A stretch of DNA of 64,000 nt from a virus, in the IMG/VR virus record IMGVR_UViG_3300025466_000015, one strand, 5' to 3'. Shown piece after piece: positions 1-64,000 of the stretch. Under the pieces are notes generated by a model, which was not told the DNA's origin, ran no database searches, and was given only the letters and a program-made list of their open reading frames with translations. A program made the position numbers and the translations under genes. Position 1 is the first letter of the stretch, and each line of letters begins with the position of its first letter.

Positions 1-2
1 GA

Positions 3-236
3 GTGGGACCTATGAGCCATATGAAGGACATAGCCTTTAGACTGGAAGAGCTTGAGAATGGAATTGCTGACAATAGCTGGTCGGTAGATATGGTAGTTGC
101 TGAGATAAACTGCTTGATGGACCTTGGGCTTCACTCTGAGATGGAAAGAGCATTCAACCGTGGTATCACCCGCTGGTATAGTGCAGGTATGCCTAAAGGT
201 ACCGCTGAGGTAGCCTCTGAGATGGCTCTGAGGTAA
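3..236 (+). CDS. hypothetical protein, possibly 5' truncated
   Basis: ORF at the window edge; its 3' end runs into the GAGGT motif array. Confidence 0.35.
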   Translation: MGPMSHMKDIAFRLEELENGIADNSWSVDMVVAEINCLMDLGLHSEMERAFNRGITRWYSAGMPKGTAEVASEMALR

Positions 237-517
237 CGCTGAGGTAAAAAACTTGAGGTAGCTCTGAGGTGCATTGAGGTGCAACATTGAGGTAAAAACC
301 GTGGGGATTCTGAGGTAAAAACATTCGGAAATGCTCAGGTAAAATCTCGGCCACAGTCTAAGTGAGAATGATTATCATTTACTTTGGTATATCAGCGAGG
401 TATCCAACGATATTTCCTGCTGATTTTCTGAGGTTCCTTGATATTTCCTGCTGAGGTATCGTATTTTGGCACAATGAGGTAAAACTGAGAGGTAAACTCT
501 GAGGTAGCGTAGAGGTA
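204..517 (+). repeat. strand-biased array of (CT)GAGGT(A) motifs
   Basis: About 15 GAGGT copies in about 315 bp, all on + strand with irregular spacing; also a direct repeat GATATTTCCTGCTGA at 409-423 and 440-454. Confidence 0.85.
363..377. promoter_or_regulatory. putative Fur box
   Basis: TGAGAAT-G-ATTATCA has one mismatch to the 7-1-7 Fur consensus TGATAATnATTATCA; 364-382 matches 15/19 of GATAATGATAATCATTATC. Confidence 0.55.
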
Positions 518-607
518 AACCCAATAAAATATTGGCTTTTCCTGTATAGTACCGACTAACGTAGGTATCATTCTATTCTTAATATAAGATGCAAGAGGTA
601 ACATAAA

Positions 608-802
608 ATGGCAATATTCAAGGTAAGCAAGGTTCGTATTTCTAATTATGAGCCTGAGGTATCAATTATTCTAGACTATGACGAACTGGAGCGGATATTC
701 ATAGCATTAGATGAGCAGGTAGCGATTGATGCTGAGGGTAACATGGTTTCCGTTGATAATATGTCCCTGATGGCCAAGTTGTCTCTTTTGGACAACGAAT
801 AG
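608..802 (+). CDS. hypothetical protein
   Basis: ORF with upstream GAGG Shine-Dalgarno-like motif. Confidence 0.55.
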   Translation: MAIFKVSKVRISNYEPEVSIILDYDELERIFIALDEQVAIDAEGNMVSVDNMSLMAKLSLLDNE

Positions 803-826
803 TCTACCGGTTTGGTCGGGTATTAC

Positions 827-854
827 TTGACAAACCGAGGTAAGCCTGTATAAT
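827..854 (+). promoter_or_regulatory. sigma70-type early promoter
   Basis: TTGACA (827-832), 16 nt, TATAAT (849-854). Confidence 0.75.
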
Positions 855-881
855 TGTATTTTTAGTTGATAAGGAAAGAAA

Positions 882-1097
882 ATGAAGTTACCCTTTAAGT
901 GTATGGTTTTGGATAAAGAGCCTGTTCTGGTCTCTAATCCTTTTTCTGGTGAATCTTGTCTATTGACACCTGAGGCAGTTGCGGTGTATGATATGATTAA
1001 AGGTTCTGAGATGTTTGGCGACTATAAGACTGTTCGTAAAGGACTGGACTGGTTTGCTGAGAATTTTCCCTCTGAGTATATGACTTTATTGGATTGA
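882..1097 (+). CDS. hypothetical phage protein
   Basis: ORF with AAGGA SD, directly after promoter. Confidence 0.75.
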   Translation: MKLPFKCMVLDKEPVLVSNPFSGESCLLTPEAVAVYDMIKGSEMFGDYKTVRKGLDWFAENFPSEYMTLLD

Positions 1098-1309
1098 TGA
1101 TGAATAAAAATGTAGCAAAATTGTTTGTCAAGGCTGGTGGTTCTATTGAGGCCATGGAGAGTGGTGATAGTTACCTGACCTATTGTGATGATGGTTTTGA
1201 TCCTGAGTTGTTTGCTGAGTTGATTATTCGTAATTGTGCTCATGTATGTTTGGAAGCAAATGATTATGAGCGTATTTTGAATCTTTTTGAAATTGGAGTG
1301 AAAGTATGA
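1094..1309 (+). CDS. hypothetical protein, divergent member of the FAELIVREC family
   Basis: ELFAELIIRNCA resembles EKFAELIVRECA of ORFs at 2732-3380; overlaps previous stop. Confidence 0.7.
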   Translation: MMMNKNVAKLFVKAGGSIEAMESGDSYLTYCDDGFDPELFAELIIRNCAHVCLEANDYERILNLFEIGVKV

Positions 1310-1503
1310 GTTTAGGTGTTTTTCCCATTTCTGAGTTAGATTCTTTTCGTAAGCGTATGGCTCGTGAAGGCAAGTATTATAGAATCCGTTATCGTGGTCC
1401 TCGTAATACAGTATTGGATCGTGGTCGGTCTCCTATGAGTAGAGCATCTAGCTGTCTGAAAGCCAATGCCGTTAAGTTTGCTGTTTACAATTATTATTAT
1501 TGA
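1306..1503 (+). CDS. hypothetical basic protein
   Basis: GGAG SD, ATGA coupling. Confidence 0.65.
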   Translation: MSLGVFPISELDSFRKRMAREGKYYRIRYRGPRNTVLDRGRSPMSRASSCLKANAVKFAVYNYYY

Positions 1504-1510
1504 TGGAGTT

Positions 1511-1732
1511 ATGATGAAAAGAGATGAAATATTGGCAAAATTGTATGGCATTCAAAATGAATTGTCCATGATATATGACTATGCTAATGAGGCGAGAGAT
1601 AGTGAGTTGATGGAGCAAATTAACAATGCTGAGGTTTCTATTGAAGAAGCATTGGATGGTTTGTACATTGCCGACCGTGATTACCAACCTGATGAAGCAC
1701 AGGAATGGCATGATTTTGATCCCGAGTGTTAA
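1511..1732 (+). CDS. hypothetical acidic protein
   Basis: GGAG before ATG ATG at 1511 (start moved from 1466); ends EAQEWHDFDPEC. Confidence 0.65.
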   Translation: MMKRDEILAKLYGIQNELSMIYDYANEARDSELMEQINNAEVSIEEALDGLYIADRDYQPDEAQEWHDFDPEC

Positions 1733-1750
1733 TTTTAATAGGAGTTTAAG

Positions 1751-1891
1751 ATGAGTAAAACTGAAGCAGACTTTGTATTTTTTGATTATGTACACCTGAG
1801 GATATTGTCTTTGGATGAAAAATCCACGGATAATGTAACGGTGTTGTTGGAAATATACAACAAAGTGAAAGAAGATTTGTATGGGGCTTGA
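1751..1891 (+). CDS. small hypothetical protein (46 aa, not in ORF track)
   Basis: AGGAG SD then MSKTEADFVFFDYVHLRILSLDEKSTDNVTVLLEIYNKVKEDLYGA*. Confidence 0.55.
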   Translation: MSKTEADFVFFDYVHLRILSLDEKSTDNVTVLLEIYNKVKEDLYGA

Positions 1892-1915
1892 CAGGACCCT
1901 AGGAACCTGTATAAT
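1888..1915 (+). promoter_or_regulatory. sigma70-type early promoter
   Basis: TTGACA-16 nt-TATAAT; shares CCTGTATAATTGT with the promoter at 827. Confidence 0.75.
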
Positions 1916-1950
1916 TGTGTTTATCTTATTTAAATCAAGGAGTTTTTATT

Positions 1951-2295
1951 ATGTCTAATTTGTCTAACCATTCTGATTCTATCATGGCTTCTGTAGCCAA
2001 TTCATTGATGGCTGGTGTAAAATCACCAACTGCCACAACCGTTAAGACTGCCAAAGTGTCTACACCCAAAGCACCTGCAGCTCCCAAACCTGTTAAAGTG
2101 GCCAAAGTGGCAACTAACAAGCCAAGCAAGATTGTTCACCCCGATGGCACCGTGTTCTTCCGTACAGACCGTAACAAGTGGATTGCTATGGCCAATGGCA
2201 AGCAAGAGGCAGCTCGTGATACTGCTGAGAAGTGTGTACAATTCATTAACAAGAAATATCCTGGTTTGACAGCCAACATTTTACCCAAGGAGTAA
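1951..2295 (+). CDS. hypothetical Lys/Ala/Pro-rich basic protein
   Basis: AAGGAG SD before ATG 1951; low-complexity basic middle segment. Confidence 0.7.
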   Translation: MSNLSNHSDSIMASVANSLMAGVKSPTATTVKTAKVSTPKAPAAPKPVKVAKVATNKPSKIVHPDGTVFFRTDRNKWIAMANGKQEAARDTAEKCVQFINKKYPGLTANILPKE

Positions 2296-2298
2296 TTG

Positions 2299-2565
2299 AT
2301 GCGTACTAAGAGACTAATTCCGTATTTCAACAACAGCCAAAAAGTCCGTGTTATTGTAGACGGAGTTGGTATCTACATGACCGTTGGTCAGGTTGAAAAC
2401 TTGTTTGCCACGACCGGTCACCAAGTTGCAGTATGGAGAGCATTGGAAATCCTTGGTCTTGACAGACTGAAGAATCCGGAAATAACAGGTCTTGGCACCT
2501 CTGTTAAAATATATGACAATGCCATTCATTCAAAAACCATTCCTGTTCAGGTGGATCTATTATGA
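2299..2565 (+). CDS. hypothetical protein
   Basis: AAGGAG SD before ATG 2299. Confidence 0.65.
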   Translation: MRTKRLIPYFNNSQKVRVIVDGVGIYMTVGQVENLFATTGHQVAVWRALEILGLDRLKNPEITGLGTSVKIYDNAIHSKTIPVQVDLL

Positions 2566-2729
2566 TTTTAAAAGAATTTTTATTTTTTATATCAATGGTG
2601 TTAATTGCTATTGGTCTAGCTTTGATTACCACACCAGAATACACCTGCGTTAATGGCAAAAGGTACGAAGTGACCAAAGGTATGTTGATCTCAACTGGTC
2701 AAGAATGTTTACCTATTGATAAGGACTAA
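2562..2729 (+). CDS. small membrane protein (55 aa, not in ORF track)
   Basis: MILKEFLFFISMVLIAIGLALITTPEYTC...; overlaps previous stop, fills the gap. Confidence 0.5.
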   Translation: MILKEFLFFISMVLIAIGLALITTPEYTCVNGKRYEVTKGMLISTGQECLPIDKD

Positions 2730-2731
2730 AA

Positions 2732-2989
2732 ATGACAGGTTTTAATTCTAAGAAAGCCATGGCCAATGATAGAATGGCCGAATTGATTAAAGAAGCCACA
2801 GCTCTGGCATGGGTTGACCGTGTTGCTCGTGGTCCTGTGCCAATGTATGCGGAAGAGCATATGATTAAATTGGCCGAGTTGATTGTTCGGGAATGTGCTG
2901 AATTTGCTAACGAACATAATACAGAGTCCGAAGGTGTCACTCTTGGTATAGGCAAGGCGATTAAAGAACATTTCGGAGTTGAAGAATGA
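2732..2989 (+). CDS. FAELIVREC-family small protein, copy 1
   Basis: KLAELIVRECA ... KEHFGVEE. Confidence 0.75.
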   Translation: MTGFNSKKAMANDRMAELIKEATALAWVDRVARGPVPMYAEEHMIKLAELIVRECAEFANEHNTESEGVTLGIGKAIKEHFGVEE

Positions 2990-3189
2990 ACGAACGAATT
3001 AGACAACTGGCTGAACAGGCTGGTGCTTCGATGTTACACGGAGGAGAACTATCATTCTTTGGTAATACCTCTATTGAAAAGTTCGCCGAGTTGATTGTGA
3101 GAGAATGTGCTGATATTGCAACAATCAATTCACACCAATGGCACTCTGCTGGCAGATTTGTACTAACACATTTCGGAGTTGAAGAATGA
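2986..3189 (+). CDS. FAELIVREC-family small protein, copy 2
   Basis: MNERIR ... EKFAELIVRECA ... HFGVEE; ATGA coupled. Confidence 0.8.
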   Translation: MNERIRQLAEQAGASMLHGGELSFFGNTSIEKFAELIVRECADIATINSHQWHSAGRFVLTHFGVEE

Positions 3190-3380
3190 ACGAACGAATT
3201 CGAGAACTTGTTAAGCAAGCCACTACTATCGAAGAACATAAGTGGGGAGTAAGTTATGATAATTTCAATAAAGAAAAGTTCGCCGAGTTGATTGTGAGAG
3301 AATGTATGTCATATATGGAAGATGGTGATATTGACTTTGCCAAGTTTATGATTAAACAACATTTCGGAGTTGAAGAATGA
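3186..3380 (+). CDS. FAELIVREC-family small protein, copy 3
   Basis: MNERIR ... EKFAELIVRECM ... HFGVEE; ATGA coupled. Confidence 0.8.
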   Translation: MNERIRELVKQATTIEEHKWGVSYDNFNKEKFAELIVRECMSYMEDGDIDFAKFMIKQHFGVEE

Positions 3381-3571
3381 CACCTAAATTTTTACAACTA
3401 CTTGAAAAATGCATTCTTGACGGAGTTATTCTTGGACATACAAGAGCGTACAAACACACCGATAGTCCAAGTGAATCGGATATTAACCAATCAATTGTGA
3501 ATGAAGTGTTCAACGAAATACATGAATGGTTTGATTTTGATGAACAAGGCTTTAAAGGAGCAAAAGAATGA
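3377..3571 (+). CDS. hypothetical protein
   Basis: ATGA-coupled ORF using the repeated GGAG junction. Confidence 0.7.
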   Translation: MTPKFLQLLEKCILDGVILGHTRAYKHTDSPSESDINQSIVNEVFNEIHEWFDFDEQGFKGAKE

Positions 3572-3774
3572 AACCGTATTATCTAATGAAAGAAACCACT
3601 AAATGGGGTTCGTACAATGTTGGCAATGGTTTTTATATCTTTAAAGATAAACCAACCAACAAGAGAATAAACAAAGCTTTTGGTTATGTCACACCAAAAG
3701 GTGATGAATTGAAGTGGTTTACATTACCTTTGGATATTGATTTCAAAGGCCGTAAGTTTGAAGAAGTTTTGTAA
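3568..3774 (+). CDS. hypothetical protein
   Basis: AGGAG SD, ATGA coupling. Confidence 0.7.
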   Translation: MKPYYLMKETTKWGSYNVGNGFYIFKDKPTNKRINKAFGYVTPKGDELKWFTLPLDIDFKGRKFEEVL

Positions 3775-3792
3775 TAACAGGAGAATAAAAGA

Positions 3793-4089
3793 ATGATAAA
3801 CACCACACATAATTTGAAGATTGTTAATATAACCGATTTTGCACCGAATACACCGCCTGCAAGTAATATATTTTTAGCGTATCAGATAGCACAAGGCTCA
3901 AATCCAGGTTCTGCCATTTTAATCAATACGCCATATTACTATCCATCCTCAACTGCTACTTTTGAGAGTGTGCTAAAACCGCCAGTTCAGCCGGTTTATG
4001 ATGCTAATTATGCTATGTTAGTTGGCACCAATCCATTAGGAGCGATCCTTGGGTATAACGCCCCACTTCTTAATCCTATACATTCATAA
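3793..4089 (+). CDS. hypothetical protein
   Basis: AGGAG SD. Confidence 0.6.
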   Translation: MINTTHNLKIVNITDFAPNTPPASNIFLAYQIAQGSNPGSAILINTPYYYPSSTATFESVLKPPVQPVYDANYAMLVGTNPLGAILGYNAPLLNPIHS

Positions 4090-4263
4090 AATGAGTACTT
4101 TAGTTATATTGATTGAATTACTGGTTGAATTCAGTCTAAAGTGACGTATTTTGAGCCTCTGGATGCGCTTTGGAGCGCTTTCCAGAGCCATTTTGATACT
4201 AGGACCTACCCTACCCTGACCCTATAATACTTGACCGGACTGCTGTAATACTTTTTACTACGG

Positions 4264-4291
4264 TTGACAACCACACCAGTCCTGTTATAAT
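4264..4291 (+). promoter_or_regulatory. sigma70-type promoter
   Basis: TTGACA-16 nt-TATAAT with TGn extension. Confidence 0.75.
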
Positions 4292-4351
4292 TCTTTTATT
4301 GATTCAGTAATTCTTACTGTTCTTTTTAAGTCTTATTTAACAGGAGTTTTT

Positions 4352-5173
4352 ATGCCAAGAGGTGTTCCAAATGCTGGTTTCCGTAGAACCAAAAACCAAA
4401 AAAACGGTCCAGTTACCACAACCAAGTATCTGAAGCCAACTGTTACATTTCAACCAACAGTTGATGCGCCAAAATGCCCCTTTTCAGTAGTTGAGCGTTT
4501 TGATTTTATTACCAAATTCGTCAAATTGCTTGCCAAAGGCACAATCAATTCTTTTGTGTTGACAGGTTCTGGCGGTATTGGTAAAACCACAACCGTGATT
4601 CAAACGCTCAATTCGCTCGGATTGCGTGAAGATATGCCTGAGCAACCTGCTGGTGACTTCATGGTTATCCGTGGCTTCTCTACACCAAAAGCTCTGTATG
4701 AAACACTATTCGAATTCAAGGATAAGATTCTTATTCTAGATGACGCTGACCAAGTGTTCCGTGATCCTTTGGGTTCCAATTTGCTCAAAGCGGCACTTGA
4801 CGATAAAAAAGTCCGTGTTATCAATTGGAATACATCCAGAGAAGACGCCGATGTACCATCAAGGTTCACATATACAGGCAAGATTATTTTTATCTCCAAC
4901 CTGTCCATCGCTCAATTCCCACAAGCTATTATCAGCCGTTCACAAAAGGTTGACTTGACGCTGAATATTGAGGAAAAAGTTGATATCATTACCGAGGTTT
5001 TCAAACACGTTGACAAACCTGCCAAAGTAAAAGCTGATGTATTGGCTTTTGTGAAAAAACACGCCAAGAAAGCCAACGATTTGAATATTCGTTCCGCTAT
5101 GAATTTATTTCCTTTAATCGAGGACTTTGGTTCCGATTGGGAAAGAATTGCAGAATACAGTTTTTGTAGTTAA
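4352..5173 (+). CDS. P-loop AAA-type ATPase
   Basis: Walker A GSGGIGKT, Walker B ILILDD, IIFISN sensor-like motif. Confidence 0.8.
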   Translation: MPRGVPNAGFRRTKNQKNGPVTTTKYLKPTVTFQPTVDAPKCPFSVVERFDFITKFVKLLAKGTINSFVLTGSGGIGKTTTVIQTLNSLGLREDMPEQPAGDFMVIRGFSTPKALYETLFEFKDKILILDDADQVFRDPLGSNLLKAALDDKKVRVINWNTSREDADVPSRFTYTGKIIFISNLSIAQFPQAIISRSQKVDLTLNIEEKVDIITEVFKHVDKPAKVKADVLAFVKKHAKKANDLNIRSAMNLFPLIEDFGSDWERIAEYSFCS

Positions 5174-5196
5174 AATACAACACACCAAGGATATGC

Positions 5197-5224
5197 TTGC
5201 CATATCCTCTGGTTCTGGTATAAT
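5197..5224 (+). promoter_or_regulatory. sigma70-type promoter
   Basis: TTGCCA-16 nt-TATAAT with TGn extension. Confidence 0.65.
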
Positions 5225-5251
5225 AGAGTCATAATTTAACAGGAGTAAAAC

Positions 5252-5632
5252 ATGGGTTTAGATATGTACGCATGGCGTGTTAAGGCAGAGAATGCCGTTG
5301 GTGATTTTGATTTTAATGGCAACGATGAAAACAAACCAATAGAATTGTTCTATTGGCGCAAACATCACGACCTACATGGTTGGATGGAAAACCTTTATGC
5401 AAGTAAAGGCGGTGACCACGAATTCAATTGTATTCCTGTTCGTCTTACATTAGAGGACTTGGACAATTTGGAAAAAGATATAAGAAGCAAAATGTTGCCA
5501 GAAACTAGAGGTTTCTTTTTTGGTGATAATCCTCCTGATGAGGAATCTAATCTTAGAGATTTGGATTTTATTGAAGAAGCCAGAGATGCAATCGAAGCTG
5601 GTGATGCTGTTTATTATGATTCATGGTGGTAA
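5252..5632 (+). CDS. conserved phage hypothetical protein (MGLDMY ... YWRK ... YYDSWW type)
   Basis: Recognisable phage family motifs; AGGAG SD. Confidence 0.75.
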   Translation: MGLDMYAWRVKAENAVGDFDFNGNDENKPIELFYWRKHHDLHGWMENLYASKGGDHEFNCIPVRLTLEDLDNLEKDIRSKMLPETRGFFFGDNPPDEESNLRDLDFIEEARDAIEAGDAVYYDSWW

Positions 5633-5633
5633 T

Positions 5634-5870
5634 ATGAAAAAATTTATGTTCATTGGTAAATACTGGATACCATTCCCATCCTCGGAATACGGAGGTTCTT
5701 GGTCTGTTATTGCCGCAGATAAGAGTGAGGTAGCGACCTTGCTAAGAACGCAGGTAACAGATTCCTACACCCAATATGATGACAATATGTTGGAATCTAT
5801 TGAGAAAGCCAAATACTTTGAATTGGCTTGTGAACCAAAATCCATGGTTGTTGATACGTTCTTTACCTAA
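5634..5870 (+). CDS. hypothetical protein
   Basis: ATG right after previous stop (start moved from 5520); PFPSSEYGG motif. Confidence 0.65.
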   Translation: MKKFMFIGKYWIPFPSSEYGGSWSVIAADKSEVATLLRTQVTDSYTQYDDNMLESIEKAKYFELACEPKSMVVDTFFT

Positions 5871-5878
5871 AAATGTGC

Positions 5879-5908
5879 TTGCCAACCACCAGCTGGTTGG
5901 TATATAAT
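5879..5908 (+). promoter_or_regulatory. sigma70-type promoter
   Basis: TTGCCA followed by TATATAAT. Confidence 0.5.
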
Positions 5909-5944
5909 CTCGGTGTCCCCCCTTAAAATTGATTGGAGTTTGTT

Positions 5945-7096
5945 ATGACGTTTAATAAGAATGCTAAAGCTTTTATCTTAGCAGCTGAAGAAAAATTCGG
6001 TATCTCTGCCATTATCACCAGAGACGATATCAACCGAGTTGTACATGAAACTGGTGTACCATATCCCTATTGGTTGGTATCCAAAGCAGAGTATCGTGCT
6101 GGCCACGGTAAATATTCTGTACCAGATATTGGTTCTAAACCTATTGCTGTTGTTGAACCTGAACCTGAACTAGAGGTTGCTCTAATGAATTCTACTATAT
6201 TGAGACAACCAAAACTATTGGATGAATCCGATCCATCCATTCCTGATGTATACGCTGACTATGTACCATTTGGTTTCTACCATGATTTGGTCCGTATTGT
6301 AAAATCTAAAATGTATTATCCCGTGTTTGTAACTGGCCTATCAGGCAATGGTAAGACCTTGATGGTTGAGCAGACTTGTGCCAGTTTGAAACGTGAATGT
6401 ATCCGTGTAAATATCTCTATTGAAACCGATGAGTCTGACCTATTGGGTGGTCCTACATTGGTGAATGGCTCTGTTGTGAATCGTGATGGTCCTGTTTTGA
6501 TTGCTATGAAACGTGGTGCCATTCTATTGATTGATGAGATTGACCGTGGTTCTAATAAACTAATGTGCTTACAAGGTATTCTTGAAGGCAAACCATATTA
6601 CAATAAGAAAACTGGCGAGTTGGTCAAACCTGCTCCTGGTTTCAATGTTGTTGCTACTGCCAATACAAAAGGTCGTGGCTCTGAAGAAGGTCGCTTTCTA
6701 TCCCAAATTCTTGATGATGCCTTCTTAGAGAGATTCCCAATTACAGTTGAACAGGAATATCCTGATGCCAAAACAGAGGCAAAGATTCTAATGCCTTTGA
6801 TTGAAGATAAAGAATTTGTAAAGTGTCTTGTCAAATGGGCTGATGTAGTTCGCCAATCGTTTGACCAAGGCGCTACTGATGAGATTATATCTACACGCCG
6901 TCTAGTTCATATTGCTAAGGCGTTTAACATATTTGGTGACCGTATGAGAGCAATTGAACTATGTGTCAATCGTTTTGATACAGAAACCAAGACAGCATTC
7001 TTAGACTTGTATTCTAAAGTGGATGCTGAAGTCAACGCACCTGTGGCCAATACTGTAACACCAACAGTTGCTACAAGTGATGAAGTACCATTCTAA
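5945..7096 (+). CDS. CobS/MoxR-like AAA+ ATPase
   Basis: Walker A GLSGNGKT, Walker B LLIDEID, VVATAN, AFLERF, STRRL; typical of T4-like phages. Confidence 0.88.
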   Translation: MTFNKNAKAFILAAEEKFGISAIITRDDINRVVHETGVPYPYWLVSKAEYRAGHGKYSVPDIGSKPIAVVEPEPELEVALMNSTILRQPKLLDESDPSIPDVYADYVPFGFYHDLVRIVKSKMYYPVFVTGLSGNGKTLMVEQTCASLKRECIRVNISIETDESDLLGGPTLVNGSVVNRDGPVLIAMKRGAILLIDEIDRGSNKLMCLQGILEGKPYYNKKTGELVKPAPGFNVVATANTKGRGSEEGRFLSQILDDAFLERFPITVEQEYPDAKTEAKILMPLIEDKEFVKCLVKWADVVRQSFDQGATDEIISTRRLVHIAKAFNIFGDRMRAIELCVNRFDTETKTAFLDLYSKVDAEVNAPVANTVTPTVATSDEVPF

Positions 7097-7115
7097 TTGA
7101 AAAGGAAATTATATT

Positions 7116-7436
7116 ATGAAAACTATTCGCAAAGGTAAAATTAACCGCCATGAAAAAATTACTATCTTGCTCTTATCGGGAAAGCCAGTATCACCACGGG
7201 AAATATTCCATGTGTTCGAAGGCACCGACCAAGAAAAAGTCTTATACAGACTATCCACCAACATCTATAACATCCGTAAAGATGGTGGGATTATTAGAGT
7301 CATTAAAGATGGACGAAAAGTATCTGCCTATCAGTTACTTAACCCCGAAGAATTCAACCTATATGGCCGTTATGTGGGTAAACCTGTAACACCAGTACCT
7401 GTTGAAGAAACTGAAGAAGAATTGGCTGAGGTATAA
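7116..7436 (+). CDS. hypothetical protein, possibly winged-helix DNA-binding
   Basis: SD present; basic; helix-helix-hairpin-like pattern (inference). Confidence 0.6.
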   Translation: MKTIRKGKINRHEKITILLLSGKPVSPREIFHVFEGTDQEKVLYRLSTNIYNIRKDGGIIRVIKDGRKVSAYQLLNPEEFNLYGRYVGKPVTPVPVEETEEELAEV

Positions 7437-7437
7437 C

Positions 7438-7671
7438 ATGATTAATTTTAATGTTAAAAGTGATACTAAAACAACTGAGGCTGTGCTCAAATTAATTTTA
7501 GTAATCTGTATTGTTTCTTTACAGACATTTATTATCTATTGGTGTTGGAATAATTTCTTTGTTGGTGCCATTGATGGTGTCAAAGAAATTGGTTTCTTTC
7601 AAGCAATGTTTATCAAAGTAATGATTTCTGCTCTAACTTCTAAAGATATTAATATGGAGTATAAAGCATGA
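7438..7671 (+). CDS. membrane protein
   Basis: Two hydrophobic segments; GAGGT SD before ATG 7438. Confidence 0.6.
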   Translation: MINFNVKSDTKTTEAVLKLILVICIVSLQTFIIYWCWNNFFVGAIDGVKEIGFFQAMFIKVMISALTSKDINMEYKA

Positions 7672-7892
7672 ACGAATGGGATCGTGACAATTTAGAATTC
7701 ATTAAAGGTTGTGATGAAGCTGAGTTTGATGACTGGATGGATCAAGCAACTAATGATGATATTCAATATGCTCTTGAGTTGATTAAGATGGGTAAACAAG
7801 AGTTAGCTGCCAGAGCATTTCTATTGGCTGAGGATTTAGAGATAAATGATTTCTCTGATGCTCGTTCTTTTATTGAGAGGATTAAAAAATGA
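7668..7892 (+). CDS. hypothetical acidic protein
   Basis: GGAG SD, ATGA coupling. Confidence 0.7.
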   Translation: MNEWDRDNLEFIKGCDEAEFDDWMDQATNDDIQYALELIKMGKQELAARAFLLAEDLEINDFSDARSFIERIKK

Positions 7893-8119
7893 GAACACTT
7901 ATATTATGTGGATTGTTATTGAGTTTGGTTGCTTGTGCAAGTAATCCAAAGTTAGAAGGTTTTGATAAACCTAAGGTTATATCACGCAATGAAGTAATCC
8001 AAAGTGCCAAGGATTGCATCAACGCCAAAATGAAACCTACGGTTCAGTACTTGCCACAGAAGACGGATAATGGTACAATCATGTTACCAGTTGAAGTTCA
8101 TTGTGATGTTTATAAGTAA
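7889..8119 (+). CDS. putative lipoprotein
   Basis: Signal peptide with lipobox LVAC. Confidence 0.7.
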   Translation: MRTLILCGLLLSLVACASNPKLEGFDKPKVISRNEVIQSAKDCINAKMKPTVQYLPQKTDNGTIMLPVEVHCDVYK

Positions 8120-8127
8120 GGTGTAAT

Positions 8128-8538
8128 ATGTTTGATTCTCTAGCACATTTTGGTTTAACCATTGAAGTGTTACAAGCTTTGATTATTGGTGGTGTATTAA
8201 TTGTTATCATTGGCACATTTTGGCATTATATTCTAGCAGGTTGTGCTGTTGTATTTTGCCTATGTGTATTGTGTGCAAATGTTAAACCATCGGATAAAAT
8301 AGAACAACCAGTTGCTTCTGTTAAACCAATTGTGCCGTCAACACCAGTTGAAACAGAGAAACAAAGATGGCACCGCCAGTTCATGGAAGATTGTACCACA
8401 GTTGCTGACAATTCAACCGAGACTTGTGAAAACATTTGGAATGACCGTATGATGGATGAATCACACATTCAGGTTAATCCTGATGCTGATATTCAACCAA
8501 CATCTTTTAAAGGAATAAAAAGTGATAACATATTGTGA
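8128..8538 (+). CDS. membrane protein
   Basis: Two N-terminal TM segments. Confidence 0.65.
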   Translation: MFDSLAHFGLTIEVLQALIIGGVLIVIIGTFWHYILAGCAVVFCLCVLCANVKPSDKIEQPVASVKPIVPSTPVETEKQRWHRQFMEDCTTVADNSTETCENIWNDRMMDESHIQVNPDADIQPTSFKGIKSDNIL

Positions 8539-9118
8539 AAATTATTTGTATGCTTTTGAAACTAATGAAATAGATAATCAATTGCTATACAGAGATTGTG
8601 TAAAATCTGAAATGGTGATACTGAAATATTTTCCTCAAAAAGAAAATGGTTGGTATGGAAACAAAACAAGCGCAGCCAATCAGCAATACAATTTACTTAC
8701 CTTTACCTCAAAGCAACTAAATCAATTATACCATATTTTGGTTAAGAATGTAACACCATTATTAGAACAAGAAACAACTTACATGATTAAAAGTTGGATG
8801 AATGTGTATAGAAAAGGTGATAAAGTATCGATGCATGCTCATTGGCCTTCACAGTATCGAGTTTGGCATGGATTCTATTGTGTAAATGTTGGTGAAAATG
8901 AATCTGCGACCATCTATAAAATTCCAGGTGTAGAAGATGAAATAACTGTACCTAGTAAAAATGGATTATTGGTCATAGGTAAAAGTGATGGTGATAAACA
9001 TCGAAGTACCGAATGGACAAGGACAGATAGTTTTAGAATAACTTTGGCTTTTGATATTGTGCCTGTACAATATTTGGATTTCTGGAAAATAAACTATTTT
9101 ATACCATTTAAACCTTAA
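8522..9118 (+). CDS. putative 2OG-Fe(II) oxygenase
   Basis: SWMNVY ... HAH ... HGFYCV ... H ... RITLAFDI pattern. Confidence 0.7.
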   Translation: MITYCENYLYAFETNEIDNQLLYRDCVKSEMVILKYFPQKENGWYGNKTSAANQQYNLLTFTSKQLNQLYHILVKNVTPLLEQETTYMIKSWMNVYRKGDKVSMHAHWPSQYRVWHGFYCVNVGENESATIYKIPGVEDEITVPSKNGLLVIGKSDGDKHRSTEWTRTDSFRITLAFDIVPVQYLDFWKINYFIPFKP

Positions 9119-9128
9119 GGAGAAAAAA

Positions 9129-9500
9129 ATGATTGAATTATACCGTGGAATTTTAGATAAGTACACATCTAATATCCGTAAAATGGAAGATGATTTCAAG
9201 GATTTAGTTAGAGAATCCTATGCGTCTGATCCAGCCAACACAATGCATGGTGCTTCAGGATTTTGGAATTTCCTATTGGAAATTACCTTGACATTATTCG
9301 TCAAATCGTTTATAATCCTATCTGTATTGTTAACTGTGGCATTGGCAATTCTATTCTTTCCGTTAAATGCTGTATTGAATGCTTTCATGTATGTGATGCC
9401 TAGATTTGACAATAGATTTGTTGAAGAACCTGTTAAACAAGAACCAAAGATTGATGTACCTGTGGCAATAATTAGCCAAACCGACAAGGATAAAAAATGA
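9129..9500 (+). CDS. membrane protein
   Basis: Long central hydrophobic stretch; AAGGAG SD. Confidence 0.65.
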   Translation: MIELYRGILDKYTSNIRKMEDDFKDLVRESYASDPANTMHGASGFWNFLLEITLTLFVKSFIILSVLLTVALAILFFPLNAVLNAFMYVMPRFDNRFVEEPVKQEPKIDVPVAIISQTDKDKK

Positions 9501-10312
9501 AAATCGCTCTCTGCTCAGACCTCCACTTAGAATTTGCCGACATCATTTTAAAGAATGATGAGAATGCCGATGTGTTGATTCTGGGTGGAGATATTTGTAC
9601 CGCTGTAGATTTACCTTATTCCGATTCAGATAGAGGCCAACGATTTAGAGATTTCTTTTCTCGTTGCGCCTTTCAATTTCCACATGTAATCTACATCATG
9701 GGTAACCATGAACATTACAATGGTGATTACCAACATTCGGCTCAGTACATCAGAGCTGAAGTATGCAAGTATGACAACTTTTATTTCTTAGATAAAGAGT
9801 CTAAAGAAATTGCTGATGTTGTATTCATTGGTGGCACATTGTGGACTGATATGAACAAGGAAGATCCTATCACACTATGGGACATTAGTCGTTGTATGAA
9901 TGACTTCCGTATTGTAAAAAATTCTGCTCGTAAAGTTGGATCATCTGATAGACCTTCTAGATTCTTGCCTGAAGATGCTGTTGAAAACCATAAAGCAATG
10001 GTGTCCTATATTGACACCACATTGAAAGATGTGGCGCCATGGAAATCTGTTGTTGTGGTTGGTCATCATGCACCATCTAAGCAATCAACTAAGCCTAGAT
10101 ATAAAGATGACTATCATATGAATGGTGGTTATAGTTCTGATTTGGAATCATTCATCATTGACAGACCACAAATCAAATTATGGACACATGGCCACACACA
10201 TGATGAATTTGATTATATGATTGGTTCTACCCGTGTTGTTTGTAACCCACGTGGTTATGATGCTTATGAAGAACAAGCAGATAGATTCAAATTAAAGTAT
10301 ATTGAGGTGTGA
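9497..10312 (+). CDS. calcineurin-like metallophosphoesterase
   Basis: SDLH, GGDI, GNHEH, HH, HGHTH, NPRGY motifs. Confidence 0.9.
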   Translation: MKIALCSDLHLEFADIILKNDENADVLILGGDICTAVDLPYSDSDRGQRFRDFFSRCAFQFPHVIYIMGNHEHYNGDYQHSAQYIRAEVCKYDNFYFLDKESKEIADVVFIGGTLWTDMNKEDPITLWDISRCMNDFRIVKNSARKVGSSDRPSRFLPEDAVENHKAMVSYIDTTLKDVAPWKSVVVVGHHAPSKQSTKPRYKDDYHMNGGYSSDLESFIIDRPQIKLWTHGHTHDEFDYMIGSTRVVCNPRGYDAYEEQADRFKLKYIEV

Positions 10313-10313
10313 T

Positions 10314-10652
10314 ATGGGAATGTTTGACTATGTTCACTATCAAGGTAAGGAGTATCAATCAAAAGATACTCCTAACCAATTAATAGACAATTACAAAATT
10401 GAGGTTGACCAAGAATCTGGTCAAGAGTATCTTTGGGTTGAAGAATATGATTCTGAATATGTTGAAGAAGAAGGATATTTTCTTGGCGGTTATCTAAAAC
10501 AATTTAATGAACGATGGGTTTTTCTAGAAGACTTTGATGGTCTAATAAAGATATACCGACAGTCGGATGATAAGACAAAATGGATCACATACAAGTTTTT
10601 GTTTATGAATGGTCGTATGATTAAGAAACAATATTTTGAGGAAAATGAATGA
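10314..10652 (+). CDS. conserved phage hypothetical protein (MGMFDY...QSKD type)
   Basis: GAGGTG SD before ATG 10314. Confidence 0.7.
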   Translation: MGMFDYVHYQGKEYQSKDTPNQLIDNYKIEVDQESGQEYLWVEEYDSEYVEEEGYFLGGYLKQFNERWVFLEDFDGLIKIYRQSDDKTKWITYKFLFMNGRMIKKQYFEENE

Positions 10653-10957
10653 TGAGTGATAAGAAATTGTATTTGGTTGAAACAGTATCCATGTTTCGTA
10701 TGCGTTATGTCATTGAATCTGAAGATGAGTCCCATGCTCTTGATGAAGTAACAATTCATGCCACAGGTGGTGAAACATTAAAAGAATTCTCACAGAAACA
10801 TATTGATGAAGTCATTGTATCATCAAGAAAAATATCCAATAAATCTTATTTGAAGTTGTTTGATAAAGATAATGACTATCTTAAAAATTGGAATGAAGAA
10901 CAAAAGTTACAATATGTAAACTGGATTGACTATGAAAAGAATTCTAATAACGGGTGA
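10649..10957 (+). CDS. hypothetical protein
   Basis: Coupled ORF; YLVETVSMFRMRYVIE motif. Confidence 0.7.
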   Translation: MMSDKKLYLVETVSMFRMRYVIESEDESHALDEVTIHATGGETLKEFSQKHIDEVIVSSRKISNKSYLKLFDKDNDYLKNWNEEQKLQYVNWIDYEKNSNNG

Positions 10958-11729
10958 TAAAGGTTATATTGGCCAACATCTGCGTAAGATGTTAGAAGGT
11001 GAATATGATGTTGATGGTGTTGATATGAAATATGACAAAGACATCTTTGATTTGACATATTCTATTCATAACCAACACTATGATACTGTGGTTCATCTAG
11101 CGGCTTTTGTTAAAGTAAATCAATCAATTCATTTTCCATATCAATATTATCACAACAATATTGATGGTACCAGAGTTGTTCTTGTGAATTGTAATTATGA
11201 TAATTTCATCTTTGCTTCAACAGGTGCAGCCGAGAATCCTGTAAGTCCTTATGGATTATCCAAACGTGCAGCCGAGGATGTTGTAAAAGAATATTGTACT
11301 CGGTATTCCAAGGATTATACCATATTCCGGTTTTATAATGTCGTTGGATCAGATGGATTTGAACCAACTAATCCAGATGGTCTAATGTTGAACCTGATGA
11401 AATCCGAAGCGTCAGGACAGTTTAATCTGTATGGATATGACTATGACACACCAGATGGTACGGCACTCAGGGATTACGTCCATGTCAATGAGATATGTAC
11501 TGCCATTAAGAAAGCCATAGAGAAACCTGCCAATGGATTAGAAAACCTAGGACATGGTGAAGGAACATCCGTATTGGATATGGTAGAGACATTCAAGAGG
11601 GTAAATTCAATTGACTTCAAGGTTAACCTGTGTGACAGGAGACCTGGAGATTTACCGGTTTCCGTTCTAAAAAATGTCTCGCCATATATGGAAAAACAGT
11701 ATACAATAGAAAAATTACTGGAGATTTGA
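10932..11729 (+). CDS. NAD-dependent epimerase/dehydratase (GalE-like)
   Basis: ILITGDKGYIG, HLAA, YGLSK (YxxxK), FRFYNVVG, DGTALRDYVHV, RRPGD. Confidence 0.88.
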   Translation: MKRILITGDKGYIGQHLRKMLEGEYDVDGVDMKYDKDIFDLTYSIHNQHYDTVVHLAAFVKVNQSIHFPYQYYHNNIDGTRVVLVNCNYDNFIFASTGAAENPVSPYGLSKRAAEDVVKEYCTRYSKDYTIFRFYNVVGSDGFEPTNPDGLMLNLMKSEASGQFNLYGYDYDTPDGTALRDYVHVNEICTAIKKAIEKPANGLENLGHGEGTSVLDMVETFKRVNSIDFKVNLCDRRPGDLPVSVLKNVSPYMEKQYTIEKLLEI

Positions 11730-11730
11730 A

Positions 11731-12135
11731 ATGCGGGCCGATGATGTTGATAGACTGATTAAACAAGCAGAACAAGCTATCATTGATTCTAAGAAATCTG
11801 TGTTCGACCTTATTGAACACAATGAAATGTTAGATGACGATGGTTATCCTACTGATGCTTGCTTAGATGTGATTAGATTGTGGCATTGGAATGATTCGAA
11901 AGGTTGGTTTGAATTTATTAAATCTGTTTGGTGTTATACTAATTATTGGCATGAAAAATTCAATGAAGACACCTTACTCTATGAATATCATATATCAACT
12001 GCTGGTTGGTCAGGTAATGAAGATATCATCCGTGCAATGCAAGACAATGGTATGATGTGGTATCTAAATTGGTACCAATCAAACCGTGGTGGACATTATG
12101 TATTTCAATTAAAAGAATTTAAGGACGATGAATGA
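11731..12135 (+). CDS. hypothetical protein
   Basis: STAGWSGNE and RGGHYVF motifs. Confidence 0.7.
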   Translation: MRADDVDRLIKQAEQAIIDSKKSVFDLIEHNEMLDDDGYPTDACLDVIRLWHWNDSKGWFEFIKSVWCYTNYWHEKFNEDTLLYEYHISTAGWSGNEDIIRAMQDNGMMWYLNWYQSNRGGHYVFQLKEFKDDE

Positions 12136-12800
12136 AAGTGTATATTAGTGGCTATAGAGACCATTGGATTTCTCCGTATACAATTCTGAAAAAGGTTTGT
12201 TTTTGGGAGAAAGATGATGATGTATTCTACAACCTTGAAGACAAGCCAAACCACAAATATGATAAGTGGGTGAATCGTTTGACTCCTATTTGTATGGGTA
12301 TTCAAAAGGTGTTGAACTTAATTTATCCAAAAATCGAATATGTGAAGATTGACCGTTGGGATACATGGTCAATGGATCACACCTTGGCTTACATCATTTT
12401 ACCAATGTTAAAGCAATTAAAAGAAAGTAAACACGGTGCACCTTATGTTGAAGATGAAGATGTACCAAGAGAATTGTGGTCTATCTACGCCTTTCCAACA
12501 GAAGAATATGGTACCGATGGCAATCATTTCAAACGATGGGATTGGGTACTCGATGAGATGATTTTTGCTTTTGAATGTAAGAACGATGAGTCATGGCAAG
12601 AGGCATTTAGTTCAGGTGTATCTGACCACATAAGTGTAGCGTGTGAATGGGATGAGAACGGCAAACCTAAAATGTTCAGATTAGACGAAGGACCAAATCA
12701 TACATATAAATGTGATTATGAAGGAATGAAAGTTGTTGAAGACCGTATACAAAATGGTTTTCGTTTGTTTGGAAAGTATTATCAAAACCTGTGGGACTAA
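12132..12800 (+). CDS. conserved phage hypothetical protein
   Basis: DTWSMDHTLA, WDWVLDEMIFAF, GFRLFGKYYQNLWD motifs. Confidence 0.75.
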   Translation: MKVYISGYRDHWISPYTILKKVCFWEKDDDVFYNLEDKPNHKYDKWVNRLTPICMGIQKVLNLIYPKIEYVKIDRWDTWSMDHTLAYIILPMLKQLKESKHGAPYVEDEDVPRELWSIYAFPTEEYGTDGNHFKRWDWVLDEMIFAFECKNDESWQEAFSSGVSDHISVACEWDENGKPKMFRLDEGPNHTYKCDYEGMKVVEDRIQNGFRLFGKYYQNLWD

Positions 12801-12809
12801 GGAGACAAT

Positions 12810-13058
12810 ATGAGTAACGAAGAAGACAAGTTTAAACATTCAAAACGGTTACTCAAAGATGAGAACGCTATCAAAAAACAAGAGAAGATAGCACATGAGT
12901 ATGGCCATGAAGTAAAAGATCCACACCGATTCGTTAAACATCATTCAATGAATTGTGGTAATCCAAAATGTGTATTGTGTATGAACCCAAGAAAATCTTT
13001 TGGTGAAAAGACAATACAAGAACAAAGGTTAGAACAAGCAAGGTTACAGGAAGAATAA
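12810..13058 (+). CDS. hypothetical protein with Cys/His cluster
   Basis: HHSMNCGNPKCVLCMNPRK. Confidence 0.7.
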   Translation: MSNEEDKFKHSKRLLKDENAIKKQEKIAHEYGHEVKDPHRFVKHHSMNCGNPKCVLCMNPRKSFGEKTIQEQRLEQARLQEE

Positions 13059-13285
13059 TGTTTTCTATTATGAATTATATTGAAGCTAAACGTAGGTTGG
13101 AACTATCTACTGAAACCATCCAGATGATGGGCGGTGAAATTGAATGTAATCAAATGCTGTTGGCTCAACATGAGATGATTCAATTAGAATTGGATTATCA
13201 CAAGACTGTATTTGTGAATCGTATATTAATATTAGGATTGGTTGCCATTATTAGTTTTATTGTGTTATACTTTGAGGTGCTTTGA
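13058..13285 (+). CDS. hypothetical protein with C-terminal TM
   Basis: TAATG coupling; hydrophobic C-terminus. Confidence 0.65.
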   Translation: MFSIMNYIEAKRRLELSTETIQMMGGEIECNQMLLAQHEMIQLELDYHKTVFVNRILILGLVAIISFIVLYFEVL

Positions 13286-13536
13286 TGTTTGAAATAAGTG
13301 ATAGAGTTAAGTGGTGGGTTAAATCTATATTTTCAATTCTAACTTGGTGTGTTTTATTCTTGGCCTTATTTTTGGCCTATGGTAAACAACAAGAAGATGT
13401 GTTGAAGTTGAAAGATTATAAAGATGGTATACAAAATCACCTCGTTTGGGATATTAAAGGACAATGTTTCTTTGTTAGACCTCATACCGATGTGACTACA
13501 TACCTAATTCGTGTTTCTGATTGTGATAAAAAATAA
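13285..13536 (+). CDS. membrane-anchored hypothetical protein
   Basis: TGATG coupling; N-terminal TM. Confidence 0.65.
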   Translation: MFEISDRVKWWVKSIFSILTWCVLFLALFLAYGKQQEDVLKLKDYKDGIQNHLVWDIKGQCFFVRPHTDVTTYLIRVSDCDKK

Positions 13537-13546
13537 GGAGTGATAT

Positions 13547-13888
13547 ATGAGTTTGTTTATTGAAGTGAATTCCATAGAAAAAGGTTGTCCTGTTTTGGTT
13601 AATTTGGATGAAGTAATTGAGATTGCACCTCTCGCTAGTGGTGGTTGTCATTTATTCTTTGTAGACTCTGCTTCTGTTGGTGGTAAGAATGCTATGAAGG
13701 TATCTGATTCATATGCTTTGTTCAAACAATTGGCTATGCAAATGGTAACACCTGAAGATATTGCTAAACGATTCCCAAAGAAAACGGAAACTAAACCTGA
13801 AGTTGTACACCCAGTTGTTCAACCAACAAAAGTTTTTAAAGGTAAAGGTGACATGGAAGGCCTGGACATTCCTAAACTAGGAAGTTAA
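13547..13888 (+). CDS. hypothetical protein
   Basis: AAGGAG SD. Confidence 0.7.
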   Translation: MSLFIEVNSIEKGCPVLVNLDEVIEIAPLASGGCHLFFVDSASVGGKNAMKVSDSYALFKQLAMQMVTPEDIAKRFPKKTETKPEVVHPVVQPTKVFKGKGDMEGLDIPKLGS

Positions 13889-13889
13889 G

Positions 13890-14183
13890 ATGAATGATTT
13901 ATTGAGAGGTACCTTTGGGTGGATTCGTGATGACTGGAATAGCAATAAGTTTCGTTTTGTTATTGAGTTGTTCGCTTGGGCTATTAGTGTTGGGTGTTCG
14001 CTTACAATGGCGATTACCGTGCCTAATCCTCCCCTTATGGCTATGTATCCCATTTGGATTGCTGGTTGCTGTATGTACTCTTGGGCTGCTTATACTAGGA
14101 AATCTTTTGGAATGTTGGCTAACTACCTCTTGTTAACAACTATCGACACCATGGGTCTTATTAGGATGTTAGTGAATGGATGA
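13890..14183 (+). CDS. small multi-pass membrane protein
   Basis: Three hydrophobic helices. Confidence 0.7.
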   Translation: MNDLLRGTFGWIRDDWNSNKFRFVIELFAWAISVGCSLTMAITVPNPPLMAMYPIWIAGCCMYSWAAYTRKSFGMLANYLLLTTIDTMGLIRMLVNG

Positions 14184-14853
14184 TTTTTTATATACAAGTG
14201 AATTGAAAGATAAGTTTAAGTTTCCATTTGATGGAATTGAAACTATCAATCGTAATTGTGGTACTCTATGGCAAGATATGTTTGTTACGGCAGTATTGAA
14301 TGGTAAAAAGAATGGTACATACTTTGAGATTGGTGCTGCTGAACCATTTTGGATGAGCAACACAGCCATGCTAGAACAACTCTTTTCATGGACTGGTGTA
14401 TCTTTAGAATTGGAATATGCCAAAGTACAAAGGTTTATTTCAGAGAGAAAGAATCCTTGTTACACAGCTAATGCTTTACTTGTTGATTATAAGAGTATGC
14501 TTAGTCGTGCTAATTTATTGGGTGTTGTGGATTACTTGTCTATTGATATTGAACCACCGGAAAACACACTACAGGCTCTTAAAAGATTACCACATGATTT
14601 GGTAAAGTTCCGTGTAATTACATTTGAACACGATCTCTATAATGGTGGTCAAGCACCAAACGTCAGGACAGAAAGCAGAAGATTCCTAAAAGAATTAGGA
14701 TATCACCTGGTTGTTAATGATGTTGGCTTAAACGGTAAGAGTGTAGAAGATTGGTGGGTTCATCCTGAACTAGTTGACATGGACCGTATTGATATGTTAC
14801 AATGTGATAACGAAACAATGATTAACTTTAATGATTATATGGTGGCACAATGA
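14176..14853 (+). CDS. FkbM-like SAM methyltransferase
   Basis: YFEIGA, SNT, DYLSIDIE, ITFEHD, EDWWV motifs. Confidence 0.75.
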   Translation: MDDFLYTSELKDKFKFPFDGIETINRNCGTLWQDMFVTAVLNGKKNGTYFEIGAAEPFWMSNTAMLEQLFSWTGVSLELEYAKVQRFISERKNPCYTANALLVDYKSMLSRANLLGVVDYLSIDIEPPENTLQALKRLPHDLVKFRVITFEHDLYNGGQAPNVRTESRRFLKELGYHLVVNDVGLNGKSVEDWWVHPELVDMDRIDMLQCDNETMINFNDYMVAQ

Positions 14854-15611
14854 TGTTCTTTTTTAAACCTAAGGAAATACACTTAGATTGTTTTACCAGC
14901 AGACCTGAAGTATACAAATTTTCTTCTGTTGACTATTCACACAAATTTTATCCGGAATGGTGGTTAAAATTACCAAAAACGTACCAAGCAATGATTGCTC
15001 CAGGAAAAATTAGTGAAACACCAACTATGAAAGGTTGTATTGGTTTTATAAATTATTACAAACACGGAATAACAATGCCGTTATGGTCCGATTTGAGATT
15101 AACGTATCTTCCTGATCAAAGAGAATTTGATGTCAATTTTTCTTATAAGAAATGTACTTACACAAAACATCATATAGAACAAATGTCTGGACTTATAAAT
15201 CCTGATGAGTTCTCTCATGTTAAATTAATAAGTCCTTGGATCTTCAAGACAAAAGAAGATATTCAATGGGTTTGGTCACAAAACACTTGGAATTTTTCTC
15301 CAATTAATAAAATAATAATGCCTCCAGCAATTATTGATTTTAAATATCAACATGGAACAAATATTAATTTCTTTATTTCTAAAAAAATTAGAGAATGCTT
15401 AATACCAAATAATCAACCTTTGGTAAATATTATTCCTTTGAGTGAGAGAAAAGTTGAAATACATACACATTTGGTAGATGATAGAGAAATGGAAATTTTA
15501 TCAAATAATAGTTTTCCTACTTATTTTAAAAACAAATATAGAAAAACAAAAGAACTTATGATCAAACAGGAAAAAGAACAAAAAAAATGTCCTTTCGGAT
15601 TTGGAAAATAA
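14850..15611 (+). CDS. hypothetical protein ending in KCPF
   Basis: PEWWxxLP, TMKGC, KLISPW, PLVNIIPL; Cys-Pro motif at C-terminus. Confidence 0.7.
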   Translation: MMFFFKPKEIHLDCFTSRPEVYKFSSVDYSHKFYPEWWLKLPKTYQAMIAPGKISETPTMKGCIGFINYYKHGITMPLWSDLRLTYLPDQREFDVNFSYKKCTYTKHHIEQMSGLINPDEFSHVKLISPWIFKTKEDIQWVWSQNTWNFSPINKIIMPPAIIDFKYQHGTNINFFISKKIRECLIPNNQPLVNIIPLSERKVEIHTHLVDDREMEILSNNSFPTYFKNKYRKTKELMIKQEKEQKKCPFGFGK

Positions 15612-15612
15612 T

Positions 15613-15641
15613 TTGACTTTTAACTTTGAATGTGATACAAT
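15613..15641 (+). promoter_or_regulatory. sigma70-type promoter
   Basis: TTGACT-17 nt-TACAAT with TGn extension. Confidence 0.6.
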
Positions 15642-15647
15642 TATATT

Positions 15648-15929
15648 ATGTTAATAAATCCTACTAAACAATTAGTGTATGGTGGCTATGGTGTTACCAA
15701 TTACCAAACAAACTATGGTTCTTCAAGTCCATATAAACTGGAAATTCCACAACCTTGTATTGAAGTAAATAAGACTTTACAATATGAGTTTCGTGTGTTA
15801 GAATCGGTCAAAGGTGATGAGGTAACTAAAGTTGGTCTACAAGTTAAAACTTATGAAGTAGACCATTATGGTAACCGTGTGATGATTTGTGATTGGACTG
15901 ATGTTGAAAGAGTAAGACTTGAAGTATGA
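15648..15929 (+). CDS. hypothetical protein
   Basis: ORF immediately after promoter, possibly leaderless. Confidence 0.6.
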   Translation: MLINPTKQLVYGGYGVTNYQTNYGSSSPYKLEIPQPCIEVNKTLQYEFRVLESVKGDEVTKVGLQVKTYEVDHYGNRVMICDWTDVERVRLEV

Positions 15930-16471
15930 ATATTTTTTATCTACATCCGGACCCCAAACAATGCGCTCAATGGCACATCAGCAAGCATACCACAAAAATG
16001 GTAGTTGAATATGCTCAATTACTTTCTACTGCCCACCGTATTATTGATGGTACTTTGTCTACTGGCCTCTCTGAAGCTGGTCGAAAACAAACGAGATATG
16101 TTCTTCCTGACGAGCGTGAGCATATACTGTATCGCTCTACTCATGGCAACCATCCTTCAGCTGTTTGGGTAAGACAATCAGATGCCAATTACAATTGGCT
16201 TTATCAATTATTATGTGAACTATGCGAAGAATACACATATCGTTATGGTAAAATTCACTCTACCGAACGATTGTTAGAAACACTTTGTTTTACACCCAAT
16301 AACATACCACATGGTCCATTTACACCACCCACTCCAGCTATGCCTGATGATGTAAAAATACCAAATGATTCTATGGCCTCGTACCATAATTACTACATAA
16401 ATAATAAAAAGTCCTTTGCCTCATGGCAAGGTCGTGTTAACTCTCGTGATGTACCTAACTGGTTTAAATGA
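15926..16471 (+). CDS. pyrimidine dimer DNA glycosylase-like protein
   Basis: MNIFYL ... KHxxKMxxEYAQLLSTAH ... THxNHP ... EYTxRYGKxH ... AMP motifs. Confidence 0.75.
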   Translation: MNIFYLHPDPKQCAQWHISKHTTKMVVEYAQLLSTAHRIIDGTLSTGLSEAGRKQTRYVLPDEREHILYRSTHGNHPSAVWVRQSDANYNWLYQLLCELCEEYTYRYGKIHSTERLLETLCFTPNNIPHGPFTPPTPAMPDDVKIPNDSMASYHNYYINNKKSFASWQGRVNSRDVPNWFK

Positions 16472-17037
16472 TGTTTGGTGAAGAATTTATACATCAAGAA
16501 TATCTTCACGATTTAAATATTTGTGATGATATTATAAATTATTTTGAGAATTCTGATAAAAAACACAAAGGTCAGACTAGAGGTATTGTTAAACCGGAAA
16601 TGAAAGATTCTACCGATTGTAATTTAAAACGTAACAGTTCGGAATATAAGAATTATTCTCAACAATTACAAAAAGTTGTTAACTCTTATATTGGAAAATT
16701 TCCAAGATGTAATTCTTCTTTACCTTGGAGCGTTTTAGAAGAAATGCAAATACAAAAATATGAGCCAGGTCAGGGATATTATTCATGGCATGCGGAAAGG
16801 CCTGGTGTCACTATACCCGTGTTATCTAGACATTTAGTTTTTATGACTTATTTAAATGATGTAACTGATGGTGGTGGTGGTACAGAATTTTACCATCAAA
16901 AGTTAATAACAAAAGCTAAAAAAGGATTGACGTTAATATGGCCAGCCGATTGGACTTTTACACATCGAGGCGAAGTTTCTCCGACTCAAACTAAATATAT
17001 CATAACTGGATGGTTCAATCATCATCAAAGACCATAA
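16468..17037 (+). CDS. 2OG-Fe(II) oxygenase (prolyl-4-hydroxylase-like)
   Basis: QKYEPG ... WHAE ... MTYLND ... GGTEF ... WP ... THRG ... KYIITGW. Confidence 0.85.
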   Translation: MMFGEEFIHQEYLHDLNICDDIINYFENSDKKHKGQTRGIVKPEMKDSTDCNLKRNSSEYKNYSQQLQKVVNSYIGKFPRCNSSLPWSVLEEMQIQKYEPGQGYYSWHAERPGVTIPVLSRHLVFMTYLNDVTDGGGGTEFYHQKLITKAKKGLTLIWPADWTFTHRGEVSPTQTKYIITGWFNHHQRP

Positions 17038-17041
17038 TATT

Positions 17042-17323
17042 ATGCCAACATATCAATTTTTAAATACTGAAACCAATGAAGTTGAAGAACACCGTATGTC
17101 ATACACGGTGTTGGATGAATTCAAAGATAATAATCCCCACTTACAAAGACATTTCACCGTAGACGGCCTTGCTGGTCTTGGTGATGGTATGCGTATGTCA
17201 ACTCCAGGTACTGGACAACCTGTCAAAGCTTTTGAACAAGGTGTGATTCAACGTATAAAAGATACCGTTCCTGGTAATAATTTACATAAATCACACAAAA
17301 CAAAAATGCCTAGAGAGTGGTGA
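17042..17323 (+). CDS. FmdB-like small protein of T4-like phages
   Basis: MPTYxF ... NPHL N-terminus, lacking the Cys ligands. Confidence 0.65.
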   Translation: MPTYQFLNTETNEVEEHRMSYTVLDEFKDNNPHLQRHFTVDGLAGLGDGMRMSTPGTGQPVKAFEQGVIQRIKDTVPGNNLHKSHKTKMPREW

Positions 17324-17324
17324 A

Positions 17325-17747
17325 ATGAAAGAACCTCAAATTAAAATTTTGGCCGCAGGAAATGTATTTTCTCGTATGATGTTTTTTGAAAAAAGTGGAG
17401 ATACAACATATTCACATCAACACGAGTATGATCATGGAACATTATTAAGTTATGGTAGCGTTCTATATGAAGTATTAGATGAAAATAAAAATGTGGTAAA
17501 ATCAAAAGAATTTAATGCACCAACTTTTATTTTTGTTCCTAAATTAACATATCATAGATTGGTAGCACTAGAAGACAATACAGTTTGTGCTTGTATACAT
17601 GCTCTAAGAACCATAGATAATGAATTATTAGATCCTGATTTTTTAATTGATAATAAAAATTTTGAATACGGTGAAATGCCATCTTTTATTCATAAAGAAA
17701 CTGGTAAACTTATGAGACCTGCTATTGTAAAGAAACCTCATGAATAA
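17325..17747 (+). CDS. cupin-domain protein
   Basis: HQHEYDH ... H ... ALEDNTV ... CIH. Confidence 0.75.
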   Translation: MKEPQIKILAAGNVFSRMMFFEKSGDTTYSHQHEYDHGTLLSYGSVLYEVLDENKNVVKSKEFNAPTFIFVPKLTYHRLVALEDNTVCACIHALRTIDNELLDPDFLIDNKNFEYGEMPSFIHKETGKLMRPAIVKKPHE

Positions 17748-17952
17748 AGTGATTCAAATTCCAGCTTTATTTCTCCCAAAGAAAGGTGAGCATGAACAAA
17801 AAGCCCCCTTGAATAAATCTCCTTCCGTTAAATCTAATACTAACAAAAGGAGTCCTAATGTCCAAAAAAAGAATGATGTCAAGAGCGCAGCGTATCTATT
17901 ACGAACAATGCAAAAAGGAACGGATATTAAAGGAGTTAGCGGAATACGCTAA
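17740..17952 (+). CDS. hypothetical protein
   Basis: ORF overlapping previous stop; no motif. Confidence 0.35.
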   Translation: MNKVIQIPALFLPKKGEHEQKAPLNKSPSVKSNTNKRSPNVQKKNDVKSAAYLLRTMQKGTDIKGVSGIR

Positions 17953-18030
17953 AGTGGTAAAAGAATTAGAATCTAAGTCGGTTTATAGGGTGGCTGATAT
18001 ATAAAGAATGATTAATTAATTGGAGATATT

Positions 18031-18747
18031 ATGACTGAAACTCAAATTGTCGGTGAAGTTACATTAGAACAAGAACAACCAAAACAAGATATATTACAAA
18101 CGGAATTTCATTTTCCGTCAGCTGTCTATTGGATTGAAAAACCTGAATTTTTACAAGATGCAAGGTTTATGGCTAAGCAACACCTCAATGAAGCCAAAAA
18201 AAATAAACCTAAAGATGAATTAATGAACAAGTTATTTCCAGTAACTATGTCTTCATCCTTTTTTCATGAAGAACAAGTCGGATCTCTAGTTCAATATATT
18301 GCTCACACATCATGGAATATTTTGGCTGGCCAAGGTTATGCAATGGAAAATCATGAAGTGTTTTTAATGGATTTTTGGGCTCAAGAACACCATATGAGAT
18401 CATCAAATGAAGAACACATACATGGTTTTGGTTCACAGATAACTGGTTTTTATATTCTTGATGCACCAGAAGACTGCTCTAGAATTACTGTTTTTGATCC
18501 TAGACCCGGAAAAAAACAAATTAATTTACCTGAAAGTGATATGAGTAAAGTTTCCCAAGCTTCACTTGCAGTTAATTATATTCCACAAGCAGGTAATTTA
18601 TATCTATTAAATTCTTGGTTACCTCATGGTTTTACACGACATGGTTCAGAAAAGCCTTTGAAATTTATTCACTTTAATGTTGGTACTAGATGGATTCAAC
18701 GACCTGTAGCTCAAAATGTAGCACCTAATACTGCCGAAATTGTATAA
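18031..18747 (+). CDS. putative 2OG-Fe(II) oxygenase (TIGR02466-like)
   Basis: HIH, ITGFY, FDPRP, SWLPH, IHFN motifs. Confidence 0.8.
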   Translation: MTETQIVGEVTLEQEQPKQDILQTEFHFPSAVYWIEKPEFLQDARFMAKQHLNEAKKNKPKDELMNKLFPVTMSSSFFHEEQVGSLVQYIAHTSWNILAGQGYAMENHEVFLMDFWAQEHHMRSSNEEHIHGFGSQITGFYILDAPEDCSRITVFDPRPGKKQINLPESDMSKVSQASLAVNYIPQAGNLYLLNSWLPHGFTRHGSEKPLKFIHFNVGTRWIQRPVAQNVAPNTAEIV

Positions 18748-19025
18748 TGAATCATTACACGATTAGATTTAATAAAAGCCGAGGACAACCAAATCGTGGT
18801 TCTCTACAACACGCTTGGCGTATCTTTGAAAATGGTACCAAAGAATACTTGGTCAAACATTTTAAAGTAAATGTTCCTGTTTACGATGAAGTTACAGGTA
18901 ATGGAATTGGTGGTGACGATTGGAATATGGCCTGTGATGGTGTTATTTCTTTTGATAAAGCAACATCTACAGCAACAATTAACGAAACAATATACGATGA
19001 AATTCACATACTGCCCACCTCTTGA
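18747..19025 (+). CDS. hypothetical protein
   Basis: IRFNKSRGQPNRG ... WRIFE ... DWN motifs. Confidence 0.65.
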   Translation: MNHYTIRFNKSRGQPNRGSLQHAWRIFENGTKEYLVKHFKVNVPVYDEVTGNGIGGDDWNMACDGVISFDKATSTATINETIYDEIHILPTS

Positions 19026-19653
19026 ATTACCAAACCTAGAATCTAAAACATTTGAAGATGGAAAAAGATATTATGTAACACCTGAAGGCGAGAGATTACC
19101 TTCTGTTACAACGATCATTGGTGCCATGAAGAAACAAGAGATTATGGCATGGCGGAAACGTGTAGGTGAACAAGAAGCAAATCGTATCTCACGACAGGCT
19201 TCTGGTCGTGGTACCAATGTACATACTTTATGTGAACGATACCTTAACAATGAGAAACTTGGCAACATTATGCCAGATGCCAAGGAAATGTTTACTGATT
19301 TAATTCCTTATCTGGATAAAATTGATAACATCTGGTATCAAGAACAAGCACTATGGTCACACCAACTCGGCCTTGCTGGTCGTGTTGATTGTATTGGTGA
19401 ATATGAAGGTGAACTCTCTGTTATAGATTTTAAAACATCTAAAAGAATTAAATCAAGAGATTCTATTCTTGATTATTTCTGGCAAACGGCAGCATATGCT
19501 TTGATGGCAGAAGAACTCACTGGTCAGCCTATAAATAATCTTGTTATTATCATGGCTGTTGACAATGAACAACCGATAATATTCAAAGAGAAGACTGAAG
19601 ACCATATTGAGGGTCTAATTAAGGCGATTCAATTTTATAAGGAACAACAATGA
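18997..19653 (+). CDS. PD-(D/E)xK exonuclease
   Basis: RYY, PSVTT, RGTxVH, AGRVDC, VIDFKTS, YxxQxxAY; start moved to MKFTY. Confidence 0.88.
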   Translation: MKFTYCPPLELPNLESKTFEDGKRYYVTPEGERLPSVTTIIGAMKKQEIMAWRKRVGEQEANRISRQASGRGTNVHTLCERYLNNEKLGNIMPDAKEMFTDLIPYLDKIDNIWYQEQALWSHQLGLAGRVDCIGEYEGELSVIDFKTSKRIKSRDSILDYFWQTAAYALMAEELTGQPINNLVIIMAVDNEQPIIFKEKTEDHIEGLIKAIQFYKEQQ

Positions 19654-20471
19654 AAAAACTATTTGTATTATTACTAGCTCTTGTTAGTATATCATCGTTT
19701 GCTTGGACACAACGAGCACCACAAGATCCACAAACTTGTGCTGTACATGCACCATACGGATTTCCACAATCTGTAAAACCAGTTGGTGCTATCTGCCGAC
19801 AGGCTTATTTTGTAGGTTATGATGCGCCTGCCAAGTTGCCTGAATATGTTCTATACACACTTACACCACCAAATGCACTGGGTTGTGTAGCAAGAACTAA
19901 TGCCTTTGCAGCAGACCAATCCGTACAAGGTGGTGCAAGACCAGATGACTATGCAGCTACTGGTTACGATAAAGGTCATATGAGTCCTGATGGCGACCTA
20001 TCATGGGATCCACAGGTAGAGTATGAATCATTCTTGATGACCAATATGTCACCACAGGCAGGTTCATTGAATCGTGGTATCTGGAAACTATTAGAAACAT
20101 CTGTAAGAGGATGGGCAGTTCAACTCAATCAACCATTTACAATTTATGTTGGTGGCATCTATAATGCTACTGATAAGAAGATTGGTACTGGTGTTGTAGT
20201 ACCACATGCTTTTTATAAGATTGTTATTGACCAAGCAACAGGTCAAGTTGCTGGTTGGGAATTTCCACACGTTGCACCATATCCAAACCTTGGTAATGAT
20301 TTGAAACCATTCCGTAAAGGTATTGCTCAGATTGAGGCTGATGCCGGAGTTCAATTTGCTTTCCCAGCTGGTGCAAAAGAACTACCTGTTGGTCAAGAAT
20401 GGCCTGTGGATTTTGGTAAGTTAACTGCTGCCAAGAAGGCCAAATGTGGTAATAATGCTTCGGATGACTAA
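19650..20471 (+). CDS. secreted DNA/RNA non-specific endonuclease (NucA-like)
   Basis: Signal peptide; YDKGH, ESFLMTNMSPQ, LNRGIW, VPxxFYK. Confidence 0.9.
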   Translation: MKKLFVLLLALVSISSFAWTQRAPQDPQTCAVHAPYGFPQSVKPVGAICRQAYFVGYDAPAKLPEYVLYTLTPPNALGCVARTNAFAADQSVQGGARPDDYAATGYDKGHMSPDGDLSWDPQVEYESFLMTNMSPQAGSLNRGIWKLLETSVRGWAVQLNQPFTIYVGGIYNATDKKIGTGVVVPHAFYKIVIDQATGQVAGWEFPHVAPYPNLGNDLKPFRKGIAQIEADAGVQFAFPAGAKELPVGQEWPVDFGKLTAAKKAKCGNNASDD

Positions 20472-20478
20472 ATACCGC

Positions 20479-20507
20479 TTGACAGTTTAAAAAAGGTAAG
20501 GTATAAT
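20479..20507 (+). promoter_or_regulatory. consensus sigma70 promoter upstream of tmRNA
   Basis: TTGACA-17 nt-TATAAT. Confidence 0.8.
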
Positions 20508-20526
20508 GAAGATTAAGAAACTAATA

Positions 20527-20637
20527 ATGAAATTAAATCGTGCTGAGTTTGAACATAAACTCGACAAGGTGAAAAAGTTATGGTTTAAAATTCTAAAGAA
20601 ATCTATGAAGCATAAGCACACAGAGGCCGTTAGATGA
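20527..20637 (+). CDS. small basic peptide (36 aa)
   Basis: MKLNRAEFEHKLDKVKKLWFKILKKSMKHKHTEAVR* between promoter and tmRNA. Confidence 0.4.
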   Translation: MKLNRAEFEHKLDKVKKLWFKILKKSMKHKHTEAVR

Positions 20638-20641
20638 TTAT

Positions 20642-20963
20642 GGTTGTATGAAGTAAATCAAAAAGTATTCTGGACGGGGGTGCGAATCCCCCCACCTCCA
20701 CCAAAGATATATTGCACCAATAACGCCACGGGGTTATCTAAGGACTGCAGCCTGAAAAGTACATAGTGAGAAGTACAGATAACAGCAATGTATCTTTGAT
20801 GGGGGTGCATAGTTTCGACAGGGTAACAAGTAGAGGCATGGACAACTCATCACAGAGAGATGTAAAAAGTAAATCAAAGTAACCGCAAACGACTCACGTT
20901 TCGCATTGGCTGCCTAAACGCAGACTAGGGTTCGGTGGATTCCTCGTAACAGAATATCCACCA
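20642..20963 (+). ncRNA. ssrA: circularly permuted (two-piece) tmRNA
   Basis: Acceptor piece first (T-arm GGGGG-TGCGAAT-CCCCC, CACCTCC-A-CCA ending 20703); intervening segment 20704-20800; coding piece from 20801 GGGGGTG (G3:U70 Ala pair); tag ORF 20885-20917 = ANDSRFALAA*. Confidence 0.93.
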
Positions 20964-20988
20964 TTAATTTTAATAACAAGGAGTTTGA

Positions 20989-21885
20989 ATGGGAACGATA
21001 GTAACAATTGGCCAAACGCCAATTAATGCAACATACACAGCAGTAACTGGTACAACTGGTGGTGCTGGTACAGGTGCTAAATTTGATGTAACAAAAACTA
21101 ATGGTGTTTATACAACAGTAATCCAAGCCGCAAATCTTGGTGCTGGTTATGCCGTTGGAGATACAGTTATTATTGCTGGCACATCATTGGGTGGAACAGT
21201 TGCTAATCCTGATGTGATTGTAGTAACATCAATTGCAACTGGTGGTAAAATCTCCACATTTAGTGCAGCTGGTACAGGTCAGATTGGTAATGGTTTGAAT
21301 TACACCATCATTGACGTAACTGGTGTAACATCATACAACCTAGGCGACAAGAGTTCCAATTTCACCGTTGTTAATGATACGACAAACAAAAACATTCTAG
21401 TGACATCAGCATTGATGACTGCTGTTTCTTATAAACTAGAAGGTGTTAATCGTATTGCATTTACTGATAAATCAACTGCATTTGACATTACTGGTACTGC
21501 TGGTGATGTATATGCTTTGTTGAAAGCTGGATTTGGTACAGTAAGTACAACATATGAAGGCATTGGTATCAAATTGGAAGATGCAGGTACAACAAGTGCT
21601 CAGATTTCACAAGCAATCGTGACATCTGCACCGTTCATTCTTGCTAATCCAGACATTGCTACATTTGTTAACAATGTATATACTAATGTGATGGGTGTTG
21701 CACCAACACCAACACAAGCATCACCATATATTAGTGCTTTGGCAACAGGTTCTACAACTCAGGCAGCTCTATTGAATGCAGCTGCTCATCTCACTACTTT
21801 CCAACAAACTATTGGGTTAGTTGGAGTAGCGCCAGCAACAACTGGTGTTCTAGCGGCTTCAGGTATTGATTTCATACCAGCCTAA
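20989..21885 (+). CDS. Gly/Thr-rich protein with possible S-layer-like (DUF4214-like) C-terminal region
   Basis: AAGGAG SD; RIAFTD ... AGDVYAL ... FVNNVYTNVMG resembles surface-layer-associated domains. Confidence 0.6.
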   Translation: MGTIVTIGQTPINATYTAVTGTTGGAGTGAKFDVTKTNGVYTTVIQAANLGAGYAVGDTVIIAGTSLGGTVANPDVIVVTSIATGGKISTFSAAGTGQIGNGLNYTIIDVTGVTSYNLGDKSSNFTVVNDTTNKNILVTSALMTAVSYKLEGVNRIAFTDKSTAFDITGTAGDVYALLKAGFGTVSTTYEGIGIKLEDAGTTSAQISQAIVTSAPFILANPDIATFVNNVYTNVMGVAPTPTQASPYISALATGSTTQAALLNAAAHLTTFQQTIGLVGVAPATTGVLAASGIDFIPA

Positions 21886-21908
21886 ATTCATTTAAAAAGG
21901 AAAAACAA

Positions 21909-22340
21909 ATGAAAAAAGTAATCACAACTCTTGCTCTTGCCGCTTCCGCTTTAGCAGCCAATGCTTTTGAAGTTGGTGTGGAAGGTGTACATGATTATGG
22001 TGTTCACAAAAACGGTTATCGTGCAACAACTGAAATCTATGGTGTTGACCTAAGTGCCACACACATGGGTCATTCTTATAACCGTGTTACTGTTGGTAAA
22101 GATTTTGATTTGTATAAACTAGGCAACGCCACACTCTCTGCTGGTGCTGCACTTGCATATCAAAACACTTTAGTTAGTAAAGTTCAAAATGGTTACGGTG
22201 CTGTTATTGACGCTGACGTAACAATCAAAGTGAATAAGAGAATAGATGCTGTTGTGGGTGTAGAACACTTCACAGGACAAAGCCAAGTTAAATCATTTAA
22301 CGGCAATGCAGCAACAATCGGACTAAACATCAAGTTCTGA
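21909..22340 (+). CDS. outer-membrane beta-barrel protein
   Basis: Sec signal ending ANA, amphipathic strands, C-terminal Phe (GLNIKF). Confidence 0.75.
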   Translation: MKKVITTLALAASALAANAFEVGVEGVHDYGVHKNGYRATTEIYGVDLSATHMGHSYNRVTVGKDFDLYKLGNATLSAGAALAYQNTLVSKVQNGYGAVIDADVTIKVNKRIDAVVGVEHFTGQSQVKSFNGNAATIGLNIKF

Positions 22341-22343
22341 TTT

Positions 22344-22374
22344 TAGGGTTTGGTGGGTACCTCAAAAACCCACC
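22344..22374 (+). repeat. second copy of the tmRNA 3' pseudoknot-like motif
   Basis: TAGGGTTtGGTGGgTaCCTC...ACCCACC versus 20926 TAGGGTTcGGTGGaTtCCTC...ATCCACC (17/20 identical, compensatory stem change). Confidence 0.65.
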
Positions 22375-22392
22375 CAATAAACGGGAGAACCA

Positions 22393-22887
22393 ATGAAGTT
22401 TCTTTTAATAAGAACTCTAATGGTAATGCTTTCTTTAAGTTTTTTACCATTACTCGCTAATCCACTCACCAACAATCCAATATACGAAATCAGCCAAGAG
22501 TTTAACAAACAATTACTCTGTATGGCTAAAAACATTTATTATGAAGCTGGCAAAGAACCTTATGAAGGTAAACTAGCCGTAGCACAGGTGGTTAACAATA
22601 GAGTTAATTCTCATTTGTTTCCTAAAACTGTATGTGAAGTCGTATATCAAAAGGTTAACAATACTTACCAATTCTCGTGGGTTGGAGAAAATGTATCTGA
22701 AAAGATGAACCCATATGTTTGGGAAGAATCTCTCATGGTCGCTAAGAAATCTCTTACACAGTCTAATATACATGAGTTATTGGCCAAGACTAAGGCCATG
22801 TATTTCCATGCCACCTCGGTTGCACCTGATTGGAACCTCAAGAGAGTGACACAAATTGGCAATCATATCTTTTATGCCAAAAAATAA
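22393..22887 (+). CDS. SleB/CwlJ-like cell wall hydrolase
   Basis: CMAKNIYYEA, AVAQVVxNRV, FPKTVCEVVYQ, QFSW, IGNHIFY. Confidence 0.9.
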   Translation: MKFLLIRTLMVMLSLSFLPLLANPLTNNPIYEISQEFNKQLLCMAKNIYYEAGKEPYEGKLAVAQVVNNRVNSHLFPKTVCEVVYQKVNNTYQFSWVGENVSEKMNPYVWEESLMVAKKSLTQSNIHELLAKTKAMYFHATSVAPDWNLKRVTQIGNHIFYAKK

Positions 22888-22888
22888 C

Positions 22889-22916
22889 TTGACTTTATGA
22901 TTTTATGTGATATAAT
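22889..22916 (+). promoter_or_regulatory. sigma70-type promoter
   Basis: TTGACT-16 nt-TATAAT with TGn extension. Confidence 0.65.
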
Positions 22917-22922
22917 AACAAA

Positions 22923-23156
22923 ATGATTACAAATATGCCAACCAAAACCGAAATAACAGAATTCAGCCTCTTGATTGAAAATATATCATATGAGGAGAAT
23001 CTGTCTTATATTGATTCTATTGTATACCATTGTGAACAAACTGGTATGGAGATAGAAATCGCCTCCACTCTATTAACTTCAATTCTTAAGGCTAAAATTC
23101 GAGAAGAAGCTGAAGAAGTTAATTTATTAAAGAAAACATCAAAGTTACCTATATGA
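22923..23156 (+). CDS. gp33: late transcription coactivator gp33
   Basis: FSxxIE ... YIDSIVYHCE ... EIE ... LKAKIxEEA ... NLL; position before gp32. Confidence 0.8.
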   Translation: MITNMPTKTEITEFSLLIENISYEENLSYIDSIVYHCEQTGMEIEIASTLLTSILKAKIREEAEEVNLLKKTSKLPI

Positions 23157-24421
23157 AACCTTTAAGATTTGCTTTTATTGGATCAGGTACTGCTAGTGTT
23201 ATCAGTATTTGTGCCTTATATCAAAATATCAAAGAAATAACTCAACAGGAAAAATGTTTAATACCTTTTGAAGTTTTTTGTATACATGATCCAGATATAA
23301 AAACTTTTCCTGTTGGTGAAGCTTTTGGTCCCGGACAAAGGCAAGTTATGGAAATCGTGTTAGGTTATGACTTAGAAAAAGGTGTCGATTTAGACGAAAC
23401 GAACAGAAAAGGATCTAAATCATATTGGGAAAAAAATGGCGGGAATAATTTTGAGATTTGGTATCCTGCCGAAGGTATGCATGTTAATGCTGCCAAATTA
23501 TCTCCTTGGTGTTTAAAAAAATTATCACTCAAAGAAAATTTCAAAGAAATACACGATAATATAATTGAAATAAAACAGTCCAATCATGAAGTGACATTGA
23601 TTGGAAAAAATAGTGAGTATTCTGGATTTGATTTTGTTTTTGATTGCACCGGATCACCATCAGAAAAAGAATTAAATCCGTCAAAATATAATTTGCCTAA
23701 ATTTGAATTTGTTAATACAGCACTTTTATATCAAGACTTTAAAAAATATGATGAACCGTATTCGAGCAGTTATGTTCATGAAAATGGATGGATGTTTGGC
23801 ATACCATTAAAACACAGAAAGACTTACGGTTATTGTTACAATAAAAATATGACAAGTTATGATGATGCGTTGAATAATTTTCAAGACACTTTAAAAAATT
23901 ATGTGAATATTGAAAATATAAATGTTGATGAAATTAAAAAATTGTCGTGGAAACAATACTACAAAAAAGATTTAGCGGACAATAGAGTATTAACTTTAGG
24001 CAATAAACTTTATTTGTTTGATCCTCATATGGGTCTTGCTGCTCATTTTTTCATGGTAGTCGTTAGGAAATTCACAAATAATTTTTTAAAACATCATTTA
24101 TTTGATAATTTGCCTTTTGAGAACATGATAAACTCTTTGAATACTTGGTACAGAATTAGTATAAAAGAAATTGAAGCTTTGATTGCATTAAATTATGCCA
24201 CACCAAATAAAATTGATAATCATTATTGGAATGAAATTAGCCCTAAGGCACAAAATATATTGAAAGAGTGTATAACTTTGCAGAAGTGGTTTGCTGATTG
24301 TGAAATGGGAGAAAAGGATCAATTTAATTTTCATGCGGATCGACTGATGTTTTTATATTTAAATGGTTATAACGTCAAATTAAAAGATATTTTTTATGAA
24401 AAAAATTGCAATAATCGGTAG
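23153..24421 (+). CDS. tryptophan halogenase-like flavoprotein (divergent)
   Basis: FIGSGTA, VGE, FDCTG, GWMFGIPL. Confidence 0.7.
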   Translation: MKPLRFAFIGSGTASVISICALYQNIKEITQQEKCLIPFEVFCIHDPDIKTFPVGEAFGPGQRQVMEIVLGYDLEKGVDLDETNRKGSKSYWEKNGGNNFEIWYPAEGMHVNAAKLSPWCLKKLSLKENFKEIHDNIIEIKQSNHEVTLIGKNSEYSGFDFVFDCTGSPSEKELNPSKYNLPKFEFVNTALLYQDFKKYDEPYSSSYVHENGWMFGIPLKHRKTYGYCYNKNMTSYDDALNNFQDTLKNYVNIENINVDEIKKLSWKQYYKKDLADNRVLTLGNKLYLFDPHMGLAAHFFMVVVRKFTNNFLKHHLFDNLPFENMINSLNTWYRISIKEIEALIALNYATPNKIDNHYWNEISPKAQNILKECITLQKWFADCEMGEKDQFNFHADRLMFLYLNGYNVKLKDIFYEKNCNNR

Positions 24422-25598
24422 AGGGACAGCAGGCGTTCTTTCAACCGCACACTTTTCTAGGTATTGTGGCGATTGTGAAATTGAATTATATTATGATTCA
24501 AATATAAAACCTCAACCTGTAGGTGAAGGTTCAAATTTAACTTTAAGTAAATATTTGTTTGATATACTAGACTTCAAACATTCAGAATTACCTCTGATTG
24601 ATGGAACATTCAAGACAGGAGTAAAAAAAATTGGTTGGGGTGAAGGAAAAGATTTTGAACACGAGGCAACTCCGCCTCACATAACATACCATTTCAATGC
24701 TGCAGCTTTGCAAGAATACATATTAAATAAATTGAAAGATAAAATTACAATTTATGATAAAAATGTTTCGTCTGATGACATTGATTCAGATTATGTTATG
24801 GATTGTTCTGGTACACCTAAAAATTTAGATGAATTTATTATACCAGAATTTATTACAGTGAATTCAGTATATGTCACGCAATGTTATTGGGATTATCCCA
24901 GATTCTTACACACACTTAATATCACTAGACCATATGGTTGGGTTTTTGGTATACCTCTGAAGAATAGGTGTGCTATAGGTTATGTTTATAACAACAATAT
25001 TAACACATTACAAGAGGTGCAAGAAGATGTTAAAAATATTTTTGATGAATATAACTTAATACCTAGTGATAAAAATATTGCATTCAGTTTCAAAAGTTAT
25101 TATAGGAAAAATAATTTTCAAGGTAGAGTTGTTTATAATGGCAATTCATCATTTTTTCTTGAACCATTAGAGGCAACTGCTATATCTGTTATTGAAAATA
25201 TTAATCGATATTCTTATGATATATGGTTTGATAACAATTCTATCGTACAAAAAAATAATGACTATAAACATACTTTGCAAAGAATTGAATCAATGATTTT
25301 GATGCACTATTATTCAGGTTCACCATATAAAACTGCTTTTTGGCATTTTGCTCAGGATCGAGGCCGTAAGTGTATAGAAAATTCTTTGGAAAAACATCAA
25401 GAATTAAAATTGTTAATTGAAAAACCATATTCTGATATTGATCCGAATCTTTTCACTAAAGATAGGATAAAAGGTTATGGACCTGGTTATGGACTTTGGG
25501 GTATACACGGTATGCACCTAAATTTTAATAAACTTGGACTCTACGATAAACTCAAAAGAGATTTTAACTTAAACCCTTTAAACTTGGGATATGAATAA
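24396..25598 (+). CDS. tryptophan halogenase-like flavoprotein
   Basis: IIGRGTAG, VGEG, DCSG, GWVFGIPL, FFLEPLEAT. Confidence 0.8.
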   Translation: MKKIAIIGRGTAGVLSTAHFSRYCGDCEIELYYDSNIKPQPVGEGSNLTLSKYLFDILDFKHSELPLIDGTFKTGVKKIGWGEGKDFEHEATPPHITYHFNAAALQEYILNKLKDKITIYDKNVSSDDIDSDYVMDCSGTPKNLDEFIIPEFITVNSVYVTQCYWDYPRFLHTLNITRPYGWVFGIPLKNRCAIGYVYNNNINTLQEVQEDVKNIFDEYNLIPSDKNIAFSFKSYYRKNNFQGRVVYNGNSSFFLEPLEATAISVIENINRYSYDIWFDNNSIVQKNNDYKHTLQRIESMILMHYYSGSPYKTAFWHFAQDRGRKCIENSLEKHQELKLLIEKPYSDIDPNLFTKDRIKGYGPGYGLWGIHGMHLNFNKLGLYDKLKRDFNLNPLNLGYE

Positions 25599-26341
25599 TG
25601 AATGAATATTGTATCGCTTTAACCAGTCGTTATGGCAATTTTATGATGGATAAATTTGATGAGCAACAACCTGCTCATATTCAAACATATGGCATACCAC
25701 ACATTCATCAAGAAATTGATTTTGTTACCAACATAGTAGACAAACTACCTGATGGTTCTGTTTTTGTGGATGTTGGTGGTAATATTGGTTTGTTTTCAAT
25801 ACCTGTGGCCAAAAAATTGGCTGAGAAGAATGGTAAAGTCTATTCGTTTGAGGCACAAAGAATATTTTATTATATGTTGGCTGGCAATGTGGCACTCAAC
25901 AATTTGACCAACATGTATGCTTATAATCTGGCTGTATCGGACAAAGAAGAATGGTTGCAAATACCATTAGTAGATTACTTCAGTAAGAATGACTTTGGTA
26001 CTGTTACTTTTAAGGATACACCTTCAGTAGACAACACATTCATTGGTCAAGATAAGGTTAAAACCATTCTATTGGATGACTTAGGATTGGATCGATTGGA
26101 TATGATGAAGATTGATGTAGAAGGAATGGAAACAAACGTCCTAAATGGTGCCAAGAACTCTATTGCCAAGTTTAGACCTCTTGTTTTTATTGAATACTTC
26201 TTAGCTAAACCTGAAGATGGTCTCCAGGAATTCTTCATTGAAAGAGACTACAATATTTTTGTTGCCGACAGGCAAAATTGGTTATGTGTACCTAAGGAAA
26301 AGACTACATATATGCCAAAATATTTGACACAGGTTGCTTGA
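25598..26341 (+). CDS. FkbM family methyltransferase
   Basis: VDVGGNIG, YSFE, MKIDVEGME, RPLVFIE. Confidence 0.88.
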   Translation: MNEYCIALTSRYGNFMMDKFDEQQPAHIQTYGIPHIHQEIDFVTNIVDKLPDGSVFVDVGGNIGLFSIPVAKKLAEKNGKVYSFEAQRIFYYMLAGNVALNNLTNMYAYNLAVSDKEEWLQIPLVDYFSKNDFGTVTFKDTPSVDNTFIGQDKVKTILLDDLGLDRLDMMKIDVEGMETNVLNGAKNSIAKFRPLVFIEYFLAKPEDGLQEFFIERDYNIFVADRQNWLCVPKEKTTYMPKYLTQVA

Positions 26342-26366
26342 CAGGCGCCTAAATATATTATATAAT
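26338..26366 (+). promoter_or_regulatory. gene 32 promoter (sigma70 with embedded late-type CTAAATA)
   Basis: TTGACA-17 nt-TATAAT; CCTAAATA at 26348-26355. Confidence 0.75.
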
Positions 26367-26421
26367 GATACTTCGTGACAATACTCCGTTTATACTCCGT
26401 ACATACTAGAAAGGTAAAATT

Positions 26422-27285
26422 ATGGATTTCTCTAAATTGAAAACTGGCTCAGGCAACCTCGCCAAACTAAAAGCCAAACTTGATGAACTCAGCGCTTCAT
26501 CAGAAGGAACCTCCAACAAAGACAACTACTGGAAACCAGAAGTAGATAAAGCTGGTAACGGCTCTGCTGTCATTCGTTTTCTACCAGCATCTCCAACTGA
26601 TGGTGAAGACGGACTGCCATGGGTTAAAGTGTTCTCTCATGGATTTCAGGGACCTGGTGGTTGGTTAATTGATAACTGTTTGACCACCAACAATCAACAA
26701 TGTCCTGTATGTGAACACAACAACAAATTGTGGAACTCAGGTATTGAAGCCAATAAGACTGTGGCACGCAATCAGAAACGTAAGCTAAACTACACAGCAA
26801 ACATCTATGTTGTGTCTGATCCAAAGCATCCTGAGAATGAAGGCAAGGTGTTCTTGTTTAGATTCGGTAAGAAAATCTTTGATAAGATTACTGAAGCAAT
26901 GAATCCGGCATTTGAAGATGAGACACCTATCAATCCATTTGATATGTGGAAAGGTGCTGACTTCAAACTCCGTATCCGTAAGGTTGCTGGGTACCAAAAC
27001 TATGATAGTTCTGAGTTTGCATCACCAGCTGCATTGCTTGATGATGACTCTGAATTGGAAAAGATTTGGAAGTCTGAACACTCTCTCAAGGTTCTATTGG
27101 ATCCAAAAGAGTTCAAGTCTTATGATGACCTCAAAGGCAGACTAGACAAAGTTCTTGGTGATGCACCAGCACCTAAGACTACTGTTGAACAAGCTAAGGC
27201 AATGCCTAAGAAACCTGTTGATGAAGAATTGATGTCTGAAGAAGACGATGACTTGGCATATTTTGCTAAGTTAGCCGAGGAATAA
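26422..27285 (+). CDS. gp32: single-stranded DNA-binding protein gp32
   Basis: WKPEVDKAGNGSAVIRFLP, HGF, CLTT ... CPVCE, FGKKIFDKI, NYDxSEF, acidic tail YFAKLAEE. Confidence 0.97.
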   Translation: MDFSKLKTGSGNLAKLKAKLDELSASSEGTSNKDNYWKPEVDKAGNGSAVIRFLPASPTDGEDGLPWVKVFSHGFQGPGGWLIDNCLTTNNQQCPVCEHNNKLWNSGIEANKTVARNQKRKLNYTANIYVVSDPKHPENEGKVFLFRFGKKIFDKITEAMNPAFEDETPINPFDMWKGADFKLRIRKVAGYQNYDSSEFASPAALLDDDSELEKIWKSEHSLKVLLDPKEFKSYDDLKGRLDKVLGDAPAPKTTVEQAKAMPKKPVDEELMSEEDDDLAYFAKLAEE

Positions 27286-27320
27286 TCTCCTGACTTTCGT
27301 TATGATAATGTGAATTTTAT

Positions 27321-27344
27321 ACCCCGCCTAGTGCGGGGTTTTTT
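27321..27344 (+). terminator. rho-independent terminator
   Basis: ACCCCGC-CTAGT-GCGGGGT followed by a T-run, between convergent genes. Confidence 0.85.
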
Positions 27345-29034
27345 ATACCAGCCTCAGGTTTTGTTTCTGTACCTTCTGTAATGTTGGATCATCCGTTCTA
27401 ACAGGTATAGAGGTGTCTAGTACAATATCACTACCTTTTGAACCAGATTTTGCAACAATATTTTTAGAGTTGTCAATATTAATCACTTTTGGTTGAGACT
27501 CTTTCATTTGTAAATCAGTATTTTGTGCCATTGCATTTTGTGCTCTCTCACCAATTGGATTTGGTGCTGGTGGTGCCATTGATGCTGTTGATGTTGATGG
27601 TGCTGAAGCGGTTGATGTTGATGGTGACATTGAATCACCTGATGGCGCTGAGGCTGGTGCTACTGATGTTGTTGATGTTGCAGCTGGACTAACGGATGAT
27701 GGTGTTGCAGCTGCAGCTGTTGATGTAGATGTTGCCTGTGTCGTTTTTGGTGTACCATCTGTATTGTATTTTTCTCCGAATTTTTTGTCCCAATTCTCTT
27801 GTTCAAGTTTCAATTTACTACCAGCAGGACTTCCAGCATCTATATCTTTTTGTGTTACATTTTTGTGTCTTGCATCACCAGCTTTTGGTCTAGGTGGTTG
27901 TTTTGGTAATTTATCATTTGTTGATTTCGGTACAGCAACATCTGGTCCTTCAGCTATTTGTTTAACCATTTTCAAACCACCCATATCAATAATGGCTTGT
28001 TTGTTAGATTCGGGATCTTTTAGAAGTTCTTGTGCTCGGGCTTTACTATTTTTAATCACATCGGTCAAATAATCTTTACCGCTTTGTGTAACTTTTCCGT
28101 CTTTATCTTTTTGGTCATATACAGCAATATCATTTGCCGAACCATTCTCTAATACAGCAGCGGCCTCTTGTGGAGTCATTGCTTTCATATTTGGTATGTT
28201 TTCTTTGACCAACTTTGTTAAAGCATCAGACATTAAACCTGCCAAATATACAGCTAATGTGCCAGCTGCAGCAACACCTAAAATGGCTAAAACATAGGGA
28301 TTAACCAAAAAACGACCTAGTGTTTTCAATAAATTTTTACCAATAATTTCAGCAAACTCCAATAATGGTTTTAATATTTCTTTCAAAGCATCGATTGCTG
28401 TACTTATCGTCTTCTCAATGTTTTTTAACAAATCACCAAGTCCACTAAACAAACCTTTTCCTTTTGGTTTAGTTACTTTTGTTGCCGAACCAGTAACTTT
28501 CATGCCAGTTATAGCAGAAAGTAATTCTTTGTGCCATGTTTCTTTTTGTTTTTCTTGTTTATACTTAAAGTTTATATCAAGTTCTCTACGTTTTTCTTCT
28601 TCAGTATAATTGGATTTCATTAGGTTGTATAATTTACCTAATACACTAGCAACACCCTCACCTTTTTTCATTCGTTGATTCTGACCTTCAGCCACTTTGG
28701 TGTATAATGCTGGTTGTATAGCACTTAAATCACTATCTTGTGTAATGTTGCCAGCATAGTTGCCTCTACGACCACCAGCAAAATACTGAATATCTTTATC
28801 ACTTCTACCTGTCAAACGACCAAGAACGGCTGCACCAAGATTACCTGTTAAAGCTTTGGCAATGTTTAACGGATCAAATTTCTCTTTGATACCGGTTACT
28901 CTGGCTCTAAGTGATTGTGATATAGAAGAACGAATAGCTTTACCAACACCTTGACCTGAAACGATGTTTTGTGTTATTAGTTCTTTAAGACCTGTATCTC
29001 TAATTCTACGGCCTTGTTGATATGACATTGCCAT
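27343..29034 (-). CDS. baseplate hub / tape-measure-like protein
   Basis: Position downstream of gp26/gp51; helical, with TM-like segment and S/T/A-rich linker. Confidence 0.6.
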   Translation of the reverse strand: MAMSYQQGRRIRDTGLKELITQNIVSGQGVGKAIRSSISQSLRARVTGIKEKFDPLNIAKALTGNLGAAVLGRLTGRSDKDIQYFAGGRRGNYAGNITQDSDLSAIQPALYTKVAEGQNQRMKKGEGVASVLGKLYNLMKSNYTEEEKRRELDINFKYKQEKQKETWHKELLSAITGMKVTGSATKVTKPKGKGLFSGLGDLLKNIEKTISTAIDALKEILKPLLEFAEIIGKNLLKTLGRFLVNPYVLAILGVAAAGTLAVYLAGLMSDALTKLVKENIPNMKAMTPQEAAAVLENGSANDIAVYDQKDKDGKVTQSGKDYLTDVIKNSKARAQELLKDPESNKQAIIDMGGLKMVKQIAEGPDVAVPKSTNDKLPKQPPRPKAGDARHKNVTQKDIDAGSPAGSKLKLEQENWDKKFGEKYNTDGTPKTTQATSTSTAAAATPSSVSPAATSTTSVAPASAPSGDSMSPSTSTASAPSTSTASMAPPAPNPIGERAQNAMAQNTDLQMKESQPKVINIDNSKNIVAKSGSKGSDIVLDTSIPVRTDDPTLQKVQKQNLRLV

Positions 29035-29037
29035 TTT

Positions 29038-30573
29038 TTATCCTTGTTGATGTGCTGGTAAATCTGGTGAACTACCTTGTGCGAGTGTTTTTTGTTTAGA
29101 CGGTGTAGATTGTGATATGTTTGTTTGTGTATTATCCATAATAATTGTGGTACCTGATGCACCTTCTTTCTTAAGGTTTTGGTTTTGTATTGAACCCAAT
29201 GCTAATTGTGTACCTAAATCTTTTTGTTGTAATGCCTGAGCGTATTTTTCTTGATATTGGCCAACTTTTTCAAATAAAACATTTATAACTTGCTTTACAG
29301 TTCTAGGTTTATTTTTATCTACTTTTTTATCAGTTTTTTCATAAAATATAAAATCATTTGCCGCTGCAGCAGCAGGCATTATATCAGCAGCTTTTTTATT
29401 TGGATCAGCAGTAAATAATGTTTTTGCACCACCAGCACCTAAAAAATGAGCTGCATAGACTGAAGTTGCATCTACTGGTATTTTCGCTTTAGATAATATT
29501 GCAGAATTTTCTTTAATGAATAAAGCGCCAGCTATTGCACTAGCATTTGCATCTTCAGGTCCCTTTTCTTTCAGAATAGGGTAATCTTTACCATATTTTT
29601 TTACCATGTCATTCCAAGTACCGGAAATAAATTGATATAAACCTTTTGCTGAACTTGTACCAGCTTTTGCTTCTGGGTTAAAATTACTTTCTTGTTTAGC
29701 AATTGCATACATCAAAGCACGGTCTACACCAACTGTTTTGGAAGCTTCATCAATAGCATTAGCATATGTTATTGCGGGCATTAATAATCCACCAACTATT
29801 GTTGCTCCTGTAACCTTGGCAGCTGTTGATACACCTGATGGTATAGAAGGTTTAGGTACTGTAACAGTAGGCGTTGGCGCTTGTGGTGCCGCCGGAGCAG
29901 GTTCAACAGGCTTTGCTGTTACTGGTGGTTTTGCTTCAGGTGCAGGCTTAGCTGTTGGTGGTTCTGCAGGCTTAACTTTTGGTTCTGGTGGCTTAGCTTG
30001 AGGTTCTGCTGGTTTAGCTTTAGGTTCTGGAGGTTTAGCTTGCGGTTCTGGTGCCTTTTCAGTAGTCTTTTTAACTTCTTCTTTGGCCTTAGTTTCTGCT
30101 TTCTCAGGTGCTTTCTTTTCAGGTTCTTTTTTTTCTTCTTTTTTCTCAGGCTCTTTTTTCGTTTCTTTAACTTCTTTTCGTTTTTTTAATGCTTCAACCA
30201 ATTCTTTGTGGCGTCTGGTATCTTCATCTATATGTTCTCTTTCAAAATCACGATTCAACTCAAAATGAATTTTTCTTTCTCTTTCGGTTGATTTGATAAG
30301 ACTGAATAATTTACCGGCAACATCAGCCACCGAATCATTTTTTTCTAATTTTGGATTTTTCTTTTCAGCAGCTTTAGTAAAGAATGCTGTATCAACAGAA
30401 CCAACTTTGCCGACAGTTGGTTTCTTAACACCCATTGCCTTAATAGGTGAAGGTTTTCTTTGAGCCATTTGCCTAGTGGCATTACGAGGATTGCCTACAG
30501 TAGCAGCTACGGTTTCACGGCTGAATTTCTTTTTAAACCCTTCTGCTATATTTTGTAGGCCTTCTGTAATCAT
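29038..30573 (-). CDS. hub/tape-measure-like protein with lytic transglycosylase (SLT) domain
   Basis: AIAKQESNFNPEA, SSAKGLYQFISGTW, YAAHFLGAGGA; Pro/Lys-rich linker. Confidence 0.75.
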   Translation of the reverse strand: MITEGLQNIAEGFKKKFSRETVAATVGNPRNATRQMAQRKPSPIKAMGVKKPTVGKVGSVDTAFFTKAAEKKNPKLEKNDSVADVAGKLFSLIKSTERERKIHFELNRDFEREHIDEDTRRHKELVEALKKRKEVKETKKEPEKKEEKKEPEKKAPEKAETKAKEEVKKTTEKAPEPQAKPPEPKAKPAEPQAKPPEPKVKPAEPPTAKPAPEAKPPVTAKPVEPAPAAPQAPTPTVTVPKPSIPSGVSTAAKVTGATIVGGLLMPAITYANAIDEASKTVGVDRALMYAIAKQESNFNPEAKAGTSSAKGLYQFISGTWNDMVKKYGKDYPILKEKGPEDANASAIAGALFIKENSAILSKAKIPVDATSVYAAHFLGAGGAKTLFTADPNKKAADIMPAAAAANDFIFYEKTDKKVDKNKPRTVKQVINVLFEKVGQYQEKYAQALQQKDLGTQLALGSIQNQNLKKEGASGTTIIMDNTQTNISQSTPSKQKTLAQGSSPDLPAHQQG

Positions 30574-30761
30574 CTGCTAGCTTGTCTTTGCTTGATTTTT
30601 TCGTTTTCTTGTTCAATATATTGTATAAGCATAGACACATAGATGTCTCTCTCCCAAGGAATCATATTGTCAAGTTCTGTCAAACTGTATTTGTGGTGTT
30701 GCATCAATGCAAAATTAGTTTGATAGTGATTCCTCAAATTATCATGACGAAATGTTAACCG
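30570..30761 (-). CDS. gp51: gp51-like baseplate hub assembly protein (not in ORF track; likely made by -1 frameshift from gp26)
   Basis: Frame RLTFRHDNLRNHYQTNFALMQHHKYSLTELDNMIPWERDIYVSMLIQYIEQENEKIKQRQASR*; first ATG only at 30704. Confidence 0.8.
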   Translation of the reverse strand, partial: RLTFRHDNLRNHYQTNFALMQHHKYSLTELDNMIPWERDIYVSMLIQYIEQENEKIKQRQASR

Positions 30762-31474
30762 AAAAAACTTTCAAGACCCTCCACTTCTATTGTATGATGG
30801 AAACCACACTTTTTACAATCCATTTGAATGGTCTTGTTTAGTGTGGGTAGATTACTAAAGAAATCTTCTATCTTGGAGAATTGTTGTTGATTCAAAGACT
30901 CAACAAATTCAGTCAATTCTTCAGGACTAGATTCTTTGGCATAATAATATTGTTCACCATCAAAAATATATTCAATAGAGTTGACAATCATAGAGAAAGC
31001 CAAATCAGTAGCTGATGAAATATCGGCCGATAATATAGAAAATTCAGGATACTTTAGTTTGATACTCAATCTATCATTCAACTGAATCACATCAGATTGT
31101 TTTTCTGGCATATTAACTTTAATGTCCAACAGGTTCAAGTTGGATTCCATTAAATTGCCGCAAGGTTTATTGTCTACCAAGTTTTCACATTTGTATTTGT
31201 TCTCAACAACTTCACCAACAGAACGAGCTCTTAGTTGTAGAAAATAAAACTCTACATCTAAAATAGGTAACCCATCAATGTCAATTCCGTCAGTCAAAGT
31301 ACAATTATGTAAGACTTGACGAATATTCTTTTCAATATTATTCTTATCGTCAGACTCCATAGCCATCATCAGATTACGCTGTTCTTTGACCAAGAACGGT
31401 CTGAACCTTATATGTTTCTTAGATAATGGTAAATCCAGTTCATAGACTGGTGCATCAATTTTAGGCAAAGCCAT
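30755..31474 (-). CDS. gp26: baseplate hub assembly protein gp26
   Basis: MALPKI ... RPFLVKE ... LRARSVGE ... LKYP ... CKKCG ... EGLESFF. Confidence 0.9.
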   Translation of the reverse strand: MALPKIDAPVYELDLPLSKKHIRFRPFLVKEQRNLMMAMESDDKNNIEKNIRQVLHNCTLTDGIDIDGLPILDVEFYFLQLRARSVGEVVENKYKCENLVDNKPCGNLMESNLNLLDIKVNMPEKQSDVIQLNDRLSIKLKYPEFSILSADISSATDLAFSMIVNSIEYIFDGEQYYYAKESSPEELTEFVESLNQQQFSKIEDFFSNLPTLNKTIQMDCKKCGFHHTIEVEGLESFFG

Positions 31475-31503
31475 AATATTTTCCTTTCAAATCAATTGAT
31501 AAA

Positions 31504-32229
31504 TTATGATAGTTGATATCCATCTTCAGCAGATGTTGGATTAGGTATTTGATATCCATCTTCAGCAGATGTTGGATTAAAAGTTGGATTTTGTGTCACC
31601 ATAGAAGATGGAATATCTGGTGTTGGATTTGCTTGGCCAAGACCACCAAATCCAGTAGTAATTTGTGATATAGCAGTCTGTAACAAACTTGTACCAAGAG
31701 CCTGCACCGAATTGTTCTGCCAGTATGTATAAGCAAACACCACAACCAATTTATGGTAATCGGTATTAGACCACTCTAAATCTAATTGGTTGACTGATAT
31801 TGGGTAAGCATCAATTAGATTAATAGAATATGTTTTGTTAGATGCAACATCATACTGATTGATGGTGATGGTCGTTGCATAGTCAGTCTTATATTTAAAG
31901 TTAAAGGTGTAAGATGGATTGATATACTCCAACCATGAATCAAAGAATATCTTCTCAGACATATCATCAGACACAATAAAAGTCAACTCAACATCATTGT
32001 ATTGTGGTTGATACGGGTACTTTTCAATAGGATTGGAACCAAACTTTTGTTCGGCTGTGGCCAATGTTCTACTAGGCAGTTGAGCAGCCTCACACCTAAA
32101 ATTTAAATTTCTAGATGTGTTCAAGAAAGGATACAAGGTCAAAGGAACAGGAATAGAAACGTCAAAACGACTCGGACGAGCCAAGTCGGTTACAAAACTG
32201 GATTTAAAATCGTTGATTGAACCTGCCAT
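31504..32229 (-). CDS. gp54: baseplate-tail tube initiator gp54-like
   Basis: LARPSRF, CEAAQLP, LTFIVS, AYPISV, VVFAY; tube-fold family; position. Confidence 0.7.
   Translation of the reverse strand: MAGSINDFKSSFVTDLARPSRFDVSIPVPLTLYPFLNTSRNLNFRCEAAQLPSRTLATAEQKFGSNPIEKYPYQPQYNDVELTFIVSDDMSEKIFFDSWLEYINPSYTFNFKYKTDYATTITINQYDVASNKTYSINLIDAYPISVNQLDLEWSNTDYHKLVVVFAYTYWQNNSVQALGTSLLQTAISQITTGFGGLGQANPTPDIPSSMVTQNPTFNPTSAEDGYQIPNPTSAEDGYQLS
31513..31579. repeat. 31-bp direct repeat at the gp54-like 3' end
   Basis: TTGATATCCATCTTCAGCAGATGTTGGATTA at 31513 and 31549 (NPTSAEDGYQ twice). Confidence 0.9.
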
Positions 32230-32231
32230 TT

Positions 32232-32828
32232 TTATGAATTCCTAATCTCTTGCATGGATTCTTTCCATATCTGCTGTGGTTTTTCGCCTTTAAACTGGTG
32301 AACCGGTAAATACATGGAGGTTTCCCATTCGTTTGGTTGAACCGCCAGAATCCTTGACCTAATATGAGGAAACAAGTATCGTTTTATACATGGCTTGAAC
32401 TCTCGGAATCTCTTGGATGCGTTTAGGATATCATAAGTGACTCTCATTCTCTTGATATCGTCTTCGTTATCCAGGAGAGCAAACTGCATCAATTTCCTAA
32501 GAAAAATAATCCTGTACTTAACTGGTAAGTAATGTAGGTTTAATCCAAGGAATCCATCCTCGTATTTGTCCAACACCAGAACCAAAGGGAATTTATCATA
32601 ATATGGCAACTCATGTTTCAACTTTGGATCATACAAAAAGTAATATAACTTACCTTTGACAAATGTTCTAACGAATCTACTTTTCTCTTGACTAATGCCT
32701 TTAGCCAATTTGATTGGATTTCTAAGGTCGGCTACTTTTTTGGTGTACCATGACATCGACTCACGAGACAATTTTTGTAAATTGGCCGCTGAGTGTTCTT
32801 CAGTAAGTGTAGTAAGTATTGATTCCAT
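32232..32828 (-). CDS. gp2: DNA end protector protein gp2
   Basis: YDPKxKxELPYYDKFPLV, GLNLHYLP, PCIKRYL. Confidence 0.92.
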   Translation of the reverse strand: MESILTTLTEEHSAANLQKLSRESMSWYTKKVADLRNPIKLAKGISQEKSRFVRTFVKGKLYYFLYDPKLKHELPYYDKFPLVLVLDKYEDGFLGLNLHYLPVKYRIIFLRKLMQFALLDNEDDIKRMRVTYDILNASKRFREFKPCIKRYLFPHIRSRILAVQPNEWETSMYLPVHQFKGEKPQQIWKESMQEIRNS

Positions 32829-32840
32829 TAGAGTATTTAG

Positions 32841-33275
32841 TTAGAGACCAAGATGGTCTTCTGTAATGACTCTGAATTCCCAGCCACGATCCATACAGTA
32901 TTCGTTGGCTGCTTTCCATTTAGCCTCATTAACTCCCCAGGTGGCTACTTCGTTAATGAATTTCTTTGTTACTCTTTTCTGTGGTTTAGGTGGTTGAGTT
33001 TGGTACTTTGGTTTGACCTCAAGCATCAAAGTTCTCTGTTTACCATCTTTGCCTTTGATTTTCACTATAAAATCAGGAAAGTATCGGTGCCAACGATTAT
33101 CTACAGGTGACACATAAGGCACGATTAATTCTTCAGAAGCCCAAGATATTACTGAGTCATTACGGTCGAGCCAATCCATGACACGGCACTCCCACGATGA
33201 GCGGTAAGTGATGTTTCGATAGTCCCCAATATACTTTTGAGGATTGGTAGGTGTGAATCGTCCTGAATATGCCAT
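32841..33275 (-). CDS. gp4: head completion nuclease gp4
   Basis: YSGRFxPxNPQKY, YRSSWE, WASEE, RYFPDF, EVKP, NEAKW, ITEDHL; start moved to MAYSG. Confidence 0.92.
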   Translation of the reverse strand: MAYSGRFTPTNPQKYIGDYRNITYRSSWECRVMDWLDRNDSVISWASEELIVPYVSPVDNRWHRYFPDFIVKIKGKDGKQRTLMLEVKPKYQTQPPKPQKRVTKKFINEVATWGVNEAKWKAANEYCMDRGWEFRVITEDHLGL

Positions 33276-33311
33276 AAATAGTATGTATATCAATTTTTAT
33301 AGAAGAAATTA

Positions 33312-34556
33312 ATGGCCATTATTTCAATTCCAACATCAGTTGCAGGTGTAGCGTTACCCGGATCATTAGGTGGTCTGGCTAAAGGACCTTTGAGTGCTTT
33401 GTTTGCGGGTAATGGCGTTCAAACACTTCAATATCCATCCGATTTAGCAACTGATCCGTCCAGAGCACATTACATACAATTTTCCATTAAAGAAATTGTA
33501 CCGGCAGGTTGGACTTCTACTAATGGAGTCGTTTCTGGTGCTAAAATTGGTGCAGGAGGTGCTAATGCTGTTAAAGCTGCAGCATCATGGGCCGCATCCA
33601 CAGTTTCTGGTGCTGCAACATCGGTTAATCAATCCATAGTTAATAATGTTCCTGGCGCTGCAATAGTTGAAAATGCTTTGTCTGAAGCTTCTACAATAAC
33701 TTCATCATCTGTGGTAGGACAAACTTTAGCTCAAGGCATAAATTCGGTAGAAAATTCAGTTTCTAGTGCATTTTCTTCATTTATCAATACGCTATCATCA
33801 ACTACTATAGGTCAAAGCATCAAAGAAGGATTGTCAATTACTCCACAAACCACAAATCCTCGTGCAGTAATATCGTTATATATGCCAGATACACTCAACG
33901 CTGGTTACCAATCATCATATGATACACCATCATTACAAGATGCTTTTGGGTCAACAATACAAGGTATTAGGTCTTTAGTTAAAACTGCTGGACAATTTGC
34001 TGAAGGTGCTGATTTAAAAAGTGTAATTTCTAGTGATCCAGGTGTCATAAACCTTCAAGCAAAAGCCATTGGTGTTGGAGCAGGCCTTGCTGGTGGAAAT
34101 GTAGAACTCACACAATCTCTTGTATTGCAGGCACAAGGTTATGCAATTAATCCACAAGTTCAGATGTTATATAAAGGTATTGACTTGAGGAGTTTTCAAC
34201 TCTCATTTACCTTTACTCCAAAATCTGCTGATGAGACAGAACAGGTTGATAAAATCATATCCACATTCAAGTATTATTTCTCTCCAGCATTACAAGCAGG
34301 TGCTCAGACTCAAACGGATGCCATGTTTCTTATTCCACCAGCATTATTTAATGTAAATTTTATGATTAATAGCGTTGAAAATAGATATTTGCCAAAATAT
34401 GGTGATTGTGTATTAGAGAATATGGAAGTAAACTATGCACCAAATGGTTGGTCTTCTTTTGAGAGTGGTGCACCAGTTCAAACAACTTTATCTTTGAGTT
34501 TTAGAGAAACACAAATTATCGATAAGGCTAAGTTACAAAACGGAGATTTGAGATAA
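33312..34556 (+). CDS. gp48: baseplate tail tube cap gp48
   Basis: LQYP, LYMP, NPQVQMLY, RSFQLSFTFTPKS, VNYAP, LSFRET. Confidence 0.85.
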   Translation: MAIISIPTSVAGVALPGSLGGLAKGPLSALFAGNGVQTLQYPSDLATDPSRAHYIQFSIKEIVPAGWTSTNGVVSGAKIGAGGANAVKAAASWAASTVSGAATSVNQSIVNNVPGAAIVENALSEASTITSSSVVGQTLAQGINSVENSVSSAFSSFINTLSSTTIGQSIKEGLSITPQTTNPRAVISLYMPDTLNAGYQSSYDTPSLQDAFGSTIQGIRSLVKTAGQFAEGADLKSVISSDPGVINLQAKAIGVGAGLAGGNVELTQSLVLQAQGYAINPQVQMLYKGIDLRSFQLSFTFTPKSADETEQVDKIISTFKYYFSPALQAGAQTQTDAMFLIPPALFNVNFMINSVENRYLPKYGDCVLENMEVNYAPNGWSSFESGAPVQTTLSLSFRETQIIDKAKLQNGDLR

Positions 34557-35191
34557 TGTTTTACTTTAATTCGTTTCCAAAAGTAATCACAACCGATTAC
34601 AATGGTAATGGTATCTTGCTTACCAATATCATTAAGAGAATTAATTTTATACCAGGATTATTGAGTAATCCTTTGTTGTTGTATAAGTATGACTTGCAAG
34701 AAGGTGATACACCAGATATTGTAGCGAATAAGTATTATGGAGATTCATACAGATATTGGTTGCCTCTGTTTGCTAATAATATTATGAATCCACAATGGCA
34801 ATGGCCAATGGATTCAAATGTATTTGATTCATATATTCAAAACAAATATGCTGAGGCCGCAGCAGCCGCAAATGTTTCTAGTGTATTATCTTACACTCAA
34901 AGCACGGTTTACCAATATACAAAAACAATTCAAACTGTTGATAGTTACACATTAAATTCAAATTCAACAACGATTGTGATAGATGAACCTACATATAATT
35001 CCATGGTAACTGGAACAACAACATCTACTTTCCCCAATGGTGCTACAATAACACAAACAATCACCAAAAATGTTGTAAGTATCTATGATTATGAATTGGA
35101 ACAAAACGAATCTAATCGTTCAATTTCTCTCATCAATTCAATCTATACATCACAAATAGAATCACAGTTTGCATCACTAATGAAGTTATAA
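34556..35191 (+). CDS. gp53: baseplate wedge gp53
   Basis: YFNSFP, GDTPDIVAxKYYG, WP, YDYExxxNE. Confidence 0.88.
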   Translation: MFYFNSFPKVITTDYNGNGILLTNIIKRINFIPGLLSNPLLLYKYDLQEGDTPDIVANKYYGDSYRYWLPLFANNIMNPQWQWPMDSNVFDSYIQNKYAEAAAAANVSSVLSYTQSTVYQYTKTIQTVDSYTLNSNSTTIVIDEPTYNSMVTGTTTSTFPNGATITQTITKNVVSIYDYELEQNESNRSISLINSIYTSQIESQFASLMKL

Positions 35192-35192
35192 T

Positions 35193-36566
35193 ATGGCTGA
35201 TACACAAGTACCATTAACGCCAGGTATACGGGCACCGCAGAATTATTCGGTAGCCAGTTTAAATATCATCACAGCCACAGGCATAATGGATTTAAAATTG
35301 ATTGCTGCCGAATTATCATACCAAGAAGATTTGTTTAATAATACGGCTTCAGGTTATCTTTTGGTAACAGATTCGATGAACTATGTTCAATCTTTGAACT
35401 TGAATGGTAATGAATACCTTCAAATGGTCTTTAGTACAAGTGGTGACACCTTTGAAGAAATCAGTAAGATATTCCGAATCTATAAGATGGCCAAGAGGAA
35501 ACTTGAAGGCAATATGTATACTATTTCATATTGTTTGTATTTCTGTTCTGACGAAATGATATTAAATGAACAATATAAGGTATGTAAATCTTATCCTAAT
35601 CAACCTATTTTCTCAAATGTGGCAGATATTTTATTGAATGAATTAAAAGTACCTGTTTCTAAGATAGCAAACATAGAACCAACATATGGTAATTATGATT
35701 TTGTGATACCAACAATCAAGCCATTTGATGCCATTAACATGATGTCAGTATATGCAAGACCATCTACCGGAACTGTTGGTGCAGATATGATTTTCTTTGA
35801 AGATAAGAATGGATTTAATTTTAGATCCTTACAATCTATGATGCAAGGTGATAGTTACCACGATTATGCTTACAATCCAAAAAATACTGATCCTAAAAAT
35901 TTAAATTCAGCACTATATAATGTTTTGACATATGAGATTTTAGATTCATATGATGTATTGAATGGTGTCAATTCTGGTGCTTTTGCAAATCAATTGTTGT
36001 CTATTGATATATTGACAAGGACAAAGAAAGTAACCAACTTTGATTATGGTTCTTATATAAATGAGGGTTATACATTGAATGGATACCCCCTGATTAATCA
36101 GTTTCAAGATAGATACGGAAATGAATTAAATCGATCTTCACAAGCTGTTTATAAGTTGATTTTTTCAAATTTTCAACAAAACAGTTCAACGTATGTCAAA
36201 GACCAAGATAATGGTTCAGTAGCACATAATATTAATGCTGAGACTTACATACCGTATAGAACAGGACAATTAGCTTTGGCCAACTATACAAGATTAAAAA
36301 TATCGATTCCGGGTGATTCTAATATGACAGTAGGTAGAGTGGTAGGTTTTTCATTAGGTAATATTAATCCAAATAGTGAAGATCCAGATAGTTTCTATGC
36401 TGGTAATTATTTGGTCACAGGTGTTAGACATTTGATTGATTTTATCAGGTTAGAATATAAAACTATAATGGAAATTTCAAAAGATAGTACACCAACACAA
36501 TATGCTTCACCTGATAATACATCATCATTATGGCAACAACTTGCACAAGGAACTATAAATGGCTAA
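35193..36566 (+). CDS. baseplate hub protein (gp27-like)
   Basis: Between gp53 and gp5; FFEDxxGFNFRS, IPGDS, GNYLVTGVRH. Confidence 0.7.
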   Translation: MADTQVPLTPGIRAPQNYSVASLNIITATGIMDLKLIAAELSYQEDLFNNTASGYLLVTDSMNYVQSLNLNGNEYLQMVFSTSGDTFEEISKIFRIYKMAKRKLEGNMYTISYCLYFCSDEMILNEQYKVCKSYPNQPIFSNVADILLNELKVPVSKIANIEPTYGNYDFVIPTIKPFDAINMMSVYARPSTGTVGADMIFFEDKNGFNFRSLQSMMQGDSYHDYAYNPKNTDPKNLNSALYNVLTYEILDSYDVLNGVNSGAFANQLLSIDILTRTKKVTNFDYGSYINEGYTLNGYPLINQFQDRYGNELNRSSQAVYKLIFSNFQQNSSTYVKDQDNGSVAHNINAETYIPYRTGQLALANYTRLKISIPGDSNMTVGRVVGFSLGNINPNSEDPDSFYAGNYLVTGVRHLIDFIRLEYKTIMEISKDSTPTQYASPDNTSSLWQQLAQGTING

Positions 36567-36873
36567 AGACGTAATGAACTTTGCCGGCCTGAATGGATTT
36601 GTTTGGTGGGTCGGTGAAATTGAAAATAGAGATGATCCGTTAATGTTAGGTAGATGCCAAGTTCGTATTTTTGGTTGGTATGATGCTGGCCAAATACCAA
36701 CAAAAGATTTGCCATGGGCACATCCAATGTATCCATTAAATAATTCTAAAACTTTTTCTTCTCCAAATGTAGGAGAATGGGTTATTGGTTTCTTTATGGA
36801 TTCACAGAATGGCCAAATGCCAATCATGATGGGTCTTTTACCAGGTATTATAGAGGATAAACCAAATGAGTAG
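36559..36873 (+). CDS. gp5: gp5 N-terminal OB-fold domain as a stand-alone ORF
   Basis: FVWWVGEIENRDDPLMLGRCQVRIFG ... DLPWA ... GEWVIGFFMD ... PIMMG. Confidence 0.88.
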   Translation: MAKDVMNFAGLNGFVWWVGEIENRDDPLMLGRCQVRIFGWYDAGQIPTKDLPWAHPMYPLNNSKTFSSPNVGEWVIGFFMDSQNGQMPIMMGLLPGIIEDKPNE

Positions 36874-37729
36874 TTTAGTTGCAACACTACCTTCAGGAGT
36901 AACGAGATCAAATGTATCTGTGCCAAGAATTGCACAAGGTGTGGTCAATGGTACAATGATACAACAAATGAATAATAAATTATCTCATGCCTGTGATTTT
37001 GCCAACGAATTAAAAAAGAACAAACAACTTAAAAAGTTTTTAATTGCTCAGGCAGCCGAAATACAAAAAGCAATTCGTGCTGTATTGAGATTTTTAGGTG
37101 TTGGTGATCCTAGTGGTACCTTGTCTGCTACAGCAACCTGGTTAAGAGGTTTGGCCAATGAAATTTTAGATTGGAAGAAAAGAGTTTTAGATCCAATTTT
37201 AGATTTTACTAAGGAAGTTGCTGGATTTGTAGTATGGGCTACAGGAATGATTGCCTATATTAAAAGTTTACCAGTAAGAGTGCTTGCTTTGTTGGAATCT
37301 TGTTTATTGAAAATACTTAATGCTATAGCAAATATTATGAATGATGTTTTTGCAACAGTTGAAAATCCTTTTAGTGAAGTTGCTGCAGCTGTCAAACAAG
37401 TTACTTCAGCTGTAGGTTCAACTGTTAAAGAAATTGCTATAATTACGGCAACTACGGCTGCAACTGTACAACTGGCAAATCAAACTTTATCAACAGCAAC
37501 AACTAAAGCTCAAGGTGTTGCGTCTTCAGCAAACACTTCACTTTCTAGCAGCCTTACTACAAACACATCTTCGGTTTCTAATAACCTTGATATGATTTCA
37601 CAATTAACGCCAACTAGTGTCGCATCAGCAAATGCAGCCGTGTCAATGATTATAAGTACTATACCAAGTGCTGCTAATGTGGCATCACAAAATACTCAAA
37701 GTAATTCTAGTAAAAAGAGTACGCCATAA
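36866..37729 (+). CDS. hypothetical helical protein between the gp5 halves
   Basis: GAGGA SD; overlaps both neighbours. Confidence 0.7.
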   Translation: MSSLVATLPSGVTRSNVSVPRIAQGVVNGTMIQQMNNKLSHACDFANELKKNKQLKKFLIAQAAEIQKAIRAVLRFLGVGDPSGTLSATATWLRGLANEILDWKKRVLDPILDFTKEVAGFVVWATGMIAYIKSLPVRVLALLESCLLKILNAIANIMNDVFATVENPFSEVAAAVKQVTSAVGSTVKEIAIITATTAATVQLANQTLSTATTKAQGVASSANTSLSSSLTTNTSSVSNNLDMISQLTPTSVASANAAVSMIISTIPSAANVASQNTQSNSSKKSTP

Positions 37730-38571
37730 TGTCTACTAAACCATCATCAGACAATTCGTGGACAGAACCGGAATCAGCTGCCAATACTGACTATCAACCA
37801 GTTTATCCTTTTAATCATGCGACTGTGACAGATTCTGGTCACTCTTTTGAATTGGATGATACTCCAACCCGTGAGAGAATTCGTCTACAACATCGTTCAG
37901 GCACATTTATTGAGATGCATCCGAATGGTGATGAAGTACATAAAGTGTATGGTGATGGATATGAAATCACAATCAACAATAAAAATGTATTAATTCAAGG
38001 TCAATGTAATATTGAAATACAAGGTGATGCCAATATAAATGTAATAAAAGACCTGAATCTTAAAGTCGGCAATGATTTTAGTCTTGAGGTTGGTGGTAAT
38101 ATGTACGCCAGAGCTCATGGTAATAGAGGTATTGAATTGGTTTCTGATTCTGACATGATCTTACACGCCGATCCAATAAATGGTGGTTCTCTGAGATTAA
38201 ACACTGGTGACAATTTGTATTTGAGTGGTGATCTAAACGTTGCAGGATCAATCACAGCTGACATTATCACCGCAGAGTCTAGATTAGGTACAGGACCATT
38301 AGGTGGTGTTTCGTCTGGTGCTTTTGGATTTACATCTGCAACAGGAGGACTATCATTAGGAGTACCAGAACCAACACCGGTTGCAGTTCCTGGTTCTATT
38401 TTTACTGTAGGACCTATCAATTCAGCAGTTTCTGTATCATCTCCATTGGGTAATTTTGGTGTTATGGATGCCGTATTGATGACTGATACGATTAACACAA
38501 GTATTTTTGGTGTACATAATCACATAGCACCTTTTGGACCAACATCGCCACCATTAATTAAAATGTTTTAA
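37729..38571 (+). CDS. gp5: gp5 C-terminal beta-helix spike
   Basis: WTEP, YPFNH, SGHSFELDDTPTRERIRLQHRSGTFIEMHPNG, VxG repeats, terminal HNH..GPT.PP. Confidence 0.85.
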   Translation: MSTKPSSDNSWTEPESAANTDYQPVYPFNHATVTDSGHSFELDDTPTRERIRLQHRSGTFIEMHPNGDEVHKVYGDGYEITINNKNVLIQGQCNIEIQGDANINVIKDLNLKVGNDFSLEVGGNMYARAHGNRGIELVSDSDMILHADPINGGSLRLNTGDNLYLSGDLNVAGSITADIITAESRLGTGPLGGVSSGAFGFTSATGGLSLGVPEPTPVAVPGSIFTVGPINSAVSVSSPLGNFGVMDAVLMTDTINTSIFGVHNHIAPFGPTSPPLIKMF

Positions 38572-38582
38572 ATGAGGATATT

Positions 38583-39470
38583 ATGGCTTTAGTAAACAAC
38601 GCAACAGGAGTATACTCCACTTTAGGATTTAGTTATGATGATCCTAATAATAATATCGTAAATTTGCCCGATAGTACGTTGCAACATATGAACGTTATTC
38701 CGCCAGTCATTACGAGTTGGCAAGCTCAAGATATTGCAAGTGGAAGTGTTGGTGGTTATACTTATAATCCGGTAAGTAATTCTGTTCATTGGATGAGCGA
38801 CACAGCTAATTCAATTTTGGCATATTCACCAGTTGTCGCTACTGTTACAGGTGTTGGTCCGTTGATTAGTAATATCACGGCAAATTGTATCTACTTGTCT
38901 ATTGGAAATGATACATATTCACAAAATGCTATCACTTTCTTATATCATACTGATCGATTATCTGGTGTAAGGTCACAATCCGATGATGCTAATGCAAAAA
39001 TAAGTGGTACGAATCTACCATACTATCAAACGGCAATACAGGCCGCCAAGAGTGCCACATACATTGTTAATCAAACGGATGGTGTTGCAAACAACTCTGT
39101 GATGTTGGGTTCTTTTACTAGTATTCTATCATCCAATCAGATTAACCAATTAGCCAATTCAATATATTTCAATGCAAAAACATTCATTAGTAGTCTAACT
39201 CTTGTGCCTGTAGGTGAAGGTATGGGTTCGGATTACTACACATCAAATTTGACTTTGAGTCAGGCTTCTACAATTGCAAATAACTTTGCTAATGTGGTTG
39301 GTATTATGACCACAAGAGAAACTGCGGATGAAACCTTTTATGTGAATTTACAAAATTTAATCAATAACTACAATACGACCAAACAATTTACGAATCTAGG
39401 TGATACAGAAGGATTATTACTCAATACATATATCGGTACACCAAAGATTAAATCAAGAATTAATCAATAA
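38583..39470 (+). CDS. hypothetical virion protein
   Basis: GAGGA SD; lies in baseplate cluster. Confidence 0.7.
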   Translation: MALVNNATGVYSTLGFSYDDPNNNIVNLPDSTLQHMNVIPPVITSWQAQDIASGSVGGYTYNPVSNSVHWMSDTANSILAYSPVVATVTGVGPLISNITANCIYLSIGNDTYSQNAITFLYHTDRLSGVRSQSDDANAKISGTNLPYYQTAIQAAKSATYIVNQTDGVANNSVMLGSFTSILSSNQINQLANSIYFNAKTFISSLTLVPVGEGMGSDYYTSNLTLSQASTIANNFANVVGIMTTRETADETFYVNLQNLINNYNTTKQFTNLGDTEGLLLNTYIGTPKIKSRINQ

Positions 39471-39554
39471 CCGGAAATTTCGAAATCCTTGCCGGCCTCC
39501 GAAAAAGTCCGGACGGTATCCAAGATTCCAAAAAGCGCATTTACTCCTAGGCTC

Positions 39555-39562
39555 TATAAATA
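39555..39562 (+). promoter_or_regulatory. T4-type late promoter
   Basis: TATAAATA directly upstream of gp25. Confidence 0.8.
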
Positions 39563-39566
39563 AAGA

Positions 39567-39959
39567 ATGGCACAACTACAAAAATTATATTCAGATATAG
39601 ACCTAACATTCAACCGATTACCGGTTTCTAATGATGTGGCTCTAAGATATGATGACCAAGCGGTAATAGCTTCGGTCCGTAATCTACTTTCGACTAATTT
39701 TTATGAAAGACCATTTCAACCTAATCTAGGTTCAAATATAGACAAGTTGTTATTTGAACCAGTAAACAATTTAACTGCTGGTTTATTGTCTGATGAAATA
39801 AAAAATGTTATTCGAAATTTTGAACCAAGAGCTTCAATTGACAGTATTACCGTTTCTCCAAATACAGACGGAGTATCTTTTACAGCTAGAATACAGTTCT
39901 ATATTGGAAACAATACAACACCAACGACAGTAAACCTATTTCTCCAAAGGTCAAGGTAA
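39567..39959 (+). CDS. gp25: baseplate wedge gp25
   Basis: YSDIDL, SVRNL, ERPFQP, LFEP, FEPR. Confidence 0.93.
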   Translation: MAQLQKLYSDIDLTFNRLPVSNDVALRYDDQAVIASVRNLLSTNFYERPFQPNLGSNIDKLLFEPVNNLTAGLLSDEIKNVIRNFEPRASIDSITVSPNTDGVSFTARIQFYIGNNTTPTTVNLFLQRSR

Positions 39960-42037
39960 TGGCATCTTCAAATACAAATATAAAGGTAACAGATTTAGAT
40001 TTTAATAGTATTAAGTCTAACTTTATTACCTATCTCCAATCACAAGACCAATTCAAAGATTATAATTTTCAAGGTTCTTCTTTGTCGGTTTTGCTTGACC
40101 TTTTAGCCTATAATACACAATATAATGCCTACTATTTAAATATGGTGGCTAATGAGATGTTCTTAGACTCAGCACTTCAAAGAAGTTCTGTTGTTTCTCA
40201 AGCTAAAGTTTTGGATTATACACCTAAATCAGCAACCGCTCCTTCAGCATACATCAATTTTAATGCTTATGGAGTAACAAATCCAACATTTACTTTACCA
40301 CAATACACCAATTTTTCTTCTGAAGCGGTGAATGGTGTTAACTATAATTTTATTACAACAGACTCAACAACAGTTAATGTGGTGAATGGTGTCGCCAATT
40401 TCAACAATATCCAATTGAAACAAGGTATTAGTGCCACATACACTTATACGGTCAACAATACAAGTAATCCCAACCAATTATTTCAAATACCTGATGCGAA
40501 TATTGATACTGCAACCTTGAAGGTTACGGTACAACAATCTTCAAGTAACACATCTTTTGACATTTACAAACCGGCTGTAGATTATTTGACCTTGACACCA
40601 ACATCTAAGGTATACTTTTTACAAGAAAGTTTGAATGGCAATTATGAGATATATTTTGGCGATGGAATTTTAGGCCAACATTTGAGTGACGGTAACGTTG
40701 TTTCATTATCTTATATCTCAACAAGTGGTACTTCTGCGGCTGGTGCCAACAATTTTGTGTTGATGGATAATATTGGTTCTTTTACAACAGCAAATGTTGC
40801 TCCTATACAGGCTGCTTCACAAGGTGGTACAAAAGAATCGATTGCTTCTATTAAGTATCAAGCACCAAAATCTTATGCAGCTCAGAACCGTGCTGTGACT
40901 AAAGAAGATTACATCACATTGATACAACAAAATAGTCTAGATATACATCTTGATGCTGTTAATGTATGGGGCGGAGAAGAAAACGTTCCTCCAGTATACG
41001 GTCAAGTATTTGTTGCATTAAAGCCAACAGGTGGATATTCATTAACCGATACACAAAAACAAAGGTTAATCAATAATGTTATTAAACCAATATCGATAAT
41101 GACCGTTGAACCAACAATTGTTGATCCTGATTATACCTATGTTCAGGTTATAGCAAATGTATTGTATGATGCAAAGAGAACAACGTACACAGCTAACAAT
41201 ATTTCCAATATAGTTAAAGCAACAGTTGCCAATTTCTCATCTAAAAATTTAAACACATTCAATTCAACCTTTTCTTCTTCTGATTTGGTTAGTCAGATTC
41301 AAAACTCTGACACATCAATTCTAGCAAATGAACTTACTGTTCAGTTACAGAAGAAATTTTATCCAAATTTAAATAGTTCTACCACATATACCTTTTATTT
41401 TGGTGTTCCAATTAAAAAGGGTTCGTTCTTAAGCGGTGTTAGTAGTTCTCCAGCACTTCAATATTTGAATAATACAGGTACAGTTATTGATGGTGTCTTC
41501 ATAGAAGAAATACCAGTTGCAACAGAAGGTGTAGATACGATTTCTGTTTTGAATCCAGGTTATGGTTACCAGACACCACCAACTATTACAATCATTGGTG
41601 ATGGATCAGGCGCAACCGCAACAGCCGTATTGAATTCAACAGGTTCTATTTCAGCCGTTAATGTTACCAATTCTGGTAATAACTATACAACAGCTTACGC
41701 AACAGTAACTCGTTCTAATCAAAACGAAACAACCGGTGATTTAGGATCAGTTGTTGTTAATCTAAAAGGAAAATATGGTACTTTGGGTTTGTATTACATC
41801 GATACAACTTATGGTAAAGTATATTTGAATAATAATATTGGAACAATAGATTACGCAAATGGTATTATAACATTAAAAGATTTTAATCCTTTTGCAATAG
41901 ATGATGCTTTGGGGCAATTAACACTGACAGTTAATCCAACAACAACAATCGTTTCTTCATCACGCAATAGAATTGTTACGATTGATCCTTATGATCCGAA
42001 TGCAGTTATTGTCAACGTTAACGCTAAGACATCATGA
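39959..42037 (+). CDS. gp6: baseplate wedge gp6
   Basis: LDFNSIK, DYNFQGS, LAYNT, EMFLDSA, YFGDG, QNRAVTKEDY, VWGGE. Confidence 0.93.
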   Translation: MASSNTNIKVTDLDFNSIKSNFITYLQSQDQFKDYNFQGSSLSVLLDLLAYNTQYNAYYLNMVANEMFLDSALQRSSVVSQAKVLDYTPKSATAPSAYINFNAYGVTNPTFTLPQYTNFSSEAVNGVNYNFITTDSTTVNVVNGVANFNNIQLKQGISATYTYTVNNTSNPNQLFQIPDANIDTATLKVTVQQSSSNTSFDIYKPAVDYLTLTPTSKVYFLQESLNGNYEIYFGDGILGQHLSDGNVVSLSYISTSGTSAAGANNFVLMDNIGSFTTANVAPIQAASQGGTKESIASIKYQAPKSYAAQNRAVTKEDYITLIQQNSLDIHLDAVNVWGGEENVPPVYGQVFVALKPTGGYSLTDTQKQRLINNVIKPISIMTVEPTIVDPDYTYVQVIANVLYDAKRTTYTANNISNIVKATVANFSSKNLNTFNSTFSSSDLVSQIQNSDTSILANELTVQLQKKFYPNLNSSTTYTFYFGVPIKKGSFLSGVSSSPALQYLNNTGTVIDGVFIEEIPVATEGVDTISVLNPGYGYQTPPTITIIGDGSGATATAVLNSTGSISAVNVTNSGNNYTTAYATVTRSNQNETTGDLGSVVVNLKGKYGTLGLYYIDTTYGKVYLNNNIGTIDYANGIITLKDFNPFAIDDALGQLTLTVNPTTTIVSSSRNRIVTIDPYDPNAVIVNVNAKTS

Positions 42038-44562
42038 TATCTAACGGTCAAAAAACATCTTTATTAATTCCTTCCCAACTTCCCGCTTTTATACGGGAAA
42101 ATCCTGACTATGATAATTTTGTATCATTCGTTCAGGCTTACTATGAGTGGTTGGAAACAGAAGGCAATGTATCGGACAGAGCTCAGAATCTTTTAAATTA
42201 TAAAGATATTGATAGAACGACAAATGATTTTATTGATTATTTTATCAACGATTTCTTACAATATTTTCCACAAGACGCTTTAATCAGTAAAGCAACAGCC
42301 GTTAAATTTGCTAGACAATTATACAAGTCTAAGGGAACACCTGCATCATATCAATTTTTGTTTAGGGTCCTTTACAATTCTGATTTTGATGTATATTATA
42401 AAAAAGATTCGGTATTAAGAGCATCTGATGGTACTTGGTATGTATCAAAAAGTTTAAAACTTGCAACATCCGATGTCAATTTTTTAAATATCAATAACTA
42501 TAGGATTTTTGGTGAGACAACCAAATCAATTGCTATTGTTGAAAATTCAGTTTTGGCTGGTAATAAAACAGAAGTTTTTATATCAAATATTGAAAAGTTA
42601 TTTCAATCTGGTGAGTTTATTCGTGTTGTAAACAATAGAAACCAAGATGTTTACTTTCTAAATGGTGTAGAGGTGCCTGCTGGAACAACAGGTTCGGAAG
42701 TATTAAGAGCTAAAATTGTAGGCCAAATTAGTTCGATTAAAATTGATCCTAATAATCGTGGAAGTTATTATAATGCTGGAGATCCAGTTATTGTTTATGG
42801 TGGATTGAATACTGCAAACGGCCACGGTGCTCTTGCTGTAGTTGGAACGGTAACGACAGGTTCAATACAAACATTAGATGTATGGAAGGGAGGTTACGGA
42901 TACACAGTTTCTCCTAATTCCTCTATTATATTTACGGATGATACTTCTGACACGACAGGACACGGCGCAAATGCTATAATATCTACTGTAAATCCAGATA
43001 TTCACTATGAAGCAAACGTAACTTTTGTTCCGACAGATGATATTTTATTTCAGAATACGGCTACAATAAATTCTTCAAATTTTAGTACAGCTAATGTAGT
43101 AAATGTTAGACTTGCTGATGCCTTCACGTTTGCCAACTATCCAACTTATCCAATTTCATCAGTTTTATTAACAAATGGTGGCGGTGGTTATACAAAAGTA
43201 CCAAAAATCACAGCAATATCTGGATACTTAGATAAAACAGCAAGTACTTATATGGACCTTTCACATATTGGTATTTTAGCACCAATACAGATAACTTCTG
43301 GTGGATTAGGTTATGCCAATGGCGATACGATTGTTTTTACAAGTGGCCACGGGTATGGAGCTAAAGCTTCTGTTAATGTTAATATCAATGGAACAATCAC
43401 ACAAGTAACTTATCAACCAACAGGTAAATATCCATTAGGTGGCATGGGGTATACAAACGATTCTTTGCCTTTGGTCACGGTTAGTTCATCAAACAATGCA
43501 GCTTACGGTGCAAGTCTATATGTTCCATCTATTTTAGGAACAGGAGCTTCTTTTAATGTAACGACTACAAGTGTTGGAACTGTTACTACAATATCAATAG
43601 AAGATAATGGTGAGGATTACATTTCTACGCCTGTTGTATCTTTGAAAGTACAAGATATAGTCGTATCAAATTTACTTGTGGATAACTTTCCACAATTAGG
43701 ACAAACTGTTTATCAAGGGGCAGATTTAGGTTCTGCCACATATAAAGCAACAGTAAACAATGCCACATTATTGTTACCTAACGGCGACAATCCAACTTCC
43801 AGTTTATATAACCTAAGAGTTTTTGAATATACAAGTATTCCCGATCCCACACAGAATCTGAAAATAAGTAATACCAGTATATCAATGGTGATGGCAAACA
43901 CAGCCTACAAACCACCAGGAACACCTTCGAGAATACCATCTGTATATAATTCAACTGGTGTCAGAACTTATGGTGATGGAAAAGCAAAAGCCAATGCATC
44001 TTTCTTGAATGGTCTTGTCATAGGTGCCGGACAATATCTTGATAAACGTGGCCAACCAAGTTCTTATAGTGTGTTACAAAGTTCTGTTTATAATAATTTC
44101 ACTTATGAGATTACAGTAGAAAAAGAAATTGCTAAGTATAGAGATATTCTTTTAAATCTATTACATCCATCAGGATTGAAAATGATTGGCCGATATATAT
44201 TAAATTCTAGTAATAGTTTTTATACAAAATATAATACTGCCGATTTTGAAGAAGGTTATACGTTATCACATTATACCAAAGATGTCGAATCATATATAAC
44301 TATGAATTTGACTTCAGCCAATAGTTATAATAACGTCATCACTTTCCATACTTTGAATGGTGTAAGTATATTAAATACTGTGTATCCAAATACAATTATA
44401 TCATTTTTGGCCAATGATGGAACTTTGTTTACTTCTGAAGTAACTAGTTCAAATACACAATCAAATACGGCAACACTTAAAGATAGTGTTTGGTTAACAA
44501 CAAGTGGATTAACAGCCGTTTCATCAAATGTAACTATTTTTGGCAATAGTATTTTTGGATAA
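42034..44562 (+). CDS. gp7: baseplate wedge gp7-like
   Basis: FVxAYYEWLE, LYKSKGT, FLFRVLY, LLHPSG; between gp6 and gp8. Confidence 0.75.
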   Translation: MISNGQKTSLLIPSQLPAFIRENPDYDNFVSFVQAYYEWLETEGNVSDRAQNLLNYKDIDRTTNDFIDYFINDFLQYFPQDALISKATAVKFARQLYKSKGTPASYQFLFRVLYNSDFDVYYKKDSVLRASDGTWYVSKSLKLATSDVNFLNINNYRIFGETTKSIAIVENSVLAGNKTEVFISNIEKLFQSGEFIRVVNNRNQDVYFLNGVEVPAGTTGSEVLRAKIVGQISSIKIDPNNRGSYYNAGDPVIVYGGLNTANGHGALAVVGTVTTGSIQTLDVWKGGYGYTVSPNSSIIFTDDTSDTTGHGANAIISTVNPDIHYEANVTFVPTDDILFQNTATINSSNFSTANVVNVRLADAFTFANYPTYPISSVLLTNGGGGYTKVPKITAISGYLDKTASTYMDLSHIGILAPIQITSGGLGYANGDTIVFTSGHGYGAKASVNVNINGTITQVTYQPTGKYPLGGMGYTNDSLPLVTVSSSNNAAYGASLYVPSILGTGASFNVTTTSVGTVTTISIEDNGEDYISTPVVSLKVQDIVVSNLLVDNFPQLGQTVYQGADLGSATYKATVNNATLLLPNGDNPTSSLYNLRVFEYTSIPDPTQNLKISNTSISMVMANTAYKPPGTPSRIPSVYNSTGVRTYGDGKAKANASFLNGLVIGAGQYLDKRGQPSSYSVLQSSVYNNFTYEITVEKEIAKYRDILLNLLHPSGLKMIGRYILNSSNSFYTKYNTADFEEGYTLSHYTKDVESYITMNLTSANSYNNVITFHTLNGVSILNTVYPNTIISFLANDGTLFTSEVTSSNTQSNTATLKDSVWLTTSGLTAVSSNVTIFGNSIFG

Positions 44563-44580
44563 AAGAAATAAATAAACACC

Positions 44581-45972
44581 ATGACTTCTAAAAACATTCT
44601 CACATATAATTCTAAAGTATCATCAGTTGAACAGGTATATTTTTCACCTGTTGTTGTTGCGCCGCCATTTGTTATTCAAAATAATCAACTATTGAATCCA
44701 CCTTTATCTTCAATTTATTGTTTTTTATCAAGAGTTGATCCTTGGGGTAATGATACTAATCCAGATCAACCAACACAAACATTGAAATACATTAAACAAG
44801 TATTTAAAAATATGTTTGTTGCCAAACAAGTAACTTCTAATGATATTTCACCAGTAATTGCTAGAGTTGACTGGACATCAGGTGTGACATACGATTACTT
44901 TAGAGATGACATTGATATGTTTGCTTTGAATACTGATGGATCAAATCAGTATAATTTCTATGTTAGAAATCGTTATGACCAAATATTCAAATGCCTTTGG
45001 AATAATAATGGTCAGCCATCAACAGTAGAACCTTACTTTGAACCTGGTTCTTATGGAACAAATAACATTAAGACTGGTTCTGATGGATATAAGTGGAAAT
45101 ACATATACACGATTGATTCCGGATTGAAACAAAACTTTATGAATGCTCAATGGATTCCGATTGCAATTGGAGCCAATACACCTAATCCATTGATATCATC
45201 TGCTGGTGCTGGAAGTATCGATGTTATTAATGTGACTAATGGTGGTTCTGGTTATGATCCTGCTAATGCTGTCATCACAATTACTGTTACTGGAGACGGT
45301 ACAGGAGTCGGTACTACGCCTACAGCGGTCATCAATTCTGGGGTAATTACCGATATATTAGTACCAAATCCAGGAACAAATTATACATATGCAAATGTAT
45401 CAATCACTTCAACAATAGGTTCAGGCGCAACAGCCATTGCTCCAACGTCTCCAATTGGTGGCCATGGCTTTGATCCAGTATCAGAATTAGGTTGTTCTCA
45501 TGTTATGTTCTCGGTTGAGTTTAATGGTTCTGAGAATGGTTATATACCTACTAATATTACCTATTACCAATTAGGTATTGTAATTAATCCAACTTCATCT
45601 CAAGATAATCCTAATCCAGCAACAGATTTGATTTATAGAACATCAACGACTTTAACGGTTGCTCCTGGTTTTGGTGAATTCATCAACGATGAGATGGTAT
45701 ATCAGGGTGATCCAAATAATCCAACATTTGTGGGTACAGTATTGAGCTTTGATCCGGCATCCAATATAATTTATGTAATAAATACTGTAGGAACTCCAAC
45801 AGATAATTCATCCATCTACGGAAAAACATCAATAACAGCAAGAACATTGTTGCAATATGGTCCTCCAAAATTCACTATCTTGTCTGGTTATCTTTCATAT
45901 ATAGAAAATAGAAGTGGCATTGAAAGAAGTGCTGACGGTATAGAACAATTCAAATTTGTATTAGGTTACTAA
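44581..45972 (+). CDS. gp8: baseplate wedge gp8
   Basis: RVDWTSG, FYV, FKCLWN, DGYKWKYIY, PIGGHG, YIENR. Confidence 0.85.
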   Translation: MTSKNILTYNSKVSSVEQVYFSPVVVAPPFVIQNNQLLNPPLSSIYCFLSRVDPWGNDTNPDQPTQTLKYIKQVFKNMFVAKQVTSNDISPVIARVDWTSGVTYDYFRDDIDMFALNTDGSNQYNFYVRNRYDQIFKCLWNNNGQPSTVEPYFEPGSYGTNNIKTGSDGYKWKYIYTIDSGLKQNFMNAQWIPIAIGANTPNPLISSAGAGSIDVINVTNGGSGYDPANAVITITVTGDGTGVGTTPTAVINSGVITDILVPNPGTNYTYANVSITSTIGSGATAIAPTSPIGGHGFDPVSELGCSHVMFSVEFNGSENGYIPTNITYYQLGIVINPTSSQDNPNPATDLIYRTSTTLTVAPGFGEFINDEMVYQGDPNNPTFVGTVLSFDPASNIIYVINTVGTPTDNSSIYGKTSITARTLLQYGPPKFTILSGYLSYIENRSGIERSADGIEQFKFVLGY

Positions 45973-45982
45973 AAGGAAAAAA

Positions 45983-48900
45983 ATGGCTTTAGATTTTACA
46001 GGTGATCCTTATTATGATGATTTTGATCCAACAAAGAATTTTCACCGCATTCTTTTTAAACCTGGATATGCTGTTCAGGCTCGTGAGTTAACTCAGTCAC
46101 AAACTATTCTTCAAGATCAGATTTCCAAATTTGGCACTGGTGTTTTTCAAGATGGTTCAAAAGTTTCTGGTGGTAATATTACCGTTGACACAAATGTCAT
46201 CACCTGTAAATTATCAACTGATGCAACAACAGTAATTTCTAATTTGGTTGGTCTATTTGCTGTTGGTCAAACATCCAACTTCATTGCACAAGTTAATAGT
46301 GTAGATGTTCCAAATCTTTACATCTCAACAAAACCTGTTAATACAGCCAATAAAATATCTTTTTCTTCTGGTGAGACAATCAATTTTTATAATACAAAAA
46401 TAGAGGCTCTTGCGTCTTTAAATTCTACTGTGACTGCAGCGTACACAGTAACGGCAAAATCTACAAATATCATCACCAGAAATTCTACTGGTACTTATTT
46501 AAGTCCAACATTAAATATTTCCACTGGTAATATTAACGTGGGAGATACCATCACTATCACCAGTATTAATTTTTCAGCTACTGTTATAGATATTATAGAT
46601 GCTAATAGTCTAACACTAAACAATCCTTTAATCAAAGATGTTTCAAGTGCTACAACACAAATCACAAATCAAATTTCTGTAAGAGCTTTAGAAGTAAATA
46701 TTGACGATGGTGTTTGGTTTACAAATGGTTTTTTTGTTGCAAACTATAAAAGTTCAATTGTTCCAAATTCACTAACAATTTATCCTTCATCAGTAGTTGG
46801 TTTTGAAGTGGATGAGTTTACAGTAGATGCTGCAAGTGATGCTTCTTTATTGGATCCAGCTATTGGAGCTTCAAACTATCAAGCACCAGGTGCAGACAGA
46901 TATAAAATATCTTTAAATTTGGTAGTAAAACCTTATGTAAACGATCAAACAGTAACTAATCTAACAACCAATAAATTCATTGAATTGGTTAGAATTAATG
47001 CTGGTACTGTTGAAGATATCAATAGTGTTCCTATCCTATCAGATGTTTCCGCAGCAATTGCTACGGCTGTTTCAGATATTTCTGGTGATTTTATTGTTAA
47101 TCCTTTTAGTTTATTAATCGGTTCAACATCAAATGCACAATCAGAATTGATTAGTTCATCTATTAGTGCTGGTAAGGCATATCTTGGTGGATATCCAATA
47201 CAACATATATCACAAACACCATACTATCTACAAAAAGCAAGAAGTACTAATGTATTATTCGATCAAGATATTGAAACCTATTATGGTGATTATACAAGAG
47301 TTAAAAACTTAAACGGTTCAATTATTGATTTTCAAACAAGTCCAGTTGTGGAGTTACACAATGTGGCATTTGGTGCTGCGAGTACATCAACTAAAATTGG
47401 TACTGCTCGTGTTCGTAATTTTTCTTATGATTCCGGAAATTTAAGCACAACAGAATATAAAGCATTTTTGTTTGATATTAATTTAACAAATAATGTTTTT
47501 GCAAACGTAGCTTCTATTATTCTTCCTAACGGTTCTAATTATTCTACACCATTGTTTTCAGCCAATACAGTATCGCCTGTAACGTTGGTTGATAATACAT
47601 ATAATTCATTAATTTTTCCATTACCACAAACAAATATATCTAATGTTTCTTCGGTTAATTATGTTACAACAAGAAAATATTCTTCACAAACATTTGCTTC
47701 AGGTATAGGTGTTGTTACTGCTTCAACAGGCAATGAAATATTTCAAGGTGGTTCTGGAACTATATCTTCTTCCGTAGCACAACAAAACTTTATTGTTGTA
47801 ACTAAATCTGCTTCTGGTGGTTATCCAGCTGGTCACTTTGTACCAATGGATCAATCAAATGTGTCTGTTACTATCACCAATTCTCCTGGTACTCCACAAG
47901 CATCAATCAATATTGCTGGTAATTTTACCGGCACAGCAGATGTTTATGCTGTAATTTCTGTAACTAATGATACACAGCAAACAAAACTTTTACATACAAA
48001 CTATGCTGTACAAGTTTCTGCCAACACAACACTCACAGCCATCGATTTGGGTAAATCAGACATTTACAATTTCAGAGGTGTGTATGAGTTGGGCAATACA
48101 CATAATTATCTAGGTGCTTGGTCAAATACAACAAGTTATTCGACCAACGATTCCGTTATCTATGATGATGGTGTTGTTTACATTTCTTTGGCCAATTCCA
48201 ATTCAAATCACCAACCAAATACCGCAACTTCAAGTTGGAGTTCCGTAACAAATAATTTAATAAACTACACAGCAGATAATGGTCAGAAAGATGCTTATTA
48301 CGACCACGGAACTATCACTAATGTAAGTGGTGTATCTAAAGGTAATGTTGTAGCCGTATTTGATTACTTTACACACTCTGGCGGATCTGGTTATTTTAGT
48401 GTCAATTCTTATCCAGTCAATTATATCAACATACCATCATTTACTTCTCCACAATATGGTACAACATATTCGTTGAGGGATGTTTTGGATTTTAGGCCTC
48501 GTAGGACAGATAACAATACAACTTTTGATTCATATCAATTGCCAGCACCATTTAATAACGCATTTGTTAATTATGGTTACTATCTAAACCGTATTGATAA
48601 GATTGTATTGTATCCAAATGGTCAATTCAAAACTATTACTGGTACTCCAGCTTATACAAATCCTGTTGCACCATCTGATGTACCTGGTACCCTGACAATC
48701 TTTACAATTTATTTCCCAGCTTATACATATACAAAAGATTCTATTCAAGTGACGCCAACCAACCTCCGTAGATATACAATGAGAGATGTTGGTTTGTTAG
48801 ACAAACGTATCTCCACCTTAGAATCATATACTTCATTGTCTATTTTAGAAAATCAAGTAACAGGTTCCGATGTTACTGACTCCACAGGTTTGAATCTATT

Positions 48901-51900
48901 GTTTAAGAATGGTTATTTGGTAGATGGCTTTACTGGTTCAGGTGTTGCTGACGTTAGAAATCCTGACTATGCAGCTTCAATCGATGGCGTTGCACAAATA
49001 GCAAGACCACCACACTTTTCTAATGTTGCTTCATACTTTGTTGATACAAATCAAGGCGCATTTGTAAATCCTATATCACCAACTACTGGAAAAACAAACG
49101 ATAAATTAACATTAAAGAATAATATTGTAACATTTTCTTATGATGAAACATCATTGGTAGTTCAGGAAGTTGCTTCGGAAGTTATTGATGTCAATCCATT
49201 CAATGTCATTTCATTCACTGGAGCAGTAACGCTGTCACCTTCGAGTGATGTATGGTACTCAACACAGACGCAACCCAACATTAATATTGTTACTGATGAC
49301 CAATCTGCGTGGGTTGCTGCAGTTGGAGGTACAGGCAATGGTTCACAATGGAATGATTGGCAATTAAACTGGACAGGCCAACCAACAGATACTGTTATTT
49401 CTTCCGCTGATCAGGCGTCTATTACGAGAGATACCACTGCAATTACCAATGCAATTCAATCACAAGGATTGACTTCTGCTGTTAATGGTGGACCAATTCA
49501 AGTCAGTTCCACAACTCAGATTCTTTCTAATGCTGTTATACCTTATGCAAGGTCAATACCGGTACACTTTACAATAAACGGTTTAGCTCCATTTACACAG
49601 ATACATACATTCTTGAATGGTAGTGGTGTTGACCGTTATGTTACACCAGATGTTGGATACACAGACACAATTAATTATATTACTATTGTAAATCCAGGTT
49701 CTGGTTATACTGATGGAAACTATTTACCAATTATAAACATTGTTGGTCCAAGTGATATACAAGCTGTCGCTACGGCAAATGTTTCGGGTGGCCAAATTGT
49801 TGCTATTAACTTTACTAGATTTGGTTCTGGTTATCGTTCAATACCTACAATTCAAGTAACTGGCAGTAATTTATCACCTGCTGTATTGACTGCAAATGGT
49901 GCAGGTTATTTGGGTGGTAATTTGGTAACTGATATTAATGGTACCGCTGAAGGAACTATAACTATTCCAAATAATCAATATTTGAATATTCCAACAGGAA
50001 CAATATTGGTTGAATTTGGAGATAATATTATAACTCCTTCAATCAGTAATGTTTATGCGAGAACAACATTCGTATCACAAGGAACACTACAAACAACACA
50101 AACAACTGTGGTGTCTACAAGACCACCAATTGCAACATCAAAACCACAAGTTGTCGAAAGAACTCAAGTTAGATGTACTGGAAACAATTACACTCCAGTA
50201 GTTCCAAGTGGAATAACGGTAAGTTCTGATGGCGCAGCATCTGTTGGAGGCGGTGGTGGGGCTGTACCAGTTATTACATATGAAACAGGCGGTTGGGGAG
50301 TTAATAATCCACAAACCACTAATATTCCTGTTGGAGGTTCTCAAGCTACTGCTTATGTGGATTCGGTGGCTCAAAGTTACGGTTGGTCACCAACAAACGT
50401 TTGTGTGGCTGCCGATGTTGCTGCAACAGTTACTGGTATTGATACTAGTTTAGGAAATGTATTTGGTGCAAGTGTACCAGCATGTGTTGGTATGCAAGCG
50501 GTAAACGCTGTTGCAGCCACAACAGCATCAACTGGTTGTTTTGGTGGAGCTTTGTTAAGCGTTATATGTTATATAGATAATCATACCTCTGATCAGGTTG
50601 CAGCTGCAGCTGCGTATCTATCTGATAATCCAGGTGATGTTACTGGTGCCGCAGCCGCTGGAAATGCCGTTGATCCAGTATCACAAAATTTCTATGTTGA
50701 TGCAACAAAATATCCAAATGGTGTATTCTTGTCTTCAGTAGATTTGTTCTTTGCAACAGTTGATGCGACTATACCAGTAAATGTCCGTATACGACCAACT
50801 GTAAATGGTTATCCTGATGCTGTCAATGACATTCCGGGTTCTATTGTATGGAAGAATCCGTCTCAAGTTAATATACCTGATCCAGCAAGTATAACAAATG
50901 GTATCGGACCAGCTACAACATTCACATTTGATCATCCAGTATATCTACAACCTGGTCAATATTCAATCATGGTTGCAGCCAATTCTAATGCTTATACGAT
51001 GTATGCTTCCAAACTTGGTCAAGTCCAATATGGAACAAATTATGTAATAAATGCTATTAACTATGCTGCATCATTATTCAAATCACAAAACTCATCTACA
51101 TGGATACCTGCTCCAGGAGAAACACTATGTTTCAACTTGAAGATTTGCGACTTTGCTGGTGGTTCAACAACATTTAAAGTAACTTCTAATGCATCTCCAA
51201 CAGCCATTCAATATGATTTGATGCAATTGATTAATTCTGATTTGTCTTTTAATTCATTAGATTCAATTAATTATAATGTTACACCAAAAGACTTTACTAC
51301 ATCAGCAAATAATGTTGTTTATCCTTTGTTACCAGGTCAAACACATCAATTTCCAACAAGACAAATTCAAAGTTCTCAAAACGATATTGTAATTCAACCA
51401 ACATTAACAAACATTGATCGTTGGACTTCTCCTGTTGTGGACTTGGAACGTTTGAATACAATATTGGTTAAGAACATCATCACTCCTTATGTGACGAATG
51501 GTACACCACCTTATTATTCCGCCAACACAGCTTCAGAGGTAATGGGTGGTTTTGGCCAAGGTAATGCAGCTGCAAAATATATTACTCGCCGTGTTACATT
51601 AAATAATAACTTTGCATCAACTGGTATTACAGTATATGTTGATGTGAATCGTCAACCAGGAACCAAGATTGAAGTTTATTGTAAAGTTCAAAATCAATAT
51701 GATAAAAACAATTTTGACAATCAACCATATATCTTAATGAGTCCAATATTGACACCAGGTTCAGGTTTACCTGTGACTGGTGCAACAGATTATGTGTCAG
51801 ACACATATCAATCTTTGAATATTACATATAATGATATCGTAACCGGAACTACATATACCAACTTTAATGTGTTTGCTATTAAAGTTGTATTCTATTCTGA

Positions 51901-51955
51901 TAATCCAGCAATTGCGCCACAAATTAAAAACTTCCGTGCAGTTGCTACAGCATGA
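45983..51955 (+). CDS. large virion structural protein (DUF4815/VrlC-like)
   Basis: PYYDDF ... RILFKPG ... QARELTQ, APGADR, LDFRP, RRYTMRD, DPVSQNF, SVDLFF. Confidence 0.85.
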   Translation: MALDFTGDPYYDDFDPTKNFHRILFKPGYAVQARELTQSQTILQDQISKFGTGVFQDGSKVSGGNITVDTNVITCKLSTDATTVISNLVGLFAVGQTSNFIAQVNSVDVPNLYISTKPVNTANKISFSSGETINFYNTKIEALASLNSTVTAAYTVTAKSTNIITRNSTGTYLSPTLNISTGNINVGDTITITSINFSATVIDIIDANSLTLNNPLIKDVSSATTQITNQISVRALEVNIDDGVWFTNGFFVANYKSSIVPNSLTIYPSSVVGFEVDEFTVDAASDASLLDPAIGASNYQAPGADRYKISLNLVVKPYVNDQTVTNLTTNKFIELVRINAGTVEDINSVPILSDVSAAIATAVSDISGDFIVNPFSLLIGSTSNAQSELISSSISAGKAYLGGYPIQHISQTPYYLQKARSTNVLFDQDIETYYGDYTRVKNLNGSIIDFQTSPVVELHNVAFGAASTSTKIGTARVRNFSYDSGNLSTTEYKAFLFDINLTNNVFANVASIILPNGSNYSTPLFSANTVSPVTLVDNTYNSLIFPLPQTNISNVSSVNYVTTRKYSSQTFASGIGVVTASTGNEIFQGGSGTISSSVAQQNFIVVTKSASGGYPAGHFVPMDQSNVSVTITNSPGTPQASINIAGNFTGTADVYAVISVTNDTQQTKLLHTNYAVQVSANTTLTAIDLGKSDIYNFRGVYELGNTHNYLGAWSNTTSYSTNDSVIYDDGVVYISLANSNSNHQPNTATSSWSSVTNNLINYTADNGQKDAYYDHGTITNVSGVSKGNVVAVFDYFTHSGGSGYFSVNSYPVNYINIPSFTSPQYGTTYSLRDVLDFRPRRTDNNTTFDSYQLPAPFNNAFVNYGYYLNRIDKIVLYPNGQFKTITGTPAYTNPVAPSDVPGTLTIFTIYFPAYTYTKDSIQVTPTNLRRYTMRDVGLLDKRISTLESYTSLSILENQVTGSDVTDSTGLNLLFKNGYLVDGFTGSGVADVRNPDYAASIDGVAQIARPPHFSNVASYFVDTNQGAFVNPISPTTGKTNDKLTLKNNIVTFSYDETSLVVQEVASEVIDVNPFNVISFTGAVTLSPSSDVWYSTQTQPNINIVTDDQSAWVAAVGGTGNGSQWNDWQLNWTGQPTDTVISSADQASITRDTTAITNAIQSQGLTSAVNGGPIQVSSTTQILSNAVIPYARSIPVHFTINGLAPFTQIHTFLNGSGVDRYVTPDVGYTDTINYITIVNPGSGYTDGNYLPIINIVGPSDIQAVATANVSGGQIVAINFTRFGSGYRSIPTIQVTGSNLSPAVLTANGAGYLGGNLVTDINGTAEGTITIPNNQYLNIPTGTILVEFGDNIITPSISNVYARTTFVSQGTLQTTQTTVVSTRPPIATSKPQVVERTQVRCTGNNYTPVVPSGITVSSDGAASVGGGGGAVPVITYETGGWGVNNPQTTNIPVGGSQATAYVDSVAQSYGWSPTNVCVAADVAATVTGIDTSLGNVFGASVPACVGMQAVNAVAATTASTGCFGGALLSVICYIDNHTSDQVAAAAAYLSDNPGDVTGAAAAGNAVDPVSQNFYVDATKYPNGVFLSSVDLFFATVDATIPVNVRIRPTVNGYPDAVNDIPGSIVWKNPSQVNIPDPASITNGIGPATTFTFDHPVYLQPGQYSIMVAANSNAYTMYASKLGQVQYGTNYVINAINYAASLFKSQNSSTWIPAPGETLCFNLKICDFAGGSTTFKVTSNASPTAIQYDLMQLINSDLSFNSLDSINYNVTPKDFTTSANNVVYPLLPGQTHQFPTRQIQSSQNDIVIQPTLTNIDRWTSPVVDLERLNTILVKNIITPYVTNGTPPYYSANTASEVMGGFGQGNAAAKYITRRVTLNNNFASTGITVYVDVNRQPGTKIEVYCKVQNQYDKNNFDNQPYILMSPILTPGSGLPVTGATDYVSDTYQSLNITYNDIVTGTTYTNFNVFAIKVVFYSDNPAIAPQIKNFRAVATA

Positions 51956-52161
51956 TAATTGATATGAAACTACTAAAAGTTAAAGATCATCCACATTTGG
52001 TTAAAGATATGGACAGCAAAGCGATATTGAATACAAACTATGCCGCTTTGGTTGAATATAGAAAAAGAAAGCAAATGGAAGAAGAAGTTCAATCACTTAG
52101 GAGTGATGTCTCGGAGATGAAAGATTCTTTAAATAAGATACTATCTCTGCTCAATAAATAA
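51952..52161 (+). CDS. small conserved coiled-coil protein
   Basis: KVKDHPHLVKD ... AILN then heptads. Confidence 0.75.
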   Translation: MIIDMKLLKVKDHPHLVKDMDSKAILNTNYAALVEYRKRKQMEEEVQSLRSDVSEMKDSLNKILSLLNK

Positions 52162-52187
52162 AACAATAAGATTATCGGAAATAACAG

Positions 52188-55067
52188 ATGGCCAATACAG
52201 TTACAATTCTAAGTTACGCTAATACTTTTGGTGAATGGGTAACCACGACCAATAAGTTGGCACAAGAAAATAATGACCTAGCGGCCAATAATTATTTCAA
52301 ATATTCCGGAACATTATACCTAAATGATGTAACTTTAGGTTTATCAGTAGCCAACAATGCCGTTTTTGGTGGACAATTATCAGTCCAAGGTGTTGGTTCT
52401 TCATTCTATGTTCAAAGAAATGCAAGAGTTGATGGTACAATATACAATACCAACACATCATTAAGTTTGGTAACTTCTGGTCAAGCTAATATTGGTGGTC
52501 CTTTATTAGCTTTGAGTTCTGGAACAGGTCTTAATGTTGCCAATAACTCATTATTCAACGGAACAATTATGGTAGTTGGTCAATCCAACCTAAACGGCAA
52601 TACGGTCATATCGAACACCTTGTTTATAACTGGTAGTACCAACATATCAAATACAGTCTATATTACTGGAACAACAACTGTATCAAATAACGTAAATATT
52701 ACGGGTAATACAATTATTGGAGGTAATATTAATGTTGTACAAAATGTTTATGCCAATAATACAACATTATTAAATCAAGTTACGGCAAATAATTTTGTTG
52801 CTAATACTTCTCTTGTATCGCCTTTGATTTATTCAAGCAATACACAGTCAAATTATTTTGTGGCTAATACAAGTGTTCAAACACCAACATTAATTGTAAT
52901 TGGTACTGAATATGTAGATACAGTCTCTGCCAATACACTAGTAACTACTCCTCTTGTTACAGTTACAACAAGAGTTGATGCAAATTCAGCAATAGGTTAT
53001 TTTGGATCTATTCAAGCACCTTATATCATATCTCCAACATTATTTACTACAACCACTTATGGAAAAAATCTAGTTGCCAATACAAGTGTGCAGACACCAA
53101 CACTGGTGGTTATTGGTACGGAATATGTAGATACAATTAGAGCCAATACTATAATTACAACACCAGTTGCTAATGTTGCTAATTCTTTATATGCCAACAA
53201 TGCTTCGGGTTATTTTAATACATTACAAACAACCGGTCAATTTACCGTTGGTGGAAACTTTGTTATCAATGGTTCTACTGTATATAATGCAAATACATTC
53301 ACATTAAATGCTGGTAGTTCTATAGGTTTGCAGAGTGCTTATACAGTCAATAGAGGAATTACAGGTGCTAATGCTGCCATTCGTTGGAATGAAGGTTCGC
53401 AATATTGGGATATTAATAATGTTACATCAGGTTCTTATTATAGAATTCTTACCACAGAACAATTAGACAATACTGTTTTATCAACAAGTACAATTACAGC
53501 ACCAACTTCTAATGTTGCTAATACACTAAACAATAACATTACAGCTGTTTTTGGTTATGCTCAATCAGCATATAACAAGGCAAATGCAGCTAATGTATTG
53601 GCACAATCTGCTTATAATTCTGGTAATAGTAACTATACCATATTAAGCACATATTCCACATCAGGATATGATAGAGCAAATGCAGCTAACGTATTGGCTC
53701 AATCCGCTTACAACAAAGCAAATACAGGTTCTGGTACATTCAATGGTACCACGGGTCAAGCCGTATCAAGTAATGGTGTTATTACTTTCTCAAGTACAAA
53801 TGGTGTAACAATTACCGGATCAGCAAATACGCTTACCATTAATACACCACAGAGTGTTGTGAGTGGTGCTGCACCAACATTTTCTGGTGCCAACTTTAGC
53901 AGTATTCCAAATGGTGCTTTGACAAATAGCACGGTCACGGTTAACGGAGTTTCTTTTAGTCTTGGTGATTCAAAAACAGTTACGGCTGCTGCAGGCACTT
54001 TAACGGGTACCACATTAAATTCTGGTGTAACATTATCCAGTCTAACGCAAGTGGGTACAATTACATCTGGTACTTGGAGTGCTTCTTTTGGTGCTGTGAG
54101 TGGTGCCAATTTAACCAGTTTAACTGCTGGTAATTTAACTGGAACTATACCTTCAAGTGTATTAGGTAATTCTAATCATTATATTGGCACAACATCAATT
54201 GCTTTGAATCGTTCAAGTGCTTCACAAACATTGACTGGTGTTTCTATTGATGGCAATTCTGGTACAACATCACAAACCAATTTTAGTAATTTAACGATCA
54301 ATAGCTCGCAAGTATTGTATGCTGGAAATTACAATTCTTATTCACCAACATTAACTGGTGGTAATGCTTCGGGAACCTGGAATATCAATATTTACGGTAA
54401 CTCAGCAACTACTTCACAAACTAACTTCAGCAATCTAACAATTGGTAGTTCACAGGTACTATATGCTGGAAATTACAATTCTTATTCACCAACATTAACT
54501 GGTGGTAATGCTTCAGGTACTTGGAGTATTAATGTGACAGGTAGTTCTGGCTATGCCACTTATGCTGGTTATGTCAACGGTAATGCAAGTTCATATCAAG
54601 CTGTTTACTATGATTATGCATCTACTGGGTATTATATACAACCAAGCGCTTCTTCATTTATGAATGCATTGACAGTATCTGGTCTTAATGTAGGTGGTGG
54701 ATTAGGATCAGTTGTATACGGCGAAATTCGTGCAGGTTCCAATATTACTGCTTATTATTCTTCAGATAAGAAATTGAAAGAAAATATTAGAGATATTCCT
54801 AATGCTTTAGATACTGTATTGTCTATTGGTGGTAAACTTTTTGATTGGACAGATGAATATATTACAAAAAGAGGCGGCGAAGACGGTTATTTTGTTCAAA
54901 AATCAGATTTTGGTGTGATTGCTCAAGACGTCCAATCAGTATTTCCTGTAGCTATTAGAACAAAACCTGATGGTACACTTGTTGTTGATTATGAAAAACT
55001 ATGTGCTTTAGCCTTTGCAGCCATCAGAGAATTAAAGGGTGAAGTAGAAATCCTAAAAGGTAAATAA
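52188..55067 (+). CDS. tail fibre with C-terminal intramolecular chaperone (peptidase S74)
   Basis: NTFGEWVTTTN start; SSDKKLKENI ... FDW ... GVIAQDV ... VDYEKL plus coiled coil. Confidence 0.85.
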   Translation: MANTVTILSYANTFGEWVTTTNKLAQENNDLAANNYFKYSGTLYLNDVTLGLSVANNAVFGGQLSVQGVGSSFYVQRNARVDGTIYNTNTSLSLVTSGQANIGGPLLALSSGTGLNVANNSLFNGTIMVVGQSNLNGNTVISNTLFITGSTNISNTVYITGTTTVSNNVNITGNTIIGGNINVVQNVYANNTTLLNQVTANNFVANTSLVSPLIYSSNTQSNYFVANTSVQTPTLIVIGTEYVDTVSANTLVTTPLVTVTTRVDANSAIGYFGSIQAPYIISPTLFTTTTYGKNLVANTSVQTPTLVVIGTEYVDTIRANTIITTPVANVANSLYANNASGYFNTLQTTGQFTVGGNFVINGSTVYNANTFTLNAGSSIGLQSAYTVNRGITGANAAIRWNEGSQYWDINNVTSGSYYRILTTEQLDNTVLSTSTITAPTSNVANTLNNNITAVFGYAQSAYNKANAANVLAQSAYNSGNSNYTILSTYSTSGYDRANAANVLAQSAYNKANTGSGTFNGTTGQAVSSNGVITFSSTNGVTITGSANTLTINTPQSVVSGAAPTFSGANFSSIPNGALTNSTVTVNGVSFSLGDSKTVTAAAGTLTGTTLNSGVTLSSLTQVGTITSGTWSASFGAVSGANLTSLTAGNLTGTIPSSVLGNSNHYIGTTSIALNRSSASQTLTGVSIDGNSGTTSQTNFSNLTINSSQVLYAGNYNSYSPTLTGGNASGTWNINIYGNSATTSQTNFSNLTIGSSQVLYAGNYNSYSPTLTGGNASGTWSINVTGSSGYATYAGYVNGNASSYQAVYYDYASTGYYIQPSASSFMNALTVSGLNVGGGLGSVVYGEIRAGSNITAYYSSDKKLKENIRDIPNALDTVLSIGGKLFDWTDEYITKRGGEDGYFVQKSDFGVIAQDVQSVFPVAIRTKPDGTLVVDYEKLCALAFAAIRELKGEVEILKGK
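54318..54514. repeat. 53-bp exact repeat within tail fibre (144-bp period)
   Basis: TATGCTGGAAATTAC...GGTAATGCTTC at 54318-54370 and 54462-54514. Confidence 0.9.
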
Positions 55068-55112
55068 CCAGATGGCATAAATATCCTATAGAATATTATC
55101 TCTAGGATTAAA

Positions 55113-55451
55113 ATGCCAGCCGCATACACAAACCTCTACGTTGAACAAGGTACCACTTTTACCACAAATATCACACTGGATGATGTTTATGGTAACTTGT
55201 ATAATCTGACCAGTACAACAGTTGCTGGTACTATCCGTAAATCCTATTACTCAGCAAACGCTATAACCACCTTTACGACAAGTATTGATGTGCCTACGGC
55301 AACTATAAACTTGTCTCTGAGTGCCAATACAACAGCAAATATAGCTCCAGGAAGATACGTTTACGATACGGTAATTACAGATAATGGTTCAAATTTAAAA
55401 ACCAGAATCCTAGAAGGTATTCTAGAGGTTTCTCCAGATGTTACGAGGTAA
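55113..55451 (+). CDS. small virion structural protein
   Basis: NLYVEQGTTF ... IRKSY ... GRYVYD ... RILEG; late-type CATAAATA at 55076. Confidence 0.75.
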   Translation: MPAAYTNLYVEQGTTFTTNITLDDVYGNLYNLTSTTVAGTIRKSYYSANAITTFTTSIDVPTATINLSLSANTTANIAPGRYVYDTVITDNGSNLKTRILEGILEVSPDVTR

Positions 55452-55453
55452 AA

Positions 55454-55690
55454 ATGCCTAACGTAACTGTAAGAAGTCCTAGTCTAATTAAGGTTCAGGT
55501 TGGACCAGTTCCAAATCCTAGAGTTTCTTCAATTCAATATTCGGGTAAAAATTCTTTAGCTTCTGCAACTGATTTGAATTTGGCTGGTCTGGCCAATAAT
55601 GATGTGATTGTTTATAATGCTGCGGGTAGTAACTTCTATGTTACCAATATTAGTAACCTAATGAATCCAATAGATGGCGGATTATTTTAA
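55454..55690 (+). CDS. small fibre-associated protein
   Basis: Ends IDGGLF, like the DGGEF end of the next fibre. Confidence 0.65.
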   Translation: MPNVTVRSPSLIKVQVGPVPNPRVSSIQYSGKNSLASATDLNLAGLANNDVIVYNAAGSNFYVTNISNLMNPIDGGLF

Positions 55691-55737
55691 ATAAATAGAC
55701 CGTGTGTAAAAAATAATAAAAACAAGGAAAACACAGC

Positions 55738-58464
55738 ATGTCAGCATCAAATACCACAATTCTGATTAGACGTTCCACGGCCAATGGAACACCAGGCGTA
55801 TTAAATCAGGGTGAATTAGCCTGGTCGTATGCTTCCGATACATTGTTCATTGGTACTCCAGGTAGTGATGGTTATATCAATATCGGTACTAGACAAGAGA
55901 ATTTAATCACTGCCAATGGTTATGGTTCTCAGAATCAAACTATCGATGGTCAATTGACTATTTCTGGTAATTTGATTGTTCAAGGTACTGCCACATACAT
56001 CGACACGGTCAATCTAATTGCTGAAGAACCTCTGATTTATTTGGCCAACAACAACACGACTGGTGATTCTTTAGACATCGGTTTTGTTGGTCAGTATAAC
56101 AATGGTGTGGCCAATGTCTGGACTGGTCTGGTTAGACATGCTGGTGATTCAGATAAACACTATCACTTGTTCCAAGAATATACAGGCAATCCACAAGATG
56201 GCAATTATAATATTGCTACTGCTAATGCTCAGTACGCTTCAATACAAGCCAACACTTTTATTCTAGACCATGGTGCTGTTTTAGCAGATACTGGTACTTC
56301 TTTATCTTTTGGTTATACTTCAGGTACAACTCAAGGTTGTGGCGCAGTTGCTATTGGTTACGAAGCAGGCCAATCACAAAGTTATTGTGCAATTGCTATT
56401 GGTACTAATGCAGGTAAATTATCTCAATCTTATAGTGCAATCGCTATTGGTGGTAACGCTGGACAGACTTCACAATTGTGTAATTCTATTGCAATCGGTT
56501 TAGGTGCCGGTCAAACTCAAGCATGGGATGCAGTTGCTGTTGGTAGAAGTGCTGGCCAAACAGATCAATCTTATTATGCAGTTGCTGTTGGTAGAAGTGC
56601 TGGTCAGACTTGCCAAGGATACAAAGCAGTTGCCATGGGTCGTTATGCTGGTCAAAATTGCCAACAATATCAAGCAGTTGCCATTGGTACCGAAGCAGGT
56701 CGTTATTCTCAACAAGATGATTCAGTAGCAATCGGTTCTTTTGCTGGTAGAACTTGCCAAGGTTTCAAATCAGTTGCTATCGGTTCTGATGCTGGTTACA
56801 CTCATCAAGGATGTTGGTCAGTTGCTATTGGTAGAAGTGCTGGATGTTATCACCAAGGACATTCATCTGTTGCTATCGGTCACGTTGCTGGTACTAATTG
56901 TCAAGGAGCAGATGCTGTTGCTGTCGGTGTAGGTGCTGGTAAAAACAATCAACAAAATAATGCAATCGCTATCGGTAATAGAGCTGGTTACGGATGCTGT
57001 TGTGGCCAAGGCGAAAATTCAATTATGATTGGTGCTTTGGCTGGTTTCTGTTACTCAGCAACAAATTCTATCGTATTGAATGCTTCAGGAACACATCTAA
57101 ATCCTTGTAATTCTGGTTTCTATGTTAATCCTATTCGTGCTAACAATGCTGTAGGTGGTAATGTTACTACATACAATACAACAACAAAAGAACTTGTTTA
57201 TTCTAATGTAACAATCAATAATCAAGGTATCACATTAGCCAACGGTACAAACATCACAGATACTGCTGGTTCTGCCAATGTTTATATCAAGTATCTACAA
57301 CAAGGATCTTCAAGTAATGTAACCTTCTATAATCCAATTTCTGGAGAATTGACTTATGGTGCTATCAACGCATCACAAATTGCTAATGGTTCATATATTT
57401 GGGCTGTAAGTGGTGTAGATGGTCATCTTTACTCCGATCTAGGAACAGAGATTGCTGACTCGGCAACTAATGTTCTTATTGGTCAAGGATTAGATTTAAG
57501 CAATACGAATGAGTATAGGGTTGCAATTGGTAATAATGCTGGCCAAAACGGCCAAGGTGGTTGTACAGTAGCTATTGGTACTAATGCAGGTTATTCATGT
57601 CAATATTGTGGTGCAATTGCAATTGGTGTTAATGCGGGTCATTGTAGTCAATACTATAACGCTATTGCAATTGGTAATCATGCTGGCGAATCTCAATTGT
57701 GGGATGCAGTTGCTTTAGGTAGAAGTGCTGGTAGTTCAGGACAACACGAGTACGCAGTTGCTGTTGGTAGAAGTGCTGGTCAAACTTGCCAAGGATACAA
57801 AGCAGTTGCTATCGGCCGTTACGCAGGTGAATGTCACCAACAGTACCAATCAGTTGCTATCGGTACTGAAGCGGGTAGATATTGTCAAGTAGACTGTTCA
57901 GTTGCCGTTGGTTCTTTTGCTGGTACTCATTGCCAAAACTATAAAGCAACTGCATTAGGTGGCTATGCAGGTAATTATCACCAACAAAGCTTTGCTGTTG
58001 CCGTTGGATACAATGCTGGTTCGTGTACTCAAGGAACAGCTGCTGTTGCTTTAGGTCATGCTGCTGGTGAATATTGCCAAGGCGGTGATTCCGTTGCAAT
58101 TGGTAGAGCAGCTGGTAGACATTGTCAAAGAGGTGACAGTATCGCAATTGGTACAAGAGCAGGTTACGAAACTCAAGGATGTGGTGCTATTGCAATTGGT
58201 ACTGGTGCTGGATACGGCAACAGTTGTTCTCAAGGTCAATATTCTATTGCAATTGGTTACGATGCTGGTTTCAATCGTGCAGCTGCAGGATCTATCATAT
58301 TGAATGCTTCAGGTAACGATTTGAGTACTTCAAATTCTGGTTTCTATGTATCTTCTACACGTTACGAAGAAAGACAAAATCCAACATATGATGGTATTGC
58401 TTTCTATAATGCAAGTACAAAAGAGTTTAGTTATTCATATGCCTTGGATGGTGGAGAGTTCTAA
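55738..58464 (+). CDS. tail fibre/adhesin with YadA-head-like AVAIGxxAG repeats
   Basis: N-terminal ILIRRS ... GELA ... LFIG; two blocks of about 15-aa repeats. Confidence 0.8.
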   Translation: MSASNTTILIRRSTANGTPGVLNQGELAWSYASDTLFIGTPGSDGYINIGTRQENLITANGYGSQNQTIDGQLTISGNLIVQGTATYIDTVNLIAEEPLIYLANNNTTGDSLDIGFVGQYNNGVANVWTGLVRHAGDSDKHYHLFQEYTGNPQDGNYNIATANAQYASIQANTFILDHGAVLADTGTSLSFGYTSGTTQGCGAVAIGYEAGQSQSYCAIAIGTNAGKLSQSYSAIAIGGNAGQTSQLCNSIAIGLGAGQTQAWDAVAVGRSAGQTDQSYYAVAVGRSAGQTCQGYKAVAMGRYAGQNCQQYQAVAIGTEAGRYSQQDDSVAIGSFAGRTCQGFKSVAIGSDAGYTHQGCWSVAIGRSAGCYHQGHSSVAIGHVAGTNCQGADAVAVGVGAGKNNQQNNAIAIGNRAGYGCCCGQGENSIMIGALAGFCYSATNSIVLNASGTHLNPCNSGFYVNPIRANNAVGGNVTTYNTTTKELVYSNVTINNQGITLANGTNITDTAGSANVYIKYLQQGSSSNVTFYNPISGELTYGAINASQIANGSYIWAVSGVDGHLYSDLGTEIADSATNVLIGQGLDLSNTNEYRVAIGNNAGQNGQGGCTVAIGTNAGYSCQYCGAIAIGVNAGHCSQYYNAIAIGNHAGESQLWDAVALGRSAGSSGQHEYAVAVGRSAGQTCQGYKAVAIGRYAGECHQQYQSVAIGTEAGRYCQVDCSVAVGSFAGTHCQNYKATALGGYAGNYHQQSFAVAVGYNAGSCTQGTAAVALGHAAGEYCQGGDSVAIGRAAGRHCQRGDSIAIGTRAGYETQGCGAIAIGTGAGYGNSCSQGQYSIAIGYDAGFNRAAAGSIILNASGNDLSTSNSGFYVSSTRYEERQNPTYDGIAFYNASTKEFSYSYALDGGEF

Positions 58465-58504
58465 AAGAGTTAGATATATAATATATTAATTATAGGAGTG
58501 TGAG

Positions 58505-59227
58505 ATGAGTCAAGAAAAGTATATGAGTAACTATGTGGATTTGTTAAAGTCCACATTAAATGATCAAATCAGTCGTAATCTCCAGTTACAGGCAACAGCC
58601 AAGACACAAGGTGAGATTATAACTGAAATGAACGCACAAGTAACCAATGCTGCCGAAAATCTTCAGGTGGAAAATTCTCAAGCATTGGCATTGGCTACAC
58701 AAAAACAACAAGAGTTGTCGGAACAAGTTAATAGTTTAACAAAAAGAATTGAACAACTCAATGTTGATAAGCAAAATGAAGTGGTTAAGTTAACTGAATA
58801 TTTTAAAAATCAAATTGCTCAATCGAATACTGATAGAGCAACTGAAACAAGTAATTATAAAAAAACTTTGGGTGATTTGACTAAAAGAATAAATGAATTA
58901 CAAATTGCTAATATTGAATATCAAAATCAATTGGCTGCACCAAATAATGTACAAACTGAATTAGAAAATACTAATATTCTTGTAGAAAATTTGAAAGCTG
59001 AATTGGTTAGCATGGATAAAGAGTTGTCACACATGGATACTCTAAAGAATCAGTTGATTAATACTCAAGGTATGGTTCAAGAAAGAGATGCTATTATTGA
59101 TGAACTGAATGCTACGATTGAAAATTTGAAGACTACTCCTACCAAGAAAAAGAAAACTAGTGTTGACTCGGATGAACCGGTTTCAACATTAGAAACAGCA
59201 ACACAGGAAAATGGTGGAAGTTTTTAA
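58505..59227 (+). CDS. coiled-coil protein
   Basis: Heptad-rich; AGGAG SD. Confidence 0.75.
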   Translation: MSQEKYMSNYVDLLKSTLNDQISRNLQLQATAKTQGEIITEMNAQVTNAAENLQVENSQALALATQKQQELSEQVNSLTKRIEQLNVDKQNEVVKLTEYFKNQIAQSNTDRATETSNYKKTLGDLTKRINELQIANIEYQNQLAAPNNVQTELENTNILVENLKAELVSMDKELSHMDTLKNQLINTQGMVQERDAIIDELNATIENLKTTPTKKKKTSVDSDEPVSTLETATQENGGSF

Positions 59228-59231
59228 ATAG

Positions 59232-60221
59232 ATGACATCAAACACAATAGTTTTACTTAAAAAATCCGGTATATCAGGAAACACTCCATCAGACCTAGTG
59301 TATGGTGAGGTTGCTCTTAACTATGCCGAAGGTAAACTATTCTATAAGAATGGTGTTGGTATCAAGTACATTACCAACCAAAAAACATTCTCAACAATCA
59401 ATGCCAACTCTACACTCATTATAGCCGGTTCTTATACCGACACAATAAATTTTGTAGGAAATAATGGTATCACCGTAGTCGGTGATGCTATCAATAACAA
59501 GGTAACAATTGCTCTCGATCCATCATACTCAGGTGGAGGCGGTGGTGTTGGTGCTACAGGTGCTACTGGACCTATGGGTCCAACAGGACCGACTGGTCCA
59601 ACAGGACCTGCAGGTGGCGGTGGCGGCGGTGCTAGTATTCCAATCGATGTACCTACAGGTCCAACGGCATACGTTCCATTAATTCAAGAAACATCAGGTT
59701 ATCTCGACCATGTATACACAGATGGTATCAGTTTAACTTATGATGTTGCCAACAATACACTCAATACTCAAAGTCTAAGTGTAACTCCAAATGTGGTGTT
59801 CTCATCTTCAATTTTGGATTTGACAACGACAGACCAGGTTGTATTTGATTCTTTTCCAGCCAGAGAATATAGAAGTGCTTTCTATGATATAGATTTGGAA
59901 AACGGTGCAAGTTATCATTCTTTAAATTTAAACATTTTAAATTATGATTATAGTGCAACAGCACAAACTTTTGGTGATGTTTACAACTTAACACCATTAG
60001 GTACCTTTAGTGCTAATGTGTATGCTGATATAGTGAATGTATTGTTCACACCAACCATTGCAAATACAAGTGTTTCTTTTTCCAGAAAAGCTATAAAACC
60101 AAGACAAACTGCCATAATTCTTGGTGATTTGGGATATATTATTGATCCAGCAGTCGTATTTTATGATAGTGGATTGGTTGTTGATTCAGTAGGACGTACT
60201 ATTGATTACGGAACAATCTGA
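59232..60221 (+). CDS. fibre-related protein with short collagen-like GxT repeat
   Basis: GEVALNYAEGKLFYK; GATGATGPMGPTGPTGPTGPAG. Confidence 0.75.
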   Translation: MTSNTIVLLKKSGISGNTPSDLVYGEVALNYAEGKLFYKNGVGIKYITNQKTFSTINANSTLIIAGSYTDTINFVGNNGITVVGDAINNKVTIALDPSYSGGGGGVGATGATGPMGPTGPTGPTGPAGGGGGGASIPIDVPTGPTAYVPLIQETSGYLDHVYTDGISLTYDVANNTLNTQSLSVTPNVVFSSSILDLTTTDQVVFDSFPAREYRSAFYDIDLENGASYHSLNLNILNYDYSATAQTFGDVYNLTPLGTFSANVYADIVNVLFTPTIANTSVSFSRKAIKPRQTAIILGDLGYIIDPAVVFYDSGLVVDSVGRTIDYGTI

Positions 60222-60230
60222 CCACATGAT

Positions 60231-60238
60231 TATAAATA
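60231..60238 (+). promoter_or_regulatory. T4-type late promoter
   Basis: TATAAATA upstream of 60262; variants at 33273, 44567, 52153, 55076, 55690 and 63930. Confidence 0.8.
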
Positions 60239-60261
60239 ACCAAAACATTTTAAGGTAAAGA

Positions 60262-63200
60262 ATGGCTACCACACAATTACAACTTAGACGAGGTAATACA
60301 GCAAGTATATCAGCCTTTACTGGCGCTCTTGCTGAAGTTATCTATGATACAGACGAAAAAACATTAGTTGTTCAGGACGGTTCCACGAGTGGTGGTTTCT
60401 ATCTGGCTCAAAGAGAAGAAGCAAATGCAGCTTTTAATTTGGCCAATTCTGCTAATGTTCTGGCACAATCAGCATATAATTCTGGTAATGCCACTTTAAC
60501 TTATGCAACTTCATCATTTAATAAAGCTAATGCAGCTAATGTACTAGCACAGTCAGCTTATGCTAACGGAAATAATACATTAGTGTTAGCTCAATCAGCT
60601 TACGCTAATGGTAATAATACCTTCACATTCTCACAGTCGGCTTATAATGTTGCTAACTCATCAAATACGGTGGCTTTTTCAGCATACGACCATGCCAATA
60701 CAGCATACACAAATGCAGGAGATGCTTACAACTACGCAACAAGTGTAGATACAAAAGCAAGCGCAGCTTTCAATAAAGCCAATGCAGCTAATGTCTTAGC
60801 TCAATCGGCATATAATTCTTCAAATACTAAATTCAGTTCTTCTGGTGGTACAATTTCCGGTAATGTAGACATTACTGGTCAAGCTAATGTGTCACAAAGA
60901 TTGACTATTGGTACAGGTTCATATACCGTTTTACCTAATTTGATTTCTCAGTTTACTGGTAATTCGGATTACTACTCACAAATTAACCAACAAAACTTAT
61001 CAGGCAATGGTTCTGGTGATATTGTTGTTACTGCTGATAACGGTACAGACCAAATCAATTTTATTGATATGGGTATGGCAGGTAGTGTATATGATGACGC
61101 TACACCAAATGCTTATCCAACAACAAAGCCAAATGATGGTTATTTGTATTTGGTTGGTAATCCTGGTGCTAATTTTGGTGGTAACTTAGTAATTGGTACT
61201 GCTGGCTCAGGATCACATGCAGATATTTCTTTCGTACAAGGTACAGGATATGATGAATCAGCAAGATTGGTATATGGCCAAGGTCTTGTTATTGAAACAG
61301 GTACAGTATCTTCATCAAATAACACAGGCGCTTTAGTTGTTCGAGGTGGTGTTGGTGTTCAAGGTGCTGTACATGCTGATGCTGTTTATGACGGCACAGT
61401 TCGTTTGGCTGATGTACAAACATACTCAACTGCGGGTTTTAATAAAGCCAATACAGCTAATGTTACAGCACAAAATGCATACAATTTGGCCAATACTGCC
61501 AATGTAACAGCACAAGCTGGATTCGATAAGGCCAATGCAGCCTATGATTTAGGTAGCAGTACACTTACATATGCCACATCAGGTTTCAATAAAGCAAATG
61601 CAGCCAATGTTCTAGCACAATCATCATATGACTCCGGTAATAATACCATGACATATGCCACGGCTGGTTTCAACAAAGCCAATGCTGCTAATGTATTAGC
61701 TCAGGCAGCGTACGATAATTCAAACACAAAATTTAATTCATCAGGCGGTACAATCTCTGGTGATACAGTTGTTACTGGTAACCTAACAGTTACTGGTACA
61801 ACATTTTATGCCAATACAAAGAATGTATTAGTTGAGGACAATATCATTACATTGAATAGTAATGTAACTGGTACACCAACACTCAATGCTGGTATAGAAG
61901 TTAATCGTGGAAATCAAACAAACACATCTTTTGTATGGAATGAAACCAATAAAGATTGGGAATTCACAAATGATGGTACAAATTATAAAGTTGTTGCTGA
62001 TGCAGCCAATGTAACTAATATTGGTGTATATGCAAATAGTGGTATCACATTAGCACAATCTTCATACGATTTAGGAAATGCCACGGCAACATATGCTACG
62101 GCAGGTTTCAATAAAGCAAATGCAGCCAATGTTCTAGCACAATCATCATATGACTCCGGTAATAATACCATGACATATGCAACTGCTGGATTTAATAAGG
62201 CAAATGCAGCCAATGTTCTTGCTCAGTCTGCTTATGATTCAGGCAATAATACATTAACTTACGCTACATCAGGTTTCAATAAGGCAAATGCGGCTAATGT
62301 TTTAGCACAATCTGCTTATGATTTTGGTAATACAGTAAATGCTTATGCTTTCTCAGCATATAGTCATTCAAATAATACACTTACATATGCTACGGCTGGT
62401 TTTGATAAGGCAAATGCAGCTAATGTACTAGCACAAAGTGCTTACGATTCAGCAAACAATGTATTTCCACAGATTCAACCATCATTCAACAAAGCAAATG
62501 CAGCTAACGTACTTGCACAAAGTGCTTACGACTCAGGTAATAATACATTAACCTATGCTACGGCTGGTTTTAATAAGGCTAATGCGGCCAATATTCTAGC
62601 ACAATCTAGTTACGATAAAGGCAACACAACATTAACTTATGCAACAGCTGCATTTGATAAAACAAATTCAAGTTATAACTTTGCTAACTCTGTAAACACA
62701 TATGCTTTCTCTGCTTATGCTTCGTCTAATACTAAGGCAACTGTATACAATACAAGTTCAGCACCAACATCAGCACAAGTAGATGATATTTGGATTGATA
62801 CAAACTCTGGTATTGAATATGTAAACATCAGTTCTAACTCTGCTGTCCAATGGGTTGAATTTGGACCTCTAGGTACTCCACAGAATGTTACGGCTAACCT
62901 ACAGTTTGCTGACCAGACTATCTTCAGTACATATCCAAATAGAGATATTACAGTATTGAGCTCTGGTACAGGTAATATTTTATTGACAGCACCATCCGTT
63001 AATTTCTCCGGTAATATTATTGCCAATGTTGGTAACGGAACTGCAACATTTAATAATCTTAAATCTGCTTATTTTCGTGTTAATACGGCTACCATTCAAG
63101 CTAACTCAGCTGCCATTAATATTGTTGGTTCAAACGGTTATTATACACAGCAACCAACATCCAACGGTTACATGATGCAAATTACCGGTTTGGATAATAC

Positions 63201-63927
63201 AACCACTAGGGTTGTTATTGATGCTGCAAGTACAGATGGTTCTGCTTATTCAGCATTTGTTGGTCGTAAGGCAAGAGGCACACATCAAAATCCAACTGCT
63301 GCACAAAGCGGTGATATTCTAGCCAAGTTTACTGGTAACGGATACGGCACATCAGGATATGGTGTAAATGCTGGTGGCGCTTCAGTTGAGATGCACGCTA
63401 TAGAAAACTATACCGATACATCAAGAGGCGCAAGTCTTGTAATTGCTACAACACCGATGGGTTCAAATGTAAGAACAACATCAGCAACATTTACTGCTAC
63501 TGATTTGACTCTAACAGGTAATGTTATTGCCAATTCTTCAGGATTAACTTCAAGTTTCTTTAACTTGAATATTGGTGGTTCTCTCACATATGCTTATCAA
63601 ACTGATACAGCTAACACAACACAGTATATCAATTACAATACACAAGAATTACAATTTATACCAATAACTGGCACAACAACACTTGTACATCAAAACATTG
63701 CTGCTGGTAGAAAAGTTGTAGTTGTTGTGAATAACACTTCAGGTTCAGACCAAACAATCAACCTAGGTGTACCAATAAATAATTGTACAGCTACTAGAGG
63801 AAGAAACGGTAACTATGGTTCACCAGCCAATACTGCAACTGTATTCTCAGGAACAACAGCATTCTTTACCTTCTTTGCTTTTGGAACATCTACATCAAAC
63901 GTATACTGCTCAATCACACCGACCTAA
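60262..63927 (+). CDS. tail fibre with Mtd-like N-terminus and repeated FNKANAANVLAQSAY helical shaft
   Basis: LQLRRGNT ... GALAEV ... DG start; many 28-aa-type repeats; 79-bp exact repeat at 61580-61658 and 62102-62180. Confidence 0.82.
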   Translation: MATTQLQLRRGNTASISAFTGALAEVIYDTDEKTLVVQDGSTSGGFYLAQREEANAAFNLANSANVLAQSAYNSGNATLTYATSSFNKANAANVLAQSAYANGNNTLVLAQSAYANGNNTFTFSQSAYNVANSSNTVAFSAYDHANTAYTNAGDAYNYATSVDTKASAAFNKANAANVLAQSAYNSSNTKFSSSGGTISGNVDITGQANVSQRLTIGTGSYTVLPNLISQFTGNSDYYSQINQQNLSGNGSGDIVVTADNGTDQINFIDMGMAGSVYDDATPNAYPTTKPNDGYLYLVGNPGANFGGNLVIGTAGSGSHADISFVQGTGYDESARLVYGQGLVIETGTVSSSNNTGALVVRGGVGVQGAVHADAVYDGTVRLADVQTYSTAGFNKANTANVTAQNAYNLANTANVTAQAGFDKANAAYDLGSSTLTYATSGFNKANAANVLAQSSYDSGNNTMTYATAGFNKANAANVLAQAAYDNSNTKFNSSGGTISGDTVVTGNLTVTGTTFYANTKNVLVEDNIITLNSNVTGTPTLNAGIEVNRGNQTNTSFVWNETNKDWEFTNDGTNYKVVADAANVTNIGVYANSGITLAQSSYDLGNATATYATAGFNKANAANVLAQSSYDSGNNTMTYATAGFNKANAANVLAQSAYDSGNNTLTYATSGFNKANAANVLAQSAYDFGNTVNAYAFSAYSHSNNTLTYATAGFDKANAANVLAQSAYDSANNVFPQIQPSFNKANAANVLAQSAYDSGNNTLTYATAGFNKANAANILAQSSYDKGNTTLTYATAAFDKTNSSYNFANSVNTYAFSAYASSNTKATVYNTSSAPTSAQVDDIWIDTNSGIEYVNISSNSAVQWVEFGPLGTPQNVTANLQFADQTIFSTYPNRDITVLSSGTGNILLTAPSVNFSGNIIANVGNGTATFNNLKSAYFRVNTATIQANSAAINIVGSNGYYTQQPTSNGYMMQITGLDNTTTRVVIDAASTDGSAYSAFVGRKARGTHQNPTAAQSGDILAKFTGNGYGTSGYGVNAGGASVEMHAIENYTDTSRGASLVIATTPMGSNVRTTSATFTATDLTLTGNVIANSSGLTSSFFNLNIGGSLTYAYQTDTANTTQYINYNTQELQFIPITGTTTLVHQNIAAGRKVVVVVNNTSGSDQTINLGVPINNCTATRGRNGNYGSPANTATVFSGTTAFFTFFAFGTSTSNVYCSITPT

Positions 63928-63941
63928 GAGATAAATAAAAC

Positions 63942-64000
63942 ATGGCAACATTTAGTTTTCCCAATTCACCATCTCTTAACCAGACATATACATTTCAAGG
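63942..64000 (+). CDS. start of next fibre-like protein (truncated)
   Basis: MATFSFPNSPSLNQTYTFQ after GATAAATA. Confidence 0.6.
   Translation, partial: MATFSFPNSPSLNQTYTFQ

Follow-up and report, generated by a model that had tools for sequence, protein, structure and literature searches.

A −1 frameshift is conserved in the tail-chaperone genes of long-tailed phages, as in the production of gpG and gpGT in phage lambda (Xu, Hendrix and Duda 2004; reviewed by Atkins et al. 2016, PMC5009743), with T4 named as an exception (PMC5009743). The T4 proteins gp26 (208 aa) and gp51 (249 aa) were termed "hub assembly chaperones" by Leiman et al. 2010 (PMC3004832), and a more recent study is cited in PMC10885494 and PMC12846349 as having identified gp26 and gp51 as the tail chaperones of T4-like phages (Vladimirov, Gautam and Davidson, Virology 2022;566:9-15, PMID 34826709). 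Papers citing that study place poly-T slip signals within TAC-N genes of T4-like phages, and state that some of these phages instead have one short gene and one fused long gene. The slip signal of T4-like tail chaperones thus appears to have been described already in the 2022 paper, which is cited for both the gp26/gp51 pair and the poly-T signals; the original prediction for the present locus, which suggested that such a frameshift was unreported for T4-like phages, is to be amended on this point. There is a small chance that the 2022 paper gives the pair and the two-gene solution of T4 but neither defines nor tests the signal, in which case the site described here would be a −1 signal without a stimulator. 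The locus described here is a further, clear-cut example of a principle already published, and not a new principle.

The window (i.e., the whole 64,000-nucleotide stretch of DNA analysed, from an uncultured T4-like phage) contains a gp26-like gene on its minus strand (30755..31474), encoding a 239-aa protein with the C-terminus ...ESFFG, the putative short form (TAC-N) of a tail-assembly chaperone. On the minus strand the gene ends in GAA AGT TTT TTC GGT TAA, with AGT at 30769-30767, TTT at 30766-30764 and TTC at 30763-30761; the slippery heptamer T_TTT_TTC (30761..30767, minus strand; U_UUU_UUC in the mRNA) therefore lies in X_XXY_YYZ phase, and GGT is the sole codon between it and the zero-frame stop TAA (30755..30757, minus strand). 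Read in the −1 frame, the first codon is CGG, beginning at C30761, and the frame is open to 30573, yielding a 63-codon gp51-like "T" domain (30573..30761, minus strand) that would be readable only after a slip. Its stop, TGA (30570..30572, minus strand), overlaps the ATG (30573-30571) of the following 511-aa gene as ATGA. The first in-frame starts of the −1 ORF are TTG 30737 (codon 8) and ATG 30704 (codon 19), with no SD-like purine-rich stretch within 15 nt upstream of either. The original prediction had specified the heptamer, the 63-codon −1 frame, the ATGA overlap and the first ATG devoid of an SD, all on the minus strand, and each of these was reproduced.

Chance is unlikely to account for the heptamer and the open −1 frame. 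With a G+C content of 36%, the window holds 49 TTTTTT[CT] runs, both strands counted, which puts at roughly 0.3% the likelihood that any one gene has an in-phase run among its final few codons. For 63 stop-free codons, the probability is about 1% at the composition of the window. The −1 ORF in addition matches phrog_634, annotated "baseplate hub assembly catalyst" (E 4.7e-29). Within the 64-kb window, no second copy of gp26 or of the T domain was found; a separate long-form gene may lie elsewhere in the genome.

Upstream lies a gene for a 241-aa tail-tube family protein (31504..32229, minus strand; PF06841 Phage_T4_gp19, E 5.6e-7; phrog_45 "tail tube", E 1.2e-35). The 511-aa gene downstream (29038..30573, minus strand) encodes an SLT lytic transglycosylase domain (PF01464 SLT, E 6.4e-12) and a Pro/Lys/Ala-rich repeat linker, and it occupies the position expected of a hub or tape-measure-like gene; its matches to PHROG tape-measure and hub proteins are weak and involve the SLT part only. 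For the 511-aa and 563-aa proteins downstream, the family searches yielded the SLT domain or no match, and either protein is at most a candidate tape measure.

The body of the gp26-like protein belongs to the Pfam family PF12322 (T4_baseplate; E 5.2e-61, 206.6 bits against a gathering cut-off of 24.5), the match running from residue 9 to residue 238 and taking in positions 2-218 of the 219 in the profile, and it also matches positions 5-232 of the 282 in phrog_150 (E 5.3e-65). NCBIfam offered no family for either the gp26 part or the −1 extension. The AlphaFold2 model of the protein (pLDDT 95.9) retrieved nothing from the PDB by Foldseek at E <= 0.001. Comparison of its N-domain (residues 1-95) with 48,161 chains, however, placed three tail assembly chaperones at the top, namely 3fgx (Z 7.8), 3klu (YqbN; Z 7.3) and 2ob9 from HK97 (Z 7.0; rmsd 3.8 over 85 aligned residues), followed by a next match at Z 4.6. 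These best matches, with Z values below 8 and thus moderate, suggest that the modelled N-domain has a tail-assembly-chaperone fold.

The −1 peptide would supply what the body lacks relative to T4-type gp51. Over positions 235-276 of 282 it matches phrog_150 (E 9e-7), and by BLASTP it matches the C-terminus of a T4-type gp51 (RB27, residues 201-244; E 9e-5). RB27 gp51 (249 aa) is itself a PF12322 protein over residues 1-201 (E 4.3e-55) and covers phrog_150 positions 13-280 of 282. By these sequence comparisons, T4-type gp51 was found to be a gp26 paralogue with a homologous C-terminal extension, and the gp26-like protein plus its predicted −1 extension is colinear with T4-type gp51, in a join that exists only after a −1 shift. 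Fused PF12322+PF28602 proteins of 280-306 aa exist in metagenomes, and a model of one such homologue shows the extension as helical, connected to the body by a low-confidence linker. All of these fused gene calls are singletons, several with garbled junctions; they possibly reflect homopolymer sequencing errors and were set aside as evidence.

We consider a programmed −1 ribosomal frameshift in the gp26-like gene to be very probable, a reading drawn from sequence comparison and structural modelling. Most ribosomes would terminate at the TAA, and their product would be the short form of 239 aa. A minority would slip back by one base, their two tRNA-Phe moving from UUU in the P site and UUC in the A site onto UUU UUU; these ribosomes would continue from CGG and add 63 residues, for a predicted long form (TAC-NC) of 301 aa (238 + 63). 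By analogy with lambda G/GT, P2 E/E+E′ and T4 gp26/gp51, the two forms would act jointly as non-structural chaperones, in which the tape-measure/hub protein would be held by the body common to both, and another tail component would be recruited by the small helical extension. The slip would thus serve to fix the ratio of short to long form.

Conservation of the site was examined in 89 related loci, gathered with a single-peptide query and drawn from Kyanoviridae, a Methylophilales phage, KVP40-like Vibrio phages, a Sinorhizobium phage, a Nitratidesulfovibrio phage and 80 IMG/VR contigs; megablast of the 2.4-kb region against GenBank phages returned no match. The original prediction had staked itself on conservation of both the heptamer and the frame relation. 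An in-phase heptamer was present in all 89 loci (T_TTT_TTC in 82, T_TTT_TTT in 7), as was the −1 frame relation, with one codon between heptamer and gp26 stop in 86 loci, none in 1 and two in 2. The heptamer is also kept in an Aeromonas Emmerichvirinae phage, S-SKS1 and Paraglaciecola GD1.

Over the 86 distinct sequences, the two synonymous sites of the motif have a column entropy of 0.00 bits, and the third positions flanking the motif are saturated, with entropies of 1.5-1.9 bits. The motif codons are always NNT, followed by TTT (86/86) and then TTC (79/86); Phe codons elsewhere in the related gp26 genes are TTC in 31% of cases and TTT in 69%. The Phe-Phe pair is conserved at the protein level even in T4 gp26, so that the protein accounts for part of the T-run, but not for the synonymous sites that are frozen in these sequences. 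Two-gene phages retain Phe-Phe in non-slippery codons (TTC TTT in RB27; TTC TTC in a Karamvirus).

A homopolymer of this kind also raises the question of transcriptional slippage, whereby RNA polymerase would add one U at the T6 run, and a fraction of the mRNAs would carry the two frames fused. T runs of 7-8 occur in 7 of the 89 relatives, and the singleton fused metagenomic calls would fit a run one T longer, whether through polymerase or sequencing error. Productive slippage by bacterial RNA polymerase, however, generally needs about 8-9 identical bases (reviewed in PMC5009743), and the run in the window, like that at 82 of the 89 loci, falls short of this, being just T6 capped by C. Moreover, selection at the last codon of the motif is for TTC over TTT (79:7), despite the general prevalence of TTT among Phe codons; a run prone to slippage would need the reverse. 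This explanation is very unlikely. UUUUUUU is avoided in genes, possibly owing to such slippage (PMC4066793).

The −1 frame itself is under coding constraint. At the heptamer itself, 19 codons ahead of the usual first ATG, codon periodicity switches into the −1 frame, and residues L8, N10, T14, N15 and F16 of the −1 peptide, upstream of Met19, are conserved in 93-100% of relatives (F16 in 86/86, N15 in 85/86, L8 in 85/86). The −1 ORF is open over 80 environmental contigs at 63-87% identity, and it is kept in >500 phage records. Such openness and conservation, together with the clear third-position periodicity, make it extremely unlikely that no recoding takes place at all, i.e., that the overlap is the leftover of a gene split with a −1 ORF that is unexpressed or unneeded.

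Constraint that sets in at the heptamer, and not at TTG 30737 or ATG 30704, upholds the earlier suggestion that −1 coding begins upstream of the first ATG, and it bears on whether the small ORF is instead translated alone, either by ribosomes that terminate at the gp26 stop and then reinitiate or from a start of its own (TTG 30737 or ATG 30704). The product would then be a free gp51-like peptide of 44-55 aa, non-covalently associated with gp26, and the T-run would merely encode Phe-Phe, which is conserved in T4 gp26 too. Starts at or near the gp26 stop are found in some relatives (TAATG in K491 and VAP7; ATGA in Paraglaciecola GD1; an ATG 4-6 codons downstream of the stop in P-RSM6 and S-SKS1), so that in K491, VAP7, P-RSM6 and S-SKS1 the small ORF could be translated independently. 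Weak SD signals are common in the hosts of such phages, and databases carry the small ORF as a separate "baseplate hub assembly catalyst". In the window, however, the first TTG comes only at codon 8 and the first ATG only at codon 19, neither with an SD; the codons preceding these starts are under −1 coding constraint, and the Met at codon 19 is missing in 10 of 86 relatives. Nor does the protein account for the frozen NNT-TTT-TTY sites, which are relaxed in two-gene phages, and T4 gp51 shows covalent fusion to be the functional architecture. We thus regard independent translation as improbable. A programmed −1 frameshift joining gp26 to gp51, as first proposed, is the reading favored by the heptamer in 89/89 loci, the frozen synonymous sites and the −1 constraint from the heptamer onward.

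No conserved stimulatory RNA structure was found downstream of the site. Single-sequence folding in the window gave a z of −0.05; folds of 86 relatives had a mean z of −0.7 and no common stem, and RNAalifold over the relatives returned 0 pairs. A stem chosen by hand, at +8..+32, did not outperform shuffled sequences or slid partners. GAGGG, located 9 nt before the heptamer, was considered as an SD-like stimulator and rejected as a conserved one, its Glu codon being mostly GAA in relatives. Some cyanophages (S-CAM4, S-MbCM7) have a GC-rich hairpin 6 nt past the site, a feature that is not shared. The most efficient heptamers in E. coli include those of the form H_HH.U_UU.Y; with no stimulator present, U_UU.U_UU.C shifts at >0.1%, and U_UU.C does better than U_UU.U (PMC4066793).

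A programmed frameshift at this site, if true, would be directed by an invariant U_UUU_UUC with a stop almost always one codon on and no conserved RNA structure or SD, a signal common to hundreds of environmental T4-like phages. Should the 2022 paper indeed neither define nor test the signal, the site would be a simple natural model in which a bare heptamer and a nearby stop set a protein ratio. In GenBank the gene is mostly unannotated or called from an internal ATG, with no ORF annotated over the −1 region in several relatives. Most database records thus mis-annotate the site, either omitting the extension or listing a 45-60-aa "hub assembly catalyst" from an internal ATG, and annotation pipelines could therefore be corrected.

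The locus resembles several described systems. As in lambda, a single gene would yield a short and a C-terminally extended form, through −1 slippage at a heptamer close to where the first ORF ends. Immediately upstream of a large tail gene is where the gene is found, and the fold of its modelled N-domain resembles that of HK97 2ob9 (Z 7.0). The two differ in that the window gene has no detectable sequence similarity to lambda G, its gp26 body is about twice as long with an extra Cys-containing domain, and its heptamer is U_UUU_UUC versus G_GGA_AAG in lambda.

P2 is likewise comparable: gpE and gpE+E′, which Christie and colleagues are said to have described in 2002, reportedly arise by a −1 slip on the heptamer T_TTT_TTG. 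The likeness extends to a contractile tail, a T-rich heptamer shortly before the chaperone gene ends, and a site upstream of the tape measure (a putative one in the window), though the P2 gpE protein family differs from that of the window gp26.

With T4, the window gene has its family in common (PF12322, phrog_150), the short form corresponding to gp26 and the predicted long form being colinear with gp51, C-terminal extension included. In T4 and its close relatives, however, the two forms are encoded by separate genes that are transcribed divergently and have non-slippery Phe codons, whereas the window phage has one gene and a start-less −1 extension. The chaperone-fold match of the N-domain model and the colinearity of the predicted fusion with T4 gp51 are in keeping with the original view of the locus as a T4-like equivalent of lambda G/GT. 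The T4 lineage would thus have the same two-form chaperone, which T4 derives from a pair of paralogous genes and the window phage, like most environmental relatives, from a slip, thereby removing the textbook "except T4" from the rule of tail-chaperone frameshifting in long-tailed phages (PMC5009743).

The gp26-like ORF (239 aa) lies on the minus strand at 30755-31474, and its 3' end reads GAA AGT TTT TTC GGT TAA, setting a T_TTT_TTC heptamer (30767-30761) in the X_XXY_YYZ phase. From C30761, the -1 frame remains open for 63 codons, with its closing TGA overlapping the ATG of a downstream 511-aa ORF (29038-30573, minus strand); re-reading of the sequence upheld the original prediction on all of these coordinates. 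Both tRNA-Phe would re-pair in the -1 frame on U_UUU_UUC, yielding a predicted 301-aa long form. Possible starts for the -1 ORF are the first in-frame TTG (30737) and the first ATG (30704); a purine-rich stretch was found upstream of neither, in keeping with the claim that this ATG lacks a nearby SD.

The heptamer and its frame relation are conserved across T4-like relatives, as the frameshift proposal requires. The -1 peptide matched 546 phage records (tblastn), usually from its residue 1 and overlapping the 3' end of the annotated gp26. The site was located in every member of an 89-locus set (the window, 8 GenBank loci, and 80 IMG/VR contigs), and the heptamer is in phase in 89/89 (T_TTT_TTC in 82, T_TTT_TTT in 7), with a gap to the gp26 stop of exactly one codon in 86/89. 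Downstream of the heptamer at these loci, the -1 frame runs for 57-67 codons without a stop, compared with only 2-27 codons upstream. The site is also kept in an Aeromonas Emmerichvirinae phage, S-SKS1, and Paraglaciecola GD1.

Across 86 distinct sequences, third codon positions of the zero frame ahead of the site have an entropy of 1.5-1.9 bits, versus 0.00 bits at the heptamer's two synonymous sites. The codon preceding the Phe codons is always NNT (AGT 48, AAT 31, GAT 6, GCT 1), and all 86 sequences then use TTT for the first Phe. For the second Phe, 79/86 use TTC, which supplies just 31% of the Phe codons in the rest of these genes. Directly after the heptamer, periodicity flips to the -1 frame. 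Extension residues L8, N10, T14, N15, and F16, all upstream of the usual codon-19 Met, are 93-100% conserved, consistent with the proposal that gp51-like coding begins before the first ATG; the Met itself is absent in 10/86 sequences. Phages with a separate long-form gene retain Phe-Phe, encoded as TTC TTT or TTC TTC. These non-slippery codons in two-gene phages, together with the frozen synonymous sites, the -1 periodicity, and the missing Met, argue at the sequence level against both independent initiation of the small ORF and a purely protein-level cause of the T-run.

Regarding a -1 slip at the heptamer, H_HH.U_UU.Y sites rank with the most efficient ones in E. coli, where U_UU.U_UU.C shifts at >0.1% without a stimulator, the A-site tetramer U_UU.C is better than U_UU.U, and UUUUUUU is avoided in genes, possibly due to transcriptional slippage or indels (PMC4066793). 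These latter two properties fit the marked bias towards C in the final heptamer position. Transcriptional slippage is itself an unlikely source of the long form, as the run is only T6 and is capped by C. No conserved stimulator was detected; the window's 108 nt after the site are no more stably folded than shuffled sequence (z -0.05), and RNAalifold returned zero pairs for 83 sequences. A candidate downstream stem was rejected upon failing both controls, and an upstream GAGGG was discarded as a stimulator for not being conserved. The stop one codon downstream is the only other conserved feature at the site; its proximity might stimulate the slip, or might only limit the length of dual-coding overlap.

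Of the 150 nearest gp26 cluster representatives, 127 have a C-terminus of Phe-Phe followed by 0-3 residues; in ~16 it is Phe-Leu followed by 0 or 1 residue (e.g., ...GLQSFLV; P0038, P0052, P0068, P0069, P0078, P0086, P0129, P0138, and others). Phe-Leu can be encoded as TTT TTA or TTT TTG, and these relatives may thus use a T_TTT_TTR heptamer, the type present in phage P2. In Ackermannviridae-type relatives, a homologous small ORF still follows in the -1 frame, but the full heptamer is absent. In Klebsiella phage KpS110 (L006 2226-2399) and Vibrio phages VAP7 (L009 2166-2351) and K357 (L094 1855-2060), the sole remnant is a T_TTC or T_TTT tetramer (ATT TTC, GTT TTT, CTT TTC); in the latter two phages, an ATG overlaps the stop (TAATG). 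Such relatives may instead use single-tRNA slippage or coupled re-initiation.

A 2016 recoding review described G-T frameshifting as conserved in long-tailed phages "except T4" (PMC5009743). The 2022 study of T4-like chaperones by Vladimirov, Gautam and Davidson is cited in the PRFect paper for some T4-like phages having one short and one fused long gene, without frameshifting, and in a 2025 paper for poly-T slip signals within the TAC-N genes of such phages. Going by these citations, the principle of a T4-like chaperone slip is already known, and the earlier suggestion of its unreported status must be withdrawn. Ribosomal slippage is annotated in none of the GenBank records examined. The gp51-like extension is unannotated in S-CAM4 (L001 1501-1683), S-MbCM7 (L011), DSL-LC03 (L010), Aeromonas AS-zj (L005 2190-2357), and KpS110 (L006); the records of Melnitz, P-RSM6, and S-SKS1 do include it, as a stand-alone protein of 45-63 aa whose start is placed at an internal or nearby ATG.

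The gene content of the window confirms a T4-like contractile-tail phage, based on a divergent plus-strand baseplate block (33312-44562) encoding a gp48-like tube cap, wedge subunits, gp25-like and gp6-like proteins, and a 280-aa gp5-like hub piece without a lysozyme match. Genes resembling gp4 and gp2 lie on the minus strand (32232-33293). Also on this strand, a 241-aa tube-family protein ends in a direct tandem repeat of ~11 residues (31504-31590; NPTSAEDGYQ twice), and the 511-aa SLT protein contains a long Pro/Glu/Lys/Ala repeat linker of KPAEPQAKPPEPK-like units before its SLT domain (29870-30150). The 563-aa gene that follows (27343-29034) encodes a Ser/Thr/Ala/Pro-rich region, and its product matched no family in Pfam, PHROGs, or NCBIfam.

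AlphaFold2 modelled gp26 with very high confidence (pLDDT 95.9); Foldseek found no PDB match for the model. An exhaustive VIA-align search with residues 1-95 ranked 3fgx (Z 7.8), 3klu (Z 7.3; YqbN, from the B. subtilis skin prophage tail cluster), and 2ob9 (Z 7.0; the HK97 tail assembly chaperone) highest; these scores are moderate, yet set apart from the next match (Z 4.6), with most of each target covered. In the model of a fused metagenomic homologue, a linker of low confidence joins the gp26 body to a small, helical C-terminal domain. PMC3004832 lists T4 gp26 and gp51 among non-structural chaperones of hub assembly. Given this listing and the N-domain fold matches, the short form and the predicted long form are likely a chaperone pair of the G/GT type, with putative specific partners. 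A second copy of gp26 or of the extension was not found within the 64-kb window.

Over its full length, the 239-aa protein belongs to PF12322 ("T4_baseplate"; E 5.2e-61), and it covers positions 5-232 of 282 in phrog_150, the gp26 family profile. For the 63-aa -1 peptide, matches are to phrog_634 ("baseplate hub assembly catalyst"; E 4.7e-29) and to phrog_150 positions 235-276, so that the two ORF products are adjacent parts of one profile. In a protein database, the extension is tagged with PF28602, a family absent from the Pfam set against which the window was searched; from this tag, the gp51-type C-terminal domain seems to have a curated family already. The 249-aa gp51 of T4-type phage RB27 matches PF12322 over residues 1-201 (E 4.3e-55), spans phrog_150 positions 13-280, and aligns via residues 201-244 to the window's -1 peptide (E 9e-5). 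By these alignments, T4 gp51 is a gp26 paralogue bearing a C-terminal extension, and the predicted product of the -1 slip would have exactly this architecture. Such colinearity supports the proposed gp26/gp26-51 pairing as the T4-like chaperone pair. In RB27 and a Karamvirus, 26 and 51 are two individual genes with divergent transcription.
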